Of a stretch of 64,000 nucleotides of DNA, positions 1 to 64,000 are shown piece after piece; position 1 is the first letter of the stretch, and each line of letters opens with the position of its first letter. Below the pieces are notes generated by a model that searched no databases, was not told where the DNA came from, and saw nothing but the letters and a program-made list of their open reading frames with translations. Location of the stretch: contig JYFJ02001466.1 of assembly GCA_000934665.2 (NCBI GenBank), forward strand, positions 1 to 64,000. The letters run 5' to 3'. This DNA comes from Catajapyx aquilonaris (Eukaryota). The translations under genes were made by a program, and so were the position numbers.

Positions 1-264
1 ATAATCAGTGCCAATGGCAACAGACACAACAACATGTATGATGACGCAATGGGGGCCTCAAGGCGGATGTGACGTCATGAAACTGCCGAAATCTTGAGGG
101 CGTCGTACGCAAAAACTATGCAAGTTAGCCCAAAACTACTTTCACATCCCTATATTAGTTTTGCGAGTCCTATCAGGCTACCTGGCGACTTTCCGCGAGT
201 TTTTGAGCACCCTGTATATAGTCATATGCCCACTGTGTTCTATCTAATATAAGCCAGCACTTAC

Positions 265-1123
265 CAAGGGCGTAACTGCAAACATACGTGCCATACCCCA
301 AGAGACCCAGGACAAACCTCGTGGAACCCATCATAAAAGGGTCAACTGAAAAGATACCGACTATTCCTGCTATTGTCGTCAAAACCGCTGTCACAAGTGC
401 GCATCTGCGCCTACCAAATCTGAAACACTGGGTCGTATTTAGGGTTACATTTTTTTCTCCAAGGCTGCAAGCAAAATAATGCAATGCGGGCTTACCTGTC
501 CGACAGTGACCCTATGAACATCGAGCCGACAAGGTTGCCAAATACACTTACGCTGTGAAGAGTAGCCAAAATATGCAATCTACTACAAACTAGGTCCCAC
601 TGAAACAGAAATTGTTGTATATACATTGAGAACATTGTGTGAGTCCGCCCCTTGGTCCGCCCTCATGTAATGCATACCTCTTCGGTAAGGGTGGAAAAAA
701 GGGTGGTGTGGTCGTAGTCCCAATGTTGGCAGTCTATCAATGGATCGTCTGTAGGACGTTCAACTGCACTGGGGTCCATCATTGCGAGAGCGGTATAGTT
801 TCTTTCGTACATCCTGCACTGGTCGTATATCTCAACACCCAACTCCATCCGACTGTATTCAAATCAACGATCATTATCTTAACGAGCTCATTTCATAATC
901 GTTACCTCGGTATGGCCGCTCTTTTGATCTCCTCCGCGGTCCATCCGGCCTCCTTCAATTCCTCCACTTGACACCAATGGTCAGGTATTCCTCCAATGTA
1001 CACCAGCAAAAACCCATTCAGTGATCCAAAGAATCCAGGCATCGAAGCCAGAAGCACCATGCACCAATGCCATCTTCCAAACTCACCAGCTATCCTCAAA
1101 GTCTCTTCTATTTTCGTACCCAT
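265..1123 (-). CDS. SLC22-family organic cation/carnitine transporter (Orct-like), first four coding exons; 3' end runs off the left edge
   Basis: Exons 1123-906, 852-678, 599-496 and 419-265 have GT-AG boundaries and consistent phases. They encode MGTKIEETLRIAGEFGRWHW...PDHWC..., ...WDYDHTTLFSTLTEE|WDLVC..., ...GSLSDR|FGRR..., the SLC22 N-terminal motif, the loop-1 'T..E(W/F)DLVC' motif and the MFS 'SDRFGRR' signature. Confidence 0.93.
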
Positions 1124-2577
1124 CTTATGAATGCATAACTCTACTCCAATAGCACATCCTCTGTACTCCTAAGTGACTTGTACATCGTAATCATATCGTG
1201 AAACTGTCACGTGTCACTTATTGTGTCAGTCGCCGATAAATTGAAACAGACAAGCAGACAAGGACAGTATCAATTACAGCACCTTACAAGAAAAGTTACG
1301 CTGCACGCTTATGACCATTTTATGATCAGACAGGATAATTATGTATACCTGGAATATATTCTTGGAAAGTGGAAAGCTGGATCGGGCCTGAAATGACTTG
1401 TTCAAGATTTTTGGGGGATTTATTATTGTCTGATAAATGAAATACAAATATGATATTTTCACAAAAATTTTACGACCTTTCTGGCTAGCAAGGGTGGGTC
1501 ATCGTCACATGTGTCACTTATCCCAAATATGTGGCACGAGAAAACAATATCCAAAGGAAGTCGCTTTACATAAGAATGCGGAAACCACTTAAAACCCAGC
1601 ACTCATGAATGTTTTTAAACTTTGCCGTAGCATTCATCCGTAGCTAATATAAGCACACGCCTTAATGAGGAGAATCTCCCCCATAATTGCCCAGCAATGG
1701 AGCAGGAGTTATTCACCTCTCTGTACCTTTTCGTCAGTAGTCACGTTCAGTGTCAGACACAATGTCAGCATACACTATGGGGCTTTCGTTTCTCACGGGT
1801 ACATTCGCTGTAGGCATTTTATCTAATGGCGACTTTCTGGAGCGGATCACCGACTCGCTTTTTTTTTTTACGCATCTGAAAGAAGGGAAAGTGGAAATAG
1901 AGCTCAAGAACGTGAGTAGTGGGCGTATGACCCTTAATGCCAACTGGGTCAATGGGAACAGAATCGCTGATTCAGGGGCAGACAATCAGTGAGATGAAAA
2001 TTGTAAACAATGCAAATATGGAAGCTACCCCCTATGCCCTGACACGCTTAGGAAAAAAAATCTACTGTCACTTTTTCAGCACCAGTTCACATACGCACAT
2101 TTCGACATGCTACATAACCATTAGCCCCCTTTTTTTCCATTCCCCTTTAAGCCCCTTGTTATCTAAATGTAGATATGCCTGAATTATTTGTTTCAAATAT
2201 TTTTATGAACAAAACTGTAATATAGCCTATATGTTAGCTAATATAATCATATTTCTACAGACATGCTATATAACCATTAGTCGTTTTTTTATCTCCCTCC
2301 CCCCTTTTTTAAACCACCCCCCACCCCCCTTAACATATCCTGAGGGCATCCGGCGGCCTCGTCCCCGAACAGCTGCCGCCCCCAACACAACCCCCAATCC
2401 CCCCCAACCAACCAACCAAACCAACCAACAAACCCAACCCCTTCTGCAGGCGCACCTGGCCGAGGTGATGCTGCTGCCACGCCGACAACTCGCATCAAAA
2501 ACGGCCACGGTCATGGTCCTCGGTCTCACTTTTGGCTTCGTCGTCATGTGGATGTCGACACTGATTGTCGTCTGAGG

Positions 2578-3970
2578 ATGGCCCGATTTCAAAAGGTTAG
2601 TCGATTAGAATCATGGACCTGGTTTTCATATTGGTAGAATCTTGGGTGTATAAGGCCAATAAGCTGAAAAAGTGTGCACATACACGGTGTTAGTTAAAGA
2701 TATTCAAGAAGGTGGTCAGCCAAACCGGACTGTGCCGCATTCCAAGGAGCAGCTTTGTACCGGGTGGGTCATTACTCATTGGCTGTTTGGAAGGGGCCAT
2801 CCCCACAATTTTTGGGATATAGCTTGGAGAGAAGTTGGCGGAAATTACGGCCAGGTTGCATGCTAGTCATGTGGGAAATTGAGAGTTTTCCCAGGGTTGC
2901 CTGCACGAAGGGTCCCATATGTGACCCCTCCCCTTTTCACTGGATTTGAATAAAAAAATGTACATACGCACTGATTGGTTTATTAGTTTTTGCTACTCAT
3001 TGTAAATATCAGATGTATGTCAATGTTGAAAATATAATTAATTTCAGAATGGTCGCATTATGTTGGAAGAACTATATGACGTATATCACCCTTAATAGGA
3101 ATAGTACGTGAATATATAAATAGTTTTGCCAGGGGGTTCTATTGGTGACGTTTGCAGGAAACGCACATGTCAAACTGACCTTAGTTCACGCTCGGTTGGG
3201 AGATATTCCAATAGCGTTCTGTCATCTGTTGTGTTGCGAATGAATAGATATGTCACTCAAAATGGTAACAGCTACATCCCAGTTTTCACCTCTCTATATA
3301 ATAGAAATAGAGCAGTTTTTCTGCGATAGTCCACCGGATAGGCAATAGTCGCACCCTACTTTCATATCGCTCCAGTTTTGAAATGACATTGTCTTTTCGC
3401 TTCCCTGCCGAACTATTGAGAAATGAAATTTTCTATTACGTACTGTGTTTATAGGCTATAAAACTGTTATCTACTCCATCGATTAGGAAGGAAAATTGGG
3501 TGTCTCACGTGTTCAATGACCGTGGGATGGATGCCTTCTAGGGCAGCAACTACTGTGCTGTCATCATACGCATTCCAGACTAGACCACATTTACACGTGG
3601 GAGTCGATCATTTATGTCATTATCGAAGGAAAACTGGATTACCTCCAGGGTGTGGGTGTGAAAAAAATTGGTAACATTTCAAGTTTTTTTCTTTCTTCTT
3701 CATGCGATATGGTGGCTTGATAACCTGAAAAGCAGTGGTCATTACTACTATAAAGGCCCCCACCATTCTTTTCAAAAGCAAGGTCTCGATAGCGAAAAGC
3801 TCCGTTAGTTGCATTTTACGGCCATTACCAACACATCATATTCTTAAACAGTTAATATATTAATAACAATAGCTCGTCACACAAGAGTTAATCCGTACTT
3901 CCCCTCAATTTAACCTCACTCATGCAAGTCTAGGAGTGGTACAGTGCTGAACATTAATGGTGCCATGTTC

Positions 3971-4037
<67 letters not shown>

Positions 4038-7000
4038 GGGTCCGGTACCACCACCACCACCGACACTAGAGGATCCTCTGGTATGCGATGATGTCCAGTT
4101 TGACTCCCTGCTGTCTCGACTGGACACTCGAGGATTGGTCAGTCTGATTAGGACCATCCAGTCTCGGATGGTATCGGAGCAGACGGCCTTCGAGGCTCTG
4201 GGAGGTCAGCTGCAGGAGGTCACAAACGACCTGCAGCGACAGGAGCTGTCGGTGCAACTTTGCGCCAGACAAGCTCATCTGGCGCAACTTTGCGCCCGCA
4301 ACCTCCGCTGCTTTCTTCAACACCAGGTGGGTCGCAATGGCCATGTACGGCCGAGTTTAAGTTCTTTGGTCCTTTTGGCACCCACTCGTCCACGACACAC
4401 CTATCTGGCCATAACTTCCTCCTACGAATATCTGCAGGTACTCTTCCCTGTTTTAACCCTCCACCGGCCAACCTTGCTGAAGAGGTTGCGCTTCACACTT
4501 CACTGTGTCGTACTGTTGGTTAATGAGGCGGTTTGAAACATTTTGAATACATCTGTCAGCCTCCATCTCTGGTCTGTTGTTACCGCGACACTTTCTATTG
4601 GCCCAGTTCTGCGCGTGCGCAATGGTGCAGAGACAGCGCCTCTGGTGGGTGAGAAGACTTTACTATGGGAGACAACTTTTTTGACATGTATAGTAATCCC
4701 TAAAGTGAAAGTCTTGTCGTAGACAGTCGGTATGCAAATCCTCCTTCAGAGTCACTAGGCGGTTCATTGAGGTAGGTGTACAAAAAACTCCCTGGGGCAG
4801 GACAGGTAGCTCTCTTGGGGACACCCCCAGAATAGCAAGGCCACAACCCCCATCAGCAGGTAGGCGGATTTTCAAAGGGTGCTATGGCCTGGATGGAAAA
4901 ATACACTGACCTTGGTGGGCAGTGGCACGGGGGCGTCGTGCAGCAGTGGAGGCGTCGCGTGGGGGCCTCCTTTGGATTAACCACTGGTGGTACAGGGGGT
5001 GCTCCACCTTACAGACCGTCACCCTCCACCTCCTCCGCATCCATCTTCTCCTAGACCACTCGTCCGTGCAATCTCTCCTCCAGAGCTAGTAGCACAAAAC
5101 TTCCTCTGCCATAGTACACTGGTGCTCTTCGGAAGGTACGCACCATGGCTTCACTCCGATCCGCTTATCTTCTCATGGCGTTAGAGGTGAGCTTTTTTTT
5201 AATTTTCTCATGGAAACATCCGGTTCGTGTAACGCACCGTTATGATCAAAACAGTTCGGGAGTCATTGCGTCCACAGATGGTCGTCGGGTTTGTTATTGG
5301 GCTTGAAAGGTAGTGGTGTGTGAAGTATGTGGCATTCTTCCTTGTGTAGTCAGGCGTCCAAGTCACTCTGCCATTAGTGATGCTGCTAGATGGACAGGAT
5401 GGTATGGCAGAAGGAACGCAAATGTGAGTTTATGGTGTCAAAATTAGTCGCTAATAGCAGAACCGGTTGTAGCAGTGGAAATTAGGGACGATTTTTGATT
5501 ATGTCTAGGTCATATCGTGTAGGCGTGGGTAGGTAACGTAAACTATATACTTTTCCTGATAATTTGGTGCATAATGAAAATAACCGAAACATAAGGAAAT
5601 CCTTATCAAGGTTGGGCGATGAGATAACTGAACAGAAACGAATCTGCTCGTGCATAGCGGCTTGGCACAAAGTGTACGGTATTTCTTTTTTATACCAACC
5701 TATTAGTAAGGTTTACGGGTAGATATTAGTTTATGAACTAAATTGTCCGGCTCCTTCACCTCTTGTCGTATAGCGGTTATTTTTTTTTGATGGATCGACA
5801 TGCTTTGAACACACTGCCGTGAAGTCGCACGATGCATAAAATTAGGTCTTAAATATTCAACACCTCTTATTGTCTCAAAGACATTGTGATGTACAGTCTT
5901 TGCAAAATATTTGGAGCATACATAAGTACGACTAAACAGTCAGGAGGATGTCGCAGAAGATTTTTTTTGTGTGTGGAGTGTTTGATCTCCGAAACATTAG
6001 GCATGTAACTAGGACTTGTTGTTCTTTTTTGGAAAAGCGTGAGTGCCCAAGGACGCATACATGACATGGGATGGACTGGTAAAACTGGAACAGTGGTATA
6101 TGTGAAATCAAAGAAAGCGTGGTACCCTGAACCTGTGGTGCTAGCAGGGGCATCCCGAATAGAAAGGAATACCACAACCGGTACATAAGCGTCCAGTACT
6201 TTCTCAATACATCGACGATAGCCTCCAGGTTTTAACTGCCTCCAATTTTTTGAACTTCACGTGTACGGTCCAATCTGATACGTCGGACTGCTGAGAAATG
6301 GGACACCAAATTACATCCGGAAAAAGGCCGGACCTGCCCAGCACATGACTTTCAAATTCTCGACTGGTGTTGAGCCTCACCCTGTACGTAGCACCTGAGG
6401 AAGACACAGGTTTCCACTCAAGATATACCCATAAAGAAGCCCAAGTTATTACCGTGTTGACGAAGTCGTGACATTTCCACTAGGAAGGTAAATTGCTATT
6501 TATAACCCGTGTAATTATTACTACATAGACGTAACAATTTAGTGTGACGTATAACCGTCCTTAGATAGTGACATCACAAAAGGGCGGAATATAAAGTAGC
6601 CATAAATTGTTCAATAAAGCAAACATCACGCCCACTTTAGGGTTCGAACATTAATTACTTTTGTTCATTGTAAACATCACGAAATGTATTTTGGGTCCCA
6701 CGGACTGTCAGTGACTCTGATGTCCTATTAGTGGAAAATGTACAGGGTGAGTCATAACGCCGTCAGTCGAATCAGGCGACGACGTCCGATTACCAAACAG
6801 GGCGTTGTCGCAAGTATATGCGACCGTCCTTGACGTTTTGCATGGGATCAGCAGGAGACTCGTGTAGAGAAAGGGGGTTGGGTGGGTGTCATGGCGTAAG
6901 GCTTGTGCCGTTAACTGACCCACCACGAGACACATTTCCGCCTTCTAAAAACCGACAGATAACAGCCAGGCAAGCACTTGACACGAAGGTGGCCACCTAC

Positions 7001-10000
7001 TTTGTCGCACACATTCTCCTTCTTCTTCTTGCAATTCGGGGGCATTTGGACCAGAGCTTCGAGGACGTGGGATCCCTGTGGTTCTTTTCCTTCCGCGGAC
7101 GCACTTTGGCGGAACTAACCTGGAAGGGGCCTCGGTGGCCAGAACGGTGTCCATACCGTGACGCAGGGTTTTTCTTATTGCAGAAGCAGCAGCAACAGCA
7201 ACAACACAAGCCTCCTTTAGCACCGACAACAACAGCAGCAGCGGCACCACGCCCACGTCCGGCAGGTCAGGAACCTCATTTGGCCGTCGAATCTGGTGGA
7301 CGAAACAACGTGAGTACATTTTGAGAAAGTTGTGGTGCATCTCTAGAATGAACCGGAAGTGTGGGCGGAACAATCACGAAATGGTAAGTCGCTCTGTAAA
7401 ATGAATATTTGTTATCGCCTACAAGTTGCCATTCTTTTCGTGACTGGTTACGCCCACACTTCCGGTGCAATCTTGCACTAGATGCGGTTTGTAAGGCTAG
7501 TGCCAAAATCACTACAAGTACTGCAGTGGGTTGCATCGCAATCAAGGTAGATAATCAAATCAGGATTTAACGCATTATTATTATTCATTGTTTATAAATA
7601 ATAGCCAGCAATGAATGAAGTCCGTTAAATCTTGGTCAGATCATCTTGATTGTTGTGGCCTAAGTAGGTCTACCACTGAACTACTCTACTGCTATAGGCA
7701 CCTCTGGGGTACAATAGTTGTCACCATTGCTGCTTTTCGTGATGTAAGTTATGTGAAAACTGTTAATAAACTGTACCGTTGCAGGAAGGTTTCTACTCGC
7801 TACCACGTCGACGTCCATTGTTCAGGCCGCCCAGCTGGGACTCGCTGAACAATAGAGACGACAGCGATCTGCCGGTACGATCATCGGTGGACCACGAGGT
7901 GCAGGAACGCTCTAGACGTCTGCTGAGGTCGTGGAGCGCACTGGACGTGCAGGTCGTGCCCGATGACGAGGATGACTGCTGGGGACTCGGAAGAGGACAA
8001 CTGGCACGTGCACCGTCGGTTGAGGAAATCCTAGCGTCGGTCAAGGCTCTACGGCAACGTCGACCCCAACAGGAGATGGGTATCCTGGGCAAGGAGGAAC
8101 CGTGCTACGCCAACGTCGGGATAGTGCGCGGTGCGGCCGACGGTGCTGAAGAGCGACACTATGAGAACGTGATCAGGAAGGACACGGTCGTGCATAAGGA
8201 AACTGTGTACGAGAACGTGCGAGTGCCCGTCACTTATGACGTACCAAAAAGCGCGGTACATGTGTACGACACGCCCAAAAGCAGCAAAACCAGCAGCCTA
8301 ATCCCTACAGCCGCCCGACTTGTGATGCGCAGTGTCATCAAGACCAACAGACACGAAGATGAGGAATGTGAAGCCGATTCCCTTGAAGGTGCGGCCTCGA
8401 TGGTGCCGGACATACCTTCTCCAGGTAAAGCCACAATCTTTCCCCTAATACGCTTGGATGTTTGGCCGACCTAATACTACCGCTATCTATCGCAAGGTGG
8501 CAGGAGTGTACAGAGAGAGTGTGCGCCATCTATGCGTGAAGAATAGTGGTAAATCCGGGCAAATTGATTATCAATCATAATTTTGGCAACATGTTCGCTA
8601 GGAATGCAATAATACCACAGCAAAAATGTATGAATACAGGCGAATATTTTGACCGGAATTAAGCGGGGGTGGTTGGGGCCATAGGGCGTGGGCCTCTGTT
8701 ACCACGACGATGGGGAGGAATTTTTCCCCATTCTACTTCGAGGTAATAAATGCTGCGGCCATGCAGCTAGCTGGGAGCAAGGTCATCCTGTGCTGGCTGG
8801 TGCCCTGCGGCCATTCTTCGGAGGGGGAGGTTGGGTGATTACCTGGGCTGGGCCTACTTTTGTTCCTCTGCTTCTTCCAGACTACGGCAGTGAAGAGGAA
8901 GAGGACCTACTGGAAGAAGAAGAAGAAGAGGCATCAGACGAAGGTCTGGGCGAATCGGACGAACGAAGCTTCTACACTGAGGATCCAGGTTAGTAACACA
9001 CCTAATTGACATTAGTGTGGTTAGCATCATATTGAACAAAAGTGGTAAAAGGCAATGACATTGCCCGGATGGACGTTCAGTGCGGCATGAAGAGGATGAG
9101 TTTGAAAGCGGATATAGTGATGGCGAAATGTATGGACCATTCATGCACGGAGTGTACCTGAGGGACAAGTGCGCAGGTGATGTGAAATGATTGCCAGCTT
9201 ATGACGAGGTGCTTGAGACACCTGACAAAAAACAAAAGGTGACAGGAATTGCAATGTCACTGTCCTCGTTTCCTGGCCTACATGACGTAAATGTTGAAAA
9301 CGTTAAGACCGAAAAATGGACGGAATTCAGAAATGTGACGTCATTTAGGTCCATTCATACTGATACTTTTTTGCAAGAAAGCTGCTTGCCAATAAAATTA
9401 TGAATCATAAAATAATTAATACCGTAACAAGGTTGCGTGATCGTTGGTCAATCCAGAACAAGTAATTAATCCATAATTAGGGTTGTGGATAATATTACCG
9501 ATCAATTTACCAGCAAATAGTATACCATATTACGCAACGATGTTGATGCCTCACTTAGTGCCAATTCAAGCCTCACGTCATACCAGGAAACGCACACAAA
9601 AAACGGAAATGGCAACAAGTGTCATACCCCGCGAGATAAACTCATCAACGCACTTCAGTGGATCTTATCTGACTTTTTAGAAACCTCCTCACCGACACTA
9701 CAACCACACCCTAAATCCCTCCATATGTGGCATCATGTCTTTATTTGCACTTGAAAGCCTAATCGAAATATTATATTTTGAAAATATGATTATGTCTACG
9801 CTTTTATAGGATCTCGCTAATTTATAACTCCAACTTTTTCACTATAAATTGTTAGGGTATGTTTTTACGGAAGGACTTTTATGTGGGGAGACCGAATGTG
9901 GCAGCGGTAGGGGCACGCTGCCAAGGCTGTACTTTCCTTCCCGGCAGATACATGCATATTTTTCAGCGGATACATGCCTACGAAAGTGAATACGTAAACT

Positions 10001-13000
10001 AATATCGTAGCAGTTTTTCCTGTAGCCTATACATTTCATAGTACAGAGTTGATTTTGGTGACGTTTTCATGGCACCCATAAGCGGTCACTTTTATAGCAA
10101 TTACAATATTGTACTTTTATAGCTTGTTTTGCGTTAATGCGCCTTTTGGACTTGTAGAGAGTCTGCGATGTTTACACTCATAGCACGTGACCATTTCCGT
10201 CATGCTTTCCCTCTCCCAACACAATATTGAGAAAATTGCCTCCAAATTGCATAACCGTTAGCCTACACAACCCCCTCAATATCCGTCGTATCTGCATTAA
10301 ATCGCGACGTTTAACCCTTTCATCTGGTCTGGACCCAGTGACCTCCCATCCAAATGACTTTCCACGGCCACAATTACACCCAAAGCGGAAGAGTCATATC
10401 CACCCTTGGCAAGACATCGATAAACCGAAGCCAGTACCGCACACTGTACGCGACCGTATCCTAGAAACGTAATCGGCTGAGATGTTGATCTATGTTGATT
10501 GCTTGCTGGAGTCGAGCCCAAATTGGGGCAGTGCAGCGAAAGGGAAAGAGGTTTACGTCCAGCGACCAGCAGCCACCACGGAAGACCGGTTTGGATGTGG
10601 TGAGAGGCACCCGCATGTGTGTTGCCTTCTCTCACGTAGTGTACATCAGACACGAAGAATGGCTGGAGGTGTGCATCAAGGCAGGAAGTGACGCCCAGTA
10701 GAGCGAGGCACTCGTTCGCTGCCCTCAGTCGTCGTGTCTTCAGCCTCGGGCCAAGATGCTGGGATTCCTGGACTGGATACTGCTGGTCCTGGTGCTGTCT
10801 GTGGTCTTCTTGGGAGTGTCCAGGATATGGCAGGGTAACGTCTGTAGGGTGACGAGAGGAGGCGGTCAGGTCCTAATATGTGTGCGAGGAGCGTTCCCGG
10901 AATGTGAGATCATCGGGTGTATATAGGTGGCCCTGAGGTCATCGACGGGTAGTCGACAGCTGGATTGTGTCGGAGCAAGTAACATATCGGTGGGTAATGT
11001 CCCCAGGTCTGGAGGTCATACTGGAGGAACCGGAAGAGGAGGAGGGAGGAAGCACCACCAAGGACTCATTGGCTGTTGCGACGACTCCGATCATCGCCGT
11101 CAATGGAGCATCCACCTCGACGTCCCCTACTGCATCGGAAGGCGTCTGGTCCGCCGACGGCGCCGACGTCGATGACGTTTCCGGCAGACGAGCTTCCGGT
11201 AAGGATGAATTCACACTGGGGTCGTTGGGCCGATGTTGGGAACACGCTGAAAATTCGTGCATAAAAATATTCACTAGGTGCATGAAATTATTCACTAGGT
11301 GCATAAAATATTTCAAGGTGCATAACATTAGGATGGCAAATAATAAATTATTCACTTTCCTACATTGTTATAACACATACGAATTGATTGCAAAATAATT
11401 TTCTCACTATTTTTATTTGTTTTTCCGACAATTTATGCAGCTATAGTTTTTATGCCCTTTTCCCGGTATGAACGAACTTTAAGGTGACACTTAAAACCCA
11501 TAGGCAATATTCACCGCCCTGTTAACACCTCGGGTGCAGTACGTGTTGTTGCAAATGCATGAAGCAACCCTGCTGGCTTCCCCCTAGCCAATAGTTGCCT
11601 CCGGCCTACAGTTATCGCGTATCGCCGATATACCCAACAGGTGTTAGGTATTGTTTGACTTGATAAAAAGGCACGCAGTGGCAGTTATAATCCGACCAGA
11701 GATGTTGCATGCTACTCTGGCAGTTGGAAACACATTTCTGGCGCTGACCAAGCCAACAGGTTAGTCTCTTCTTATCTCTATAGGTATACTCTGGTAGACA
11801 CTTGGGAAGTAGGTCGTGATTTCGACAGGTTGCACAGGCCGTTTCGTAACCGGGCTGTACTTGATATACGGTATGACCAAGCCTGTACGGAGTCACCGTA
11901 TGCAAATTATTGCGTGTCTGCCCATATCTGATCAGCAGGTCGTGATATGCTGCCAGTTTATAGCAAGCCAAGTGCTATGAAATATTTTTACAGGATGATG
12001 ATCTCAAGGAATTCTTGCTCGAAAAGGTCCTTCAGGTTCATCCGTATCGGAAACCCGTTAAAAAGAAGGGGGGCACAAAAAACCACCGTTTTATAGGGTC
12101 GTATATGATGATACGCTGCTTTTCACCTGGCGCGACTATTACCCTGAAAAGTTCGCTCATTAAGGATCAGAGAGCCTTCTCTTAACTTCCGCCTTGGTAT
12201 GACTTTCACTTGCGGAAAAAGACAAGGACCGGAAATGCAAGGAGACTTGCACACCGGATACGTGACCGCTCTCGAAGTATCAGTACAAAGGGTAGTTACA
12301 GCCATTAAAAATTCTCATTAAGCTGTTTGTAATTAAGCAGCTACTTGTATCACCTGCTAGACTTATGTAGTGCAGAGCGATTAGCAGAGCACGTTGGCGA
12401 TGAGTCATTGAAGTGGGTCGGGACAAACTTGTGGACAGACAGAATTAGGGGTTTAGCCGGTATATATAGATAGCCATGGAAGTGACGAATTGCCTGTTTA
12501 TTTCATGTAGACTAAACCATGGTATAGATTTGGGTAACCTGTAAAAAGACGTGCTTTATTTTTAAGCACTTAATTAACTGCTTTAAAATAAGCAGCTTAC
12601 AATTATTTTTAATTGGAGCACGTTTCTGGCCTGGAAAGTACCACCCACATATCCACATAATTGGCTTGTGTCAGCTGGGGACAATGATGACCTAAAAATA
12701 TACGTATTGGGTTCAATTGACGGGACTTCCTCCGCATGCAGATGCAGGGCAGCAGACGGACCGATGCGTCGAAGTGTACCAGGAGACGCTCAGACAACGA
12801 GGGATGAAGAACAGCAGCAGCAGCAGCAGCAACAACAGCGACGTCAAGGCAAGTAGTTGGCGCAAATCAAGGTCGAATCGATGAGTCATGTCGTGTGTTT
12901 GTCGTTAGGCGGTGCGGGCGTCGTCGACGTCGGAGCAGCTGCCGTCGGTCAGGGCACTTCGCTCCAGATTCGAGCATCGTCACGACGGCACCGACGCCGC

Positions 13001-16000
13001 CCCCAGGATGGCCGTGCGACCGTCGCAGCCACCGCCGCCTCCTCCGACGGCGACGGCGACGGACGTCGTCAACCACTTGTCATCAGACGGGCTCAACCAC
13101 AAGGTCACAAACGGTGACCACCACCACGCCCACGGTGACCTACTGGACGGTGCACCGACGCCGAGGATCTGCACACGACGATGGGATCCGGTAAGGATTG
13201 TTCACCCTAGCAAAACCCATGCTCCAGCAACTGGGTCAAGGTCGTTTTTGCACGTGCTTGAAAATGTGTAATTGCGCGCAGAAATGTTGCGCAAAGTACT
13301 GTCGTGATTCACCTTCGACATACAGTTGCGGAAAAAAGTATGGTCGAATGAATTCAGCCGTTTTTGAAGTTTTTTTTCTAATGGCTCAGGTGGTGTTTAC
13401 TATTTTTTTATTTTATTTTATCAGGTGTGTAAATACGCGTGAAGGTTGCGCCTGCTTCGTATTTCTTCCGGGTTTTGTACCACTGTTAAACGCGGCGTTG
13501 ATGATGATGGCACCGCATACCGCAGGTTGTTTACTCCAGCAACCGTATTGTAATGCACATTGCTAATTAGAACGTGAATTGCTGATTGTCATGCACAATA
13601 AATAGGACACAGCTGCGTGGTATGTCATCGCCCAGAATCTCACCCATTGTGCATTAAGTGAAAATTGTTGACTCGAGCAACCCGTTGCCAACAGTGCAAC
13701 GGCCTTTGCAATATGCTTGTTATAAATATTAGATGATTTCACTGCAAAATGTGTATATCAACAGGTGAATCAGGAGCATGTTGGGTTGCATATGGGGTCA
13801 GGATAATGTCCGTTTTTATCCAGGAAGTTTTAACCTATTTTGCATAATTGGAGGAAGTATGGAGGGCACATGCAAGGAGGGCGGGGGAGGAAGTTGCTTC
13901 ATCTAATTGTTACAGGGAAGTATGGGAAGAGACGCCTACACATGGAAAATTCAGTTGGGTCAACAGTTGCATGGATGTGACATGATGATAGTGTAATACA
14001 GCACTCTTTGTCATTTCCAGACCAAGCTTCTGTCAATGTTGTATCACGTCCCGGAGGTGAAGGTGGGGAGCAACCCAGATGTGTCCAGCACCTATGTTAA
14101 CATGGAGGGTTACTTAGATGTGCTGCCGGCTGGACGCAAGAAAGCCACCTACTGGAATGCCTGGAAGAGGCGGTATGTACGTGCCAGGGATGGTGTCCTG
14201 CGTGCGTATGACTCTGCGGCTGATGCAATGGCTGCGGATGAGTCAGAAGATGCTGAAGAGCCGCCGGTGTCCATGTGGTTGTCTGGAGGGAACGTGGATG
14301 TGAGTGAGGCCACCACGCTGACCAACGGTGATGGAGGAATGGTGGGAAGGGACAGGCAGCCACTAATGAGTTGCATCCTCGGGGTGGATGATGGCCGAGG
14401 AAGATATCTGACTCTGAGGACACCTAGCAGACAGGAGTGCGAGAGGTGGCGAAGAGCACTGTTGACTCACACGGTGGAGAAGTGTGATGCACATCTGGTG
14501 CGGCCATGGCCACTGCCAAGGGAGCCGGAGCTGTTCAGGCCTGCAGTCATAATTGAGCTCGGGAGCTCCTCCATACGAGCAGGGAGGCTCTGCACACAAC
14601 GTAAGTGCAGGATGGTTTTGCAGATGGCTAGAAATTCCTTACAATATAGAGAGCAATGCATTAGGCAAACTCTTCTACAAGTATAACAACTTGTCAGTGT
14701 TATCGATGACATTAATCTACATCTATAGACAGTACAATTCTACAGTATGAAGTTGTCAACATTTTCACAACCATTTAATTTATTTTTCCAGCGGTCCTCC
14801 CACAGCTGTTCTTCCCATCAGTTGTAGCTGTGGAACGTGAGACATCCAAAATCCACTATGGGGCCTCTGCCCTCCTCCCGCACATTCGATCCTCCTCCAC
14901 CTTACACTATCCCCTCCGCCCATCGGAAAAGATCTCAAAGTTTGCCCTTGAAACCTCCCATCTGCATGGACTCTTCACCCACATTATCCAGTCACTCAAT
15001 GTCCACCAACCATCTGAGATGGGAGTCCTCTTAGTACTGCCACGTCGCTTCCCCAATGCCACGCTGTCCCTCCTGGCTGCCATCCTTCTGGAGGAGCTTG
15101 GTTGCAGGTGGCTGGCAGTCTGCAGGCAAAGTGTGCTGGTGCTGTATGCCTATGGAGCCACTACTGGAGTTGTGGTCGACATAGGGGAGCGCACTGATGT
15201 AATCTCAGTGTCCGAGGGATACCAGACGTATGGCAGTGACACCCGGATGCCATGTGGTGGGAGGGTCTTGCAAGAACAACTGCGTCCAGCATTGGCACAA
15301 AGGCAACGAGTCGGGATCACTGGTGAGATGGAGGCGCTGCTGCTGAGGTTAGCTGCGGAGAGCCTGTGCTATGTGGCCAGGGATTACAAGGATGAGCTGA
15401 GGACAGCTGCTGAGGAGCCAGGCTTCTGCGAGGGCAGCGTGCAGCTCAGGGAGTTCTTTTCTGAAGAGGAATGTCCTTGGGAGTAAGTACCTCCCTTTTC
15501 ATGACACCTTTTGCACTTTTAAGGCCTCATGAAAGACATAAAATACTAATGTTATGACCGTGCATTTTGGTGTCATCTTCCCACTGCTGTACTTCACAAC
15601 AGACATGAGATACTCTGTAAAAGTCAGGGCAACAGCTATAAGTGATGTGTTTTATCATTTTGCATTGCTTAGCAGTAGAAATATAACCACACGTATGAGA
15701 GGTATAAAATATTTTGTAGAAACATAATATATCATCCTCGTTGTAAATGTTACGTATGTTACACATCAAGCATATTTTGATGCATCAGAGCCTAGATCTA
15801 AACTACACCTTGCTCTCTTCCTCTCCCTTATGCAGTTTGGAAGAAATCCCAGAGTAAGTACTGATTTTCATAAGTGTTTGTCCAAACATATATTCGTTCC
15901 GGCTGTCCTCCAAGCAGACTGCAATCAGAATACATTATTTATATGCTACACGTGGCCATTCTTGCTTACCCCATGATTTCCAAAAATATTGCTGCATTTA

Positions 16001-16468
16001 CACCAGCTAAAAAGCTGCAATCAAAAATGTCGTATGGTTACACTGAAGTAAAAACTAAATAATGTGTTTCTTTGCAGTGAATTAACGTTGGACACTGGCA
16101 GATTCCAAGCTCCGGAGGGTCTGTTCCAGCCAAGTTTATGGGGCTTGGACCAACCAGGACTCCACCGTTTGGTCCACTCGGCCATCCAAGAATCGGGACT
16201 GGACCTCCGCCGTGAAATGGCCCGAAGCGTGTTCCTGTCTGGTGGTCTCTCCCTCATCCCCGGATTGGCTGAGAGGCTGCAAGACGAGCTCACCCTCCTG
16301 CTACCCCCTGCCGTTTCCCCAAGGGTTCATGCCTCTCCATTCAGATACCATGCAGCCTTCCTTGGGGCTACACAACTCGCCAACCAGACCCAATTCAGGC
16401 AAATTCAGGTCTCCAGGAATGAATGGAAATCAAACAGTAACAATGCAATTGCTCGCTGGAATCTGTAA
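2578..16468 (+). CDS. Long-isoform model of a PH-domain plus C-terminal actin-like-domain protein (~1170 aa) with a helical N-terminus and a long disordered region
   Basis: Phase-consistent exon chain 2578-2595, 4039-4326, 7184-7309, 7785-8424, 8881-8988, 9081-9176 (weak acceptor), 11007-11198, 12742-12848 (GC donor), 12909-13190, 14021-14600, 14792-15482, 16078-16468, totalling 3519 nt in one open frame. Linkage of the exons upstream of 7184 is inferred from phase and the FLQHQ|KQQQQQQH junction only. Confidence 0.6.
3971..4037 (+). repeat. (TTA)n microsatellite, ~22 units
   Basis: Directly visible; runs into the AG acceptor at 4037-4038. Confidence 0.97.
10684..10730 (+). promoter_or_regulatory. 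Candidate internal promoter of the PH-actin gene (GGAAGTGACG motif plus TCAGTC initiator)
   Basis: TCAGTC matches the arthropod Inr consensus TCAKTY and lies about 30 nt upstream of the ATG at 10756. These are short motifs and could occur by chance. Confidence 0.4.
10756..10834 (+). CDS. Putative alternative first exon of the PH-actin gene encoding a hydrophobic signal/membrane anchor (MLGFLDWILLVLVLSVVFLGVSRIWQ)
   Basis: ATG in ccaagATG context, 26 codons plus 1 nt, CAGG|gtaacg donor. Phase 1 matches exon 11007. TCAGTC Inr-like motif at 10725-10730. Confidence 0.65.
11258..11325 (+). repeat. Short tandem repeat, ~21-bp unit (gtgcataaaaatattcactag), ~3.3 copies, intronic
   Basis: gtgcataaaaatattcactag / gtgcatgaaattattcactag / gtgcataaaatatttcaag / gtgcataa. 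Confidence 0.8.
14021..16468 (+). CDS. Core PH domain plus actin-related (Arp-like) domain exons of the same gene
   Basis: PH: MEGYLDVL...WKRRYVRARDGVLRAY...YLTLRTPSRQECERWRRAL. Actin fold: AVIIELGSSSIRAG...PQLFFPSVVA; RQSVLVLYAYGATTGVVVDIGE; ESLCYVA; GRFQAPEGLFQPSLWGLDQPGLHRLV; VFLSGGLSLIPGLAERLQDEL; RYHAAFLGATQLA. PH and actin start lie in the same exon (14021-14600). AATAAA overlaps the stop codon (16467-16472). Confidence 0.92.
15836..15853 (+). CDS. Putative 18-nt frame-preserving microexon (adds six residues, LEEIPD) within the actin domain
   Basis: Long pyrimidine tract with TGC motifs (ccttgctctcttcctctcccttatgcag), perfect gtaagt donor, phase 2-2 matching the flanking exons, no stop. 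Confidence 0.65.
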
Positions 16469-17394
16469 TAAAAAGGGTAAAAAAATGACTTAAACTTCTT
16501 AGGGTTGCTCAAAATGTAGGACGAATCAAAGAATTGAAATTCAGATTGTAGTTTACAGAGCAGCGCTATTCTGCATGTTAATGTAGCATGTGTGTGCAGA
16601 GAGTTTTAACTTAATAACCCACAGCATTGTTGTATATACTGATTCTCTGACTACAATGTTGCAAGCTAAGATTTTAAAACTCTATTTAGTGGTCTGTAAG
16701 CTGCAAAAAAATATTTTCTGCATGAATAATGAAGCACAATTTTACCTTGTCTCAATCCCAACAAATGTCAAATCTTGACTGATCCCCTGCAATAACAATG
16801 ATTCTGGAGGACTGTGATAGTGTGTAAGCTGGAGAGAAAATTTACTTTGCCACCATAGTTTCCTGAAAAATAAAAAAGAGTGTGTTATGTAACAACGAAT
16901 TAATTATTTGACTGCATTTCAGGTTGTGTTTACATGTGAGCAGTTGATCAGCAATGAGCATCGTTGAGCGATGGAACCAATTGTTTGGGGCGAAAGTGAC
17001 AATAATTGTGGTAACTATTCCGGTCCGTTCCAAACAATTGGTTTCATTGCTGGGCGAATCTCTCACATGTAAACGCAGCCAACGGGTCTACCTCTATGTA
17101 GCATTCCTATCCTCCAAATCTGGTTCTGGAAGAGAGGTCAAAGTTCAACTGGGCTGCACTTAGGATCCACCGCAGGTAAAGAAAGTCAATAGACCGGCGT
17201 AAATAATTTATGCAACACCTACCCCTGAATCAAAGGGGCAAACAAAAATATATGTCAACAATGCAATTCCCTTCCCAGGGAATTGGACTGCAACAATTGA
17301 TCTGAGCACTAGCACTATACAACAGAATTATCAGAGTCGTTACAATTTTGCGTGTCCGTTAATCGAGTTGTCGGGATCTACATTTTCGGTTCAT

Positions 17395-17922
17395 CTACTG
17401 TCTCTGCGATTCTCTTCTTCCTTCCTCCTTGCCCTTATTTTCAGGCCCTTGCACATTATCTTTGAGCTGAATTTCTTGATCAAGTCTCTCCTTTGCACGT
17501 ACCACCTTCGACTGCAGGTAAAACGACCCTCCCTTCGCCTTGTCATTGACACCGAACAGGTGGTCAAAGCTCTTCTGAACCGTTTCTTTCTCAAGGCCAT
17601 CCACATTCAGAATCTTCTGCGCCTCCTCCACTGATATGCCTGTCCGCGCATTGGCAGCGGCACGTTGGGCTCCAGCTTGCCCACCGCCACCTCTTCTGGC
17701 AGCTTCCTGACCAGCAGCAAACTCCTGGTGGGTGACACATCATTAGAACTCGTCACATTAATTAGGTGACTTAATTAGCCTGACAAAATAGCCAGATTGA
17801 TGATCATTATGATGATGAAATTTAGGCCATGCGGCCAGCAATACCTGCTTAAGTGCTCTGGCGAAGGCTCTTCCTAGGACCTGGGTCCCGGTGATGATGA
17901 TCTGGACCAGGTAGCGGGCCAT
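17395..17922 (-). CDS. PAM16: Mitochondrial import motor subunit PAM16/Tim16 (Magmas), 135 aa, two exons
   Basis: Exons 17922-17845 and 17724-17395 encode MARYLVQIIITGTQVLGRAFARALKQ|EFAA...GISVEEAQKILNV...FDHLFGVNDKAKGGSFYLQSKVVRAKERLDQE, the hallmark J-like domain of PAM16. Confidence 0.97.
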
Positions 17923-18010
17923 CCGGAGCTCAGGTCACCTTCTGCGTCTCCTCCGAGTCCTCAACGCGCCTCAATGTGACCGAAAAACACGTTGAAGAAG
18001 ACCACAGGCC

Positions 18011-18080
18011 GCGGCCATCTTGACTCAAGGCAATCAGGGTTGCCAGATGCACAGAGTGACGTCACGAGCAGGGTTGCCAG
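18011..18080 (-). promoter_or_regulatory. Candidate PAM16 promoter: YY1-like motif, CRE and two CTGGCAACCCTG copies
   Basis: CAAGATGGCCGC (minus strand, 18011-18022); cagggttgccag at 18035-18046 and 18069-18080; TGACGTCA at 18057-18064. All lie about 90-160 bp upstream of the ATG. Confidence 0.55.
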
Positions 18081-18436
18081 GTCGAACGCGCCACGTTCAC
18101 ATAAGAGTGGCAATCACACAGTGTGATTCGAGTAGACTTTTTCTCATTGGGTAGTGGGAAATGAGGCTGACAAACACGATTCGATACCGCACGATGCGAT
18201 GCGATTCTAATAGGACAACAATGACGTTGATTGTTGTCGGTCTCATTTCCGGTTGCCTGTGATCTTGGCGGATATAAGTGAACCTGGATAACCGGAAATG
18301 GTGGGTCACCGGAGGTTCACCATGAGACCTATTTAGAGTCCGCTGAATCCGAATCCGAAAACAGTTTGTCTCTATCGCTTGCGGTTTAGGTCCTGATACC
18401 TGTCCACGGACAGACAGACAGACAGTTGTCGTTCTA

Positions 18437-18541
18437 CAGGATGACCCTAAAGTCAGGACACATAGGTAATTGAATTGTATTGTTGATTGACAATAAAATA
18501 TCATCCAATTACCTAAGTGTCCAGACTTTAGGGTCACCCTG
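18437..18541. mobile_element. Tc1/mariner-type MITE (105 bp)
   Basis: About 39-bp imperfect TIRs (caggatgaccctaaagtcaggacacataggtaattg vs reverse complement cagggtgaccctaaagtctggacacttaggtaattg), flanked by TA on both sides. Confidence 0.8.
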
Positions 18542-21343
18542 TACATGTCGCTTTAAATGAGAAAAAGTATATAACAGCAGCACCCAAAGCTGCTGAAAAA
18601 TGAACTAACCACATAATGCATAATGTAATGCACCTCAATTAATAAAATGGTAAATTGATATTATGACACTTTTAATGACCACACAATGCCTGTAGTGGGA
18701 ATGGAAAGAACATCTTAATGTAAACACGTACTTTACACAACATCGATTTAGAAAGTAAGCTACTCGTTTAAAATTTTCCAACCACCCATTACGATAGAAA
18801 ATATTTCTAAACCAGTAACAATGTGTTATCATTTTTTTTTCTTCTTGTTTTCTTAGGAATCATATGGGTTGGTTACAATGTACATACACTGGCCATACGT
18901 ACAACTCTTTTAGCGCCATAAGTTTATAGAAAAAAGTTTTTTTTTTTGGAACTTTAAACCAGTTTGCTGAAAACAGCGGAGGAAGTCATGAGCACTAATT
19001 ACAAATTTTTAAAAATCACAGTTAGAACCGTCAGGAATTTAGGTAGTACCGTATCATGCACACACAGTCTATTATTCCTATTGTAATGAAAATGTTAATG
19101 GATATTGTGTAATACATAGAAAGAGTCAAGACAATGTGAGTTTAGAAACAACCATAAAGAAGAGCATGTAAACTATTTCCTGCCTTGTGGTTACGACTGA
19201 CTGAAACAGTGAAAACTGACAAAGCATTTCTATGTCGATTAACCTCTACCCTTCTCCAATCCAAAGAGACCAAGAAATTACCTCACATGGTAGGATGGGC
19301 AAGGTAAACCCAGCGAAAAAAAAAAAAAAATCCACCATACCCAATTCCCCAGCAGTTACCATACTAAAACTGTTCACATGCGCTGCTTACATGTCAGCAA
19401 CAACTCATTAATCCTGAACAAAAGTAGCATAAGCAAAAGTGTACATGCAGGCAGAGAATGGTATTAATGTCCTTGTCCGTTCACTTTTCCATCTCCATTG
19501 ATTGTAATTACACTGATCAGTGATACCCCTAAGCTCAAAAGTTCACTAATTCCATCCCAAAGCAAAACATTTGACGATTTGTACTTAAAAATACAGGCAG
19601 TTACATGTAACACAATCAAATAGGTAAGTCAAATCACCCAGCTTTCAAACTATATCCTGATTAAGATTCATGTCCTCTTTGCTCACTGCATTCATACTCT
19701 CACAACTCTCTGTTTGTTTTCACACATTCTCATTTGAACCAGTTCACATTCACATCGTAATACATTGACTAATCGGGCTGCAGACCATGAAATGTATCCA
19801 TCTGCGTCTCAATTAGCCTTGGGATGAATTGGGGTAATAAATAGCTGAATGAAGAGAAGGTGGAGTGGCAGAATGGTAATGCTCATGCCCGCTGCAAAAA
19901 GGGTCCCAGGCTCCTTCAGTCCCAGTACCCGGGTGTAACAGAAAGGTCACATGCTTGCACATCTAAGAAAATTCAGGTATCGTGCCAGATGCCCAATACA
20001 GGCAGTGCACTAACCCAATTTTTAAATAATAAAGGGCAACAAATAAAGGGTCAAATTAAGCCATGCAACAATAGGCAGATGTCAAAATCTCCTACAACTG
20101 CAGAACAACTTAACACCAAAAAGATGTCGAAACAAGTTTTGCCTTGGGATAGGAGAAAGCAAGATAATGATTGTGAGATGGAGTGACACCCGTTGAGTGT
20201 ATATCCAGACAGCATCCAGTTATTTAATGTGATGGTTACCCATTTTTCAGTGGTCAGTGTTGATACCTTACTAACCAAATGCAATAGATCATGAAGCAAT
20301 TTCCAGAAATATGCTGTATACACATCGAGACATATTGAACTTTTTTGGAGAAAAAAATTATTACGCGATCACTCATCTCCAACTGAAGACGGTGAAAACA
20401 ATTATTGTGACAAGACCCCTTGAGTGCAGAGAGAATGAGTTGTAGTGACATCATGATGAACTCTATTAGCACCAGTACTCCAACACCAGAAGTGAGCCTA
20501 TGTTCCAAGTGTTTACACATGGCACTCCAAAAGCAATAAATTGCCTTACATTAATACATTCAGTAGACAGTACTGATGCTCAGACAATTTCTTGTGACCA
20601 AATATAATCTCAAGTTATTGGGGACATCCGCGTAACATATTTTCTGAATAATTTAAATCTTATTTGTTAGAGGTGTGCAAGTAAGGCCATCCAAATAGCT
20701 TGCCATGTATCTCACATGCACAACAGCTTAATGCAATTCAGCAGCAACAGTAGGTGAACCAGGATTCGTTTCAAATGTGACAATTATGCGCTGCGGTATA
20801 ATAAATTATTTCCCAGAAAGTCTTTCTCAATATTCTTTGCTATTGAAAAAAGTTATTATTGACGTGAAATACAAAACAGCTCTTTACACTGTGACACAAT
20901 TGAAGGGCCTTTTTTTCTTGGAAATTTGACCCACACTAAGAAGATAATACACAGTATATATCATGTGCCAGAAATAAAACTAAATACCTCTTTATCATAC
21001 TAAAAATAACAGAAGTCAATTTCTGCTTCCTAAAGCCTTTTAAAATCACATCCATCCCTTGAGGGTTTCAACCACATTCAGACCTGCTTTTAAGCCATAA
21101 TTACACATGGACACAATATTCCCTGCCCCTGAAGTAGAAATATCAGCATGTTTCACAATTAAGATGACATATGTATAGGCTAATTTTGTAACAGACCCTC
21201 CTGAGTAAAGCTGCACAGCACATTTTAGTCACCCAGATGAACCCATTATTGCTCTTTCCCTTTAGTATTTTTTCTTTCCTCCTTTCTTCCCCCACTCATG
21301 GCGACAGAAAGACCAGTGAGCATACATGACATTTCAACCAATG

Positions 21344-21589
21344 ATAATAATGGATACTCCGTGAGAAGCCTCCTTGGCCTCTGTATGGGATCATCTTTTA
21401 ATTGCCTTTGCTGTAATGGATTTTGATAGTGGGAGGAAACGGGAGAACCCAGAGAAAACCCACGCGAACACAGAGAGAACCCATCGAAACTCTATCCACA
21501 TGAGTATCCTCTGTCCGATCCGGGGATCGAACTCGGGACCTTAGAGGTGGAAGGCTGTGGTGCTAACCACTCCGCCACCATGCCGCCCT
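21344..21589 (-). mobile_element. tRNA-derived SINE with a V-SINE-like core
   Basis: Minus-strand head GGGCGGCATGGTGGCGGAGTGGTTAGC (A box) ...GAGTTCGATCCCCG (B box); core GTGGGTTTTCTCTGGGTTCTCCCGTTTCCTCCCAC; short ATT tail; 15-bp TSD acatttcaaccaatg at 21329-21343 and 21590-21604. Confidence 0.9.
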
Positions 21590-22044
21590 ACATTTCAACC
21601 AATGCATATATAAGCTTAATTCTGAAATAGCTGAGTAACAAGCATTCTATTAGAAAAAGACATTGGATTGGCAATGACCATTGCATTTACCAAATAAGAT
21701 GACAATGGACAAAAGACACATCAATCTGAATATCACATGTGACCACAACTATGTTCTGAAGAGTGTATATTCTTAATAAAGTTAATCCATATCCTGCTTT
21801 TGTACATAGTTAAAACTGCTTTCAGCAGGAAGCAGTGTAGACTAGTGATGATTCATTGAAGGTTATCAAATCACTTGCAACTAGCATGAGGTACAAAACA
21901 ACCCATGACTTTCTGGAAAATAATTAAGATATACCCAGTGCAATGCCTCGGACAGCAAACGTAATTAATCAGCAAGATAAGGGCATCAATGATCCTTCAA
22001 GCATCGATATCCTGCTGGAGTTCCTTCTCTTTCTAGCCATTCTT

Positions 22045-24295
22045 TCACTCTGGTCGCCCATATTCACTGATGCAAACGTCCAGATTGGCCCCCTTGATAT
22101 ACGCCCGTAATTCAATGAGCTCCTGCTGGTTGACCCTCCAGCAGGCCAGGCATCCAACCCAGGTGAGAAGAGGGCAAGTGTCAATAAGCATTCGCACACT
22201 ATCCACAGAAAGCTCCTCTGCCTGCTTCACGCAGAATGTCCGCAGTTTGGGAAAGGGATTCTGTGAGAGTACAGTTCCAAGGTCAGCATCACTCATCTTG
22301 CTGCAGCTGAAGAAGCGAAGTTCCTCCAGGGCAGTGCAGCAGCCCAGGAGGCGCATTAGAGCTGATTTTGGGAGGTCGCATCCCCACAGAAATAGGTGAG
22401 TCAGTTGGGAAAAGTAGTTGATGCAGCGACCAGGGCGGCGTAAAAGAGGGTCATCAGACTGCCATCCAATACTGGTGTCCTGGCACCTGCACAAAAAAGC
22501 ACCCTTACTGCAAATTGCACGACAATGACAGCATTGCATTCATACACACCTGAGTCGCCTCAGTCCTGGACAGGTTGCTCCAACAACAGCCAAATTGAGA
22601 ACACCTCTGGCCAGCTGCATCTCTGCAAAGTTCCTGGCCGCACCATCCAGCTTCAGCGCCTCCACTTTCTTTCCATGCCTGTCCAAATAAGTAGTCAGCC
22701 CATCCCAACTTATAGCCTGAATGGTCAAATCTTTCACTTTGGTTAGAAGATGTAAGCTCCCAAACACTTGAGTCTGTGCAGAATAAAGGCAGAGACGTTC
22801 CAGGTCTGGGCAGATGGCTGCCAGCATCTTTAGTCGCTCCACGTCTGTCTTGGTGTCACATAGGTAGCGTAGGCGAGTGGTGAATGTTGACATTCGTGGC
22901 TGGTCCAGGCTCTCTAGGGCTGCTACTAGAGCTTCACCTGAATACGGGTATGTTGGAAGGGCCTGGAGGTTTGGGCAAGCTTGGATCACAACTGCCAGAA
23001 GGCTTGGTGGCAGGTCACCCTTGTTGACATACTCTGCACCAGTGGAAAAAGTCTCCAACGTATTGCAGCAAGGGTTGCGGGGACGCCGATGTACCGGAGT
23101 GTCGCACGCACGACTTGGCGGGGAGTCCTGGAAACAGAGCTGGAAGATGCCTGCCTCAGTTGGATGGCAAGAGCGACTGACATCCAAGTTTTGGAGAGAA
23201 GGGCAGCTGCGGCCCACAGTTAGTAGGACGGCATCCAGGTCACATTCGACACGGAGGGTCAAGGACATCAGGTTGCGAAGGCGGCCCAAGGTGGTCCGCA
23301 GAAGGGGAATCTCCTGCTCCTTGAACCAAAAGTAGTCCACCTGACATTAAGAAAGAAGCCATTAGAATATCACATTATGTGCATTTCGGGGATAACAATT
23401 ATATATTTTCCACTCTGAAGCATAAGAAAACACATACTGCTGTGCTATGAGACATTTTGAGTGAATTACCTGCAAGCCAATCAGGCCATCCCCATTTTCA
23501 ATCAGATTCAGAAGGAATCCCCTCCTGTAGATGTACGGGTCAGAGGTAAATGTTACATTCTTGATGTGTTTATTCATAAGAAGCTGCAGGGCCCCAAAAT
23601 GCGACGCCATGCAATCATTTCGCAGCAGCCTTTGCAGAAGCTCCTGCAACAGCACAGGAGGAAGGCTCTCCTGCAGCTCTTTCTTCGCTTTGGCCACAGC
23701 ATCACAAGTATCCGCAGTCCTCCATGTCACATTATGACGCCACTCTTCCCTTCCTTCCGGTCTTGGAGAAAGGCTAGAACGAATGGGTGTCATGAAAACA
23801 GCCTGATTGTGCGGCAAGGACTAAGCTATAACCTCCTACTTGCAATGCATTTATCGTCACGAAACAATAGGGCATTAAAATGGCCTGCACCTGAACACAA
23901 AACAGCATTGGTCTGAGACGTTTTCTGCTGGTTTTGCGCTTGTCATTCTAAAGCGTTAAATTATTATAACAGTACGTCACACATTATTTCATACTGTCGA
24001 CATTTACTTTATGTACGTACTGATATGTGCAGTACATGTACCGGTATGTAATCTTGTCAGTGCATGACAGAGTTTGCACTATTCAACGTGGCATGATGAC
24101 AAGTATCGATATTGTGGTTACCCTTCCTTGTTGTCTGGATGGTTGGCGAAGTTGGCAGTGCCACCCTCAATGTCCCTGACCTCCGCTGCATACCCCCCTT
24201 GGCAGAGGCACTCCTGCTGGGTCAGATATGCGACGATCTTCCTCTCCAGGTACTTGAGACAGGCGTTGGTCAGAGAGGGCACCGACACCACGGGA

Positions 24296-24300
<5 letters not shown>
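22045..24300 (-). CDS. Leucine-rich-repeat protein (RNI/FBXL-like repeats, ~571 aa) with N-terminal BC-box-like and cullin-box-like motifs; putative cullin-RING ligase substrate receptor
   Basis: Exons 24300-24122, 23773-23470, 23340-22550, 22486-22045 (1716 nt, in frame; the exon 2 acceptor is the least certain). Cys-containing LRRs: CPSLQNLDV, CPNLQAL, CPDLERLCL, CPGLRRL, CTALEELRF, CPLLTWVG. VPSLTNACLKYL and LPPVLLQELL motifs. Confidence 0.82.

Positions 24301-24333
<33 letters not shown>
24301..24333. repeat. (CT/GA)n microsatellite directly abutting the LRR-gene start codon
   Basis: Visible; the minus strand reads (GA)nG-ATGGCT. Confidence 0.95.
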
Positions 24334-24335
<2 letters not shown>

Positions 24336-24510
24336 GGCAACGGGAACAACTTGCGGGCTGGTCACCGGTTCTTCTAGTCCTGCGGGCCGACACGGGGCGG
24401 GCCCCTGGGCGCTCGGAGCGGGCGAGGGAAGAGCCAGAGACCTCTCTCTCTCTCCTTCTCTTCGCTGCTCCTCCTTCCTGGTCTATTATTTTTTGCGCAC
24501 TGCTCAATGC

Positions 24511-24590
24511 GCCGCCATCTTGGGCACTTTCAGTTGTTAAACAGGGGTGCCAACAGACACAATGCTGTTGCGAGTGTTGCCAACTGGCAA
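24511..24590 (-). promoter_or_regulatory. Candidate LRR-gene promoter: YY1 motif plus TGGCA(A)C motifs
   Basis: CAAGATGGCGGC on the minus strand (24511-24522); ggggtgccaac and gtgttgccaac just upstream. Confidence 0.5.
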
Positions 24591-25646
24591 GAGATTTTGG
24601 AGGGGAGTTCGAATCGGACTGGAAACAAATGGAAGTCTCGTGTATTTGAAGGCCTACCTAGTCGAGATGAATAATTCCATCAGACACAATGGAGTTGGGC
24701 CCTTCGGCAACCGACGCGACGTCTGCAATCATAGAGGTGATTCTCAATTTACATGGACAAACTATTCCACTGATTTAGTACGTAATTCAATGAGTCAATG
24801 AAAAATTCAATTCCTGTAATGAATTATGAAACCAGTGGGCACCATGAGAAAGTTCAAAAAATCCATTAGGTGGTCTATTCCTTATGCCATGTTTATTATT
24901 GGTATATCAGTTCCAAAATAGCTAATACTGTAGTAATGCAGCTCCTATAAAACACCTATCTAAATTTGCGAGTAACTTGCACTGAAGTCTGATTTCCTGG
25001 AAAGAGAAAGGTTACAGCGAGATTTGGTCATCTCGTCTTGATCATCATTCGAAACTCAATAACAACTCCGCTTTAAATGGGGGGATAACCATGTACTCAC
25101 ATATGTATATACACAACAAAATACATGACCAGTTACACTCTCTCCAACCATTGTCCACATTTTTTTGTTATCTAGCACAGAAGAGGATGAACTTGACAAA
25201 CCCCAAAACAAAGGCACTTGACTAGGCGAAAACAGTCACCACTACGAACTGTCCACTTCACAGACTGCTTCAATTGCACCGTCACACATAAAATTGTGAG
25301 TTCACCACACACACCTGTGTGCATCTTCCTGTAGTAAAATCTTCAAAAGTCCGATACTTTTCTGAAAAACAACATAAAAGTGGGTGTTATGGACATATTC
25401 GTGTTTTGTGAATGTATGGTACAGTTGGTAGAAATTAATGGAGAAGCACAAGTGTTGCCTCCTCATGGAGTTTCCCTCTACATTGTCCCTCTACACTTCT
25501 TGTGCTTCTCCATTAATTTCCACCACTGTACTTGAGATCCACAGACAAGATTTTTCACAGGCAGCCTCTATCACCAACTGTTGTTCATGCTTCAAAAACA
25601 AACCAACCTACGACACTATAGCTGTCAGCCTCCTTACCCCCAATTC

Positions 25647-28600
25647 CTACCTTGACCGGTACTTGTCCTGATTTCCATAGTACTCGTTGTAAATGAGTTT
25701 GAAGAGAAATAGGTGAAAAACAATGATGAGAAATGAGATGGACACCCAAAACAGGGCTGGAAGTCCTCCCAAACTGTGTCCATGCTTGTGCAGAGCAATC
25801 ACATGGTGCTCATGGGCAGGGGCTGAAAAGATAAGCAGGTCATTACGATGTGATAAATTCCTCACCAAATCGCCCTAGGTGCTCAGAAGTGACCAAAAAT
25901 CAGTGGGAGCCACTTTCAGCTAGTGTTTTTAATTTTTTACTTTAAAACTTACTGCTTTGTCCCTTAACTAAATAACTATCACAGTAGTCATTCAACCCCA
26001 CAGATAAAAATATTCATAGGTCATATATGTGACTGGTTTAGAGCCAGTTGTACCAGGTCAGATTCTTATACTTAAGTTTGCTGCAATGCTTCTTTCTATC
26101 AAGCAATATTTCGGCAGACAAGATTCTGAGCAGTGTTGATTTATCCGACCCGGTGCCGCCACCCATTAAAAATTAAAAATTGATCTAGTGGATATACCTT
26201 CTCCAATCTCCTTCACATGAATAGTGTGCCTGAGCAATTCAATGTGCTGGCGATCACGGGTAATGTACAAAATGGACGTCACTGGACTGGTCAACTTCAC
26301 TGGAAATTGAATATACTCATTCCTGAGCAGGACTGGTGCATCCAGGCAACCAGCATCACATGCGTAGAAGCTGCGATCTGCACGGTCCAAGGCAACATAC
26401 AATGCTGCCCGGTTGTCCTCCTGCACAGTAACAGATATGTTCACATATGTAGCGTTGCCGCACAACACTCTCCTAAATAAGTAGTCACGATGCAGGTCCC
26501 TTGGGTGGGTATTGAACTCTAGGTGCTGATCCATAAACTTAAGTGCACCAAAACTCAACACCATCCCTTGCATAACTCCACTAGCTCCAGCTCTCAGCAA
26601 TTTGTAGCACCCTTGCTTCTCCAGAGTCAACAACCAGTAGTTAGCTGCCGTTAACACCCTCTCCAGCGTGTTTGAATCGGGCCACAGGTTGTCAGCCTGA
26701 AGTGTGTGATGCCCTGAGTAACAACCTTCCAGGAAGTTCACAAGTGAGCTGGGATCAGGCTTTTTGATGTCCGGATCACTCTCTAGTAATGGGGCACGTA
26801 CTTGTGACAACACATAGTACATTGTGGAGTTGATTCGGTCGCCATTCAAGGCTCCCTGAGCTTTTGATTGGCTTATGCTGAAACCAGTGCTCCACAGCTG
26901 GGTCCATGCACGAACGTGATCTTCTCGTAGGCGCCGATAGCTGACCCCTAGGGAACGCTGAAGGTGCTTCAGGGCAGTGTTGGACACAGTCTCGCGCCAG
27001 TTGGCAAGGTCATCTGCTGCGATGGGATCTGTGTAATTGACAGATGTTAATATCCTCAAAGTGGTAGATGACTTGGCCTTCACTTCGAGTGAGGACGGAA
27101 GCTTCTTGGTGACTATTGCCACAGGAATCAACTGGCCTGATTCCAGACCATCTGATGACAGCCCACCAGTGACCACAAGATACTCACTGGTACCTTCACC
27201 ATGTGTTATTCTGAAAATGATAAAAGAAGAGTTAGCAGTTTACTCCATAATCCGTTGAATAATTTTTTATTCTTTTCGAAAGAATAAAAAATTATTCAAC
27301 TGAGGGGTCTGAGATAAAAAATGGCCAAGTCCACTTTTGGGGGCTGTAGGACAAATACGTGCAACAATTATGTATTTTTATGTCATTGGGTATTAATTGC
27401 ACATTTCTGTATGTAGCTGAACTGCGGCAACATATGGACGTAAAAAGTTCCACGGTTGTACCAGTGAAAGTTCAGCAATAATAAATTTTTTCTCATTTTA
27501 CAACCAGTTTTTGCAAGTAGACTTGGTCATTTTAAATCCAAGACCCCTCAGATATCATTCTTTAGTGATGTGGCCTTTACCACTACAACAAATGAACTTA
27601 CTTGGTGACCTTGACCTGTGCCTCAGGCCAGGAGACGACACCAACCCTCTCCAAACTGACAGTGACGTCTACTGAAGATGGATTGGATACTTTCACCTCC
27701 TGCACCAAGATAGCTGGCTGGGCCCTGTGCGCGTAGACCTGATGGTGCACCCTGACTTGCGACCTGCCTCCGCCGCATTGAATAAGGTGGACTGTGCCAC
27801 TCTGCATCTGCAACACTGCTGCTTCTTTCATCTCCACCAGTTCATCTGTGTCAATGGAGACAGCAACGACAGGGTGAAACTGGAGGGGCAGGGAGAGTGT
27901 CCGACCATGGTGTATGTGCAGAGCAGAGTCGGAGGGGCGAAGAGAGACTCCCAGCAGGCCATTCCCAACGTAAGGAAGAAAGGGTGCTGTGGAAGGAGGG
28001 GTGGGGGGCAGAGGGGACAGCGGGGAGGACAGGTCCACCCCATCTCGCTGAATTAAAGTATCATATGAGGCAACCTCATGTCGGAAAGCATCCAGCTGCT
28101 CATTCAGGCATCGCTGAAGAAAATCTGGAAAAAAGAAAACCCACCATTATGCCTGGTGATATTTCATTAATAAATGCATCAAGTATTCCCTATACGAAGC
28201 TACTGTTACTCAGAAGTGTAAAAATTTCCACCTACAATATATGAACTGCCTTCACTTCCATCTGGTGTAACTGCATGCTGATTATCTCAAATGATATTCC
28301 AGCATACTGATTAACCTTGTTGAATATGAGCCTGCCAATCACTCTTTTACACCAGAAGTTTGCATATGGAGAAATGCTATCCACCGGGTATCAGAAAACC
28401 ACACACTCTCAATTGTCAACAGTTTACTTTTGTGGGCGGTGCAGCTTTGCAGGTGTCTACAGAGGGCAGTAACTGAGCCTCATTTTCACAAGAGCATTTT
28501 CTTGCCCTTTTCTCAGAAATGGATATTTTCTCTTCCCTGGAAATGATATCTAACTCATTCCCCCCAAAGGTGTCCCTGGTCTGAGAACATGATACAAAAT

Positions 28601-29425
28601 AAATAAATAAATAGCTAACTCGTGGTCTTTGCTGAGAGCCTCATTTTAAAATGCTAGTGTGAACCTTTGTGGTACTGCATACACTGCAAACCGCAAGCAT
28701 CACTACAACGTAAACCACAAACCTTTAAAAGAGCATCACTACTGAGTCTCTCATGAAGCATCAATCAACGAAAGCATTAAAATATTGTTGCTCCATGGGA
28801 AACTCAGTAGTGATACTATTTTAAGGCGTTGCAGTTTACAGTGTAGAAAACCCTTAATTTAAAGTAATTAAGACCCTGATTATCCAACCTCTGTTTATCC
28901 AACCATCCTGCACCGGAAATCAATCTATGTTTACTCATCAACTTCTGTAATGTTCTGTCATTTGTTTTGTTTTGCCTTAGTTAAATTGAAAATACAATAC
29001 AGTAGAGTGTGTATGTAACAGATGTTACGGTCTTCTTACATCTGACGGCAGATCTGCCGAAGGAACATTGGGTGGAATTTTCGTACCACTCCTAGTTGCT
29101 GCTAACTTAGCAGTACCAGTGTAGTGCATTGGTACTGCTAGTCAGCAGTAACTAGCAGTGGGATAAAAATTCACTGTCTCTCTAGCAACAGTTCTGCCAG
29201 GCCTTATTGACAGGGTGCGGATATGCCTTTCAAGAGTGCGACCCAGTCCGTGCCGTCACCTGGTTCCTTCGCCCTCGTCCAGTGTTTCCCGAACAGGTAT
29301 GGTCCCATGTAGAGGATGAGTCCGAAGACGATGACGATGAGGAGGAAGGCCTTCCTGTAGGACAGGTACCCGTCCAGCCGGTCCAGCCCCCTCTTCACCC
29401 TTCGGATCAGCTCCAGCAGTTCCAT
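25647..29425 (-). CDS. KIAA2013: KIAA2013 homologue (DUF2152 family membrane protein, ~625 aa, four exons)
   Basis: Exons 29425-29260, 28124-27602, 27210-26198, 25822-25647 (1878 nt). Motifs [97 protein letters not shown]...[16 protein letters not shown]. Confidence 0.93.
27254..27300. repeat. Perfect 22-bp inverted repeat with a 3-nt loop
   Basis: gttgaataattttttattcttt-tcg-aaagaataaaaaattattcaac. Confidence 0.92.
27300..27551. mobile_element. Degenerate MITE with ~37-bp TIRs in KIAA2013 intron 2
   Basis: ctgaggggtctgagataaaaaatggccaagtccactt vs reverse complement of the right end ctgaggggtcttggatttaaaatgaccaagtctactt; no clear TSD. Confidence 0.7.
28705..28845. repeat. Imperfect foldback/MITE remnant in KIAA2013 intron 1
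   Basis: ctttaaaagagcatcactactgagtctctcatgaagcatcaat pairs with attgttgctccatgggaaactcagtagtgatactattttaagg. Confidence 0.7.
29072..29174. repeat. ~50-bp-arm imperfect palindrome in KIAA2013 intron 1
   Basis: gtggaattttcgtaccactcctagttgctgctaacttagcagtaccagtgta / tgcattggtactgctagtcagcagtaactagcagtgggataaaaattcac. Confidence 0.75.
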
Positions 29426-32400
29426 GGCAGCATCCCCGTCGTCACACCCCGCCTCTGCTGCCTCTCACTTTCCCCGTCCCTGCTGCCATGCCTTGACCCC
29501 CTCTCTTCTTTCTTGCTCAATCTCCTTCTGCCAGCTCAGCCCAAGAAGTCCCACTTGACAACTTTGGCAAACATTATCTGGGCCAATCTACACCAAAGGG
29601 GAGTGTCACTCTAATCACTTCTTAAGAAGCAGCAGTACTTTGTACACTACGAGTACAGATGGCGGTGGTGCAGTGCAGCTGGCGCCACGCTGGCGCCGTG
29701 CTCCGGACAATACTGGAACTAACAATGCATGTACAGTACTGTAAGAGTACCTGCTGGACTTTTCTCCTGAATCTCACATTATCATAGGATAAAACCGGTA
29801 CGCTGCCTAGGAGTTTTGACCTGGCGTTCTGACTAATTCTGTATAGGTAATGCACGTGGAACAGGCATACCAGCCATTACTTGCCGGTACATTCCGGTCA
29901 TATCTGGTAATTATGAGTGGTTTGAGGACATTCCAGGAACAATGCATAGTTAGTCAATGAGGCTTGAAGGGGACATATTCCCACGAATTACAAGTATGCC
30001 CTTGCACTTTCATCCGACCTGGATCAGAGGTGCTCGAACTGTGCGAAGGTAAAGAGTCATGCCGGAGGGAGTTGTGAAAATCGAGAGTGCATGGTATGAA
30101 AGGCCTGCCGCTCTTTCATCTACACAAGAAAATGCCTTTCGTGTTATGGAACGCCTCATTGAATCCACTTTTTCTGTACAATATAAACAACAACGATGAG
30201 GATTTCGAAATGACCCTGAATATGCACTTATTATAGTGCATATAACTAAAGTGTTAGTCGATGTCCTTCAATTAGGTGCTTGTCGTTACTCGGTACGTAA
30301 TGCAGGTGAGATTCCCACAGAGCGAGGTTCCTATAGAGACGTGCTGTGTCACTTGGAATGGGAGAAAATAAAATACGCGTGAGCAGAAAGAGGTAATTGA
30401 GCCCAGAGATAATTATTTTAAGTGGAGAGGAGGAGTTGCTTCATTATCCCACCGCATGAGATATAATAACATGCGCTTTGCGAAAATGTCGATTTGGCTA
30501 CCATTTAGGTCCAGTTTTACAAACTCGTAATAATGAATAATCTCGGATTATGCAAAGAAATTGAAGATTTTCCCACAACTCTCACCTAAACATTATGCGA
30601 CATTGTAAATATGGAATGAAATGTAAATCGTGTGGTCATTCCGCATCGTAACCGGATCAGAGTAATGGAATAGAATATTAAATAGTAGGCGATGTAATGT
30701 ATAGGCAGTGATCAGCTTTAATTCAGGGTAGAAGGTCATGTAGGTGTGAATAAATTATATACACATGCAGGTGATGGTCTGGTGTTAATGAGTCTCCTGC
30801 TTTGTTGTTTCCTGGCTATAAGTAAGAATATGATTATCGTATCTCAAAAATGAATTGCGCAGGATTTCTTCCGCCAGGTGCGAATTAGTAGCTCTTCATA
30901 CTGCTATATAGACTTGTCATAGCGAAAGGTCAAAAACTGCACGATGAAAACCTGTCACTCAGTAAATTACTCATTGCTCTATGAATCAGCCTTATTGCAC
31001 GTGATAGCAGCTTTTTGCGGCACCACGAACCCCGCAGCACGCGGATATCGCGAAATTAGCCTGACACAGAATAATACGCCCGGATATGTAATAACAGTGA
31101 CTATAGATCCGCATCACTCTTGCAAGTAATTGCATGCGACTGGAAATAATGAGTTAGTCACACAAATATTTTTACAGTCTAAATGACGTGACAGAATATT
31201 ATACAGGGAGATCCATAAAACTGATGGTAGTGTCTCGTACCTGTTGATACACGTTCGTAATAGTAAGAAATAAATTTTACGACTATACTGTTTCACGATT
31301 GTGCACCTATACCAAAGTCAAAAACCAGCAGTTCACCTCTATATTTCGTAAACTTGTGAATAAGTATCTATCAAATCACTTTAGATCAGATCAGGCTTCG
31401 GGTTACTACATAATAAAATAAATATTTCGGATTGGGTATGGGCACAATAGGATCACGAATGTCACTTACATGTAGGTCTATCTAAAATAATAAGCATCAA
31501 TTACCACTCTTGAAAAGAAAAATCCGAAATATTCAGAGAAACGCTCCCTGTTGTCGTTTAATGCATCATTGCGCAACTAATGGATTGGTTTATGCAATCC
31601 TAATTACATATAGTACTGAATATCACATATATTATAGCGTATACTCATTTTTTAAACAGGAACAGCCATGAAGCAGTTGTAAAAACAAGTTAGTCTGCTA
31701 ATGACCGTTAAAAAAGCGGATAAACATCGCACATCCTTGAAGTGTTGAAATCATAACTATGGAAAATTGGAATTACAGAACCATCAGAGTAACAGATTTC
31801 GAGATATTATTATAATTTTAAAAGGTTGCATTTCTCCATACATAGGATCATTTTTTTCGCCCAAACAATTCCCTGCGGGGCTGTAATTTCTCTATCGGCA
31901 GAAAAATTACTTTGCGAGCAGAAAGTACCCGTCAAGGACAACATTGCACAATGATTCACTCAATTATTTTAACCATATTGGGATTCTGGTCGTTTTTCTA
32001 AGCAGGATTCCAGTTTTATTCCCTATAATGCAGCAGGTTATTTAGCTGACATATTGTATGAGGTATGGTTGGAAACTACAAAGAAAAAAAAATGTATATA
32101 AAAGAAAGGTAAGGTCATTAAGTATAAATACAGGGGCATACAAGTATATGACGAGAACTTTGGTACACGTGTATTCTATCTCAAGCTGTCATCATATATC
32201 TCATGAAGTTATTTCAGATTCCATAATGGGACGTCTCTGAGAAACAGAAATCCTGGGGTCACAAAATATTACTAACCTGTTGTCGTTATTATTCGAAGCA
32301 CCATTTACTATGCACGCACAATATTACAAGAAGAATGTGATGGATAATAATTTGTCTGGTGGAACACTGCGCCTGCACGATGATAATGCTATCATCGCGA

Positions 32401-33718
32401 GACGCGAGTACTACCTACTACACTTTTAAGTACATTCTCAGTAAAATGATGATAAAAGAATGATGGAATGAGATATTAAAAATAATATTTTCTTATCACA
32501 ATATTGTTCACAAAAATGTGCTTGCACCTTGCAGTAACATTCACTTCTGACAACTATTCTTTACAAATTTGAAATTACCACGTCAAAAAGCATCTACAGA
32601 GTGTACATTCCCATTAAACTGTATTAATCCTTGAATACAATATCTTTCTCCGGATATGCATAGGCCAATGCAAGGTATTTACTACACAGGGTGTTTTCTA
32701 ACGATTCTAGGGTGATCTTTGGGCATGAGTGGGCCCCTAATGCAGAGATGCCATTTGATCTCCACAGCCTAGTTACCAAGATTATTTGCACGAAACAAAT
32801 ATTGCATGAAAATAGGGTTAAATGGCTCCTATTTCTCGGATATACAGCCTACGATACATCCTGGGGGTCCTAGGCCATTGCCTGTACAACTATTGGAATC
32901 GATGCTAATTGCACAAGACCAGCTAAAATTGAAAGGAAAAAACTAGATCAAGTCTCTCCGAGGTACACCATACATGTCCAAAAAAAAAATGTATAGTTCT
33001 AGTGTTTGAAGTCCATCTCGGTAACGAGGCTTCGGAGACCAAATGATACCTCTACATTAAGTTTGCACGAATAATTATGAAACATCCCCAGTACAGCCAC
33101 CAATTCATCACGAACTGCACTATAAAGTACTCTCGTTTGGAACTGGAATCTTCTGGTCACATAAAGCCAGTAAACTTTTTCTGCTTCATTTTTATAGCGA
33201 GTCGCACTTAAGATGCACTAGCTGTCATAAAAAATCGGCTTCTCATCATGATAATCACACATGCATCCTTAAATTTGCATACAAATTATCCTAAAACTGT
33301 CCCTCACCAAGTGACTCACAGTTTGACTCAACGTGTGGGAACACTTCTTTTTTTTAAATGCGGCACGTACTGTACATACACACCACTAATACGTATATCA
33401 TTTCTAAAAATCCAAGGTTGCTTTGAATATCCCACAAAAGTGGGCGGCAAACTCTCCTCCTCTCCCATATAAAGATGGTTTTGGTAGATAAGCATGCACA
33501 GGATCCTTGGTGCAGTTTCCAAGGCGGTCGCACGCATCCTCTCAGTACATTATGATGTACTACACTTAGCTGTAGTGCCTTCATACGCCGCTCGGATTCG
33601 CTTCGATCGACCTCATCCCTAGTACATACAGAGTGAAGGGTGGATCAGCTGTGCGGTTGTTTCATGGACGTCGACAAGGGAAGAAGGCCAGCAGTGCCAG
33701 ACAGCATATTCGCGGATC

Positions 33719-36700
33719 ATGACGAACAATAGGATGGAGACAATGGAGAAGAAGACATCATCAGCAGCACAGGGGCCAACCTGCTGCCAGAGGATCAGTA
33801 CCAGAATTATTGGCTCAATGGAGACATTCTTCTACCAGTAAGTTATTTTCAGCTGAATTTTTGCTTGGTTTATTGTTTTGCACGTGACTTCATGGGCGGC
33901 TGCGCTGAAAGGACGTTTCATTCAAAAGGGAACTCGGGCTCTGCTGATGGGAGTCGACTTCCTTTTCAATATTTTGTGCCAACATGAAACAGGTGCTCTG
34001 CCCGAAGGATGTTGCCTAAGGTCAAACAGTCTACGCAAATGTTGTTGCTGCCCAACATTGTATAAGGTGGCAATGTTTCAAGCATATCTGATTTTTTTAA
34101 AAAAATTAATTGGAATAACGCGTGTGTACTAATATACTGTAGTAAAATTTCGAAAAATTCTGGGGAATGGATTTTACGGGGGGGTTTTCTGTCTCTAGTT
34201 AATATCGGCCTGAAGGTCTTTTCCCCCATGAAAAGATACGTGTCAAGCGGTGCCGTCTAAAATGTTTTACCGCAAAACCCAAAAGCAGATTGTGAAATCA
34301 TTCCAACCTCATTGAACTGGCAGTTGTTTTTTTATGTAGATAACGTAGCAAAGGATTCAGGTGATTGCCAATGTGTCACATTAGTTATAGCGAGCGTTTC
34401 ATGAGGACATGTAGCGATTGTTTTACAAGCAGCGTAACAATTACATAGAAATAATAATAACACTGAGGTATAATATGATACTGTGTGTCAAACACGGACC
34501 CTGGTGCATGGGTACGTATCTAAATTTCATATGACAAGAAACTTACAGTTACACATGTGATCCCGACACTTGCGCTTGGATGTACCGTAACTTATTTCTG
34601 TCTCGCATGAAATAAACCTGTTTCAGTAGTACCTTTTTTTGTGCGAAAAGCAGGGACAATGTGTCACTGCAATAAAATATTTTGTATTACTATTTTGCCG
34701 CATAGATCATCGTAGATGCAAAAGAATTGGTAAGCTATATCATGCAACCGCAATAATATGGTAGCCTATAAAATTAATAGTATTGTTATATACGATGCCA
34801 GTTCTACAATATTAGACCGATTTGCCAATAATTCGTGACCGTGACCATTGATCTAGGTCAATACTGCTTGGCGCCTGTTATCACATTATGCTGTAAGAAT
34901 TAAAGTTTGGTCTATATGATATAAAAAACATTTGCGCTGAGAAAATACCAAGTAGGTGAGAACGATGTCCTTGGAATGAATACCGCACCTGAAAAACTGG
35001 AAAAGAAGCTGATGGGTCACGCAATAGTATGCCAACCGTCATTTCACTTTCTTCATTTCATGCATGTATTTAAAATGCATTATTATTATTGTATGCTTCG
35101 TTTTTCATAAAATATTTGCACATGAACTGGTAATATCAGTCGGGGTCCCTCTCAGAATGCGGTATAATAATAGCACACCAAAAGTATGCGGAAAAAGGCC
35201 GGCAGTGCGCCACATTGCAAAACATCATTGTACCTTTTCATTCCACTAATGGTCTGGAATCCTTTAGGTACAGCAGCACACAGATTTCTCTCGTGCAGCT
35301 TGTGTAGTCACTCGAAAAAATGGGAAAATTATATTAATTCTGTAAAACCCTTGTTTAAGGTCCCGACCATAATAATTAACCGGTATGTTCTTGGGAAGTT
35401 AATCATTTACCAAGGGACTGACTAACACTATAGGAACATTGAACCACCCTGAAGCAGGCCAGGCGGAAGGTCACTGATTTTTATTGTGCGCGACATGTCA
35501 TGCATGAAAAGGCACTTCGTCCTTTTAGTCTAAAAATGACTAAAACCTATGCGAATATCGTGGGCTAGATAAGGCGACAGGAAAGTTACCAGGATGCCAT
35601 ATGGTCAGAAAAAGATAAAAATTGTTTGAGCACGAATATGGCGCCATTCACTTAATCGGACCTTGGCATGCAATATTATGTAAATGTAAACAAATTCCCA
35701 GCTATCTCTGACATGAGAAGATTTGCAGGCCAACTAGGACAAATTTCGCATACAGTATGTGCTGTATATATGATGCCGATGCCAAGACTTGCAGACTTGT
35801 AATTCTGGCATTTTTAGCGAGCTCCCATATCTCTTACGTCCATATGACGTGTTTCACAGGCGTTAGTGTATGCAAAATGCACGTTCTAAATTTATGACAC
35901 TACAAAAATATTGATAAGAATGCCGTTGTGTGGAGGTATTTGAATAGCATGATGGTCCAAGAAGTGTTCATATCCCATCGAGATGCCTCCCATTTCATGA
36001 TCAAGGCCAGATAATAATCATGTAAAGAAAATGCAAACAAAAAATTATAATCTATGCAGCTTCTAGAAACGAATGATTAATAGCTGTGGTGTTGTCAGTT
36101 GATATTGAAGAAACCGCACGGTACTTCCAGTGCACATGCCCTTGCGAAAGCACATTCAACTAACTGCTCAATATTCATCAGTAAGCTGTACTGCTTATTG
36201 TATGCGGTCTACTTATAAACACCGGCACAATATTCGCGAGAATTTGCATGACAATAAAGCCACCCTAATTGTCCCGGATTTTTGCCTTAGCGGACCTGTT
36301 CTGAAAATGATTTGTTTTCACATAATATCATATGTATGCTATAGGCAAAGCACGAAAGAGAAACGTGCTGGTGCAGACCCTTGGGTAAGGTCGGAGTTGC
36401 CTGCCTGCTTTTTTTCGGCGATGTCCTTGTCACTTAACACAAATAAACAAAAGTAGTGTATAACTGATGAATGATTATCTCCTGCTGTTCGTACATATCA
36501 CATTGAAAAATGTCTATAGTGTATAGTAACGATTTACAGATCTTGCAGTCATTGCGGTACTTCAAGCAAGTCTTATCTCTGAAAGTTCAATATCATTACT
36601 TCATGCAAATCCGATGTGAAGGATATCGAGTAGGGAATGCGCAAGTTTCATGATTCCTATTCATGATACCCCATATGCCTATATTGGCTGCTATCATCAG

Positions 36701-39700
36701 CAATAAATCACAATATCAGTAAATTATACTCATTTATGCCATGCCTTCTGCCTGTATGTAATCTGCTACCGGCTGCCTTCTATGCAAAAGCATATAAGGC
36801 AAATTCCAATATTATTAAAGCACACCCACGAGCCACGACAGACGTCTTGGGAGAAATTTGCCAATGCTGAGAGTCAATAACTTACGTAACATCATGTACG
36901 CATGCCAGTCATTTGTTACGGCGCAATGTTTCAGCATGCGAAAAATACTTTATTTAATATCCGTAATTATTATTATTTAAATCCCACACGAATTCCACAT
37001 ACTTAGTGTGCTAAAAATAAAGCATATTATTCGAGCTAAACACTTCTCACATTCTCAACAAAAGGAGAAGCCACAAATTATGGGGGAAAAATTGCAGATT
37101 TAAAAAAAATTGAATGTGCAAATCCTCCAGGAGAGGTCATCCTCCCTGGTTGGTGTCAGTGGCTTCGGGAAGGTGTTCGAGATCTTCAAGGGCGAAACAA
37201 GCAATGCCAAGTAACCTTGACCCGCAATCAACCTTGATGTAGTCAAGTCACCTTTGCCACCATCAACGGAAACGCTATTGACCGGTTTCACGTGTCCTTT
37301 GTATAGGTTATGCCGTCCATTCCCTTACAAGTTTTTTCATGGTCTCTTATATGCCAAGAAGCTATAAGCCAAGCTGGTTTAAGGTCACGTGAACATATTA
37401 GATAGGATAGTAGTTATCCAGTCTGTGCTTCACATTTGAAAGGTTAACTGGCGACATGTATACCACCCATTGACGTACAGTACATTACACCGGAAAAAAC
37501 GTATGAAGCAATAGGGTAATGCAATCTATGAACTATTCTGAGAAAGGGGGTGTGAAGTGGAGTAATAATCCATTGGTTGTAATCCTGTGACCCATGCAGA
37601 GCTGTTCTTAAAGAGCAAACAGCAGCTGACCAATTTTAAGTTGTGCAACTATTAGGTGAAAGTGGTGGACCAGAATTGATCGAGACTTTTCAGGCGTAGA
37701 ACAAAAGCAACGGATGAGTGATTGGGGAGAATAGTTTCCTCGTATGGGGTGGGTGCTAAAATAACAAAGTGTCATGTAATAATGTAATCTTCAAGGGGCT
37801 ATAGTAAATTCGTGTTTTGCATGCGATATTAACGTCACTGAGGTATCTGCTGCGATTTTGTATGTGTGAAATTGAAAGAAAAAAAAACAATTTCGCTTAT
37901 CAGTTTTATATCTTGGATTACACCTTACATAGGGTGACCTTCATCTAAATGGCCATGATACAAGTTACAGAGGGATAATCCAAAAACTTGGATAAAAACA
38001 AGACGTACAGGTTCAAGGGTAAAGTTGCACAATCAAATGATGCTTAGCTGAAATCGGTCTGAATCAACCAAGACTGAATGCAGTGAACTTGAATTCTAAT
38101 TGGCCGTCACTCCAAAATGAATTACACCATGTCGTTGCACCCTACTCGTGACTGTTCAAGCACTTGCACTGTACATATACGGCCGTGACATCTGCAACGT
38201 GCGCACGTGATGATACTTGATGTCTCATAATGAATATACCTGTATGTGAAGGCAATATAATTTTTTTAAAGGCATCCTGAAGCTGAAGGTCGATGTTTGC
38301 ATAAGAGGTGTGATATATAAACTTGAATATTGTTCTGGTTACTGATGTATTATTAATTTAATCATCACATTATTCATAAACTCGAATGATTTCTTGTTGA
38401 CAGTTGGGGTCTGGCAGTTGGAAGGAAGCCTTGGACAGTCATCATTAGCACGTTGGTCATATCAGCAGCTTGCTGCATAGGAATACTCGGATTTTACAGA
38501 GAGACACGTCTGGACCAGTTATGGCTGCCAAGCAATTCCAAATTTATGCGAAACACAGAGTGGTTAAGGGAGAATTTCCCAATTCCAGTTCGCATGCAAT
38601 TTGTAATGCTGGAGGCCGATGACGTGTTGCAACCGAAGGTCATGCAAGAGGTGTGAGCTTTAAAAAAAAATACTCTTCTTCCTCTTAATATTCAACAAAA
38701 AATGAGAAAATAACATGAGAAATATCTTCCAGCTCTTAAGGCTTCACCAAGTGGCAGAAAATGCTTCTGTAGATGGCAAGACTTGGCAAGATGTTTGCTT
38801 CAAGTAAGTAAAACCACGAGGAAGTGCAAGTCCTGCAAGCTGTCCATCATCAGTAAGTGAATGTGCAATTTTAGGATACCAAGAATGCCAACAGCCAAAA
38901 CGCGTCGAAAGCGCTACGTTGAAAACACAACTGATGACTTCTTCGACGGAGCGTTCGACGACTTCGACACCGAAATACGTACCCTTGAGATCAGCAAAAC
39001 CACAACCACCACTACCTCCAAACCAGCTGTCACAGTCTTCTCCAAGGACGACTTTAAAGATTTCGGCGAAGCCTTCGTGGATGACGGCAAGTCGGAGTTT
39101 GACCCGAGCATTGACGTCCCTCAGACTTTGTACTGTTCATTTTTTAACTCGCTTGACAAGATGTGTTTCGAGATGAACGTACTCGAGTTGTGGAACTACG
39201 ATCCGGATGTGGTGGCCCGTCTAACCAAAGAAGACATCGTTGAGGCTGTTAATACCGTCAAGGAAAGGTGGGTTTGAACTCTGGCCAAATCAACTCGGTC
39301 AGGTTTGTTTACAAGAGCGATGCACTGTGCCTTTGGAGTGTGTCGTAACTTCTTTTTTCTTCCTCATCGTCTAGTCCTGTGAGTGGTATGCCTTCGGATT
39401 ATCCGGCGTTGCTTGGGGGCGTGTCACGTAACAGTACTGGTCATATTGTGAAGGCAACGGCTGTGATGACCAGATATTTCAACCAAATCAACTTCACAGC
39501 TATTGACACTAGTGGTGATGCAATGGATTTAGGATTGGCCGAAGAGGTAAGATTATTCCCACGATGTCCAGAGTTCGTGTGGGTTTTCACACTTTTCCTC
39601 CTACGATATTTCAGTCACTCTCACTTAGAACCTTTATGAATATCTCTGAAGGCCGAGAGAGGAAGGTGAACTGTGGTTTAAGTAGTTCCACATTTTTTTC

Positions 39701-40856
39701 TCATTAGAACAGCACTGTCAGGACATGTCAGGAGATGGCCACATGGCAGTAAAAATTGTTGTACACTAAACATTAGAGGTTAGAATGATCGTATAATATT
39801 TGAATCCATTGATTCATTTGAAAATACCCAGTAAAAGCCACGGAACGTGCCATTATTAGCCTATATAGAATAAATTAGCCTACTGAGCTGGTTTACTACC
39901 ATATTTTGAGAGCTTCCTTATTCACGTCATTGTAGGCGTTGACACCGCATGATTTTCGTGCTTTGCAAGTAGAAGGATTGGAGTGCAGTTCCTGGTTAAT
40001 ATTTCACTTACTATACTAATTTGAAGTAAATGAGTAAGATAATTCATTTGAGCTTTGAAGGATGGATGAGGTTTTACTGCCAATATTTACCACAATTTAT
40101 GTCCTGGCAGCTTGCGCACTGATGTCAGTTTCCCTCTAAAAATATATAAATGACGTGCCATATTTCCTAGTTCCGGGTAATTGCATATTTAAGTTATAGA
40201 CCTAATTCTGTTTGCTTTCTAGATTCAAGGTCTCCTAAAAGGTAAAATATGAGCTTTCAGTTCAGACATATATCCACGTGACTTGTATTGATGCATGCGA
40301 AGGTTTCAGTGCAATAAATAATACTGCAATACCACGTAATATTAGCATCATTCGTGTTATGTGTATAGAGATTGAAAATAAGTTTCTCTTATACGGAAAA
40401 CATTGTCAAATTATGTTAAGCTACTAAGAAATGTATACATAAATAATAATTAAAGCAGTGACATGTCATTTCATAAGCAACTCGTGAACTCAAACGGGAG
40501 CTGAAGTAATGTGATGTGTCCATGACCATTAGTCTACTAGCAAAATAAAATGAAAATAATTGCCAAAATATGACAGTTGACGCCCCCCCCCCTTCTCTAT
40601 ATTGAAACGACGCAATGTGCAGTATGGCTGTAAGTTGAGGGACTTTTTAAAATATGAGTGATGAATAATTTATTCAAGTGTGCCATTTCATGACCTTTTT
40701 AAGTTCGGTGATCTACCGGTGCTATTTGTTACGTAAGCATAGTCAACCTAGCCAGTTAATACAACTTAATTCTCATTATTAATGGCTTCAGTAATTTTAC
40801 GTAACAGTGAAATAAGCACAATTTATGCAACTAGGTACTAGGGGAAGGTAAGTTGC

Positions 40857-40908
<52 letters not shown>

Positions 40909-43900
40909 TGACTTTACGTGAGACCGGAACTGTGTAGAATCTGTAGATGAACGTAACATCGTTGTCAAGGCTAATACAGGCTGACATGATGATGTCGAGC
41001 TATTTTGCGTCGAGACCATGATGGGTGCGTGGGCGTAAGCTCCGGAAACAGGAGGAATGTCCATAATTATCAATTTCCCAAATGCGTCTTCCACATTAGG
41101 CTGTGTCCCGAAACTCATATACTCAGTTTCATTTTCAGGTTGACAAGTTGAATATGGATTGGGAAACGGCTTTTTATGAAAATCTCAGCAAAGACAAACT
41201 ACCTGAAGGCATGAACTTATTCATCCGAATATGGAGAGGGTAAGAATAAATTTGTATATTTACACATCTGCTGATTAGTGTTGCAGCAAGAGTTCATTAC
41301 AGTGTGCATTATTCTTTGTAATGTGCTATTCAAACCTTAAAAATAAACTCAACATTGCACATTCACTCACCAATAATGTCATAAAAACACACTACGCAGC
41401 ACAATAATGCATATAAAAATAATTACCTTCGACCTTGTAAGGATAACACCGTCGCCAATGTTCTAGGCAATACAAAACTGTATAAACTTGAAACTGAGAA
41501 ATGACCGCATATCTTGTTAGATCGAGTTTTTATAGACTTCTAGTAACTAAAGTACACAAATGCATTGTCATTATATGCATCAAGATATTGCGGCACTCGA
41601 ACACTGCAAAAAAAACTCCAGTACTCACATGAGATGTTTAATTCGCATATACTCTTAGAATAGAGATGGCATCACATCCTTGATTCATTAGTTTCATTGT
41701 TGGCGGTCATTGTTGCCCATTGCGCCATCAGGACAATCAGGACAATTCCAAGGCCGAATGAGCATTTAAAAATATCATATTATGCTGCGTTATATGCACT
41801 CGTTGGAAATTAATTTCGCATGCGAGAAATGTAATGGTTCGCTTATTTTCCATATTCTAATGTCGGTTTTAATCTCACCGAATAGCACGCACTCAGGTCG
41901 CATGCACTGAGAGAATCGCGTCAAGTACATGCGACCCAAGCCAGTTGTATTAATAGAACCAGTTTAGTAATTACTGGATGCGCTCCAAACTGTTAATTTC
42001 GTTTCGTCGTCCGTCTCCTCATATATCGCATTGTCTTCATTCATGTTTCAAGACAGACAGTACAACCTATAGGTCATAAAATGCCACGTGCTGTACAGTA
42101 TCAGCGTCACAATATGACTCAACATGTCACGATAGTATTTAATTTCCTTATTACCGTACGTTCCTGACCAGGTGCGTCGGACAATACTGGTGCACGACCT
42201 ATCAAAACAACATAAACATGTTTCCCCAGAAAGCAACATACGCATCACACGTACGTAAATGTAGGAGTGTAAGATGACCTCTGACTCGTGATGGCATGTT
42301 ATTTGACAACACCTATTATTTCAAAGATGAGGTGGCCGTTACAGGGTATATTTCACGTCATGGTCTATCCTTGAACCGATGGTTGTGCTATGATGTTTTG
42401 ACCGCCTTGTTACATAATGTTTCAGTGACCGTATAAATTGGCATTTCTAATAAATAAAAACAACAACATTGAAACTTTTCCCACCGGATTAATCGCTTAT
42501 GTAAAGGACAGCACGCCTATAGGCCCGTAATCGGTTTTTTTTAGGAAAGGCAGTTGCATAATGTGAATTGTAATTTTAATAGCAGCCTTTTTAATGTACC
42601 AAGGCCGTAGCTGTGTAATGCTGTTGTTGAGACTCTTTTCAGACCATTCATTGCAGTGTAATATGGCGTCTCTATAGCACTGCCACAAATCTCCTTACAA
42701 TAAAATATGTGGGACCGACCTCCTCTTAAAATCCCTTAAAATGATAAAATATAAATAAGTGGGGAAAATGTACTTCCAGAGGTAATTGCTGCAAATTGCA
42801 TGCTACTGCTATGTAATTATCATTGCATAAATATAATCTCTAGCTGGTGACGCGGTACTGCAGCATCGTTAGTGAAGAACCATTATTTGACGGTATACCA
42901 ACGTTTCCCAGCTCAATCTGTCCCATCATTAGCTGGTGGATGATGTGTTGACATCAGACACGCTTTGATTATATTCCACTCTTATATAGTGACGTAACGA
43001 ATCTTTGCTGACTGCCATAAAACGAATAAAAGTGCTCCGTCGCATACAGATGGTGATTGCAAAGTTTGTCAATAGCACAAATATTACGTAAGCAATCAGA
43101 GGTCATGAAAGTAGCCCCCTCCTTTTGTGATGCTGCTTGTATTCAGATTGCTCAGGTGTGCACAATACCGGTAATCGTCGTACGGAAAATCCCACAAGGA
43201 AAGAGAGGGCATGGAGTACCACGAAGCTTCCACACACACTACGCCAGTTCTTGAGAGGATATAGGCCGAAATTAGGACCATTTTGAATGTGGAAGAGTGC
43301 CAAAGGGAATGTCAAAGTTCGTGGGAGCTTAAATTAAAGTGTCTGTACTCTCTTTCCACAACGAAACTAGTCCGAGAAGGAGGTTAAAAGGTCCTTCACT
43401 CGATGTTGTAGTTTATTCATACAAATATTACATCAGCTAGAGATAGATTATTCACGTCATTTGTTTTGCCAAAGTGAGGTCAAAATGCCATCGTTCGGAA
43501 GTAGTGACAAATGATGGCGCTAGCCAAATTTTACTGTGGACTATATAGCATTGTACCCACTTCTCTATATGACTTTTTAACTGAATAATTAATACCCTGG
43601 CTTGTATACGTAAGTCCAAGCCTGTGCACCTCATGGTAACTATGAAAGTAAATGTTCTTTAGGTCCATAAAAAGTGCACATTCTTTCCATCTCAATTTTA
43701 TTTCAATTCTTATAATATACGATACCATTGCATTGGTCTGGTTGGAATTGGAAGTTTCAGCTTCTTTGTGGAGAGGTTAAAAGGATTCAATTTTTTCTAC
43801 ACATCTTTATAATAATAAATGGCCTGATTGTGGGACCACTCGAGCTACCAATGATGGTCTGATAAAAAAAAATGCTTTCAACTTTGCGTATTTCTACTCT

Positions 43901-46102
43901 CAGCAGAGTAGAGGCCGCATCAGTACTTTGTATTTCTTATGATAGCTCACGCAATAGTGTGGCATAACAGCAGCTGCGAAGGAAGGCTTCTTATCTCACA
44001 TTTACACAACTTTTAAGAAGCCAGAAAAAAACATGATAATAAACTGATGGTTTGTCGTATTTGATATACTTTTTATCGTGACGCATATGAATATTTGACC
44101 ATTCAAATTATCTAGTCACGCGGTTTTGTCACAGTGAAAACAAAAAAATACAATGCCTCACTATCAGTGTCGACAACTATAAGGCCCTACTCACTGCATC
44201 CTTCATTGCATGATGTAATAATCATAAAATGTAGTGTTAATTTTTCCGGCGCTATAAAAATATGTTCATGCCCTTCAGTGATGTGGACTTAAAGTAATCC
44301 ATCATGCATCTTCAATTTGCGCACGTGCTCACCCTCTGCTCCTTCCTGAACAGTCATGTCTTTGCGATGAATATAAATTCATGTTGTGACGCACATGAAT
44401 CTTGTAACTAAGATATTCATAACCCTGTCAATGGGGGATGTAGTGTACATGTTGTCCTGTCGTCAGGATAAACCAGAGAAACCTATGGAATAAGAGTGAG
44501 AAATGTGGATGATAAGAGAGAGAGGGTGACATCATTTTCATGTTTTAATTACTTGCAATTTTTCTTGTAAATAACACACACGTATTTGCGAGATTTGTGC
44601 TTTGCTTCTCATCCACGTACTTTAAAATATCTTAGATTAAGGTCTAGTTCAAATTCCTATACCCAAGAGTGTAATATGCTCATCTTTTGTGGGGAAAAAA
44701 CTCTTCAGCCTTTCAGCGTAACACTCGATTTGTATTTTAACTCTGCTTGTTGCTGGAAGAGCTGACGATATGCATTAATTATAATGAAAAAATATTCATC
44801 TTTCAGCTTTGCAGATGCAGCCAAATCTAGCGCCATAGACGACGTAGGCAACCTGGGAACCGGCTACTGTATGATGTTCATATTCGTGACCGTGATGCTG
44901 GGACGATGTAATTTGGTTGAACAGAGGGTAGGCTTTAAAAAACATATTAACAGACTTAAGACACGTTTTTACTTCCTGCAGGATTACATTTCCCTACTTT
45001 TCGCAGCAGTATAATATTACTAGAGTTATATTCTGATTTATCTGGGGGATAGTCGCACGAATTATAACATTACAACTGTGTTATACAATAATTTTATAAC
45101 TGCCAAGAAAAAAGTTATGTACTAAAAACCAACTCACTCTACTGATGGACATGAGGATATGATGTTTCCCCATCTTTCTTTCAGCCATTGAGCGCCTTTA
45201 TGGGACTGGTGGCCACCTTCATGGCTCTGGCAGTGGCTTATGGAGTATGCTCTGCATTCAGTCTTATTTATTCGCCGGTCCACAATTTGCTCCCATTTTT
45301 ACTGCTTGGACTTGGAGTAGATGACGCATTTGTGATAGTGCAGTGTTTTAGCAACCTGCCCTCATCGGCTAGGGAGAAGCCTCTGGAGGAGAGGATTGCC
45401 ATGACTCTGCGCCATGCTGGGGTGTCCATTACAGTCACTTCCTTGACTGACTTCACAGCATTTCTCATAGGCGCAACTACGGTAAATTTTATTCTTTTAC
45501 AACCCGATACTGTGTTGGGGATAATTAAATGTCGTTGACATCATTTCCAATTGAGATTATAAAATCATTTCGTTTCAAGTGAAGACGACTTTCTGCATTG
45601 TGTTAATCATTAGATCACAAAAAAACGTTATTGCACAAATAAATTACTGATGCCATCGCTAATGATCCTGTACAAGTGTACATTATGTAAGTGCAGGTAT
45701 TGCTTAATCAGGATTGGACTATTGGTAATCTGCAGAAGATCCCTTCCATGTGATAGTTGACGGCTCCGATCGTTAACATTTTAGTTATGGCATTCTTAAT
45801 AATGTTTGATTCAAAAGCGAGCTTTTTATTGGCTAATATAAGATTCTCAAGCCAATAAATCTGAATTTGAAAATCACAATCTTACAATAATTTTGTCCCA
45901 GCTTCACATGGGCAGAAAAGGCTAGGAGCATTGGAGATTTTTTTACAATTATTTGGCAATGTTATAAAACTCTCAATGTTGCTTGTGTCACGGAAAGTAA
46001 TACAGTATTATTTTCATAAATGAAATGATCGTGAAACTGCGCGATTTGGCAACTCTTAAAAGGGAGCAAAAGGGGAAACCAATCATTCACGCCACAGACT
46101 TC

Positions 46103-46146
<44 letters not shown>

Positions 46147-48840
46147 AAAGTTCTTATATCACCGTCTGTGGCCATTTGAAGTTAGGAAAAGTTGCTTTTC
46201 AAATGTAAATGTCTCATTTGAGGTTCTAAGTAGGCAAAAACTGAATTTCAGTTTTTCATATAATATTACTAAAAATTATGTAGTCGCAATTAGAGCCGAC
46301 AACTACCTTGGAAGGGATCGTTTGTAGGTCATTTTTTATGCTTGTAAACAGGCACAAGCTACAGGGTGACCGATTTGATGACAATGATGACAATGAGCAT
46401 TGTAGTTATGAACGTGCCTTCTTGCCAGAGTAATCAACATTTTGTATGCTTCATGCATTCGCATCAGATTTGAAATCACTGCACCTCTATTTGTCATAGC
46501 AAATTAAATGACACTTGGAAACTGTTCCAACACCTACCAAACATTTGAAAATGAATGATACTATTATTATGACATGGTGTGATCTAGCTTACAATATTTA
46601 CATTGACAACTCTTATTTCAGTCGCTGCCTGCTCTGCGATCCTTCTGCATTTATGCGGGACTGGGTATATTGTCAGTGTACATCTTGCAAGCCACCTTCT
46701 TCACTGCTTGGTTCGCCATCGAGCAGCACAGGATAGAGAACAACAAGAACGCTCTGCTTTGCTGCATTCAGTACCCGAACTACAAGCCGAAACCCTGCAG
46801 CCAGCGTAGTTTGATGCAAGAATTTTTCGGAGGCCCGTTTTACAACTTCATCATGTGCAAGCCGATTCAGGTAACATTCTGCAGCAAAGAATTCTTTGAA
46901 ATGTATTTGAATTTACTAATGAAATATTCCTGCACCCAGGTGTTACTGGTCACGATTTCTTTCGTGCTGGTTGGCATCGGCATGTGGGGGATATTCCTAT
47001 TGAGGAATGAAATCAACCCCATGTGGTTCATTCCTCAGCAATCTGCGACTTATAAGTTTGTTGACCACAAGCTGAGGAATTATCCGAATGACGGAGAGGA
47101 AGCTTTCCTGGTGTTTGGACGTGTCAACTACACCACGGACATGATGAGCATCCATAACATAATAACCAAGCTGCATGCAGAAGAGGACATATTGACCGAT
47201 ATTAACGAGTGGTACACCGGATTTCGAGAGTATTCCAACAAACACTTTAAAACAGGTACTTTATCCTCTGACTTTTGATTCTGACAGTGTAAATCAGGTG
47301 TAGTACTCCTGGATGTCTGAATGTAGCAATTGCTATTTAATTATTCCAGAAATGGTTGATGACATCCAATATTTGAAGTAACATATTAGGACAGGTTGTA
47401 TGAACAGGAGTTAATGTTAAACACTGAGTTAGTTTATATGTAAACAAGATCTTACTTCATAATATTAACCTTAACTCATGTTCATACAACCAACCTTTAC
47501 TTAAAGTGACAAGAAATTATGAATTTCATGTGTACGTCACATGGCTATGCATTGTAAGACAGCATTTGAAGGGCTGTCACATAGTTTGTACATGTCGGTG
47601 TCATTAAATGCCACCATTGGTGAACATTATGTGCGTTTAAAAAATTGGACTCTCTCCACCATGCCCAGGAAAATTAATATAACTCATTAAGGTTCCTAGC
47701 AAATTCTGTGAGTATTTTGAAGGTGGTGTGAGACCATTTCATCCTGGAATAATGCAACACACTTGGCTTACCGTAGCATTTCAATGAAGCCTGTGTGCAC
47801 ACAGGTTTCATTGAAATGCTGCTGTTCGATTGTTATGCACAGGTTAAAAGCTTCCTCTGAAAATGGGCAAATTCTCTATTTTTGAACTGGATTTACGCAA
47901 TTCCATATTGAAGCTAATTTGATTAAAACTTAAGAATAAGCTCCACTTAAATTATCGGAGCAAAGGTAAAACTAATCCTTTCAGTTTTCCCCCAAAAGAC
48001 TACACCTTTTCTTTGTGAACAGCACTTAAAATAATGTTTACCAAGGGTGTCATCAAATTCTTAAGAACCTTAATTCCAAAGCATCGTGCGAAAAGGTTAT
48101 GGCAAAGGTCCAGGCCTGGAATAGAATGACCGTCACATATTGCGCCATCTCCAGAATTCTTTGTTGGGTGAGAACTTAGGGAATGACCCAGCAATCAGAC
48201 ATATGCTTGGCGGTGAGAGGGTTCGATACAGGCTTGCAAAATATGGCATCACTGTTAGAAAAGTTAAAGATCTGTGGTGTCATACCGACATGTTGATATT
48301 TGGGATATTTCAAAAAAATAAATTATAGCCAAACGGTCCATTTTAGATGAGTAGTTATTATGGTGAATACAAATATATAATCCGAGATTTACCATAATTT
48401 GCTTTCATACAATAGGACCTGAATTTGTTAAAATTATTTTCATCTCTGTACCGAGCCCCAATTGATACAATGCATACCCTGCCATGAATTAAGCGGATTT
48501 TGAATATCACATATCGATACTCTGAATAGTTACTCATATTGCCAATGTTTTCTACAACTAAGGGTTCTCGATCTCTGAACTATAAACTTCTATACTTTTG
48601 AGTCATGTGGGGAGGTGTGGTGGCCGTGATGGTAACGTCACGGCTTGCTGAGTGAAAGGCCCCAGGTTCGATCCCCGCCTGGGGAACTTTCCTTTCACCT
48701 GCGTCGGGAGGGTCTCTGACCTGCACCAAGGAGGTGTCTGGCAACCTAACCTCCTGGGGGACTGCACATGGCCCAAAAGCCTAGACAATGCACCTGCACA
48801 AGTGTCCCCTCCCCAAAAATCCCTTTCCCTACCCTATATC

Positions 48841-48907
<67 letters not shown>

Positions 48908-51542
48908 TTTTGAGTCATGTGCAGACGGTAATTGGATGAAGCTATGTTGGCAGAATCGTCGACCATACTCTGTGAATCAAATCACATGCATCAGAGTTGA
49001 AGAGCAGAGGAAAAAAAGTAGCTTGAGGCATTGGCGATATAATATGTGCTGAACACAATTATTAAATGAGAGTAGGATCTACTAATAGTCATCATGATTG
49101 GTCAGGCGCGTGCCACTTGGCTCCGATACCTCGCCAACACTACATCCTCTTCCTGGCCTCTCTTGAAAACGACACGTGCTACTATAACCGACTAAAACAT
49201 TGTGAACATGTTGGAAAAGCGTACAAGTATGGATGCAACATTTCAGTATAACTGCATTATAATGTCAAATGGCATTTTGACATACTATTCACATAGAACT
49301 TTCAGCTACATATGAGTTTGGTGAATATCTTTTCCACGTCCTTTTTGTATTGAAGCCCACAATATTCAGCAGCAGTGTTGTCACTATTTTTTCAGTTCCA
49401 CCATATTTGCTCATGCTGGTAATTTCAGTAGTGCGCTTTGTGATAATGGCCATATCTTTCCAAAATTGCCCATATTAAGGTATTGAGACGATGGAGGTCA
49501 CGGTACTAAAATCAATAATGGCAGAGGCACACAACAGGTTACCTTCGGATATTTACCTCCAGTGTCCTCACTGCTTAAATGATTTGCCTCATCATAATTT
49601 ATTACGATGTGAAGTAATAATAGAGGCAATAGATATCAGAGATGGAAGGCTTCATATGGGCCGCCTTGATGGTTACATTAATTCAGCGTTGATTTCATTA
49701 CAGATATTCCCCATACACCTCTAACTCCCAAGCAATTGAGCACATACCTCAGTCGCTATCTGCATAGTCCATCAGGAGGAAAGCATCTACCTAGCTTTAA
49801 AGTGGACGGAGAAATAGTATGTGGAGAACCTCTGCCTCCAATTATCGTAAGTTACCAGCATTTATCATTACATTATTTATAACTACTGTGCATTAATAAT
49901 GTCCCTTCACATGCAGGCCTCTCGCTTCATCTTCAAATTCCGGCAATTCCGTGGTCCGGAAGAACACGGACCAGCTCTCAAGAGACTTAAGGATATCTTG
50001 TCCAGCCAAAAATTCGAATCCAAAGACGTCATCATGTTTCCTTATTCCCTAATGCTGTCCCTTTGGGAGACTGAAACAGTAAGTTCGTCACAACGGAACA
50101 ATGATCTATTGCAGGATCGGTGCAGGATCTATTGCAGGACATAATTTTTAGTGAGGTTGTTCCTAATAATTACGAGGGCACATGAAAACATGAAACTGAG
50201 GTTTTGCGTATACCCAACTGTCAAATATGGATTTTTTAAAAACTTGAATTGGCCTCAAAAAGTGTCATGGGATTTTAATATATCCAGGGTTCTCAGTTGG
50301 GTATCTAATTAGGAAAATCCTGACGTTTTCGTTGAATACTTGGCTATTATATAAACAACCTCATTGTGAATTATTGCAGCATGAGCCATAAAACAGATCC
50401 AGCAACAAATCTTTTTTCACATATTACATGATTGTATTACGTATGTTACATAATGTATAGTTAGCGTGGGCAATACACGTGTTCTTCCTTCTACGCAGCT
50501 GATTGGCGAAGAGCTGATCCGAAACTTGGCCTGCGCGATGGTTTGCATATTCATATGCACCTTCGTGCTCATAGCCAACGTGGTCACCAGCATGGGAGTG
50601 TTCCTGTGCGTCGTAATGACGCTGATAGACGTGACTGGCCTGATGCACTTCTGGGGCATCACTCTGGACACCATGACCTGCATCGTGCTGGTGCTGGCCG
50701 TCGGTCTCTGCGTGGACTACGCCGCCCACACGGGGCACTACTTCATGAAGTGTACAGGTTCCAGGGATAGCCGAGTTAGGCAAACTATGTACGAGATAGC
50801 TCCGGCTGTCTTCTGCGGAGGATTTAGTACCTTCATCTCGTTCGTATTCCTCATGAATGCGTCGTCTAGAGGATTCGTCGTGTTTTTTAAGGTAAAGCAG
50901 GTGTAATATATAACCAAGAGTTATTAGCTCTTCATATAACGGAGGGAGTTGTTTTGATGTATTTTGGATATGTAGGCGTGTAGGCTGTGACGTTATTGTC
51001 TCGACGTTTTGCGTCATTTGTGTGATTAAGGTGATACTTCCTCTAGAATACATTTTTTTCACCCAACTGCTTCTGACAGGGCAGTTCACCTTGTTGGCTG
51101 GCTTATGCCCTTATCTTGTGGAATTTTATACTACAGTGTTTTCTCATCGTTGCAGGTGTTTTTCATGGTTGTAATGATTGGGATGTACCATGGCATTGTT
51201 ATACTACCTATATTCCTTCGATATTTGGGACCAGCACCATACTTCTCTAGTCAAGAAGAAGAAGCAACAATGGAACTTGAAAAGATGCTGAATGGAAAAG
51301 CCAATAATCACGTTGAGGTAACGTGCAAATTATTCGATGCTAATTTACACGCAAAATTAATGCAGAAGTGGCTACAGGTTTTGTCACGCCTCCAGAAAAA
51401 CATTAATATGATATTTTTTACCGCCCCTTTTCAGAGCATTTACGTTCCCAACGCTAAGCAATACGAAGATAAATCGTTGCTTCATCTCCAAATGAATGGC
51501 CTTCATAAGAAGGACAACAGTAGTGCGGACAATCCAGTATGA
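33719..51542 (+). CDS. Patched-related / NPC1-like sterol-sensing-domain RND-family transporter (~1017 aa, 15 exons)
   Basis: Exons 33719-33837, 38404-38650, 38733-38803, 38875-39267, 39375-39546, 41139-41239, 44807-44927, 45185-45481, 46622-46870, 46940-47255, 49704-49846, 49917-50078, 50499-50891, 51156-51317, 51435-51542 (3054 nt, in frame). Motifs FYHWGLAVGRKPW, LWLPSNS, LPFLLLGLGVDDAFVI, HAGVSITVTSLTD, SLPALRSFC, LAVGLCVDYAAH, FFKVFFMVVMIGMYHGIVILP. Confidence 0.93.
40861..40904. repeat. (CT)n microsatellite, 22 units, intronic
   Basis: Directly visible. Confidence 0.97.
46106..46143 (+). repeat. Poly(A) tract (~38 nt), intronic
   Basis: Directly visible; no convincing TSD or retroposon body found. 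Confidence 0.9.
47389..47495. mobile_element. Small MITE-like element with ~30-bp TIRs
   Basis: ggttgtatgaacaggagttaatgttaa ... ttaaccttaactcatgttcatacaacc. Confidence 0.6.
47773..47822. repeat. 50-bp near-perfect palindrome in an intron of the patched-related gene
   Basis: gtagcatttcaatgaagcctgtgtg|cacacaggtttcattgaaatgctgc, two mismatches. Confidence 0.9.
48610..48902 (+). mobile_element. tRNA-derived SINE with a (TA)n tail
   Basis: A box TGGCCGTGATGG, B box GGTTCGATCCC, about 30 TA units at the 3' end. Direct repeat tatacttttgagtcatgtg at 48591-48609 and 48903-48921 is the TSD; its left edge is ambiguous against the TA tail. Confidence 0.9.
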
Positions 51543-54500
51543 CAAGTTTAGTGAATCGAGTGGGACTTTACTCTCTGCGCCAAGAGCTCCTCACGTTACA
51601 GTTGTGGTCTCCTCTAGAAACATATCCCAAGTCCTCCCAGATCAAGTGTATCACGAACTTGAGTCAATTTGAGGACACAGCGGGCTGTAGACGACATATT
51701 TAACGCCTTGAACACTGAAGTTGACGTGGACCAAAGCGTTCGTTGGAGCAGCACAAAGATGACATCAGCATTTCGCGTACGACACGAACTCTCACGAGAC
51801 AATTTTTTTGATACAGTATTGTTGTTTCCGTCTCAAAGTTAAGTATATGTTCACTTGGCCCTAATTTACCACATGTGATATTATCAAGTGAATTTATACG
51901 AGGTACAGTGTGTACTAATGGTTGCGCTCTAGTCATCGCTCCGGGGATATTCATTCCGCCAAGTGTAGCCCTAGGATCTTTACAGGGCCAGTGGAATCGC
52001 TATTTTGTGACTATTGTTGGAATGAAAAGAATAATATGTAATAAGTAAGCAGAATGTCCAATAAAATGTTGTCGTAAATACACACGAATTACTGTATACT
52101 AATGCCTGACCTGTAAAAATAGTTTTGGCCAAACATATTCTGGCGTGGTATTTATGTATTTAATTACTCATTAATTTATTCGTAAAAATTCTCCTTGGGT
52201 TGCATCTCAGGATAATTATGTTTGGTCAAAACTACTCGTATTTTTTTTGGCAGAAAACTACCTGGACGGAATATTTCATATCAATTAAAATTGTTGTGGG
52301 TGTTTTTTTCTGGCCCACGCGCGTAATGTCTGGGGCACTTCAGATGAAAACGAGGACAACAGTACTGAACAAATCGGCACATTCTCCTTGCTGAGTCATC
52401 TGTAGAGTTCAAAGGCAAATTCAATGAGGTCACCCGTCTGCTAGTCTCCCCGCACCAAATGGCAGTTCACGTACATTGTTGTTTTGCCCTTGTAAGGTGT
52501 ATCTTGTGATATTTTCATGAGGTCCACCAACTCAACATTCGATAAAATAATACAAGTTCGTACTTACAAGTCACATTTTGATTTTGACTGATACATTTTC
52601 ATCAGTGACTTTTCCCCTTATTTAATAAAGTTTGGAGACGGGATGAATAAACACACCAATTTTCCACTTCCATATTTGCCTGGAGTTCCGAGCATATTTT
52701 TGCGGTTTGGACCTTGGCATCTAGAAATGAGATTCAGCTTTATCGTTATCAGAGGAAATGATGACAGGCCTGAAGGAAACCGCGAGGCACACCATCACCA
52801 CATCATGCTTCCAAATCTGAGCACATGATTCAAAAACTTACATGATGAATAATGCAAATAAATTTCATTTACTGGGTTTTTTTCTTCCATCCACGCAATT
52901 AGTGGCCATTGACCATTCTGACAGTCCTTGAATGCAATTTAAAAGGCATTATATTTGTGCCTTACGTCCGTGCATAAAATGTATTGTTTAATTACTATTT
53001 ATTTGGAACGCACAATCGTGTATTATACACAGAGCTCTTTGAAATGCCAGTAATTATGTTAGTTGTCGTCATGCAATAAGTTCAAGGTAGGCAGGCCAGA
53101 AACCTGTTTTTGTAAAGCAGTTGTGTGAACAACAAATACGTGCAAGTATGCAAAAAATGACTATAATGCAAAATTGCATTTAATTATGCAACACATAATG
53201 ACCTGAAAATTAAATTTGTGAATGACACCCCTAACTGATAATTGTGTAATGCTACCAGTAATTGACATGCCTGTTTCAGTAACGGACAGCTAACATAGTT
53301 AATTACACCGGTTACGAAACCTTTATACTTAGTAACTAACGTTCGGTCTTTTAGGCACTGATGCACCTAATAAAAAACAGCACATTAAATCTGTGGAGTC
53401 CTTTCTGAATACCTGGAGGTCAACCAAACGACTGGCAACAAACACTTTTCTCCACTATCTAGTGCAAGTGCAATATTATTGCTATCTGTATAATTAAGGC
53501 GACAGCATGATGTAGCGTGGTTGATAAAAACGTCCGATACACATTCCCATGTATTGCAGGTCCATGGTCTCCAATTGAAAAATGGGTCAACAGCCCCCTC
53601 CCTTCCCATCAGCTTATGATAGTGCCTATACTTTCTGCAAAAAAGTTACCTCTTTTCAAAATGTCAACAATAAAAGTGACACTGCATTTTTCACAGCGCA
53701 AATGGCCCTTATTATATCGTACACGAAATCGTGCCACTGAGACGAAACTACCAGTGTTGTACAGTGTCACTTATGACAATGTCCATTACAATCATGTTCC
53801 CGAATTATTTTCAAGTCCTCTAGATAAAGGTAAGAAGGACCTGTTGTTTTTGTCAATTAATAATAAATTCCTATATATTCCTATACGAGTAATTAGATAG
53901 AAATAATACACTTTAGTTGTTCGAGTTGGGCGTGCGCAATTAGTTTTTCCATATTTCAATGCAAAACGCAACTTGTGGTATCACGTGAAGAGTTACAAGG
54001 CCGCTTGTATTGTATTCCCTCAAGTTCTGGAAAAAAAAAAAGTCGTTTTGTGACGCCCTCTAAGGACGATCAGAGAGAAGCTAAATGCACACCTCTAAGT
54101 TGAAGATTGAGAAACACATTGCCTTACGTATTAAAAGGTTTTTTGGGGTTTTGAAGAAAAAAACTTCGGAGCACTTCGTTAATCCTGAGCCCATTTTCAC
54201 ATGGGCGGGGAAAGTAATAAGTCAAGTGCGAATACGTGCAAATTCATATAAACTACACCCCTTTGTACAAGGCAAGAGTCTTTCATTCAGTTTTATTTTA
54301 GTAACATGTAACATTACAATGCTTTTGCCTCCAATTACCGCCTCGCAATAAAGTGCTTAAGCAAATAGACGCCACAATGCCAGAATTGCGCATCAGAACT
54401 TTTGTTCATGAAAATGTGACTCATGCTTTCTTGTGACTAGAGTACATTAGCAGCTATCTACTCCTCAGGGAGTAACATTATCGCGACATTTATATGAATT

Positions 54501-57500
54501 TTAAGTTCTGTAAATCAGGCATTATTTCAATTAGAGGTTTTCTTATGCAGGCAGCATCAATAGCCTGGGTTACGTAATATCTACGGGCGTCCCATGATCT
54601 GCAAGACAGCTCCTCTACGTAACAGGAAGGGAATCACAGAAGGTCATCCACCCTGAAAAGTCGTTGAAGTCATCTCGTGGCTTACCACCCTGAAAAGATA
54701 GTCATGTCTTTGGTATTTGGAGCCGGCGAAGTTCCTTTGTTCAGAATAAAGATTTTTTAAGACTCATTAGTATTCTTCAGAGATTCACACTACACAGTCA
54801 CTTCAATGATGATGGACCGTGTCCATCGGTGTCGATGCACTCTTCTTGGCTATAGAGAACTTCTGAGAATCTTTCATTTACAAGTCGTGCCGTTTTTATA
54901 GGCTGTTTCATAGGATGTTAATTTGCGTCCATCCTGTTCACACATGCATTTTGCAAAAAAAAAAAGAGACGTCAACTAGTATTACGAGTAAATCTATAGC
55001 ACTCAGTCTCATTGTATAGATGTTATTTGTAGCAGTTACCTGATGTTCCTACAGTACAACCCTCCATATCGGTCCTGTCAAGTCTAGCCTGTATCTTTGC
55101 AATGTTTGTACGTCATATGCCAGTAAAAAAAGTACTGAAAATTTCAGGAACATTTCCTGCTTGTTTCATAAGACTATAGTGACAAGCTTAATTGCCTTCT
55201 ATAACAGCGTGTAACGTTTTCAATAACTTGATTTCTCCCTGTTCTAGCCTTTGTACAGTATAGAGTACCTGCTTACAGTGACAGTGAATTCAATGTGGCT
55301 TATACGCAAGTCGTGCACTGCACATTTTCATGATATTCAAAGGAGGGTAATTGTTATTTGCATATTGTATTTTTATTTATATTTATGTGGATATATACAG
55401 TATGTGAAACAAAACTAAATTTGATTATATACCTTGCAAAATTTGGCATTGTTTCATGTTGAGTTATAGTGACACTTCATTTAAGCTGTAAGTTACAGCT
55501 ATAATCAAAGAATCAGAAACACTGAGCAATAATAAAAATGTTTTTCCCGTTGGAATATACGCAATCTGATTATGCAACACGGTCATTATGAATCATGAAG
55601 TGCACGCGCCTAAAAATAGCGCACCTAAATTAATTACCTCCGGCAAATCGCCAGTGCAACTTCGCAAAAAAAAAAATATCGCACGCCATATCATTCCTGG
55701 CAACAAAGATCACTCATATGGACTACACCCCAATCCTTATGCAGGGACAAGAGGAAACACACGCATCAAACACAATACAACAACAAAAAATCCCCGGGAA
55801 ACCCTGCCCAACTAGTTTGGAAGCTACTGAGAATTACATCGTAAAACCCGCTCCCAGGTTATGCCTATACACCTCAACAGGAGTGCCAACTAATGTCCCA
55901 AAATTTAGTAAAAAGTCTTCTGCCATGCAAATTTGGACTAATATTATTTTCAAAAAAAGTTGCTGTATCGATGGCAACCCTGTCAACCCCCCGACAGATG
56001 GTACGGCAATCGACGTCACATGCGTATGATGCAGCCAGCTGAGCTCTGCATCTGAAGGCAGGGGCCGCTCCGGATTCGTTGTCCCGGCTGGGCCCCGCAC
56101 CGGGTGCTCAAGGCCAGCTGGTGCACACAACACAACCCAGCACACTCGCCTAAACAACACACGAGGAGGGGGTGCAGTCAAGTGGGGGGATCCAGCCTGA
56201 GAGGTTCTCTTCGGTTTTCAGTTGCTGCTGGCCACTGGAGGTTGCTGGCAACTGGGGCTGGCCACACTTCAAAAAACATAAACCAGGTGAGCCCCCCACA
56301 AGGTCACCACCTGGTTGACATTTTTTGGGTGTAGTGGCAATGGTCGAATCAAGAGGGCATTGAACGTAAGCACGTTGCCCACTCTATCGATTCGGTTTGG
56401 TTGCTATACTTTTCCTTTCATTTTGAGCTTGAGTAGACCTGCGATAAGTGCTAGCTGATTTCAAGGCCGGTTTTTGGGTCATTTGCAAGTCCGATTTGTA
56501 GGGTGCAGTTGGTTATGACAGGTCATTTGTGAGTCAAAGTAGTGTCAGCATATCGGATTTGTCTGCAACTTGCAAAGTGCAAAGTCCCAGAAACATATGT
56601 GCATAACAGAAAATGTCCAATTTCTATAAATTTGAATTCGTACAACCCTGTGTAACGACCGATTTCGAGTCATAAAATGTTCGAAGTGTGTCAAGATTGT
56701 AGTGGTTGATTGGCGGTTGCTATGGAAAAACTTACCACAAATCGTGTAGGTTTCAGTAAGTTGCCATTAGTAACGGGCAAACGACCACTTCAACCTTGGG
56801 GTATACACAAGTCTTACTCTGTGTATGTACGAAATTTGGACACACATGGCCACTAAATGCATGTGGCGTGTTAATGAAACCAGACTCCATGGAATGAATA
56901 TGCATGCTGATAATTCCGTAAGCTCAACTCTGTAATAGTGCATGTAGAAAAAGAATGACATGACCATTATGCACGCCTTAACCAGGATTTAATTTCACTT
57001 GTTTTCTGTTTTTGAAAAAAAAAAAAACACTACCAAGGATTCCTTATAGGTGTAGCTTTGGAGTAACTTTCGTATTATCCACCACAAGGATGCGGAACCT
57101 TTCGTGCAGATGGAAATTTCAATTCCGCCTATCTTGCCTGAAGTAAGCAACCTTTAATTACAATCTGCGTATGTATACTGGAAGATAACCACTGGCTGTG
57201 CAGCTCGAACAAATGTGTAGGGAAAGCAAGGTGCCAATATGTAAACATTAGTTTCTGTTGGCATCTTGTTGACTGTTCTTTCCATGCCCATTTGCAAGTC
57301 ACGAACTGCTTCAAATTAGGTTTAATCGGGTGAAAGGTGTACGATTGCTCAAATAGCAATTATTTTGGCAACAGTTCAAAGTTCTGTCATCATGTGGCCT
57401 AGGCTTACACCTTTGTGACAAAAGATGAGCGCGGTTTTATTTGGGGACAAGATGCGGAAAGATATTCCGACAGAGAGTTGTTTGGGAATATATACAATGT

Positions 57501-60192
57501 GAGTCGCTTTTGGTCATCTGCCAATGCTTTGTTTACTCCTGAACTTGACCATCATCTCGCAAGGCTAACATATGCTTGGAATTTGTGGGAAAATTTTTGT
57601 GAACTATCATTCTATCCTGTAGCATGTACTTATCTGCTCTTAATTTATACAAACTTAATAATTCAAGAGTTGTATGACCATGGGTTTTTTTCTTCAGAAT
57701 AATGAAACAAGAGCGTGATTCGAAAACAAAAACTTCCTCTAGTCCAAATATCACTTACAAGGCTCGAGATTCTCACGTTTCACAGACAATATCCAAGGGA
57801 ATAATCGTTACGAGACGAAGGTCGGTCATTATTGACCATGAACAGTTTTATGATCATCCTGATTTTATTCACATGAATGGCCAATTGGCTTCGAATTGTT
57901 TCGGATTCTTGCCGCATAATTTGCAATGCAGTTTTTTTTGTATTGTGGTATTGCTATAGCAGACCTAGTCTCATTCTGAAGAGCCTCTTTCGTAGTTTAT
58001 AGTTACCTTGAAAAGTGTTATGCAAAAGTGTGGGTTTTTTGTACGGTAAATCAGAAATCGAGAGAAAATTGTTCTGCTTGCAGCTCGTTTGATATTGAAG
58101 AGGTTAATTTATTCCGCTTAGTCACGATTGTAGTTATGAGAACTTTTGTATATTCAAACATAAGTGGATTTTAAAAAAGATTGATAAAGACAACTACAGC
58201 AACGAGGGACTTGGCGAAACAACCGGTTTTTGATTGGCAACGTCAGCGAAAAACGCGACAAAAAACTACTATGGTAAGCTGTGTAGACCTACGTCATGAA
58301 ATACAGATCTCACAGTTGAGTGATTTTGACATATGAGATTTGAAAATTCTATTGCTTATCTAGGGGACTGTAATTGCCCTGGCAGAAATCTGATTTTATC
58401 ATCACAAAGTGCTTGTCAAGGACAGTATAATAAACAATGTCTAATTAAATTTACTGACAAAAATGTGACTTTGACAGTTCTTCAATGGTGTTAATCGCAG
58501 GGTTCGACAACATGTGACGCAATAGCATCTGGTACAGTACAAGCCACAAATTGTTATCATAAAAGAAGGTAATGAGATGACGGATTCACGCTATGCCAGG
58601 TAACGCCAGCAGTAATAAAGATCACTTCCTGGTTTTGAGAAACTATAGTATTTACTCATGCATCCTGGCACAAAGTTGGTAAGAACTGGTTTGCAACCTA
58701 TGAAATCATCTTCCCACTTCATAAGGGTATATTATATATAAAAAAGACATAAGCCACATCGATTAAAATACCTCTGGAATGAGGTTAGACCTTTACCACT
58801 TATGAGTTGGTATGTACTGGCGAGCTGAAAGCAACATCGTTTGCCTGACAGCAAAATGGGAAAGGTGAATTGAAGCACGGATTCTTAAAACTGACCTCTT
58901 TGTATGCGCCATGTTTTTTATACTAGTAATAGCACGATACATCTGGGTTTCACAGAATATAAGCCTACTTAGCTATGAAAAATTATGCGGACATTTTTTT
59001 ATTACTCGGAGACTGTCCTTGGACAACATAAAAAGTGGTACCACCATGGAAAACTGATGGGGGGGGGGGGGGGTTATTGCAACAAGTTTAATAAAAACCG
59101 TCCCAGAACTCGCCTAATTGTTGCGGATTCCTTTGGGACGAGATGCAAAAAAAAAAGTGCGTTAACTAGATTCAACCAGACTAACTCCAGACTTGCATAA
59201 AAAAAGGAAGGTAGTGAGAAACCAAACCAGATTCGCTTGTATGGCCATGAGAGTGCTATTTAAAAAAGGTATAGAGTGACCGAGAGCTAGAGTGAAATTC
59301 AAGGGCAGTGTGTATATGTTTTAAAATAAGTTAATGATATTAACACGCGATGGAATTCAGTTCCATTGCCTCTATTATTATTGTTCTACTGAAACGGTAA
59401 CCTTCATGCAACGGTAGGTGACAATTTTTTTTATAAAAAAAATCTCTCATGCGCAGCTAAGAACTCTCAATGTCAGCACATTTCTCGGCTGGTAATTGCT
59501 GAAATAACAAATTATATAATTGCAAAATTCATCGCGGATGTGAAATACTTAACTTTTTCCTTGTCATATGCTATAACCGAAGAGCACCGTTCTTCGTTAT
59601 ATGAAACTATGTGTGCATTTAAACACCCGCGGGCTTCGATTCTCAAGTTATAATTACGCTGTCTACTTCCTCAGAGGGCGTGGAAAATGGTACATGTTGG
59701 CAAAAACTGTGTTCAAAACCACCATTCATATCTTTAGATCTGGTTCTGGCTCTGATAAAAACTGCTCGCATATATTTCTGACACGTGTAGGAGTTATCCT
59801 TCAGAATTGTGGTATAGACCTATATCCTAGTGTTTCTATATGTATAGTAAGGCCCTTGGCTTTTCGTGTTCTTGTAACCGTACGTATAAAAGTCCAATTA
59901 TATCTTGCGTCATCAATGGGAATGCACGTCAGGAGGTCTACTCATCAAATTAGTCCGTGAGAATGATCATATCTGCGGGCAAAGGTGGCTGGCATTCACG
60001 TGGACCATCTCTTGATTACTAAGTCATCGACCCTTGCGTGTATAACGATGACGCAGTGATTCACGTCATTAAAACACGTCACTAGTGAGAGTCGACTTCC
60101 TAAAAATGGACCTCTTTTTTTTCATTAACGCATGCTATCTTTTTTTGTGTGTACCTGCAAAAGAAAGACGCTTAACTAATCCTTTCTCTCTC

Positions 60193-60299
60193 ATGGCAGC
60201 AATGGAGCATCCAAAGGACGTGACCAAACCTTCGATGGCACCTCTTCTTCAGCGCATCAGCCACACTCTCACAACCTCAATTCAGGGATGCTTTTACCG
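60193..60299 (+). CDS. First coding exon of a probable tandem patched-related paralogue; remainder beyond the window
   Basis: MAAMEHPKDVTKPSMAPLLQRISHTLTTSIQGCFYR with a phase-2 donor (CG|gtcagt). Resembles exon 1 of the upstream gene (…CCQRISTRIIGSMETFFY, also phase 2). Confidence 0.72.
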
Positions 60300-62033
60300 G
60301 TCAGTATACTATATCCCATGTCCGAAAAAATGGCCCCATGCTTGTTATACACCCACTATTCTAGACACCAAAAACCTGCACCGGTTTGGAAACAGTTCAC
60401 AGTCGTTCGCCATAGTTGGTCAAGGTCGTCAACTGTGGGTGGATGGCCAAAATTTATGCTCTTCCTCTTCATGCATCGGATTGCACAAGTGCAACTGTCC
60501 TCAAAGGTCCAAAGTCCTCCTTAGGACAATCATGCACACACACAGGGGTACAACAACAAAAAAAAGAGAGTGGTGTAATTACAGGCGTCCATTTCGGTTT
60601 CCACAATGCTTTCGCTGCGGTTGTCATTTGGGCTGTCCGGTACAGAAAGGGAGTTGGGTCAAGGCGGGGTCAGCCGCACGTCAAAGTTACGAAAGGAACT
60701 GCTTGTACAGGGTGTACGTACCGCAGTTTTCCGCAGAATAAATCATGTGATGCGATTATTTTTTTTCTTCAAACCGCTTACCTTGAAGATGGAGGAGGAT
60801 GTGGCTTTTTTCGACGTTTAGAAATTATAGAGAAAAATGTGGTTACAAGCTGTCATTGACACACTGTTTGAATATTTAATCATCAAATCGTCATTATCAC
60901 CTTGCATGATGTGTAGGGCAGCAACACCTTTGTGAAATAATTCATTGCATTTGAAACTAGAAGTACGAACTGTAATTCTTGATGGTTATATAAAATTAAA
61001 TTAATGCAGGCATTATTACTGAAGGACATTCAGTAACGTGCTATTCATTTTATATGCAAAAAATAGTGAAGCTTTGACATGCTTCATAGTGAATCACGCA
61101 ATTTGAAATGTGCAGACTCATGCAAAGTGCGATTTTTATTTCAAAATCCTTTAAATTCCATGTCATCAGGCGGTTCACCAACGCGTGAAAATATGCTGGT
61201 CACACACAAGCAATGTTTCAATTGTATTCCCGTGCTTGGATATTAAGAGTGGGAAATTTTTTAGATGCTACGTAGGAGATAAGGAGCGCGCTAAAAATTT
61301 CGAGCTTCGGATACTAGGACAAGCCTTTAAAAAAAAAAACTTGAATTGTCCAAGTCCTCGACATCTAACTTGAGGGCACTTTCTCAATTCTGGCTTGCAG
61401 CAAATCTGATCTGTACAGTGCATCTCTCCATAGCCCGTAGGTTATGAAATAGGCAGTCAAAAAGTGCTATCCAATACACTTTTTAGGTCCAAAAAAGACC
61501 ATATCTTATCACTTTTAAAAAAAACAAGCAAGGAAAAGCACTATGTCCGGTATTTCCCCACAATCGCTTCCAAGGGTCGAAAAAACAACAAGAACAACAA
61601 GATGCCTCGAGTACAAAAGTCGCCGTGTTTTTCCAGGACATGAAATTACACGTGGATCAGGATGACACATAATGTTGAGGACATCCGGGGCCAGAGTCCG
61701 GAGGTCCTCCCCACGCGGTTTCAAATCTAGATTCAACATATCAGGTTGGTGATGCTGGAACTTTTGATGAATGGGAAACCGAAAAAGATAAAGGTCAATT
61801 GGTGAGGATTACTCAATAGTCCATTGTGGTATCCGATCTAGATCCGTTGGGACTGGACACGAAGGACATTGGGGTATTGGGAGGGGGATAATTTTCATTG
61901 TGAGGTTTGTCCTTTAATGCTTGGGCTGAGGCGGATTTTGTGTGATTGCCTGAGACAAAACAATCTAATTTATGCTCCACATGCTATGTCGTGCAGGGTT
62001 CAAAGGAAATAGTTGGGCCACAAAGGACTCTAT

Positions 62034-62375
62034 GGGGCCTTCCAGACGGGCCGACCTTAGCCGCGGCCGGCACCGGCACCGGCCCCGGCACCGGCTTGCG
62101 GAGCCACGGCTGGCCACGGTACCCGTTCAGACGGGCACATATTTAATTTATTTGTAATAGTGGCCGGTAGTCATGGCAGCGACGAAAAACAAGTGACGCG
62201 CAGTATCCGTCGCCGAGGCCAAGCCGTGGCCAAGCAGCGAGCCAACTTCCAGGAAGTCGGCCAACTTGGCCGACTTCTGAACCGTGGCCTGGCCGTGGCC
62301 GTTGCCGTGTGAACCGTCGCGGCCTCCACCGGCCGCGGCTGGCCGCGGCTAAGGTCGGCCCGTCTGGACGGCCCC
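62034..62375. mobile_element. GC-rich MITE (342 bp), PIF/Harbinger-like termini
   Basis: 35-bp TIRs with 34/35 identity (ggggcc[t/g]tccagacgggccgaccttagccgcggcc; 62034-62068 and 62341-62375), flanked by TAT on both sides. Confidence 0.85.
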
Positions 62376-64000
62376 TATATGTGGAACTATCCTTGATTTT
62401 TAACGCTACTGTATATGCAGTAGTATAATGAATACCACTAATGAAAGGTAGTAATAGCCCATTGCAGTCCGTAGCATGAAGGACTTCACCTTTGACACGA
62501 ACGGTGGAGGTATACCACACATTATATTGGGATAGGTTAGGATCAAAACTGCTGCTGTTATATAATTATTATGTAACTAAAATCTCTTGAATTATGCAAG
62601 GCACGAGTGAATGAAATTAATGATTCAAAGTATACAGTACACAGTTGAATTTTCACTTAATTGACAAAGTTTATTGCTTCTGTTCAAGGTTCCGACTTGC
62701 AGATGATGTATACTGTGCAGTAATTAATATTGGGCTACTTGTGAGGCTAAAATGATGGCGGTTTATTGAGAAACGATTGTAATGAAAATCACAACACTAA
62801 CATTCCATCTTTTTTCAAGACTGGTAGGCCACACATTCAAAGTGAGGATGCTGACAGAAATTAGCTAATTTGCATACACGTGGAAAGGGTTAAACCTTGA
62901 ACTATTATCTGGCCTTGTTTTATTGCCCTCGTCTATATATTATTGTCAAGCGACTCTACATAGTGAATCACGCATCGGCCTATACTTGCTCTAACGAGCT
63001 ACTTGTACTCGTACTTCAAGTCTTTGTTACTTAAACTTGAGGTCGCTTGCGTTGTTGCCTACTATATATACATATTGGTAAGGAATTAATTGTATGGTCA
63101 AGGCCAGATATGCGTGTCTGAAACTTCTGGACGAAAAGAAAAGTTTACTATTCAATTGTTTATCATTATAGGCCTAATACTACATTTCCAAGTGCCCGAT
63201 ATCGGCAACAGGAAATGTTCTGGGGGGGGAAAAAATTATACAGTAGTATTTATGAAACTTAAATCAGCTGCTACTCCTACCAGAAGTTGACTTATAAAAC
63301 TGCTATTTGCAAGGGGTTAACCACTCGATTGTAAAGTGTACACTGGAGTACCAAATTCAAGGAGTACCAAGGAGTACCAAAGAGTAAAATACATCATGGG
63401 AATGTTTGAATCTCATAAGGAAATCTGTAAGGGTAAATGACAGTCTTAAATTTCGTAAAAATGTTTATAAACCGCACACAGTAGCATACACAAGGTAAAC
63501 CAAGACTAACGTGTTATATAATTCAGAGTCAACACAGTTTCAACATCACATAATTATATGTCTACTACGCTATATAAAATCACTTAACTATATAAGTCGT
63601 ATTGCTGTTGGTCATGGGATTTAATGACAGGATGGCAATGAAGAGTTTCCTTTTATAGCTATGTCTTTCCTTTAACGGTACTAATAGCAGTGCGCAATCA
63701 GTATAATATCAATCTGAATTTTTTTGAAAGTATACTGCAACACCATAATACAGCGATATACGAATGCATGTGCAGCACCCACGATATCCGTCACGATGGA
63801 ATGATCCTGTATTGTCAAAAATGCCTCCTCCGGAACAATAGGCAACTGACACTGCCTGAGGCCAGAGAAGTGCTTATTAGCTGTCTCCTTGAAGAATTTT
63901 ATCACCAACGATTATTTCTTTCATCGCTATATAACTGCATGTGCCACGCCTCTCTCTATTCTGCGCCCATACTCAGTGGTATTATTTGAGTCTTTCATAA

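Follow-up and report, generated by a model that had tools for sequence, protein, structure and literature searches.

A tyrosine-motif cluster as a candidate phosphorylation docking region in an uncharacterised arthropod PH-actin protein

The tyrosine motifs clustered at residues 108-164 of one exon of Catajapyx aquilonaris probably form a multi-site tyrosine-phosphorylation docking region, a reading to which we give a probability of about 0.6. The exon occupies positions 7785-8424 of the window, the whole stretch of 64,000 nucleotides analysed here, and is genuinely coding, as part of the long isoform of an arthropod PH-actin protein which is still uncharacterised. The order of this isoform is an N-terminal helical domain, a long disordered linker, an acidic stretch, a PH domain and a divergent actin fold. 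A tyrosine-kinase substrate scaffold had been proposed in the preliminary description, and it is favoured by the conservation of the motifs and by the presence of the cluster and PH-actin in one protein; two of the motifs named there, YANV and YVNM, are weakened.

Gene model and the PH-actin family

The coding exons of the long isoform were as follows.

4039-4326, + strand: exon of the N-terminal helical domain (tblastn; acceptor tag/G at 4038/4039, donor CAG/gtgggt at 4326/4327)
7785-8424, + strand: disordered-linker exon holding the tyrosine cluster (open frame, homology; splice signals AG at 7783-7784 and GT at 8425-8426)
8881-8988, + strand: acidic exon, DYGSEEEE...DEGLGESDERSFYTEDPG (acceptor preceded by a pyrimidine tract, donor signal read; donor side spliced to 11007 in an X1 contig; peptide collinear with orthologues)
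11007-11198, + strand: disordered acidic exon, beginning LEVILEEPEEEE (splice signals; X1 joints 8984/11003, cut +4, and 11197/12741, cut +1, GT..AG)
12742-12848, + strand: exon DRCVEVYQETLRQR... (X1 joint 11197/12741)
12909-13190, + strand: exon with the LPSVRALRSRFE motif and disordered linker (X1 contig over 12907-13189, spliced to 14020; tblastn matches to orthologues at 12753-12974)
14021-14600, + strand: PH-domain exon, YVNM at the domain edge (Pfam PH E=3.3e-6, score 28 bits, cut-off 25.1; X1 joints 13189/14020 and 14600/14792; 43-45% identical to orthologues)
14792-15482, + strand: actin-fold exon, subdomains 1-2 and part of 3 (Pfam Actin E=3e-15; joints 14600/14792 and 15482/16078 both within one 1486-nt X1 contig)
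16078-16468, + strand: last coding exon, C-terminal actin fold, stop at 16466-16468 (Pfam Actin E=9.9e-27; X1 contig carries on past the stop to 16711)

Eight orthologues matched 4078-4323 at 35-51% identity (tblastn, E down to 1e-19). Exon 4039-4326 lacks an ATG; the first coding exon was therefore not located. Its predicted join to 7785 is compatible in phase (0/0), and the Ser-rich stretch of about 350 amino acids of the orthologues had no credible match at positions 4327-7784 of the window. Translation of 7785-8423 gave an open frame of 213 amino acids, and exon 7785-8424, composed of 213 codons plus one base, ends in phase 1. The exon was homologous to nine family clusters in a phmmer search of 1.84 billion representatives and, in a separate search, to six proteins. 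After exon 12742-12848 we infer a 60-nt GC-AG intron at 12849-12908 (AAG/gcaagt...ttag/G), the splicing of which would eliminate the in-frame stops at 12882 and 12906. Apart from PH and Actin, the Pfam matches on the window exons were only TEX13 and Salactin, both weak and sub-threshold.

No RNA run was found for this organism. The only sequencing run found, X1 (kind not stated, 0.20 of words shared), gave contigs placed on 3600-17600 which are spliced and therefore transcript-like. Together they chain the exons between 8881 and the stop at 16468, with the predicted 60-nt intron as the one exception. No X1 contig lies over 7803-8269 or crosses 8424/8881 or 12848/12909, and they speak neither for nor against the tyrosine exon. 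The predicted junction 8424/8881 is in phase with canonical signals and yields DIPSP-D-YGSEEE, a peptide identical in four relatives. That the exon shares a gene with the actin exons is thus upheld by the X1 chain from 8881, by this conserved predicted junction peptide and by the architecture of the relatives, 12 of the 13 long ones combining the cluster with PH and Actin in a single protein. Both parts are also held by uninterrupted ORFs of P0028, P0014 and P0024; the three ORFs, of 1649, 1000 and 1007 aa, lie on contigs of 6133, 4972 and 3883 nt respectively, too short for introns.

It is improbable that, in this organism, the tyrosine exon belongs to a separate transcript or isoform which never includes the PH-actin exons. 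Such a transcript would agree with the absence of X1 contigs from 7785-8424 and from the junction 8424/8881, with the short PH-actin-only forms of relatives (P0011, 687 aa, 'actin-like isoform X2'; P0007, 737 aa) and with the database proteins P0001-3, P0016 and P0017, which end just past DIPSPG. However, the latter continue with unrelated residues, as if the ORF caller had read into a genomic intron, and the in-phase junction has a strong acceptor and restores the peptide of the relatives. The full model, with the inferred intron taken out, is open across 996 codons, and both the long relatives and the short-contig ORFs described above argue against separation.

The family members detected came from decapods, krill, amphipods and barnacles, and the window protein can be assigned by its sequence to the crustacean PH-actin family (LOC122383995 of Amphibalanus amphitrite, LOC126981511 of Eriocheir sinensis). 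Each orthologue gave 7-8 collinear tblastn matches, and the collinear homology runs from the N-terminal helical domain through the PSVEEIL helix, the tyrosine cluster, the DIPSP-DYGSEEE/LEVILEEPE acidic stretch and the LPSVKALR motif to the PH domain and the actin fold. In blastp, the spliced model aligned with P0004 across residues 47-1016. Among six full-length or nearly full-length relatives, Pfam at E<=0.05 detected only PH (with one weak PH_8 match) and Actin. The database names are confined to 'uncharacterized protein', 'hypothetical protein', 'PH domain-containing protein' and 'actin-like', and a literature search on the family and locus names, with supplementary tables of crustacean proteomic papers outside its scope, found nothing relevant, phosphorylation and binding included. 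One hit, P0020, was dropped as spurious, being a repeat protein without the motifs. The tyrosine cluster is absent from the millipede-type P0012 and P0013, in which the N-terminal domain, helix motif and PH-actin are all retained, which indicates that the PH-actin module does not need the cluster.

The C-terminal part of about 370 residues matches Pfam Actin (PF00022), with E of 1e-46 to 1e-53 in relatives, which cover profile positions 5-406 of 410. The closest solved structures are conventional actins (E about 3e-45, phmmer against PDB), and the profile match places the fold in the actin/Arp superfamily. The preliminary description had also placed a docking motif, YVNM, just before the PH domain. 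The site is present at 14093-14104 on the + strand; it overlaps the first residues of the Pfam PH match, which starts at the YVNM Asn. Tyrosine is kept at this position in 18 of 21 family sequences, and both millipede-type relatives without the cluster still keep it. Since it falls on the opening strand of the PH domain, this tyrosine is more likely structural, and YVNM more likely belongs to the PH fold than serves as a docking site. The AF2 model of the PH-actin module (P0011, 15 rows) had a mean pLDDT of 48.7, too poor for judging packing or burial of YVNM.

The tyrosine cluster and its conservation

The features within exon 7785-8424 were as follows; the tyrosine motifs were read from translation.

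8007-8069, + strand: conserved helix motif RAPSVEEILASVKALRQRR (alignment A1, AF2)
8106-8117, + strand: YANV, Tyr108, YxN-type
8160-8171, + strand: YENV, Tyr126, YxN-type
8208-8219, + strand: YENV, Tyr142, YxN-type
8235-8246, + strand: YDVP, Tyr151
8265-8276, + strand: YDTP, Tyr161
8235-8276, + strand: tandem YDVP-x6-YDTP (Tyr151, Tyr161), fixed 10-residue spacing (relatives)

Translation confirmed the earlier claim of YANV, YENV, YENV, YDVP and YDTP at 8106-8276 within about 57 residues: Tyr108 to Pro164 is exactly 57 residues, numbered within the exon. The motifs use five of the six tyrosines of the exon, the remaining one being YSLP at 7794. The exon had a mean AF2 pLDDT of 53 and a single helix, the motif RAPSVEEILASVKALRQRR, as its sole predicted secondary structure. 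This helix covers residues 79-95 (block pLDDT 78-86), and its invariant columns in alignment A1 are R75, P77, S78, E81, I82, L83, S85, V86, K87 and L89. Residues 101-170 had no secondary structure in the AF2 model and block pLDDT values of 40-58, and the tyrosine stretch is predicted to be unstructured. Searched with the P0004 tyrosine region, ESM Atlas returned no score above 0.80, which is under the usable level.

Chance was assessed in the window by 100,000 shuffles of the residues of exon 7785-8424. At least three YxN occurred in 2.6e-4 of the shuffles, at least two YDxP in 4.5e-4, at least three YxN together with at least two YxxP in 1e-5, and three Y-x-N-[VILM] in none of the 100,000. 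When the corresponding regions of 17 relatives were added to that of the window, the YDxP count was matched in 0 of 20,000 shuffles for 17 of the 18 regions (window, 2e-4), and YxN was enriched at <=0.0013 in 16 of the 18, the exceptions being P0014 (0.045) and P0019 (0.19). The aromatic residues of these regions are nearly all tyrosine (per region Y 6-18, F 0-3, W 0-1). Glutamate follows the tyrosine at +1 in 38 of 64 YxN motifs, and V, L or I stands at +3 in 55 of 64; among 54 YxxP motifs, 51 have D at +1 and 20 have I at -1. By sequence, these residue preferences fit SH2 ligand classes.

Motifs were also counted by aligned position in the 17 relatives, many of which are decapods and not independent samples. 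The check suggested earlier, that the tyrosines persist in relatives, came out in favour of the cluster, with four of the five motifs kept in 15-17 of the 17. YD[VI]P was kept in 17/17 and YDxP likewise in 17/17. The Tyr126 site reads YEN[VFLI] in 15/17, with Tyr in 16/17, and Y126 is invariant in alignment A1; the Tyr142 site is YxN in 15/17. YANV, proposed as a docking motif as well, is present in the window; Tyr108 is Tyr in 13/17 relatives, but YxN is found only in four barnacle-like ones and the site is not YxN in decapods. The tandem YD[VI]P-x6-YDxP is exact in the window and in 28/28 family sequences which hold YD[VI]P, and alignment A1 is invariant at Y151, D152, P154, A157, H159, Y161, D162 and P164. 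Identity among 13 relatives was 65% at the motif positions against 18% at the other 78 linker positions (one-sided Mann-Whitney p=2e-7).

Hardly any weight can be given to the explanation that the cluster is a compositional by-product of a low-complexity linker containing Tyr, Asn and Pro, without specific function. Such an explanation would agree with the disorder of the linker and with its biased composition in decapods; however, shuffles which keep the composition almost never attain the observed counts, and the motif columns are far more conserved than the rest of the linker.

The motif number is 5 in the window, mostly 10-13 in the decapod, krill and amphipod relatives and 10-12 in the barnacle-like ones. 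The EVIYDxP motif has been lost from the window protein, where it is aligned to TVVHK, and so has the third EYDTP. The YxN copies differ in number and place between lineages, with the motif itself retained. The window protein lies on a long branch, at 1.23 changes per site, yet the motif conservation holds.

Proposed docking function and comparison with known systems

We propose that a kinase of the Src, Abl or receptor type would phosphorylate the tyrosines of the cluster. The pYxN sites would then recruit an SH2 domain of the Grb2/Drk class, and the pYDxP sites would recruit SH2 domains with a preference for +3 proline (Crk, Nck/Dock, Abl, RasGAP). Tyrosine-kinase signalling might thereby be coupled to a PH domain capable of membrane binding and to an actin fold. 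PMC10279719 gives pYxNx as the consensus of the Grb2 SH2 domain and pYxx(P/L) as that of the CrkII SH2 domain, and according to PMC10470053 the doubly phosphorylated partners of RasGAP have proline at +3. The three YxN of the window, with Asn at +2 and in predicted disorder, are putative ligands of the pYxN (Grb2/Drk) class, and YDVP and YDTP are putative ligands of the pYxxP (Crk, Nck, Abl, RasGAP) class.

The motifs could instead be conserved short linear motifs acting without phosphorylation, the 14-residue YDVP[RK]xAxH[IV]YDxP being recognised as one piece; it might regulate the PH-actin module by intramolecular contact or be the ligand of another partner. We regard this as unlikely, at perhaps one chance in five. 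A157 and H159 do not vary and all 28 of 28 sequences share one spacing, which exceeds the need of two separate SH2 sites and hints at a recognition unit beyond two independent ones. On the other hand, the conserved positions are those of SH2 selectivity, namely Asn at +2, and Asp at +1 together with Pro at +3 (PMC10279719). The lineage-variable number and place of YxN are typical of redundant docking sites and not of one folded interface, and the region is predicted to be disordered.

A more specific form of the docking function is speculative and rather less probable still. The 14-residue YD[VI]P-x6-YDxP unit may be a bidentate tandem-SH2 ligand with the spacing of an ITAM, flanked by YxN sites for Drk, in a receptor-proximal device confined to crustacean-type arthropods. 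The window and 28/28 sequences share a fixed Y-x9-Y; the +3 residue of an ITAM is Leu/Ile, whereas here it is Pro. The most attractive partner would be of the RasGAP/Vap class, in which +3 proline is favoured and partners are doubly phosphorylated, and Shark/Syk- or Csw/SHP2-type proteins would be alternatives. An actin-fold subunit could in this way be brought to phosphoinositide-rich membrane under tyrosine-kinase control, where it could be a filament seed or cap.

Two other motif classes were considered and rejected. For a YxxPhi endocytic sorting signal, neither the model nor the relatives showed an evident membrane-spanning segment, judged without transmembrane prediction. The ITIM consensus has I/V/L/S at -2, and the -2 residues here are P, R and T.

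The array resembles the substrate domain of p130Cas/BCAR1, which is also a YDxP/YxxP array in a disordered region. Cas has about 15 YxxP, whereas only 2 YDxP are present in the window and 4-6 in relatives; here YxN motifs accompany the array, PH and the actin fold come after it, and Pfam found no SH3 or Cas C-terminal domains on the window exons or in six relatives. Multiple adjacent pYxxP motifs are described in PMC10279719 as clustering Crk on p130Cas/NEDD9 and paxillin. The Gab/DOS, Dok and IRS proteins likewise combine PH and disordered SH2-binding tyrosine motifs (YxN, YxxP) in one polypeptide. Their PH domain stands at the N-terminus, with a PTB domain after it in Dok and IRS; here PH is C-terminal to the motifs, Pfam gave no PTB/IRS match, and the actin fold stands at the end. 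Dok1 is among the doubly phosphorylated RasGAP partners with proline at +3 (PMC10470053). The pseudokinase scaffolds PEAK1/PEAK3 also carry conserved tyrosine/SH2 motifs in a disordered region and are said to bring Grb2 and CrkII to the cytoskeleton (PMC10279719). The window protein has no pseudokinase domain and no sequence relationship to them was found; its cytoskeletal link would be the intrinsic actin fold and not recruited partners. Conventional actin and orphan actin-related proteins share the actin fold over nearly the whole length of the Pfam profile, but here the fold is preceded by the PH domain and a disordered N-terminal part of about 600-1200 residues, and no named Arp class was identified for it. 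On the docking reading, the protein would fuse a phosphotyrosine docking scaffold directly to an actin-like effector, an arrangement of which no description was found.

Cas, Gab, Dok, LAT and PEAK remodel actin via the proteins they recruit, whereas here the array, PH and the actin fold stand in one polypeptide. The millipede-type relatives, with a PH-actin module and no docking array, offer a natural comparison. If the tyrosines are phosphorylated, this protein would connect tyrosine-kinase signalling to an actin-like effector by a short route, in animals which matter to ecology and aquaculture.

Tyrosine motifs of exon 7785-8424

The exon at 7785-8424 is open in one frame over 213 codons, and its translation bears out the preliminary description of YANV, YENV, YENV, YDVP and YDTP within about 57 residues (8106-8276). 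All five lie in the 57 residues from Tyr108 to Pro164 and hold five of the exon's six tyrosines, the remaining one being YSLP at 7794.

Tyrosine motifs from translation of the exon, and their retention in an alignment of 17 non-independent relatives (including four barnacle-like and eight named or apparent decapods)
7785-8424, +, tyrosine exon; AG at 7783-7784, GT at 8425-8426
8106-8117, +, YANV (Tyr108); Tyr kept 13/17, YxN 4/17, barnacle-like only
8160-8171, +, YENV (Tyr126); Tyr kept 16/17, YEN[VFLI] 15/17
8208-8219, +, YENV (Tyr142); Tyr kept 15/17, YxN 15/17
8235-8246, +, YDVP (Tyr151); Tyr kept 17/17, YD[VI]P 17/17
8265-8276, +, YDTP (Tyr161); Tyr kept 17/17, YDxP 17/17

The five-motif cluster is real and an effect of composition is ruled out: when the exon's own residues were shuffled 100,000 times, at least three YxN occurred at a frequency of 2.6e-4, at least two YDxP at 4.5e-4, at least three YxN jointly with at least two YxxP at 1e-5, and three Y-x-N-[VILM] never (0/100,000). 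The AF2 model of the exon (10 aligned sequences, mean pLDDT 53.2) has a lone helix at residues 79-95, the conserved RAPSVEEILASVKALR motif, and its lack of secondary structure at residues 101-170 (block pLDDT 40-58) is consistent with an accessible and disordered segment. Met98 (8076-8078) is invariant in the alignment of the exon with relatives (A1), and the database proteins of the relatives P0008 (Homarus) and P0014 start exactly there; a further isoform, with the cluster and PH-actin and without the N-terminal domain, may be initiated from this codon.

Conservation in relatives

With the exon as phmmer query, 10 of 1.84 billion cluster representatives matched at E<=1e-3, nine of them family members; P0020, a repeat protein, was dropped as spurious. 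No match fell below 1e-10, and the conservation test therefore rests on distant relatives. Among these, the expected conservation of the tyrosines holds for four motifs (15-17 of 17) but fails for YANV as a YxN. Across 13 relatives picked to spread lineages, identity to the window was 65% at the 20 motif positions versus 18% at the other 78 linker positions (one-sided Mann-Whitney p=2e-7). The spacing YD[VI]P-x6-YDxP is constant in 28/28 family sequences that have a YD[VI]P, and A157 and H159, between the tandem tyrosines, are invariant in A1.

Decapod, krill and amphipod relatives mostly hold 5-7 YxN and 4-6 YxxP per about 260-320 residues and barnacle-like ones 6-8 YxN and 4 YxxP, while the shorter regions of P0014 and P0019 have 3 or 1 YxN and 4 or 5 YxxP. 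Shuffle-expected means are about 0.2-1.4, and the observed YDxP count was reached in 0/20,000 shuffles for 17 of 18 regions. The window's set is reduced, having lost EVIYDxP (aligned to TVVHK) and the third EYDTP; its retention of the others is the more telling because the branch of its PH-actin part is long, at 1.23 changes per site. The YxN/YDxP cluster is absent from the two millipede-type proteins, P0013 (Chamberlinius) and P0012, which do possess the N-terminal domain, PH-actin and the PSV[ED]DIL helix. Sequence and profile searches, whose limited reach makes this weak evidence of absence, gave no insect, chelicerate or non-arthropod matches. The anatomy and conservation of the cluster-PH-actin protein are solid. 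P0018 (Macrobrachium, isoform X13) has an upstream N-terminal extension with more Y-A-A-P and IYDVP motifs, which either are additional sites of Abl/Crk type or come from a neighbouring gene model fused to it.

The PH-actin gene and the long isoform

With the exon as query, a word-indexed search for longer proteins returned six matches at E<=0.01 (2802 candidates), three of them full-length proteins of 1541-1649 aa from barnacle, spiny lobster and crab, each with PH and Actin. Run by tblastn against the window, these proteins gave collinear matches.

Features of the PH-actin gene
4078-4323, N-terminal helical domain (tblastn)
7944-8423, tyrosine exon (tblastn)
8943-8990, 12753-12974, 14000-14599, 14794-15465 and 16031-16465, PH-actin gene segments (tblastn)
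12849-12908, inferred 60-nt intron, GC-AG signature AAG|gcaagt...ttag|G
13997-14683, PH domain (Pfam E=3.3e-6)
14093-14104, YVNM
14779-15483, Actin, first part (Pfam E=3e-15)
16052-16465, Actin, second part (Pfam E=9.9e-27)

Conventional actin is the nearest PDB relative of the actin fold (E about 3e-45), and the translated fold retains the phosphate-loop sequence VIIELGSSSIRAG, in which Glu replaces the relatives' first Asp (VIIELGSSS; 14600-14640). The PH domain carries an acidic insertion (14021-14600). Database names for the family are all generic, and a literature search outside supplements found nothing on it. Exon 4039-4326, whose acceptor adjoins an (ATT)n microsatellite (3963-4037), lacks an ATG, so that the true first coding exon has yet to be located. 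Splicing of 4326 to 7785 would keep phase, and the orthologues' ~350-aa Ser-rich stretch had no match between these positions.

Transcript evidence came from the one public run listed, X1, of unspecified kind, whose contigs skip introns at GT..AG sites and are therefore transcript-derived. Their joints (8984|11003, 11197|12741, 13189|14020, 14600|14792 and 15482|16078) have canonical signals once cut shifts are applied. At the inferred junction 8424|8881 a CAG acceptor follows a pyrimidine tract; the junction is in phase and gives DIPSP-D-YGSEEEE, identical in Amphibalanus, Eriocheir, Scylla and Meganyctiphanes. In some decapod isoforms (P0005, P0008, P0018) DIPSP and DYGSEEE are separated by a further 8-22 residues, which may reflect a micro-exon or alternative splicing at that junction. 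The initial spliced model held in-frame stops at 12882 and 12906, and clearing both needs removal of the putative 12849-12908 intron, which is not seen in X1 contigs; with it removed, the frame stays open for 996 codons, starting at 7785 and ending with the stop codon (16466-16468).

A linker-alignment profile search found 13 long proteins, with PH and Actin in 12; the exception, Trinorchestia, has a model that stops at the same exon boundary. Cluster and PH-actin occur in one predicted protein, mostly automatic gene models, in ten named species: Amphibalanus amphitrite, Panulirus ornatus, Eriocheir sinensis, Homarus americanus, Scylla paramamosain, Meganyctiphanes norvegica, Macrobrachium rosenbergii, Procambarus clarkii, Cherax quadricarinatus and Hyalella azteca. 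In the relatives P0028 (1649 aa in a 6133-nt contig), P0014 (1000 aa in 4972 nt) and P0024 (1007 aa in 3883 nt) a single ORF runs unbroken through a contig with no room for introns; these are probably assembled transcripts. That one mRNA carries both the tyrosine exon and the actin exons is thus favoured by the X1 joints, phase, the conserved peptide and 12 of 13 relatives, but X1 contigs leave the tyrosine exon uncovered and are neutral on its inclusion. PH-actin-only short forms exist (P0011, 687 aa; P0007, 737 aa), and the cluster therefore belongs to a long isoform.

The gene lies tail to tail with a Pam16 exon (mitochondrial import motor subunit; 17398-17739, -, Pfam E=7.8e-31), where minus-strand X1 contigs span 17334-17600. 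Further genes encode DUF2152 (26169-28146, -, Pfam E=3.7e-88) and a Patched/sterol-sensing domain (about 38390-51539, +, E=8.4e-24).

A candidate phosphotyrosine docking region

According to PMC10279719, the Grb2 SH2 consensus is pYxNx, that of CrkII is pYxx(P/L), and p130Cas and paxillin have clustered pYxxP motifs; PMC10470053 places proline at +3 also in RasGAP partners. The conserved selectivity positions here, Asn +2 and Pro +3, match two classes of SH2 ligand. Among 12 representative sequences, YxN has E at +1 in 38/64 and V, L or I at +3 in 55/64, and YxxP has D at +1 in 51/54 and I at -1 in 20/54. An aliphatic residue preceding Y-x-x-P resembles the Abl substrate preference. The selectivity positions and residue spectra together point to a multi-site phosphotyrosine docking region, a reading to which we give a probability of about 0.6.

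YVNM, described earlier as just before the PH domain, is indeed near its start but extends into the beginning of the Pfam match. Its tyrosine is kept in 18/21 family sequences, including the two millipede-type relatives without the cluster, and is Cys in the P0014 group; YVNM more likely belongs to the PH fold than to a docking site. At a mean pLDDT of 48.7, the PH-actin model from AF2 is too poor to decide between the two.

In its mode of action the candidate segment may be likened to the Cas substrate domain and to the Gab, Dok and PEAK scaffolds. Pfam gave PH and Actin only, bar a few weak sub-threshold matches, with no SH3, PTB or pseudokinase domain, and the protein therefore stands outside these families. 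Of the proposed scaffold with an actin fold, the motif classes, their conservation and the union of cluster and PH-actin in one protein stand, and from these we infer docking on good grounds; phosphorylation, binding partners and what the actin fold does are putative parts of that reading. Docking arrays themselves are known, and what is new is a candidate phosphotyrosine docking array fused to a PH domain and an actin fold.

Follow-up and report, generated by a model that had tools for sequence, protein, structure and literature searches.

Can a gene that encodes an actin-fold protein also direct, from a promoter lying within one of its own introns, a form of that protein that would be tied to a membrane? 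The question arises in a stretch of 64,000 nucleotides from Catajapyx aquilonaris (contig JYFJ02001466.1, positions 1 to 64,000; hereafter the window), where an earlier note had proposed an internal promoter and a short hydrophobic first exon in the intron upstream of a common exon at 11007. We have found that every sequence feature on which this proposal drew lies where it had been placed, and we think it plausible, as a candidate reading that we favour tentatively, that the PH-actin gene has here an internal promoter and an alternative first exon specific to its lineage.

The host gene combines a coiled coil, a tyrosine cluster, a PH domain and an actin fold, and its exons that matter here are as follows.

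4063 to 4368, plus strand: N-terminal coiled-coil exon of the canonical isoform, conserved (33-43% identity to Plectus and Eriocheir proteins).
7833 to 8424, plus strand: Tyr-cluster exon (YANV, YENV twice, YDVP, YDTP), which would be missing from the candidate isoform.
8881 to 8988, plus strand: canonical upstream exon 3 (DYGSEEEE...SFYTEDP), donor CAG/GTTAGT, phase 1, ending in G.
11007 to 11198, plus strand: exon 4, common to both isoforms (LEVILEEPEEEE..., acidic linker), phase 1 at both ends.
12742 to 13190, plus strand: a pair of small conserved exons (DRCVEVYQETLRQR; LPSVRALRSRFE) whose mutual junction, near 12843/12908, is uncertain.
14021 to 14600, plus strand: PH-domain exon, continuing into the start of the actin fold (PF00169 match).
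14792 to 16468, plus strand: two actin-fold exons, 14792-15482 and 16078-16468 (PF00022, E 3e-15 and 1e-26).

The PH match (PF00169) scores 28 bits against a cut-off of 25.1 (E 3.3e-6, residues 35-155 of the ORF at 13997-14686), and the two Actin matches (PF00022) score 56.1 bits (14779-15486) and 94 bits (16052-16468) against a curated cut-off of 27 bits. The Actin model covers the C-terminal 400 or so residues of the host protein, which thus has a C-terminal match in common with conventional actins and actin-related proteins but differs from them in having a PH domain fused directly upstream.

The gene belongs to an uncharacterised invertebrate family, members of which occur in crustaceans, chelicerates, myriapods, insects, molluscs, nematodes and a crinoid. 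A search of representatives returned 121 proteins at E<=1e-3 and 8 at E<=1e-30, the best matches of the host gene being those of decapod crustaceans; examples are Eriocheir sinensis LOC126981511 (XP_050688581.1) and Plectus sambesii A0A914V687, and further members come from Macrobrachium, Panulirus, Hyalella, Strigamia, ticks, scorpions, bivalves and the crinoid. The host gene is collinear with these relatives through the coiled coil, the Tyr-rich exon, the LEVILEE linker, the motifs DRCVEVY..RQR and LPSV.ALRS.FE, the PH domain and the actin fold. Exon 4 aligns to the GLEVILEEPEEE stretch of the Eriocheir protein (XP_050688581), and the junction of exons 3 and 4 can be aligned with relatives as ...SFYTEDP, a Gly codon across the junction, then LEVILEEPEE. 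When a protein collection was searched with the actin exon, the Plectus protein was the only match, and with exon 4 none of 125 candidates matched; a metagenome scan with the PH exon gave one locus with only 18 matching residues, which we judged spurious. The source names of family members are all 'uncharacterized', 'PH domain-containing' or 'actin', and a literature search, in the portion of the literature that it covered, brought up no relevant account of a PH-actin family. We know of no function described for this widespread coiled-coil/PH/actin family. Many alternative 5' ends are annotated within it, with isoform labels running to X13 in the prawn Macrobrachium, X6 in Eriocheir and X5 in Panulirus.

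The candidate exon lies between exons 3 and 4, among the following features.

10251 to 11006, unstranded: stop-poor, GC-rich block around the candidate exon (GC 0.53-0.58 vs 0.39-0.44 for 9001-10250).
10725 to 10730, plus strand: Inr-like TCAGTC, 29 nt upstream of the ATG.
10754 to 10758, plus strand: DPE-like AGATG, overlapping the ATG, at +28 to +32 from the Inr A.
10756 to 10834, plus strand: candidate alternative first coding exon, made up of an ATG, 26 hydrophobic codons and G (10834), the first base of a split codon; assessed by hydropathy and shuffles.
10835 to 11006, plus strand: candidate 172-nt intron, with donor AGG/GTAACG and an acceptor, CCCCAG/, in common with the canonical mRNA.
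10904 to 10909, plus strand: second, stronger phase-1 donor in the same ORF, AAT/GTGAGA (crude score 3.3), which would give a 49-codon first exon.

The ATG occupies 10756-10758, the 26 mostly hydrophobic codons that the earlier note had described read MLGFLDWILLVLVLSVVFLGVSRIWQ and end at 10833, and the start codon has A at -3 and an in-frame TAG upstream at 10699. The best 19-residue Kyte-Doolittle mean of this ORF is 2.62, and the hydrophobic segment is long enough for a membrane span; read through, the frame continues for 30 codons more to a stop at 10924-10926, giving 56 residues in total. Several ORFs of 70-190 residues lie inside the GC-rich block, which resembles the exons of the host gene. 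Beneath the hydrophobic ORF there are no tandem repeats (the nearest is at 10560-10578) and no dispersed repeats of at least 40 nt, and Rfam gave no match in the whole window.

It is possible that all of this has arisen by chance, that is, that an intronic stretch rich in CTG and GTG happens to read as an ATG and a hydrophobic run, that the promoter and donor motifs are coincidental, and that nothing is ever transcribed from here or spliced. Against this, when the intron at 8989-11006 was dinucleotide-shuffled 1000 times, an ATG-led ORF with a mean of at least 2.4 arose in only 3 of the shuffles (p of about 0.003 for that intron), and one with a mean of at least 2.6 in 1. On both strands of the real window five ORFs reach 2.4; two are microsatellite products (3957, plus strand; 12889, minus strand), two are sterol-sensing/Patched-type exons identified by Pfam (46919 and 50538, both plus strand), and the fifth is the candidate, which alone among them comes neither from a microsatellite nor from an exon of a sterol-sensing/Patched-type membrane protein. 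Shuffles over the whole window in blocks of 300 bp, a procedure that preserves the microsatellites, yielded 1.13 ORFs per window at 2.4 or above and 0.35 at 2.6 or above, so that the rarity across the window is moderate and not extreme. Chance is also favoured by nine further non-repeat ORFs with means of 2.0-2.3 outside the sterol-sensing/Patched-type gene, and by the fact that the candidate was chosen by eye from a large scan, which entails some selection effect. We place no weight on codon usage: the 26 codons score 13.9 bits against the intron background (reached by 0.05% of 3974 stop-free intron windows) and 8.1, the highest of six frames, on a composition-controlled, frame-specific measure, but that score is equalled at 16 other places in the 7.1 kb of host introns, and maximal-segment scans find many intronic segments at 9-20 bits.

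The promoter-like signals bear on the same question. The Inr-like TCAGTC that had been reported is indeed present, and its A+1 would be 10727; since no ATG lies between 10727 and 10755, the ATG at 10756 is the first after it. As given in a study of Drosophila promoters (PMC1538597), from which we took the Inr and DPE consensus sequences and position windows, TCAKTY is found in 66.5% of promoters and RGWYV in 22.1%. The locus resembles such a TATA-less Inr and DPE core promoter in that TCAGTC fits TCAKTY and AGATG fits RGWYV at +28 to +32, and differs in that here there is a motif match alone, with three of the five letters of the DPE match supplied by the ATG. Neither the Inr-like sequence nor the pair is enriched window-wide, as chance would have it: TCAGTY occurs 60 times on the two strands against 72.6 expected, and the composite TCAGTY-N23-RGWYV occurs twice in the 128 kb of strand against 1.47 expected. 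One of these two composites, however, is at the candidate, with exact spacing and within 30 nt of the ATG, and the chance of finding one at most 60 nt upstream of a given ATG, computed from the composite count, is about 7e-4.

A phase-1 donor fitting the exon at 11007 is present as had been claimed, with G at 10834 and GT at 10835 (AGG/GTAACG). The acceptor AG at 11006 is of phase 1 and serves the canonical mRNA, and since exon 3 and the candidate exon both end in phase 1 with G, either would give Gly followed by LEVILEEPEE. The donor at 10835 lacks G at +5 and is weak, a point in favour of chance; on a crude matrix of approximate base frequencies, used for the donor scores here, it scores 1.3, compared with 2.2-5.4 for seven of the eight homology-supported donors of the host gene, and 13 of the 133 GTs in the intron score at least as well. 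Chance fits less readily with the phase of the donors: six of the 19 GTs in the hydrophobic ORF are in phase 1, among them the two top scorers (3.3 at 10904 and 1.3 at 10835), both of which thus have the phase that the exon at 11007 requires.

Conservation, which the earlier note had treated as a test of its proposal, was not found in the form in which it was looked for. With the low-complexity filter on, tblastn of 147 family proteins gave no match between 8990 and 12732, and with the filter off exon 4 was the only match in that stretch, so the candidate lies in an intron without protein-level conservation; likewise, in none of 112 family proteins of at least 300 residues is the LEVILEE exon directly preceded by a hydrophobic one. 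Both results are what chance would predict. We note that a young exon would be missed by these comparisons because even the nearest relatives compared share only about 50% identity with the host protein in the PH domain. If a hydrophobic N-terminus at any exon is allowed, one of the 112 proteins has it, isoform X2 of Limulus polyphemus LOC106462082 (XP_022244923.1), in which an annotated, mostly hydrophobic N-terminus of 24 residues replaces the coiled-coil exon of a member of the same family. The Limulus N-terminus joins at the exon after the coiled coil and not at the LEVILEE exon as in the candidate, has a mean hydropathy of 2.02 compared with 2.62 for the peptide in the window, and may be read from intron sequence. 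Homology between the two peptides was rejected, as they have no sequence similarity, and we accordingly take the Limulus form to be an analogy to the candidate and not its homologue.

Taken together, the proposal of an internal promoter and hydrophobic first exon is supported in part, by the rare ORF, the position of the first ATG after the Inr-like site, the DPE spacing, the donor phase, the GC-rich block and the alternative 5' ends of relatives, and comes out negative on conservation, with no such exon in any of the 112 relatives. That several independent signals meet at one spot, in a GC-rich and exon-like context, leads us to consider chance somewhat unlikely. From these signals, whose presence and rarity are matters of observation, we infer how the candidate exon would be transcribed, spliced and translated. 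Transcription would start near 10727, at the Inr-like site with a DPE-like element at +28, and translation at 10756, where the first ATG lies. A hydrophobic helix of about 20 residues would be encoded by the first exon, which would be spliced to the canonical acceptor at 11007 either at 10834 or at 10903/10904, the in-phase donor there being the stronger. The product, about 760-795 residues long, would have neither the coiled coil nor the Tyr cluster but would retain the acidic linker along with the PH domain and actin fold. The absence of the Tyr-cluster exon from the spliced product agrees with the earlier description, whereas the length of 773 residues given there does not, as our models give 759-771 residues, a spread that reflects the uncertain junction near 12843/12908.

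How such a product would sit in a membrane is ambiguous from its flanking charges. The predicted helix has an uninterrupted hydrophobic core from W7 to V21, preceded by an Asp at position 6; its N-terminal flank, with one Asp and no basic residue, favours an N-out orientation, and its C-terminal flank is net negative, a single Arg being followed there by 7 acidic residues in a stretch of about 17. Past the core, G at -3 and S at -1 before Arg23 form a small-residue pattern that looks cleavable. The side of the membrane on which the PH and actin domains would lie is therefore ambiguous, and the predicted peptide could equally be an N-out/C-in anchor, be cleaved off as a signal peptide or serve as a type II anchor. 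In the last two cases both domains would end up in the ER lumen, a location implausible for them that makes little biological sense. If the helix were N-out/C-in, the internal Inr/DPE promoter could yield an actin fold and PH domain tied to the membrane and the upstream promoter a soluble form with the coiled coil and SH2-type tyrosine motifs, such that the actin-like module would be part of a phosphotyrosine scaffold or be fixed at a membrane according to which promoter was used; we consider this full scheme doubtful.

The use of alternative promoters to make soluble and membrane-anchored isoforms is a known mechanism, as in catechol-O-methyltransferase, whose soluble (S-COMT) and membrane-bound (MB-COMT) isoforms come from two promoters. 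The candidate resembles COMT in that a cytosolic protein, soluble in its other form, would gain a hydrophobic anchor at its N-terminus through the use of an alternative promoter. COMT belongs to a different protein family, however, and both of its forms keep the whole soluble part, whereas the anchored form proposed here would also lose about 400 or more residues with the coiled coil and Tyr cluster. We know of no actin or actin-related protein with an N-terminal transmembrane helix and, to our knowledge, no membrane-anchored actin-fold protein has been described. Such a protein, if real, would be new, and would provide the first functional handle on a conserved and unstudied invertebrate family; should the candidate prove negative, the locus would be a useful example of weak signals aligning by chance in an intron.

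Other readings accept some of the signals without the proposed isoform. The internal start might be real and its RNA not spliced as proposed, giving a single-pass peptide of 56 residues (10756 to the stop at 10924-10926) or a non-coding or regulatory RNA. The same promoter-like signals would fit, as would the continuation of the ORF for 30 codons beyond a weak donor and an AATAAA at 11342 in the next intron, after exon 4. Those 30 codons, however, have a near-zero coding score (0.96 bits), a protein collection search with the 56-residue ORF found no homologue (none of 32 candidates matched), a usable acceptor lies only 172 nt downstream of the first donor, and there are two in-phase donors to choose from; we think this reading improbable.

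Still less probable, in our view, is an internal or 5'-untranslated exon entered through acceptor-like sites at 10728 (CCCTCAG/) or 10743 (TCTTCAG/), leading to a frame-shifted, non-productive transcript or to a start codon elsewhere. The two sites have crude scores of 2.7 each, and the TCAG of the Inr-like site can be read as an acceptor, but the frame would shift and a stop be met within exon 4, and the ATG-led hydrophobic run would be left unexplained. An in-frame cassette exon between exons 3 and 4 was rejected, as all six AG sites in 10701-10755 are in the wrong phase.

We discount as highly improbable the idea that the minus strand is what codes, with a Gln/His/Asp-rich stretch mirrored as Leu/Val and the plus-strand ORF a by-product: a stop-free minus-strand ORF of 191 codons (10297-10872) shares its codon boundaries exactly with the hydrophobic ORF and its antisense frame scores second of six, but at 4.1 compared with 8.1 for the plus frame, and it has no Met before its last 10 residues, no Pfam family and a coding score of 0.037 bits per codon compared with 0.246 in real exons, which led us to reject it as an unlikely coding frame. 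A nested gene around the candidate exon was also rejected, since Pfam gave nothing above cut-off among 20 ORFs from both strands of the surrounding introns; the same run returned two weak matches, with E values of 0.004 and 0.037.

We tentatively interpret 10756-10834, in the intron between exons 3 and 4 of the PH-actin gene, as a real alternative first exon that would be spliced to 11007 and is probably lineage-specific. The earlier note had proposed here an internal promoter and a hydrophobic first exon, together giving a membrane-anchored PH-actin isoform of 773 aa, and all of the elements that it listed are found where it placed them in the 2-kb stretch between 8988 and 11007. Our spliced models come close to the proposed product, at 759-771 aa, and the exact length was not reproduced because a small intron near 12843-12908 is uncertain. 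Promoter choice that adds an N-terminal anchor is a known mechanism in other proteins (COMT); an anchored actin-fold protein, if true, would be new.

Elements of the candidate exon (plus strand, from sequence)
10699: in-frame TAG upstream of the candidate ATG
10725-10730: Inr-like TCAGTC
10756: candidate start ATG, with A at -3
After the 10756 start: 26 codons reading MLGFLDWILLVLVLSVVFLGVSRIWQ
10834: split-codon G, followed by donor GT at 10835
11006: acceptor

The window is DNA of an animal. The host gene spans approximately 4060 to 16468, with Pfam matches to PH (28 bits) and Actin (56 and 94 bits). Exon 3, like the candidate exon, ends in phase 1 with a single G, so that either route reads Gly and then LEVILEE, and the exon 3/exon 4 junction is matched in a crab protein (P0003, from Eriocheir sinensis). 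A long (TAT/ATT)n microsatellite (3944-4084) adjoins the conserved coiled-coil coding region; given an acceptor-like TTATAG at 4038, on the 5' side of the coiled-coil exon, and no in-frame ATG ahead of the first conserved coiled-coil residues in the 3944-4084 region, the canonical first exon and start codon probably lie upstream. The exon structure at 12843-12938 is uncertain, as two in-frame stops lie between the parts coding for DRCVEVY and LPSVRALRS, and frame-keeping GT-AG pairs occur there only with a very poor donor (GAC/GTCAAG, crude score -5.7). The intron after exon 4 contains a 21-nt tandem repeat (3.4 copies, 11257-11325).

Exons of the PH-actin gene (set by alignment to relatives) and neighbouring features
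4063-4368, plus: coiled-coil exon
7833-8424, plus: Tyr-rich exon
8881-8988, plus: acidic exon (exon 3)
11007-11198, plus: exon 4, beginning LEVILEEPEEEE
Between 12742 and 13190, plus: two small conserved exons
14021-14600, plus: PH exon
14792-15482 and 16078-16468, plus: two actin-fold exons
17395-17739, minus: Pam16 exon (E 7.8e-31)
22045-22539, minus: weak LRR match (23.8 bits against a curated cut-off of 27)
46607-50906, plus: sterol-sensing/Patched-type membrane protein gene

The hydrophobic run is the strongest single feature of the candidate exon. The best 19-residue Kyte-Doolittle mean of its ORF is 2.62, and when the intron was shuffled with its dinucleotides kept, 3 of 1000 shuffles contained an ATG-led ORF of at least 2.4 and 1 of 1000 contained one of at least 2.6. 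Five ORFs reach 2.4 on the two strands of the real window: two derive from microsatellites, two lie in exons matching sterol-sensing/Patched proteins and the fifth is the candidate, while nine further non-repeat ORFs outside the sterol-sensing/Patched gene have means of only 2.0-2.3. Whole-window shuffles in blocks of 300 bp, in which microsatellites are preserved, gave 0.35 ORFs of at least 2.6 per window, and the window-wide rarity of the candidate ORF is thus moderate. No tandem or dispersed repeat was found beneath it.

A chance alignment of signals is the second-ranked reading, and we consider it somewhat unlikely. Of the promoter-like sequences, TCAGTY alone is uninformative (60 in the window against 72.6 expected). 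With the A at 10727 set as +1, AGATG occupies +28 to +32, where Drosophila promoters have the DPE, and agrees with its consensus RGWYV; consensus, positional window and frequencies are those of Drosophila promoters as described in PMC1538597. The fixed-spacing Inr and DPE composite shows no overall enrichment (2 in the window against 1.47 expected); one ends on the candidate ATG, and the only other exact Inr-N23-DPE composite is at 19916-19949 (plus strand). At the density seen in the window, a composite would fall by chance in the 60 nt before any one ATG with a probability of about 7e-4; since the candidate ATG itself contributes three of the five DPE letters and the DPE test was made only after the Inr had been noticed, we count the DPE as supportive, not decisive. 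There is no other ATG between 10727 and 10756.

The start site could also be real without the proposed splice, yielding a 56-aa peptide or a non-coding RNA, which we think quite unlikely. The donor at 10835 is in phase 1 and fits exon 4, as had been claimed, but its sequence (AGG/GTAACG) is weak, with a crude score of 1.3 against 2.2-5.4 in seven of the eight homology-supported donors; 13 of the 133 GTs in the intron score at least as high. Within the ORF there is a better donor at 10904 (AAT/GTGAGA, crude score 3.3, phase 1), and 6 of 19 GTs in the ORF are phase 1, including the two best-scoring. The candidate site is part of a 750-bp block whose GC content is 0.53-0.58, the surrounding intron having 0.39-0.44, and the remaining GC-rich blocks of the host gene are exons. 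Use of this segment as an internal or untranslated exon, via acceptor-like TCAG sites, seems to us improbable. That the true coding frame is on the minus strand is very improbable: a frame at 10297-10872 is stop-free for 191 codons, and its codons line up exactly with those of the hydrophobic ORF, but it lacks a Met until its last 10 residues, has a low to intermediate coding score and has no Pfam match.

Codon usage appeared supportive at first and was dropped when a control found 16 other intronic places that score equally. Just 3' of exon 3, an acidic ORF (EEDEFESGYSDGEMYGPF..., 9089-9187, plus strand; codon-usage segment score 14.7) could be another alternative exon or noise. Within 5250-17000, the CpG observed/expected ratio is approximately 0.9-1.3 from roughly 5250 to 13750, then 0.33-0.58 through the PH and actin exons and further downstream; judged from this ratio, an unmethylated 5' half seems to give way here to a methylated 3' gene body.

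The PH exon as query matched 121 proteins, the best from decapod crustaceans (~50% identity) and the next from an amphipod, an ostracod, chelicerates, a centipede, odonates, bivalves, a crinoid and nematodes, all named 'uncharacterized', 'PH domain-containing' or 'actin'. Alternative 5' ends are numerous in this coiled-coil/PH/actin family, with isoform labels up to X13 (Macrobrachium). Decapod isoforms of 2600-3000 aa (proteins P0002, P0005, P0008, P0158 and P0159) have alternative N-termini of ~2000 residues that join 3' of the LEVILEE exon (at ...DTPSPGPP...), without the coiled coil and Tyr cluster. A hydrophobic first exon joined to LEVILEE was found in 0 of 112 family proteins of at least 300 aa. 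Limulus isoform X2 (XP_022244923.1), the only one of the 112 with a hydrophobic N-terminus of any kind, resembles the candidate in that a hydrophobic N-terminus of 24 residues replaces the coiled coil, but it has a different joining exon and no similarity to the window peptide; its N-terminus may have been read from intron sequence, and it is at most an analogy. No family protein matches between 8990 and 11006, a comparison that a young exon would escape because the nearest relatives compared are distant. The protein collection searched yielded no product with exon 4 or with the hydrophobic ORF.

The hydrophobic helix predicted from the candidate first exon has the length needed to cross a membrane. 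Asp before and Arg after the helix would favour an N-out/C-in tether with PH-actin in the cytosol; counter to this charge reading, seven acidic residues occur in the ~17 residues beyond the flanking Arg. The residues just ahead of Arg23, with G in the -3 and S in the -1 position, resemble a signal-peptidase site, and a cleaved signal or type II anchor would place PH and actin in the lumen, an odd location for such domains. This ambiguity weakens the membrane-tethered reading more than the reality of the exon. Elsewhere in the window, three inverted-repeat pairs (18435-18543, 28703-28846 and 62034-62375; arms 44-63 nt, complementarity 79-91%) may be small foldback elements.

Follow-up and report, generated by a model that had tools for sequence, protein, structure and literature searches.

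Actin itself, Arp1 to Arp10/11 and a few lineage-restricted orphans make up the catalogue of actin folds, one of the most closely studied of protein families. In a stretch of 64,000 nucleotides from Catajapyx aquilonaris (contig JYFJ02001466.1, positions 1 to 64,000; hereafter the window), a sequence-only reading had placed at 14021..16468 a PH domain fused directly to a divergent, probably non-polymerising actin fold. We know of no canonical Arp with a PH domain. Is this fusion a genuine gene product, does it belong to a family, and what might an actin fold do next to a PH domain?

Gene model and splicing evidence

The segment 14021-16468 comprises the last three exons of a plus-strand gene of at least nine exons, which covers 4039-16468. 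The nine-exon model forms one frame of 1,092 codons whose sole stop is the terminal one; the encoded product has at least 1,092 residues, and the gene starts at or upstream of 4039. The product consists, in order, of a conserved N-terminal helical domain (~85 residues), a mostly disordered middle region (~440 residues) in which short motifs are conserved, a PH domain, a linker of ~20 residues and a full-length but divergent actin-like domain. Five GT..AG joints are present in intron-less contigs of the public sequencing run X1. The features are as follows.

4039..4326, + strand: exon of the N-terminal helical domain, 96 codons without a start codon, located by tblastn with homologues
7785..8424, + strand: exon of the disordered middle region, located by homology to P0006 and P0015, with AG/GT sites in phase with the adjoining exons
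8881..8988, + strand: exon with the acidic motif DYGSEEEE; putative acceptor from phase and the homologue motif PDIPSPDYGSEEE, donor in a contig
11007..11198, + strand: exon with the motif GLEVILEEPEEE; both ends joined in spliced X1 contigs
12742..12848, + strand: exon with the motif DRCVEVY and a poly-Ser/Asn run; acceptor joined to 11198 in a contig
12909..13190, + strand: exon with the motif LPSVRALRSRFE and WDP at its end; putative acceptor, donor 13190 joined to 14021 in a contig
14021..14600, + strand: exon A, PH domain, linker and first actin β-hairpin (phosphate-1 loop); one open frame, Pfam match, contig
14099..14461, + strand: PH domain, residues 22-142 of the exon A translation (P0001); Pfam PF00169
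14792..15482, + strand: exon B, actin-like subdomains 2, 1 and part of 4; Pfam Actin, junctions in a contig
16078..16468, + strand: exon C, actin-like subdomains 3 and 1 with the adenosine loop LSGG; Pfam Actin, contig

The spliced contigs all come from one study (run X1), whose library type is not recorded as RNA; a search of sequencing runs listed X1 as the sole match and no RNA run. One X1 contig of 1,486 nt spans 14440-14600, 14792-15482 and 16078-16711 with three differing letters, and its GT..AG skips bear out both junctions proposed from the letters, 14600/14792 and 15482/16078. The junction phases fit as well (c/cg giving P, ga/t giving D). The stop codon TAA lies at 16466-16468 in exon C, and the 3' UTR reaches at least 16711. 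The span originally assigned, 14021..16468, is thus a real spliced 3' end from which at least six upstream exons are missing. Position 14021 is an internal acceptor, joined to 13190 in a contig, and not the gene start; the methionine at 14036 is internal, and homology continues upstream. A candidate micro-exon at ~15836-15854 was ruled out, as the contig joins 15482 straight to 16078 and the homologues are gapless there.

At the 5' end, the exon 4039..4326 is flanked by AG at 4037-4038 and GT at 4327. Residues 25-105 of the homologue P0006 match it at 51% identity in tblastn, and P0015 and P0004 match it too. The 4326/7785 join is in frame but lies outside every contig, so extra exons may occur between the two. 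Between 8988 and 11007 a spliced contig skips a GT..AG intron (cut +4). A GC donor at 12849 is predicted from frame and homology, at a site without contig coverage because the repeat 12799-12846 is skipped.

Domain structure of the encoded protein

The PH domain and the start of the actin fold share one exon and one frame, as the sequence-only reading had it: 14021-14600 is open throughout, and exon A matches Pfam PF00169 with 28.7 bits (E 2e-6), a small margin over the cut-off of 25.1. An AlphaFold model of exon A's own translation (mean pLDDT 83.1) has strands at residues 23-30, 44-51, 54-58, 78-81, 86-91, 113-118 and 124-129 and a helix at 132-146, forming a seven-stranded β-sandwich capped by a C-terminal helix as in PH domains. 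Structural similarity search using Foldseek against the PDB revealed that all 50 matches listed cover PH domains, either isolated or within larger chains (dynamin, Grp1, GRK2); SKAP-Hom (PDB 1u5e/1u5f) is the top match, and the lipid-binding Grp1, Akt and DAPP1 are also among those listed. At the sequence level, exon A has no match in the PDB at E<=1, and the protein Atlas gave weak generic PH clusters only (0.79). The signature of phosphoinositide-binding PH domains consists of a lysine that ends strand 1 and a K/R-x-R that starts strand 2. The family consensus, ..LEKLPSGRKKAT.WN.WKRRYF, carries a basic signature of this type, and the loop that leads from strand 1 to strand 2 is basic and conserved (GRKKAT...WKRRYF). 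In the window, V replaces the strand-1 lysine of the family, and GRKKAT and WKRRY are kept. The PH-actin module as a whole is ~530 residues long.

The remaining actin motifs follow in order to the C-terminus, in agreement with what had been read by eye. Pfam Actin (PF00022, cut-off 27 bits) matches exon B with 56.1 bits (E 3.2e-15, profile positions 26-190) and exon C with 93.5 bits (E 1.4e-26, positions 270-407), in the same order as in actin, and PDB actins match exon B at E ~1e-15. The motifs first noticed are all in place, with IELGSSSIRAG in exon A, RQSVLVLY and DIGERTD in exon B and LSGGLSLIPG in exon C. Exon B holds the short D-loop, the Q137 equivalent and the phosphate-2 loop DIGERTD. 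Exon C gives a gapless alignment over actin 248-367, and the last residue of the chain corresponds to that of actin; the C-terminal 128 residues are gapless against actin, with a plug region equal in length to actin's.

Actin numbering and the residue sets used here for the cleft, the barbed face and the pointed face are those that we take to apply. The D-loop region is ~six residues shorter than in actin, as 24 residues rather than 30 separate the equivalents of the anchors F31-P32-S33 and T66-L67-x-Y69-P70, which upholds the shorter D-loop seen earlier, and it is without actin's hydrophobic tip. There are insertions after the residue 90 equivalent and, of ~nine residues, in subdomain 4. The equivalents of Q137, D154, G156, E214 and the adenosine-loop glycines G301 and G302 are kept. 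The equivalents of K18 and G158 are each Arg in at least 90% of the rows of a 34-row alignment, that of D157 is mostly Glu, and that of K336 is Tyr. The H161 equivalent is Asp or absent, in accordance with the apparent loss of His161 in the initial comparison.

As a stand-in for the window's spliced protein, the full-domain structure was modelled for a Ladona homologue, P0019, ~43% identical to the window. The AlphaFold model, computed from a 40-sequence alignment (pTM 0.74), has pLDDT >90 over the PH domain, the linker and the actin domain. It adopts the four-subdomain actin/ASKHA fold, and all 50 Foldseek matches listed are conventional actins (TM 0.89-0.94). In VIA-align, the best match is actin (Z 42.4, RMSD 1.6 Å over 344 residues, 31% identity). 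The Arps listed score lower, at 18-25% identity: Arp3 (1k8k_A, Z 35.5), Arp4 (3qb0_A, 34.7), Arp5 (6hts_H, 33.5), Arp11 (5adx_J, 32.6), Arp6 (6gej_R, 32.5) and Arp8 (4fo0_A, 29.8), a comparison by scores rather than phylogeny, in a library of one chain per 40%-identity cluster where Arp1 and Arp2 are without separate rows. Actin residues 7-372 are covered by the family profile at E 1e-66 to 2e-72; all 60 matches listed are actins. By these scores, the domain appears not to be the orthologue of a characterised Arp. Neither is it a conventional actin, a class marked by very high identity, a full hydrophobic D-loop and H161; its identity to actins is 26-31%.

The N-terminal helical domain is present in 40 stored family proteins (blastp with P0187), including those of ticks, a mussel, Plectus and a crinoid. 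Pfam returned no match for the exons upstream of exon A, this domain included, and the protein Atlas gave nothing meaningful for it (0.77). A two-copy complex prediction of the domain scored 0.01, with the alignment unused, and is neutral on dimerisation. The exon 7785..8424 of the disordered middle contains LPRRRP, PSVEEIL..SVKALR, three YxNV, two YDxP and PDIPSP. Compared to shuffles, the middle region of the window protein is enriched in YxN (3 vs 0.27 expected, p ~0.004) and YDxP (2 vs 0.06 expected, p ~0.004), and P0006, P0046, P0011 and P0033 are enriched as well. YxN and YDxP are binding preferences of the SH2 domains of Grb2 and Crk/Nck. Such clusters are limited to pancrustacean and myriapod members; as a family-wide trait they were rejected, being enriched in ~5 of 30 members and absent in chelicerate, mollusc and nematode members. 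The SVKALR-type motifs were considered as WH2 and set aside by eye, their spacing being unlike the WH2 pattern.

Family distribution and conservation

A phmmer search with exon A against 1.84 billion representatives found 133 proteins at E<=1e-3, of which 61 reach E<=1e-10 and 9 reach E<=1e-30. In the 34 long ones that were scanned for domains, Pfam Actin is present in 33 (78-205 bits) and PH in 31, 24 above the cut-off and 7 below, with 3 giving no PH match; in every protein listed with both, the PH domain immediately precedes the C-terminal actin domain. The architecture thus recurs in other metazoans. A profile search gave 40 matches, with PF00022 in 39 and PF00169 in 34. A word-indexed homologue search with exon B gave a single match, in Plectus; the method is insensitive for this family and silent on rarity. 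Named members come from crustaceans, mayflies, dragonflies, myriapods, chelicerates, molluscs, a nemertean, a nematode and a crinoid. They are all called 'uncharacterized', 'hypothetical', 'PH domain-containing' or 'actin-like', so the unannotated invertebrate homologues foreseen by the sequence-only reading do exist. No functional name occurs in the database records examined for the family. In line with that reading, literature searches of main texts found no functional description, neither of a PH-actin fusion nor under 12 locus names or accessions. The family tree agrees with the species tree and places the window inside Pancrustacea (SH-aLRT 97). The window gene is almost certainly a pancrustacean member of a vertically inherited family of arthropods, molluscs, a nemertean, a nematode and a crinoid. 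Its copy has a long branch (1.2 vs a median of 0.16) and an odd composition, and has S where at least 90% of members keep the P164 equivalent.

Conservation was measured as mean top-residue frequency in the 34-row alignment (the window and 33 homologues). The nucleotide cleft has a value of 0.78 and the whole domain one of 0.59, with the barbed face at 0.62 and the pointed face at 0.42; loops generally tend to be less conserved than cores. In 5,000 random samples the cleft value was never reached, and no sample was as low as the pointed face; the barbed face is about as conserved as the domain average (P 0.17). The phosphate-1, phosphate-2 and adenosine loops are present and show the strongest conservation within the family, with the K18, D157, G158 and K336 equivalents replaced.

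Proposed mechanism and comparison with known systems

On balance, the best overall explanation appears to be a membrane-held, nucleotide-binding, non-polymerising actin-like module that might dock actin or actin-binding proteins. The actin-like domain would still bind nucleotide or another anionic ligand in its cleft, as the strong conservation of this cleft, the highest in the family, suggests. The replacements K18 to Arg, G158 to Arg, D157 to Glu, K336 to Tyr and H161 to Asp or lost make it reasonably likely that binding would proceed with altered chemistry and slow or no hydrolysis. The domain would not polymerise as actin does; the shorter D-loop without its hydrophobic tip, the subdomain 4 insertion and the least conserved pointed face make this probable, and the earlier 'probably non-polymerising' gains support from the first and last of these. 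The PH domain would hold the actin-like domain at a phosphoinositide-containing membrane via the short, conserved and confidently modelled linker, a fairly likely role given the conserved basic loop. The actin-shaped barbed side would dock actin or actin-binding proteins there, either as a pointed-end anchor or seed in the manner of an Arp subunit, or as a decoy for cleft-binding proteins. The long disordered arm would recruit partners, which in pancrustaceans and myriapods would include SH2 adaptors bound through the YxN/YDxP clusters. That these parts work as one fixed membrane docking unit with a partner-recruiting arm is a tentative proposal, as are the roles first suggested, capping or nucleating filaments or binding actin-binding proteins, and docking on actin is weakened by the average level of conservation of the barbed face.

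A possible but rather doubtful alternative is a nucleotide-stabilised protein-protein module unrelated to filaments, which would clamp an α-helix of a partner, of its own N-terminal domain or of the middle motifs within a membrane signalling scaffold. Such clamping is known from remodellers, where nuclear Arp4, Arp8 and actin hold the HSA helix. Consistent with this, conservation in the family centres on the nucleotide cleft rather than on the surfaces of filament contact, the short conserved motifs and the conserved N-terminal helical domain could serve as ligands, and the fold match of nuclear Arps (Z 33-35) comes close to that of Arp3. However, conventional actin is clearly nearest in both structure and sequence, and the barbed side keeps actin's shape because of the gapless C-terminal stretch.

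A membrane-tethered isoform that polymerises or co-polymerises, anchoring filaments by incorporation, would fit the full-length actin fold at 31% identity, the equal plug length, the kept Q137 equivalent and adenosine-loop glycines, and many actin-identical invariant residues. It is improbable in view of the shortened D-loop region without hydrophobic residues, the ~nine-residue insertion in subdomain 4, the least conserved pointed face and a phosphate-2 loop changed at the 157, 158 and 161 equivalents. Even less probable is the orthologue of a canonical Arp (e.g. Arp10/11, Arp8 or Arp5) with a gained N-terminal extension. Some canonical Arps do carry long insertions or extensions, and their phosphate-2 loops depart from actin's. 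But none of the 51 source-named cluster representatives (70 rows looked up) is called Arp, every Arp chain listed falls below actin, and the best 60 profile matches in the PDB are all actins. Finally, an artefact is hardly credible, be it the merging of a PH gene with a neighbouring actin pseudogene or a single pseudogene in decay: the window copy is fast-evolving and odd in composition, but PH and the first actin hairpin share an exon and a frame, spliced contigs join all three exons, the frame of 1,092 codons is open, and the same architecture recurs across phyla in the scanned long homologues.

The finding extends the actin catalogue by a conserved actin-like domain of several animal phyla, whose fixed partner is a PH domain and whose cleft is distinctive and under strong conservation. 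If the family touches actin filaments, it would amount, in most invertebrates, to a new coupling of membrane and cytoskeleton; otherwise, it would represent a new reuse of the actin fold as a nucleotide-dependent scaffold module. A bolder and unlikely extension is an ancient, bilaterian-wide actin-related class with a PH-held, two-arginine cleft, acting as an Arp2/3-independent pointed-end anchor or seed that is switched by tyrosine kinases in crustaceans via YxN/YDxP. Such a class would so far have escaped cataloguing as part of a large scaffold that did not turn up here in any vertebrate, Drosophila or C. elegans record.

Compared to conventional actin (PF00022; PDB 4pl7_A, 4efh_A), the actin-like domain has the same four-subdomain fold, gapless over actin 248-367. 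It differs in ~70% of its residues, a shorter D-loop and two insertions, and it forms the end of a protein of >1,000 residues, following a PH domain, and is unlikely to polymerise. The Arps, too, are divergent actin folds that keep the cleft and alter the pointed-face loops, serving as fixed subunits of assemblies rather than as polymers. Drosophila Arp53D and the testis Arps of mammals are examples of orphan Arps. Orphan Arps are described in PMC7038667 as actin-like proteins outside the defined Arp subfamilies and as lineage-restricted. They contrast with the PH-actin family, which spans several animal phyla as a domain of a large multidomain protein. An actin fold as the C-terminal module of a larger protein is also known from Dictyostelium filactin, with an Ist1-like partner domain. 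The Arabidopsis F-box protein SUSA2 is reportedly organised in this way as well (PMC7562919). Neither protein is known to involve a PH domain, the partner domains being F-box in SUSA2 and Ist1-like in filactin, and the likeness considered here is that of the actin fold.

The PH docking and adaptor proteins Gab/Dos, IRS, Dok and SKAP-Hom share with the window protein a PH domain and a long disordered region with clustered YxN/YDxP, with no sequence homology found in PDB sequence and Pfam searches. SKAP-Hom, like the window protein, also combines a helical domain with its PH domain. By contrast, the PH domain of the window protein lies near the C-terminus and is followed by the actin fold, and the tyrosine motifs occur only in pancrustacean and myriapod members.

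Gene structure and transcript support

A single open frame runs across 14021-14600 (exon A). Its translation, P0001, takes the internal Met at 14036 as residue 1, and homology to relatives goes on upstream of this residue. Contigs from X1, a public sequencing run in which 45% of the words sampled from the window occur and whose library type is not on record, skip five GT..AG introns on positions 3500-17500 (8988/11007, 11198/12742, 13190/14021, 14600/14792 and 15482/16078), including the two junctions that the sequence-only reading had named, 14600/14792 and 15482/16078. A single 1,486-nt contig comprises 14440-14600, 14792-15482 and 16078-16711 and differs from the window at three letters; another links 12907-13189 with 14020-14148. 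These joints connect the PH exon to the actin exons as well as to upstream exons. They come from assembled contigs of one study with library type not on record; the intron-less form is most simply read as RNA-derived.

Searches with homologues using tblastn revealed further gene pieces at approximately 4078-4368, 7833-8423 and 12753-12974. Together, the contig joints and splice sites picked out in the sequence for matching phase yielded a model of nine exons.

Exons of the PH-actin gene model
4039-4326, plus strand, exon 1, encoding the N-terminal helical domain
7785-8424, plus strand, exon 2
8881-8988, plus strand, exon 3
11007-11198, plus strand, exon 4
12742-12848, plus strand, exon 5
12909-13190, plus strand, exon 6
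14021-14600, plus strand, exon 7 (exon A)
14792-15482, plus strand, exon 8 (exon B)
16078-16468, plus strand, exon 9 (exon C)

The model has 1,092 codons in one frame with the sole stop at its end; of its introns, seven are GT-AG and one, 60 nt long, is GC-AG. Outside the five contig-supported joints, the joins 4326/7785 and 8424/8881 and the GC-AG intron were deduced. This intron (12849-12908, donor AAG/GCAAGT), which adjoins a CAG/CAA repeat skipped in contig mapping, was placed because the reading frame requires its removal. Exon 1 has no start codon and opens at a splice acceptor directly behind a perfect (TAT)22 microsatellite at 3971-4036, which may act as the pyrimidine-rich tract of the 4039 acceptor, and its length might influence splicing. 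In addition, X1 contigs lie partly on 6769-7702, where their loose ends fall at 7201 and 7226; either a repeat or further exons of this gene, located between 4326 and 7785, could account for these pieces. On the minus strand, a convergent neighbour (17398-17739) encodes a Pam16/Tim16 domain (Pfam PF03656, 107 bits, E 7.8e-31); under 1 kb separates its end from the PH-actin 3' UTR.

Folds of the PH and actin-like domains

Residues 22-142 of P0001 match the Pfam PH domain (PF00169; E 2e-6, 28.7 bits against a cut-off of 25.1), followed by about 25 residues and then the motif IELGSSSIRAG. In the predicted structure of the window's own exon A (mean pLDDT 83.1), seven strands are capped by a C-terminal helix, and each of the 50 PDB fold matches listed covers a PH domain, including those of SKAP-Hom, kindlin-3, Grp1, Akt and DAPP1. 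The linker of about 20 residues between the PH and actin-like domains contains conserved prolines.

The Pfam Actin profile (PF00022) matches exon B at profile positions 26-190 (E 3.2e-15) and exon C at 270-407 (E 1.4e-26), the two pieces being in the correct order and jointly near complete. The phases are compatible at both junctions, with Pro and Asp encoded across the joins. Against PDB sequences, exon B retrieves actins at about 1e-15, whereas exon C aligns to actin residues 248-367 with zero gaps (2.9e-24), and the C-terminus of the protein is the equivalent of the last residue of actin. Judged from sequence, the resemblance to actin is far beyond chance. The motifs quoted in the sequence-only reading are all present, and open frames and Pfam matches alike bear out its description of one exon holding the PH domain and the start of actin, with the remaining actin motifs in order. 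Its central observation holds; its interpretation is borne out in part, since the gene is three times larger than it described and the function stays at the level of a proposal.

For the full module, the structure was predicted from the homologue P0019 of Ladona (715 residues, 40-sequence alignment) in place of the window's spliced protein. The model has a mean pLDDT of 79.2 and a pTM of 0.74, with the PH domain, linker and actin domain mostly above 90 and the disorder confined to the N-terminal 175 residues. The 50 matches listed by Foldseek are conventional actins only (TM 0.89-0.94, rmsd about 2 Å, 26-28% identity). Using VIA-align, with a library of one chain per 40%-identity cluster in which Arp1 and Arp2 have no separate rows, actin ranks first (Z 42.4, 31% identity), followed by two trypanosomatid flagellar chains (37.7 and 35.3), Arp3 (35.5), Arp4 (34.7), a BAF53-type Arp (34.5), Arp5 (33.5), Arp11 (32.6), Arp6 (32.5) and Arp8 (29.8). 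Moreover, the family profile aligns to actin residues 7-372 (E 1e-66 to 2e-72), and all 60 PDB chains listed are actins. On the basis of fold and profile ranking, we read the family as a probable orphan actin-like lineage; the background on canonical and orphan Arps is from PMC7038667.

Family distribution and the N-terminal half

With exon A as the phmmer query against 1.84 billion representatives, 133 proteins pass E<=1e-3, of which 61 pass E<=1e-10 and 9 pass E<=1e-30. The domain scan covered the 34 long ones: 33 contain Actin and 31 have a PH match, 24 of these above cut-off. In every protein with both matches, PH sits directly ahead of a C-terminal actin domain. A profile search gave 40 proteins, 39 with PF00022 and 34 with PF00169. 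Organism names were obtained for 19 of the 30 clusters looked up and for 32 of the 40 profile-search rows. The crustacean members are from decapods, krill, barnacles, an amphipod, an isopod, Artemia, ostracods and a copepod; the named insects are mayflies and odonates only. One centipede and one millipede represent the myriapods, and the horseshoe crab (two copies), scorpions, spiders, ticks and a sea spider the chelicerates, in addition to bivalves, cephalopods, a nemertean, the nematode Plectus and the crinoid Anneissia. Vertebrates, neopteran insects, Caenorhabditis and cnidarians did not turn up among the named members of these searches, which are not a census. Two distinct copies each occur in the horseshoe crab Limulus (P0024/P0142 and P0035/P0177) and the lobster Homarus (P0198 and P0212); every other named species has one cluster.

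A quick IQ-TREE search on 35 rows (34 named homologues and the window, with unnamed rows excluded) gave a family tree that matches the species tree and places the window within Pancrustacea (SH-aLRT 97). The window branch is long (1.2 versus a median of 0.16) and its composition unusual; its 556-residue PH-actin module, taken from the WDP motif to the C-terminus, is 43-45% identical end to end with arthropod homologues.

The record names are all uninformative ("uncharacterized", "hypothetical", "PH domain-containing", "actin-like", "putative actin-26" and "serine-rich adhesin for platelets-like"), in agreement with the earlier suspicion that unannotated homologues exist in other invertebrates. 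A search of full-text literature, exclusive of supplementary files, found no description of the PH-actin fusion or of twelve accession and locus names. The sequences themselves are not new, as database records exist; no earlier description seems to exist of the family, its architecture or its altered cleft.

The helical domain encoded by the N-terminal exon spans about 85 residues; it is found in 40 family proteins, including those of tick, scorpion, mussel, nematode and crinoid, and has no relative in Pfam, PDB or Atlas. In six decapod and amphipod isoforms of 2,000-2,800 residues (P0193, P0141, P0007, P0189, P0195 and P0012) it lies 450-1,220 residues inside the protein, reflecting either real N-terminal extensions or the merging of an upstream gene into the gene models. 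About 440 residues long and with a high content of Ser, Glu, Arg and Asp, the middle region has short motifs in common with relatives: LPRRRP, PSVEEIL..SVKALR, PDIPSPDYGSEEE, GLEVILEEPEEE, DRCVEVY, LPSVRALR..FE and WDP..LL..LY. A similar motif occurs in two exons, as ..PSV..IL.SVKALR.. at 8013-8063 and LPSVRALRSRFE at 12939-12974; relatives keep it as PSVEEIL.SVK.LR and LPSVKALR..FE, and it matches no known motif family.

Within about 60 residues of the window's middle region (exon 7785-8424, about 8100-8270) there are three YxNV and two YDxP motifs; the counts of 3 for YxN and 2 for YDxP compare with 0.27 and 0.06 expected (p about 0.004). Several relatives among the pancrustaceans and myriapods share such a cluster with the window. 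It is enriched in about 5 of 30 members tested, with like clusters in a crab, an ostracod, a centipede and two unnamed relatives, and absent from chelicerate, mollusc and nematode members; the cluster is a lineage-specific addition rather than a family trait. Going by the binding preferences of SH2 domains, the middle region would form a putative phosphotyrosine docking site.

Conservation and proposed function of the actin-like domain

Conservation was calculated from an alignment of the window and 33 homologues, with actin positions mapped by eye from actin alignments and with numbering and residue sets that we take to represent the cleft, barbed face and pointed face. The mean top-residue frequency is 0.78 in the nucleotide cleft (37 positions), a value reached by none of 5,000 random samples, compared to 0.59 for the whole domain. 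The barbed face (52 positions, 0.62) is indistinguishable from the domain average (P 0.17), whereas the pointed face (44 positions) is relaxed at 0.42, with none of 5,000 random samples as low.

We propose that the PH domain would set the module on phosphoinositide membranes, where it would serve as a fixed docking site. The actin-like domain would bind a nucleotide-like ligand, probably without actin-type hydrolysis, and would be incapable of the actin-type longitudinal contact through its pointed face, so that it would not polymerise. We tentatively prefer a version in which actin or cleft-binding proteins would dock, as on an Arp, at the actin-shaped barbed side, and hold it as somewhat doubtful because the conservation of the barbed face is only average. 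The main rival, a helix-clamping scaffold role with no relation to filaments, seems unlikely.

Compared to the lipid-binding PH domains of Grp1 and Akt, the PH domain of the window has a like fold, and its loop between strands 1 and 2 is basic and conserved. As to actin, the family keeps the equivalents of D11 (as D or E), G13, S14, Q137, D154, G156, E214, G301 and G302, but differs in conserved changes of K18 to R and G158 to R (each at least 90%), D157 to E and K336 to Y. One residue is deleted at 160, and an Asp stands at or next to the position of H161. The D-loop region is six residues shorter than that of actin, in line with the shortening noted earlier. Extra residues number about five behind position 90, one close to position 200 and about nine within subdomain 4. 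The protein is actin-related, and its multidomain setting is both new and conserved.
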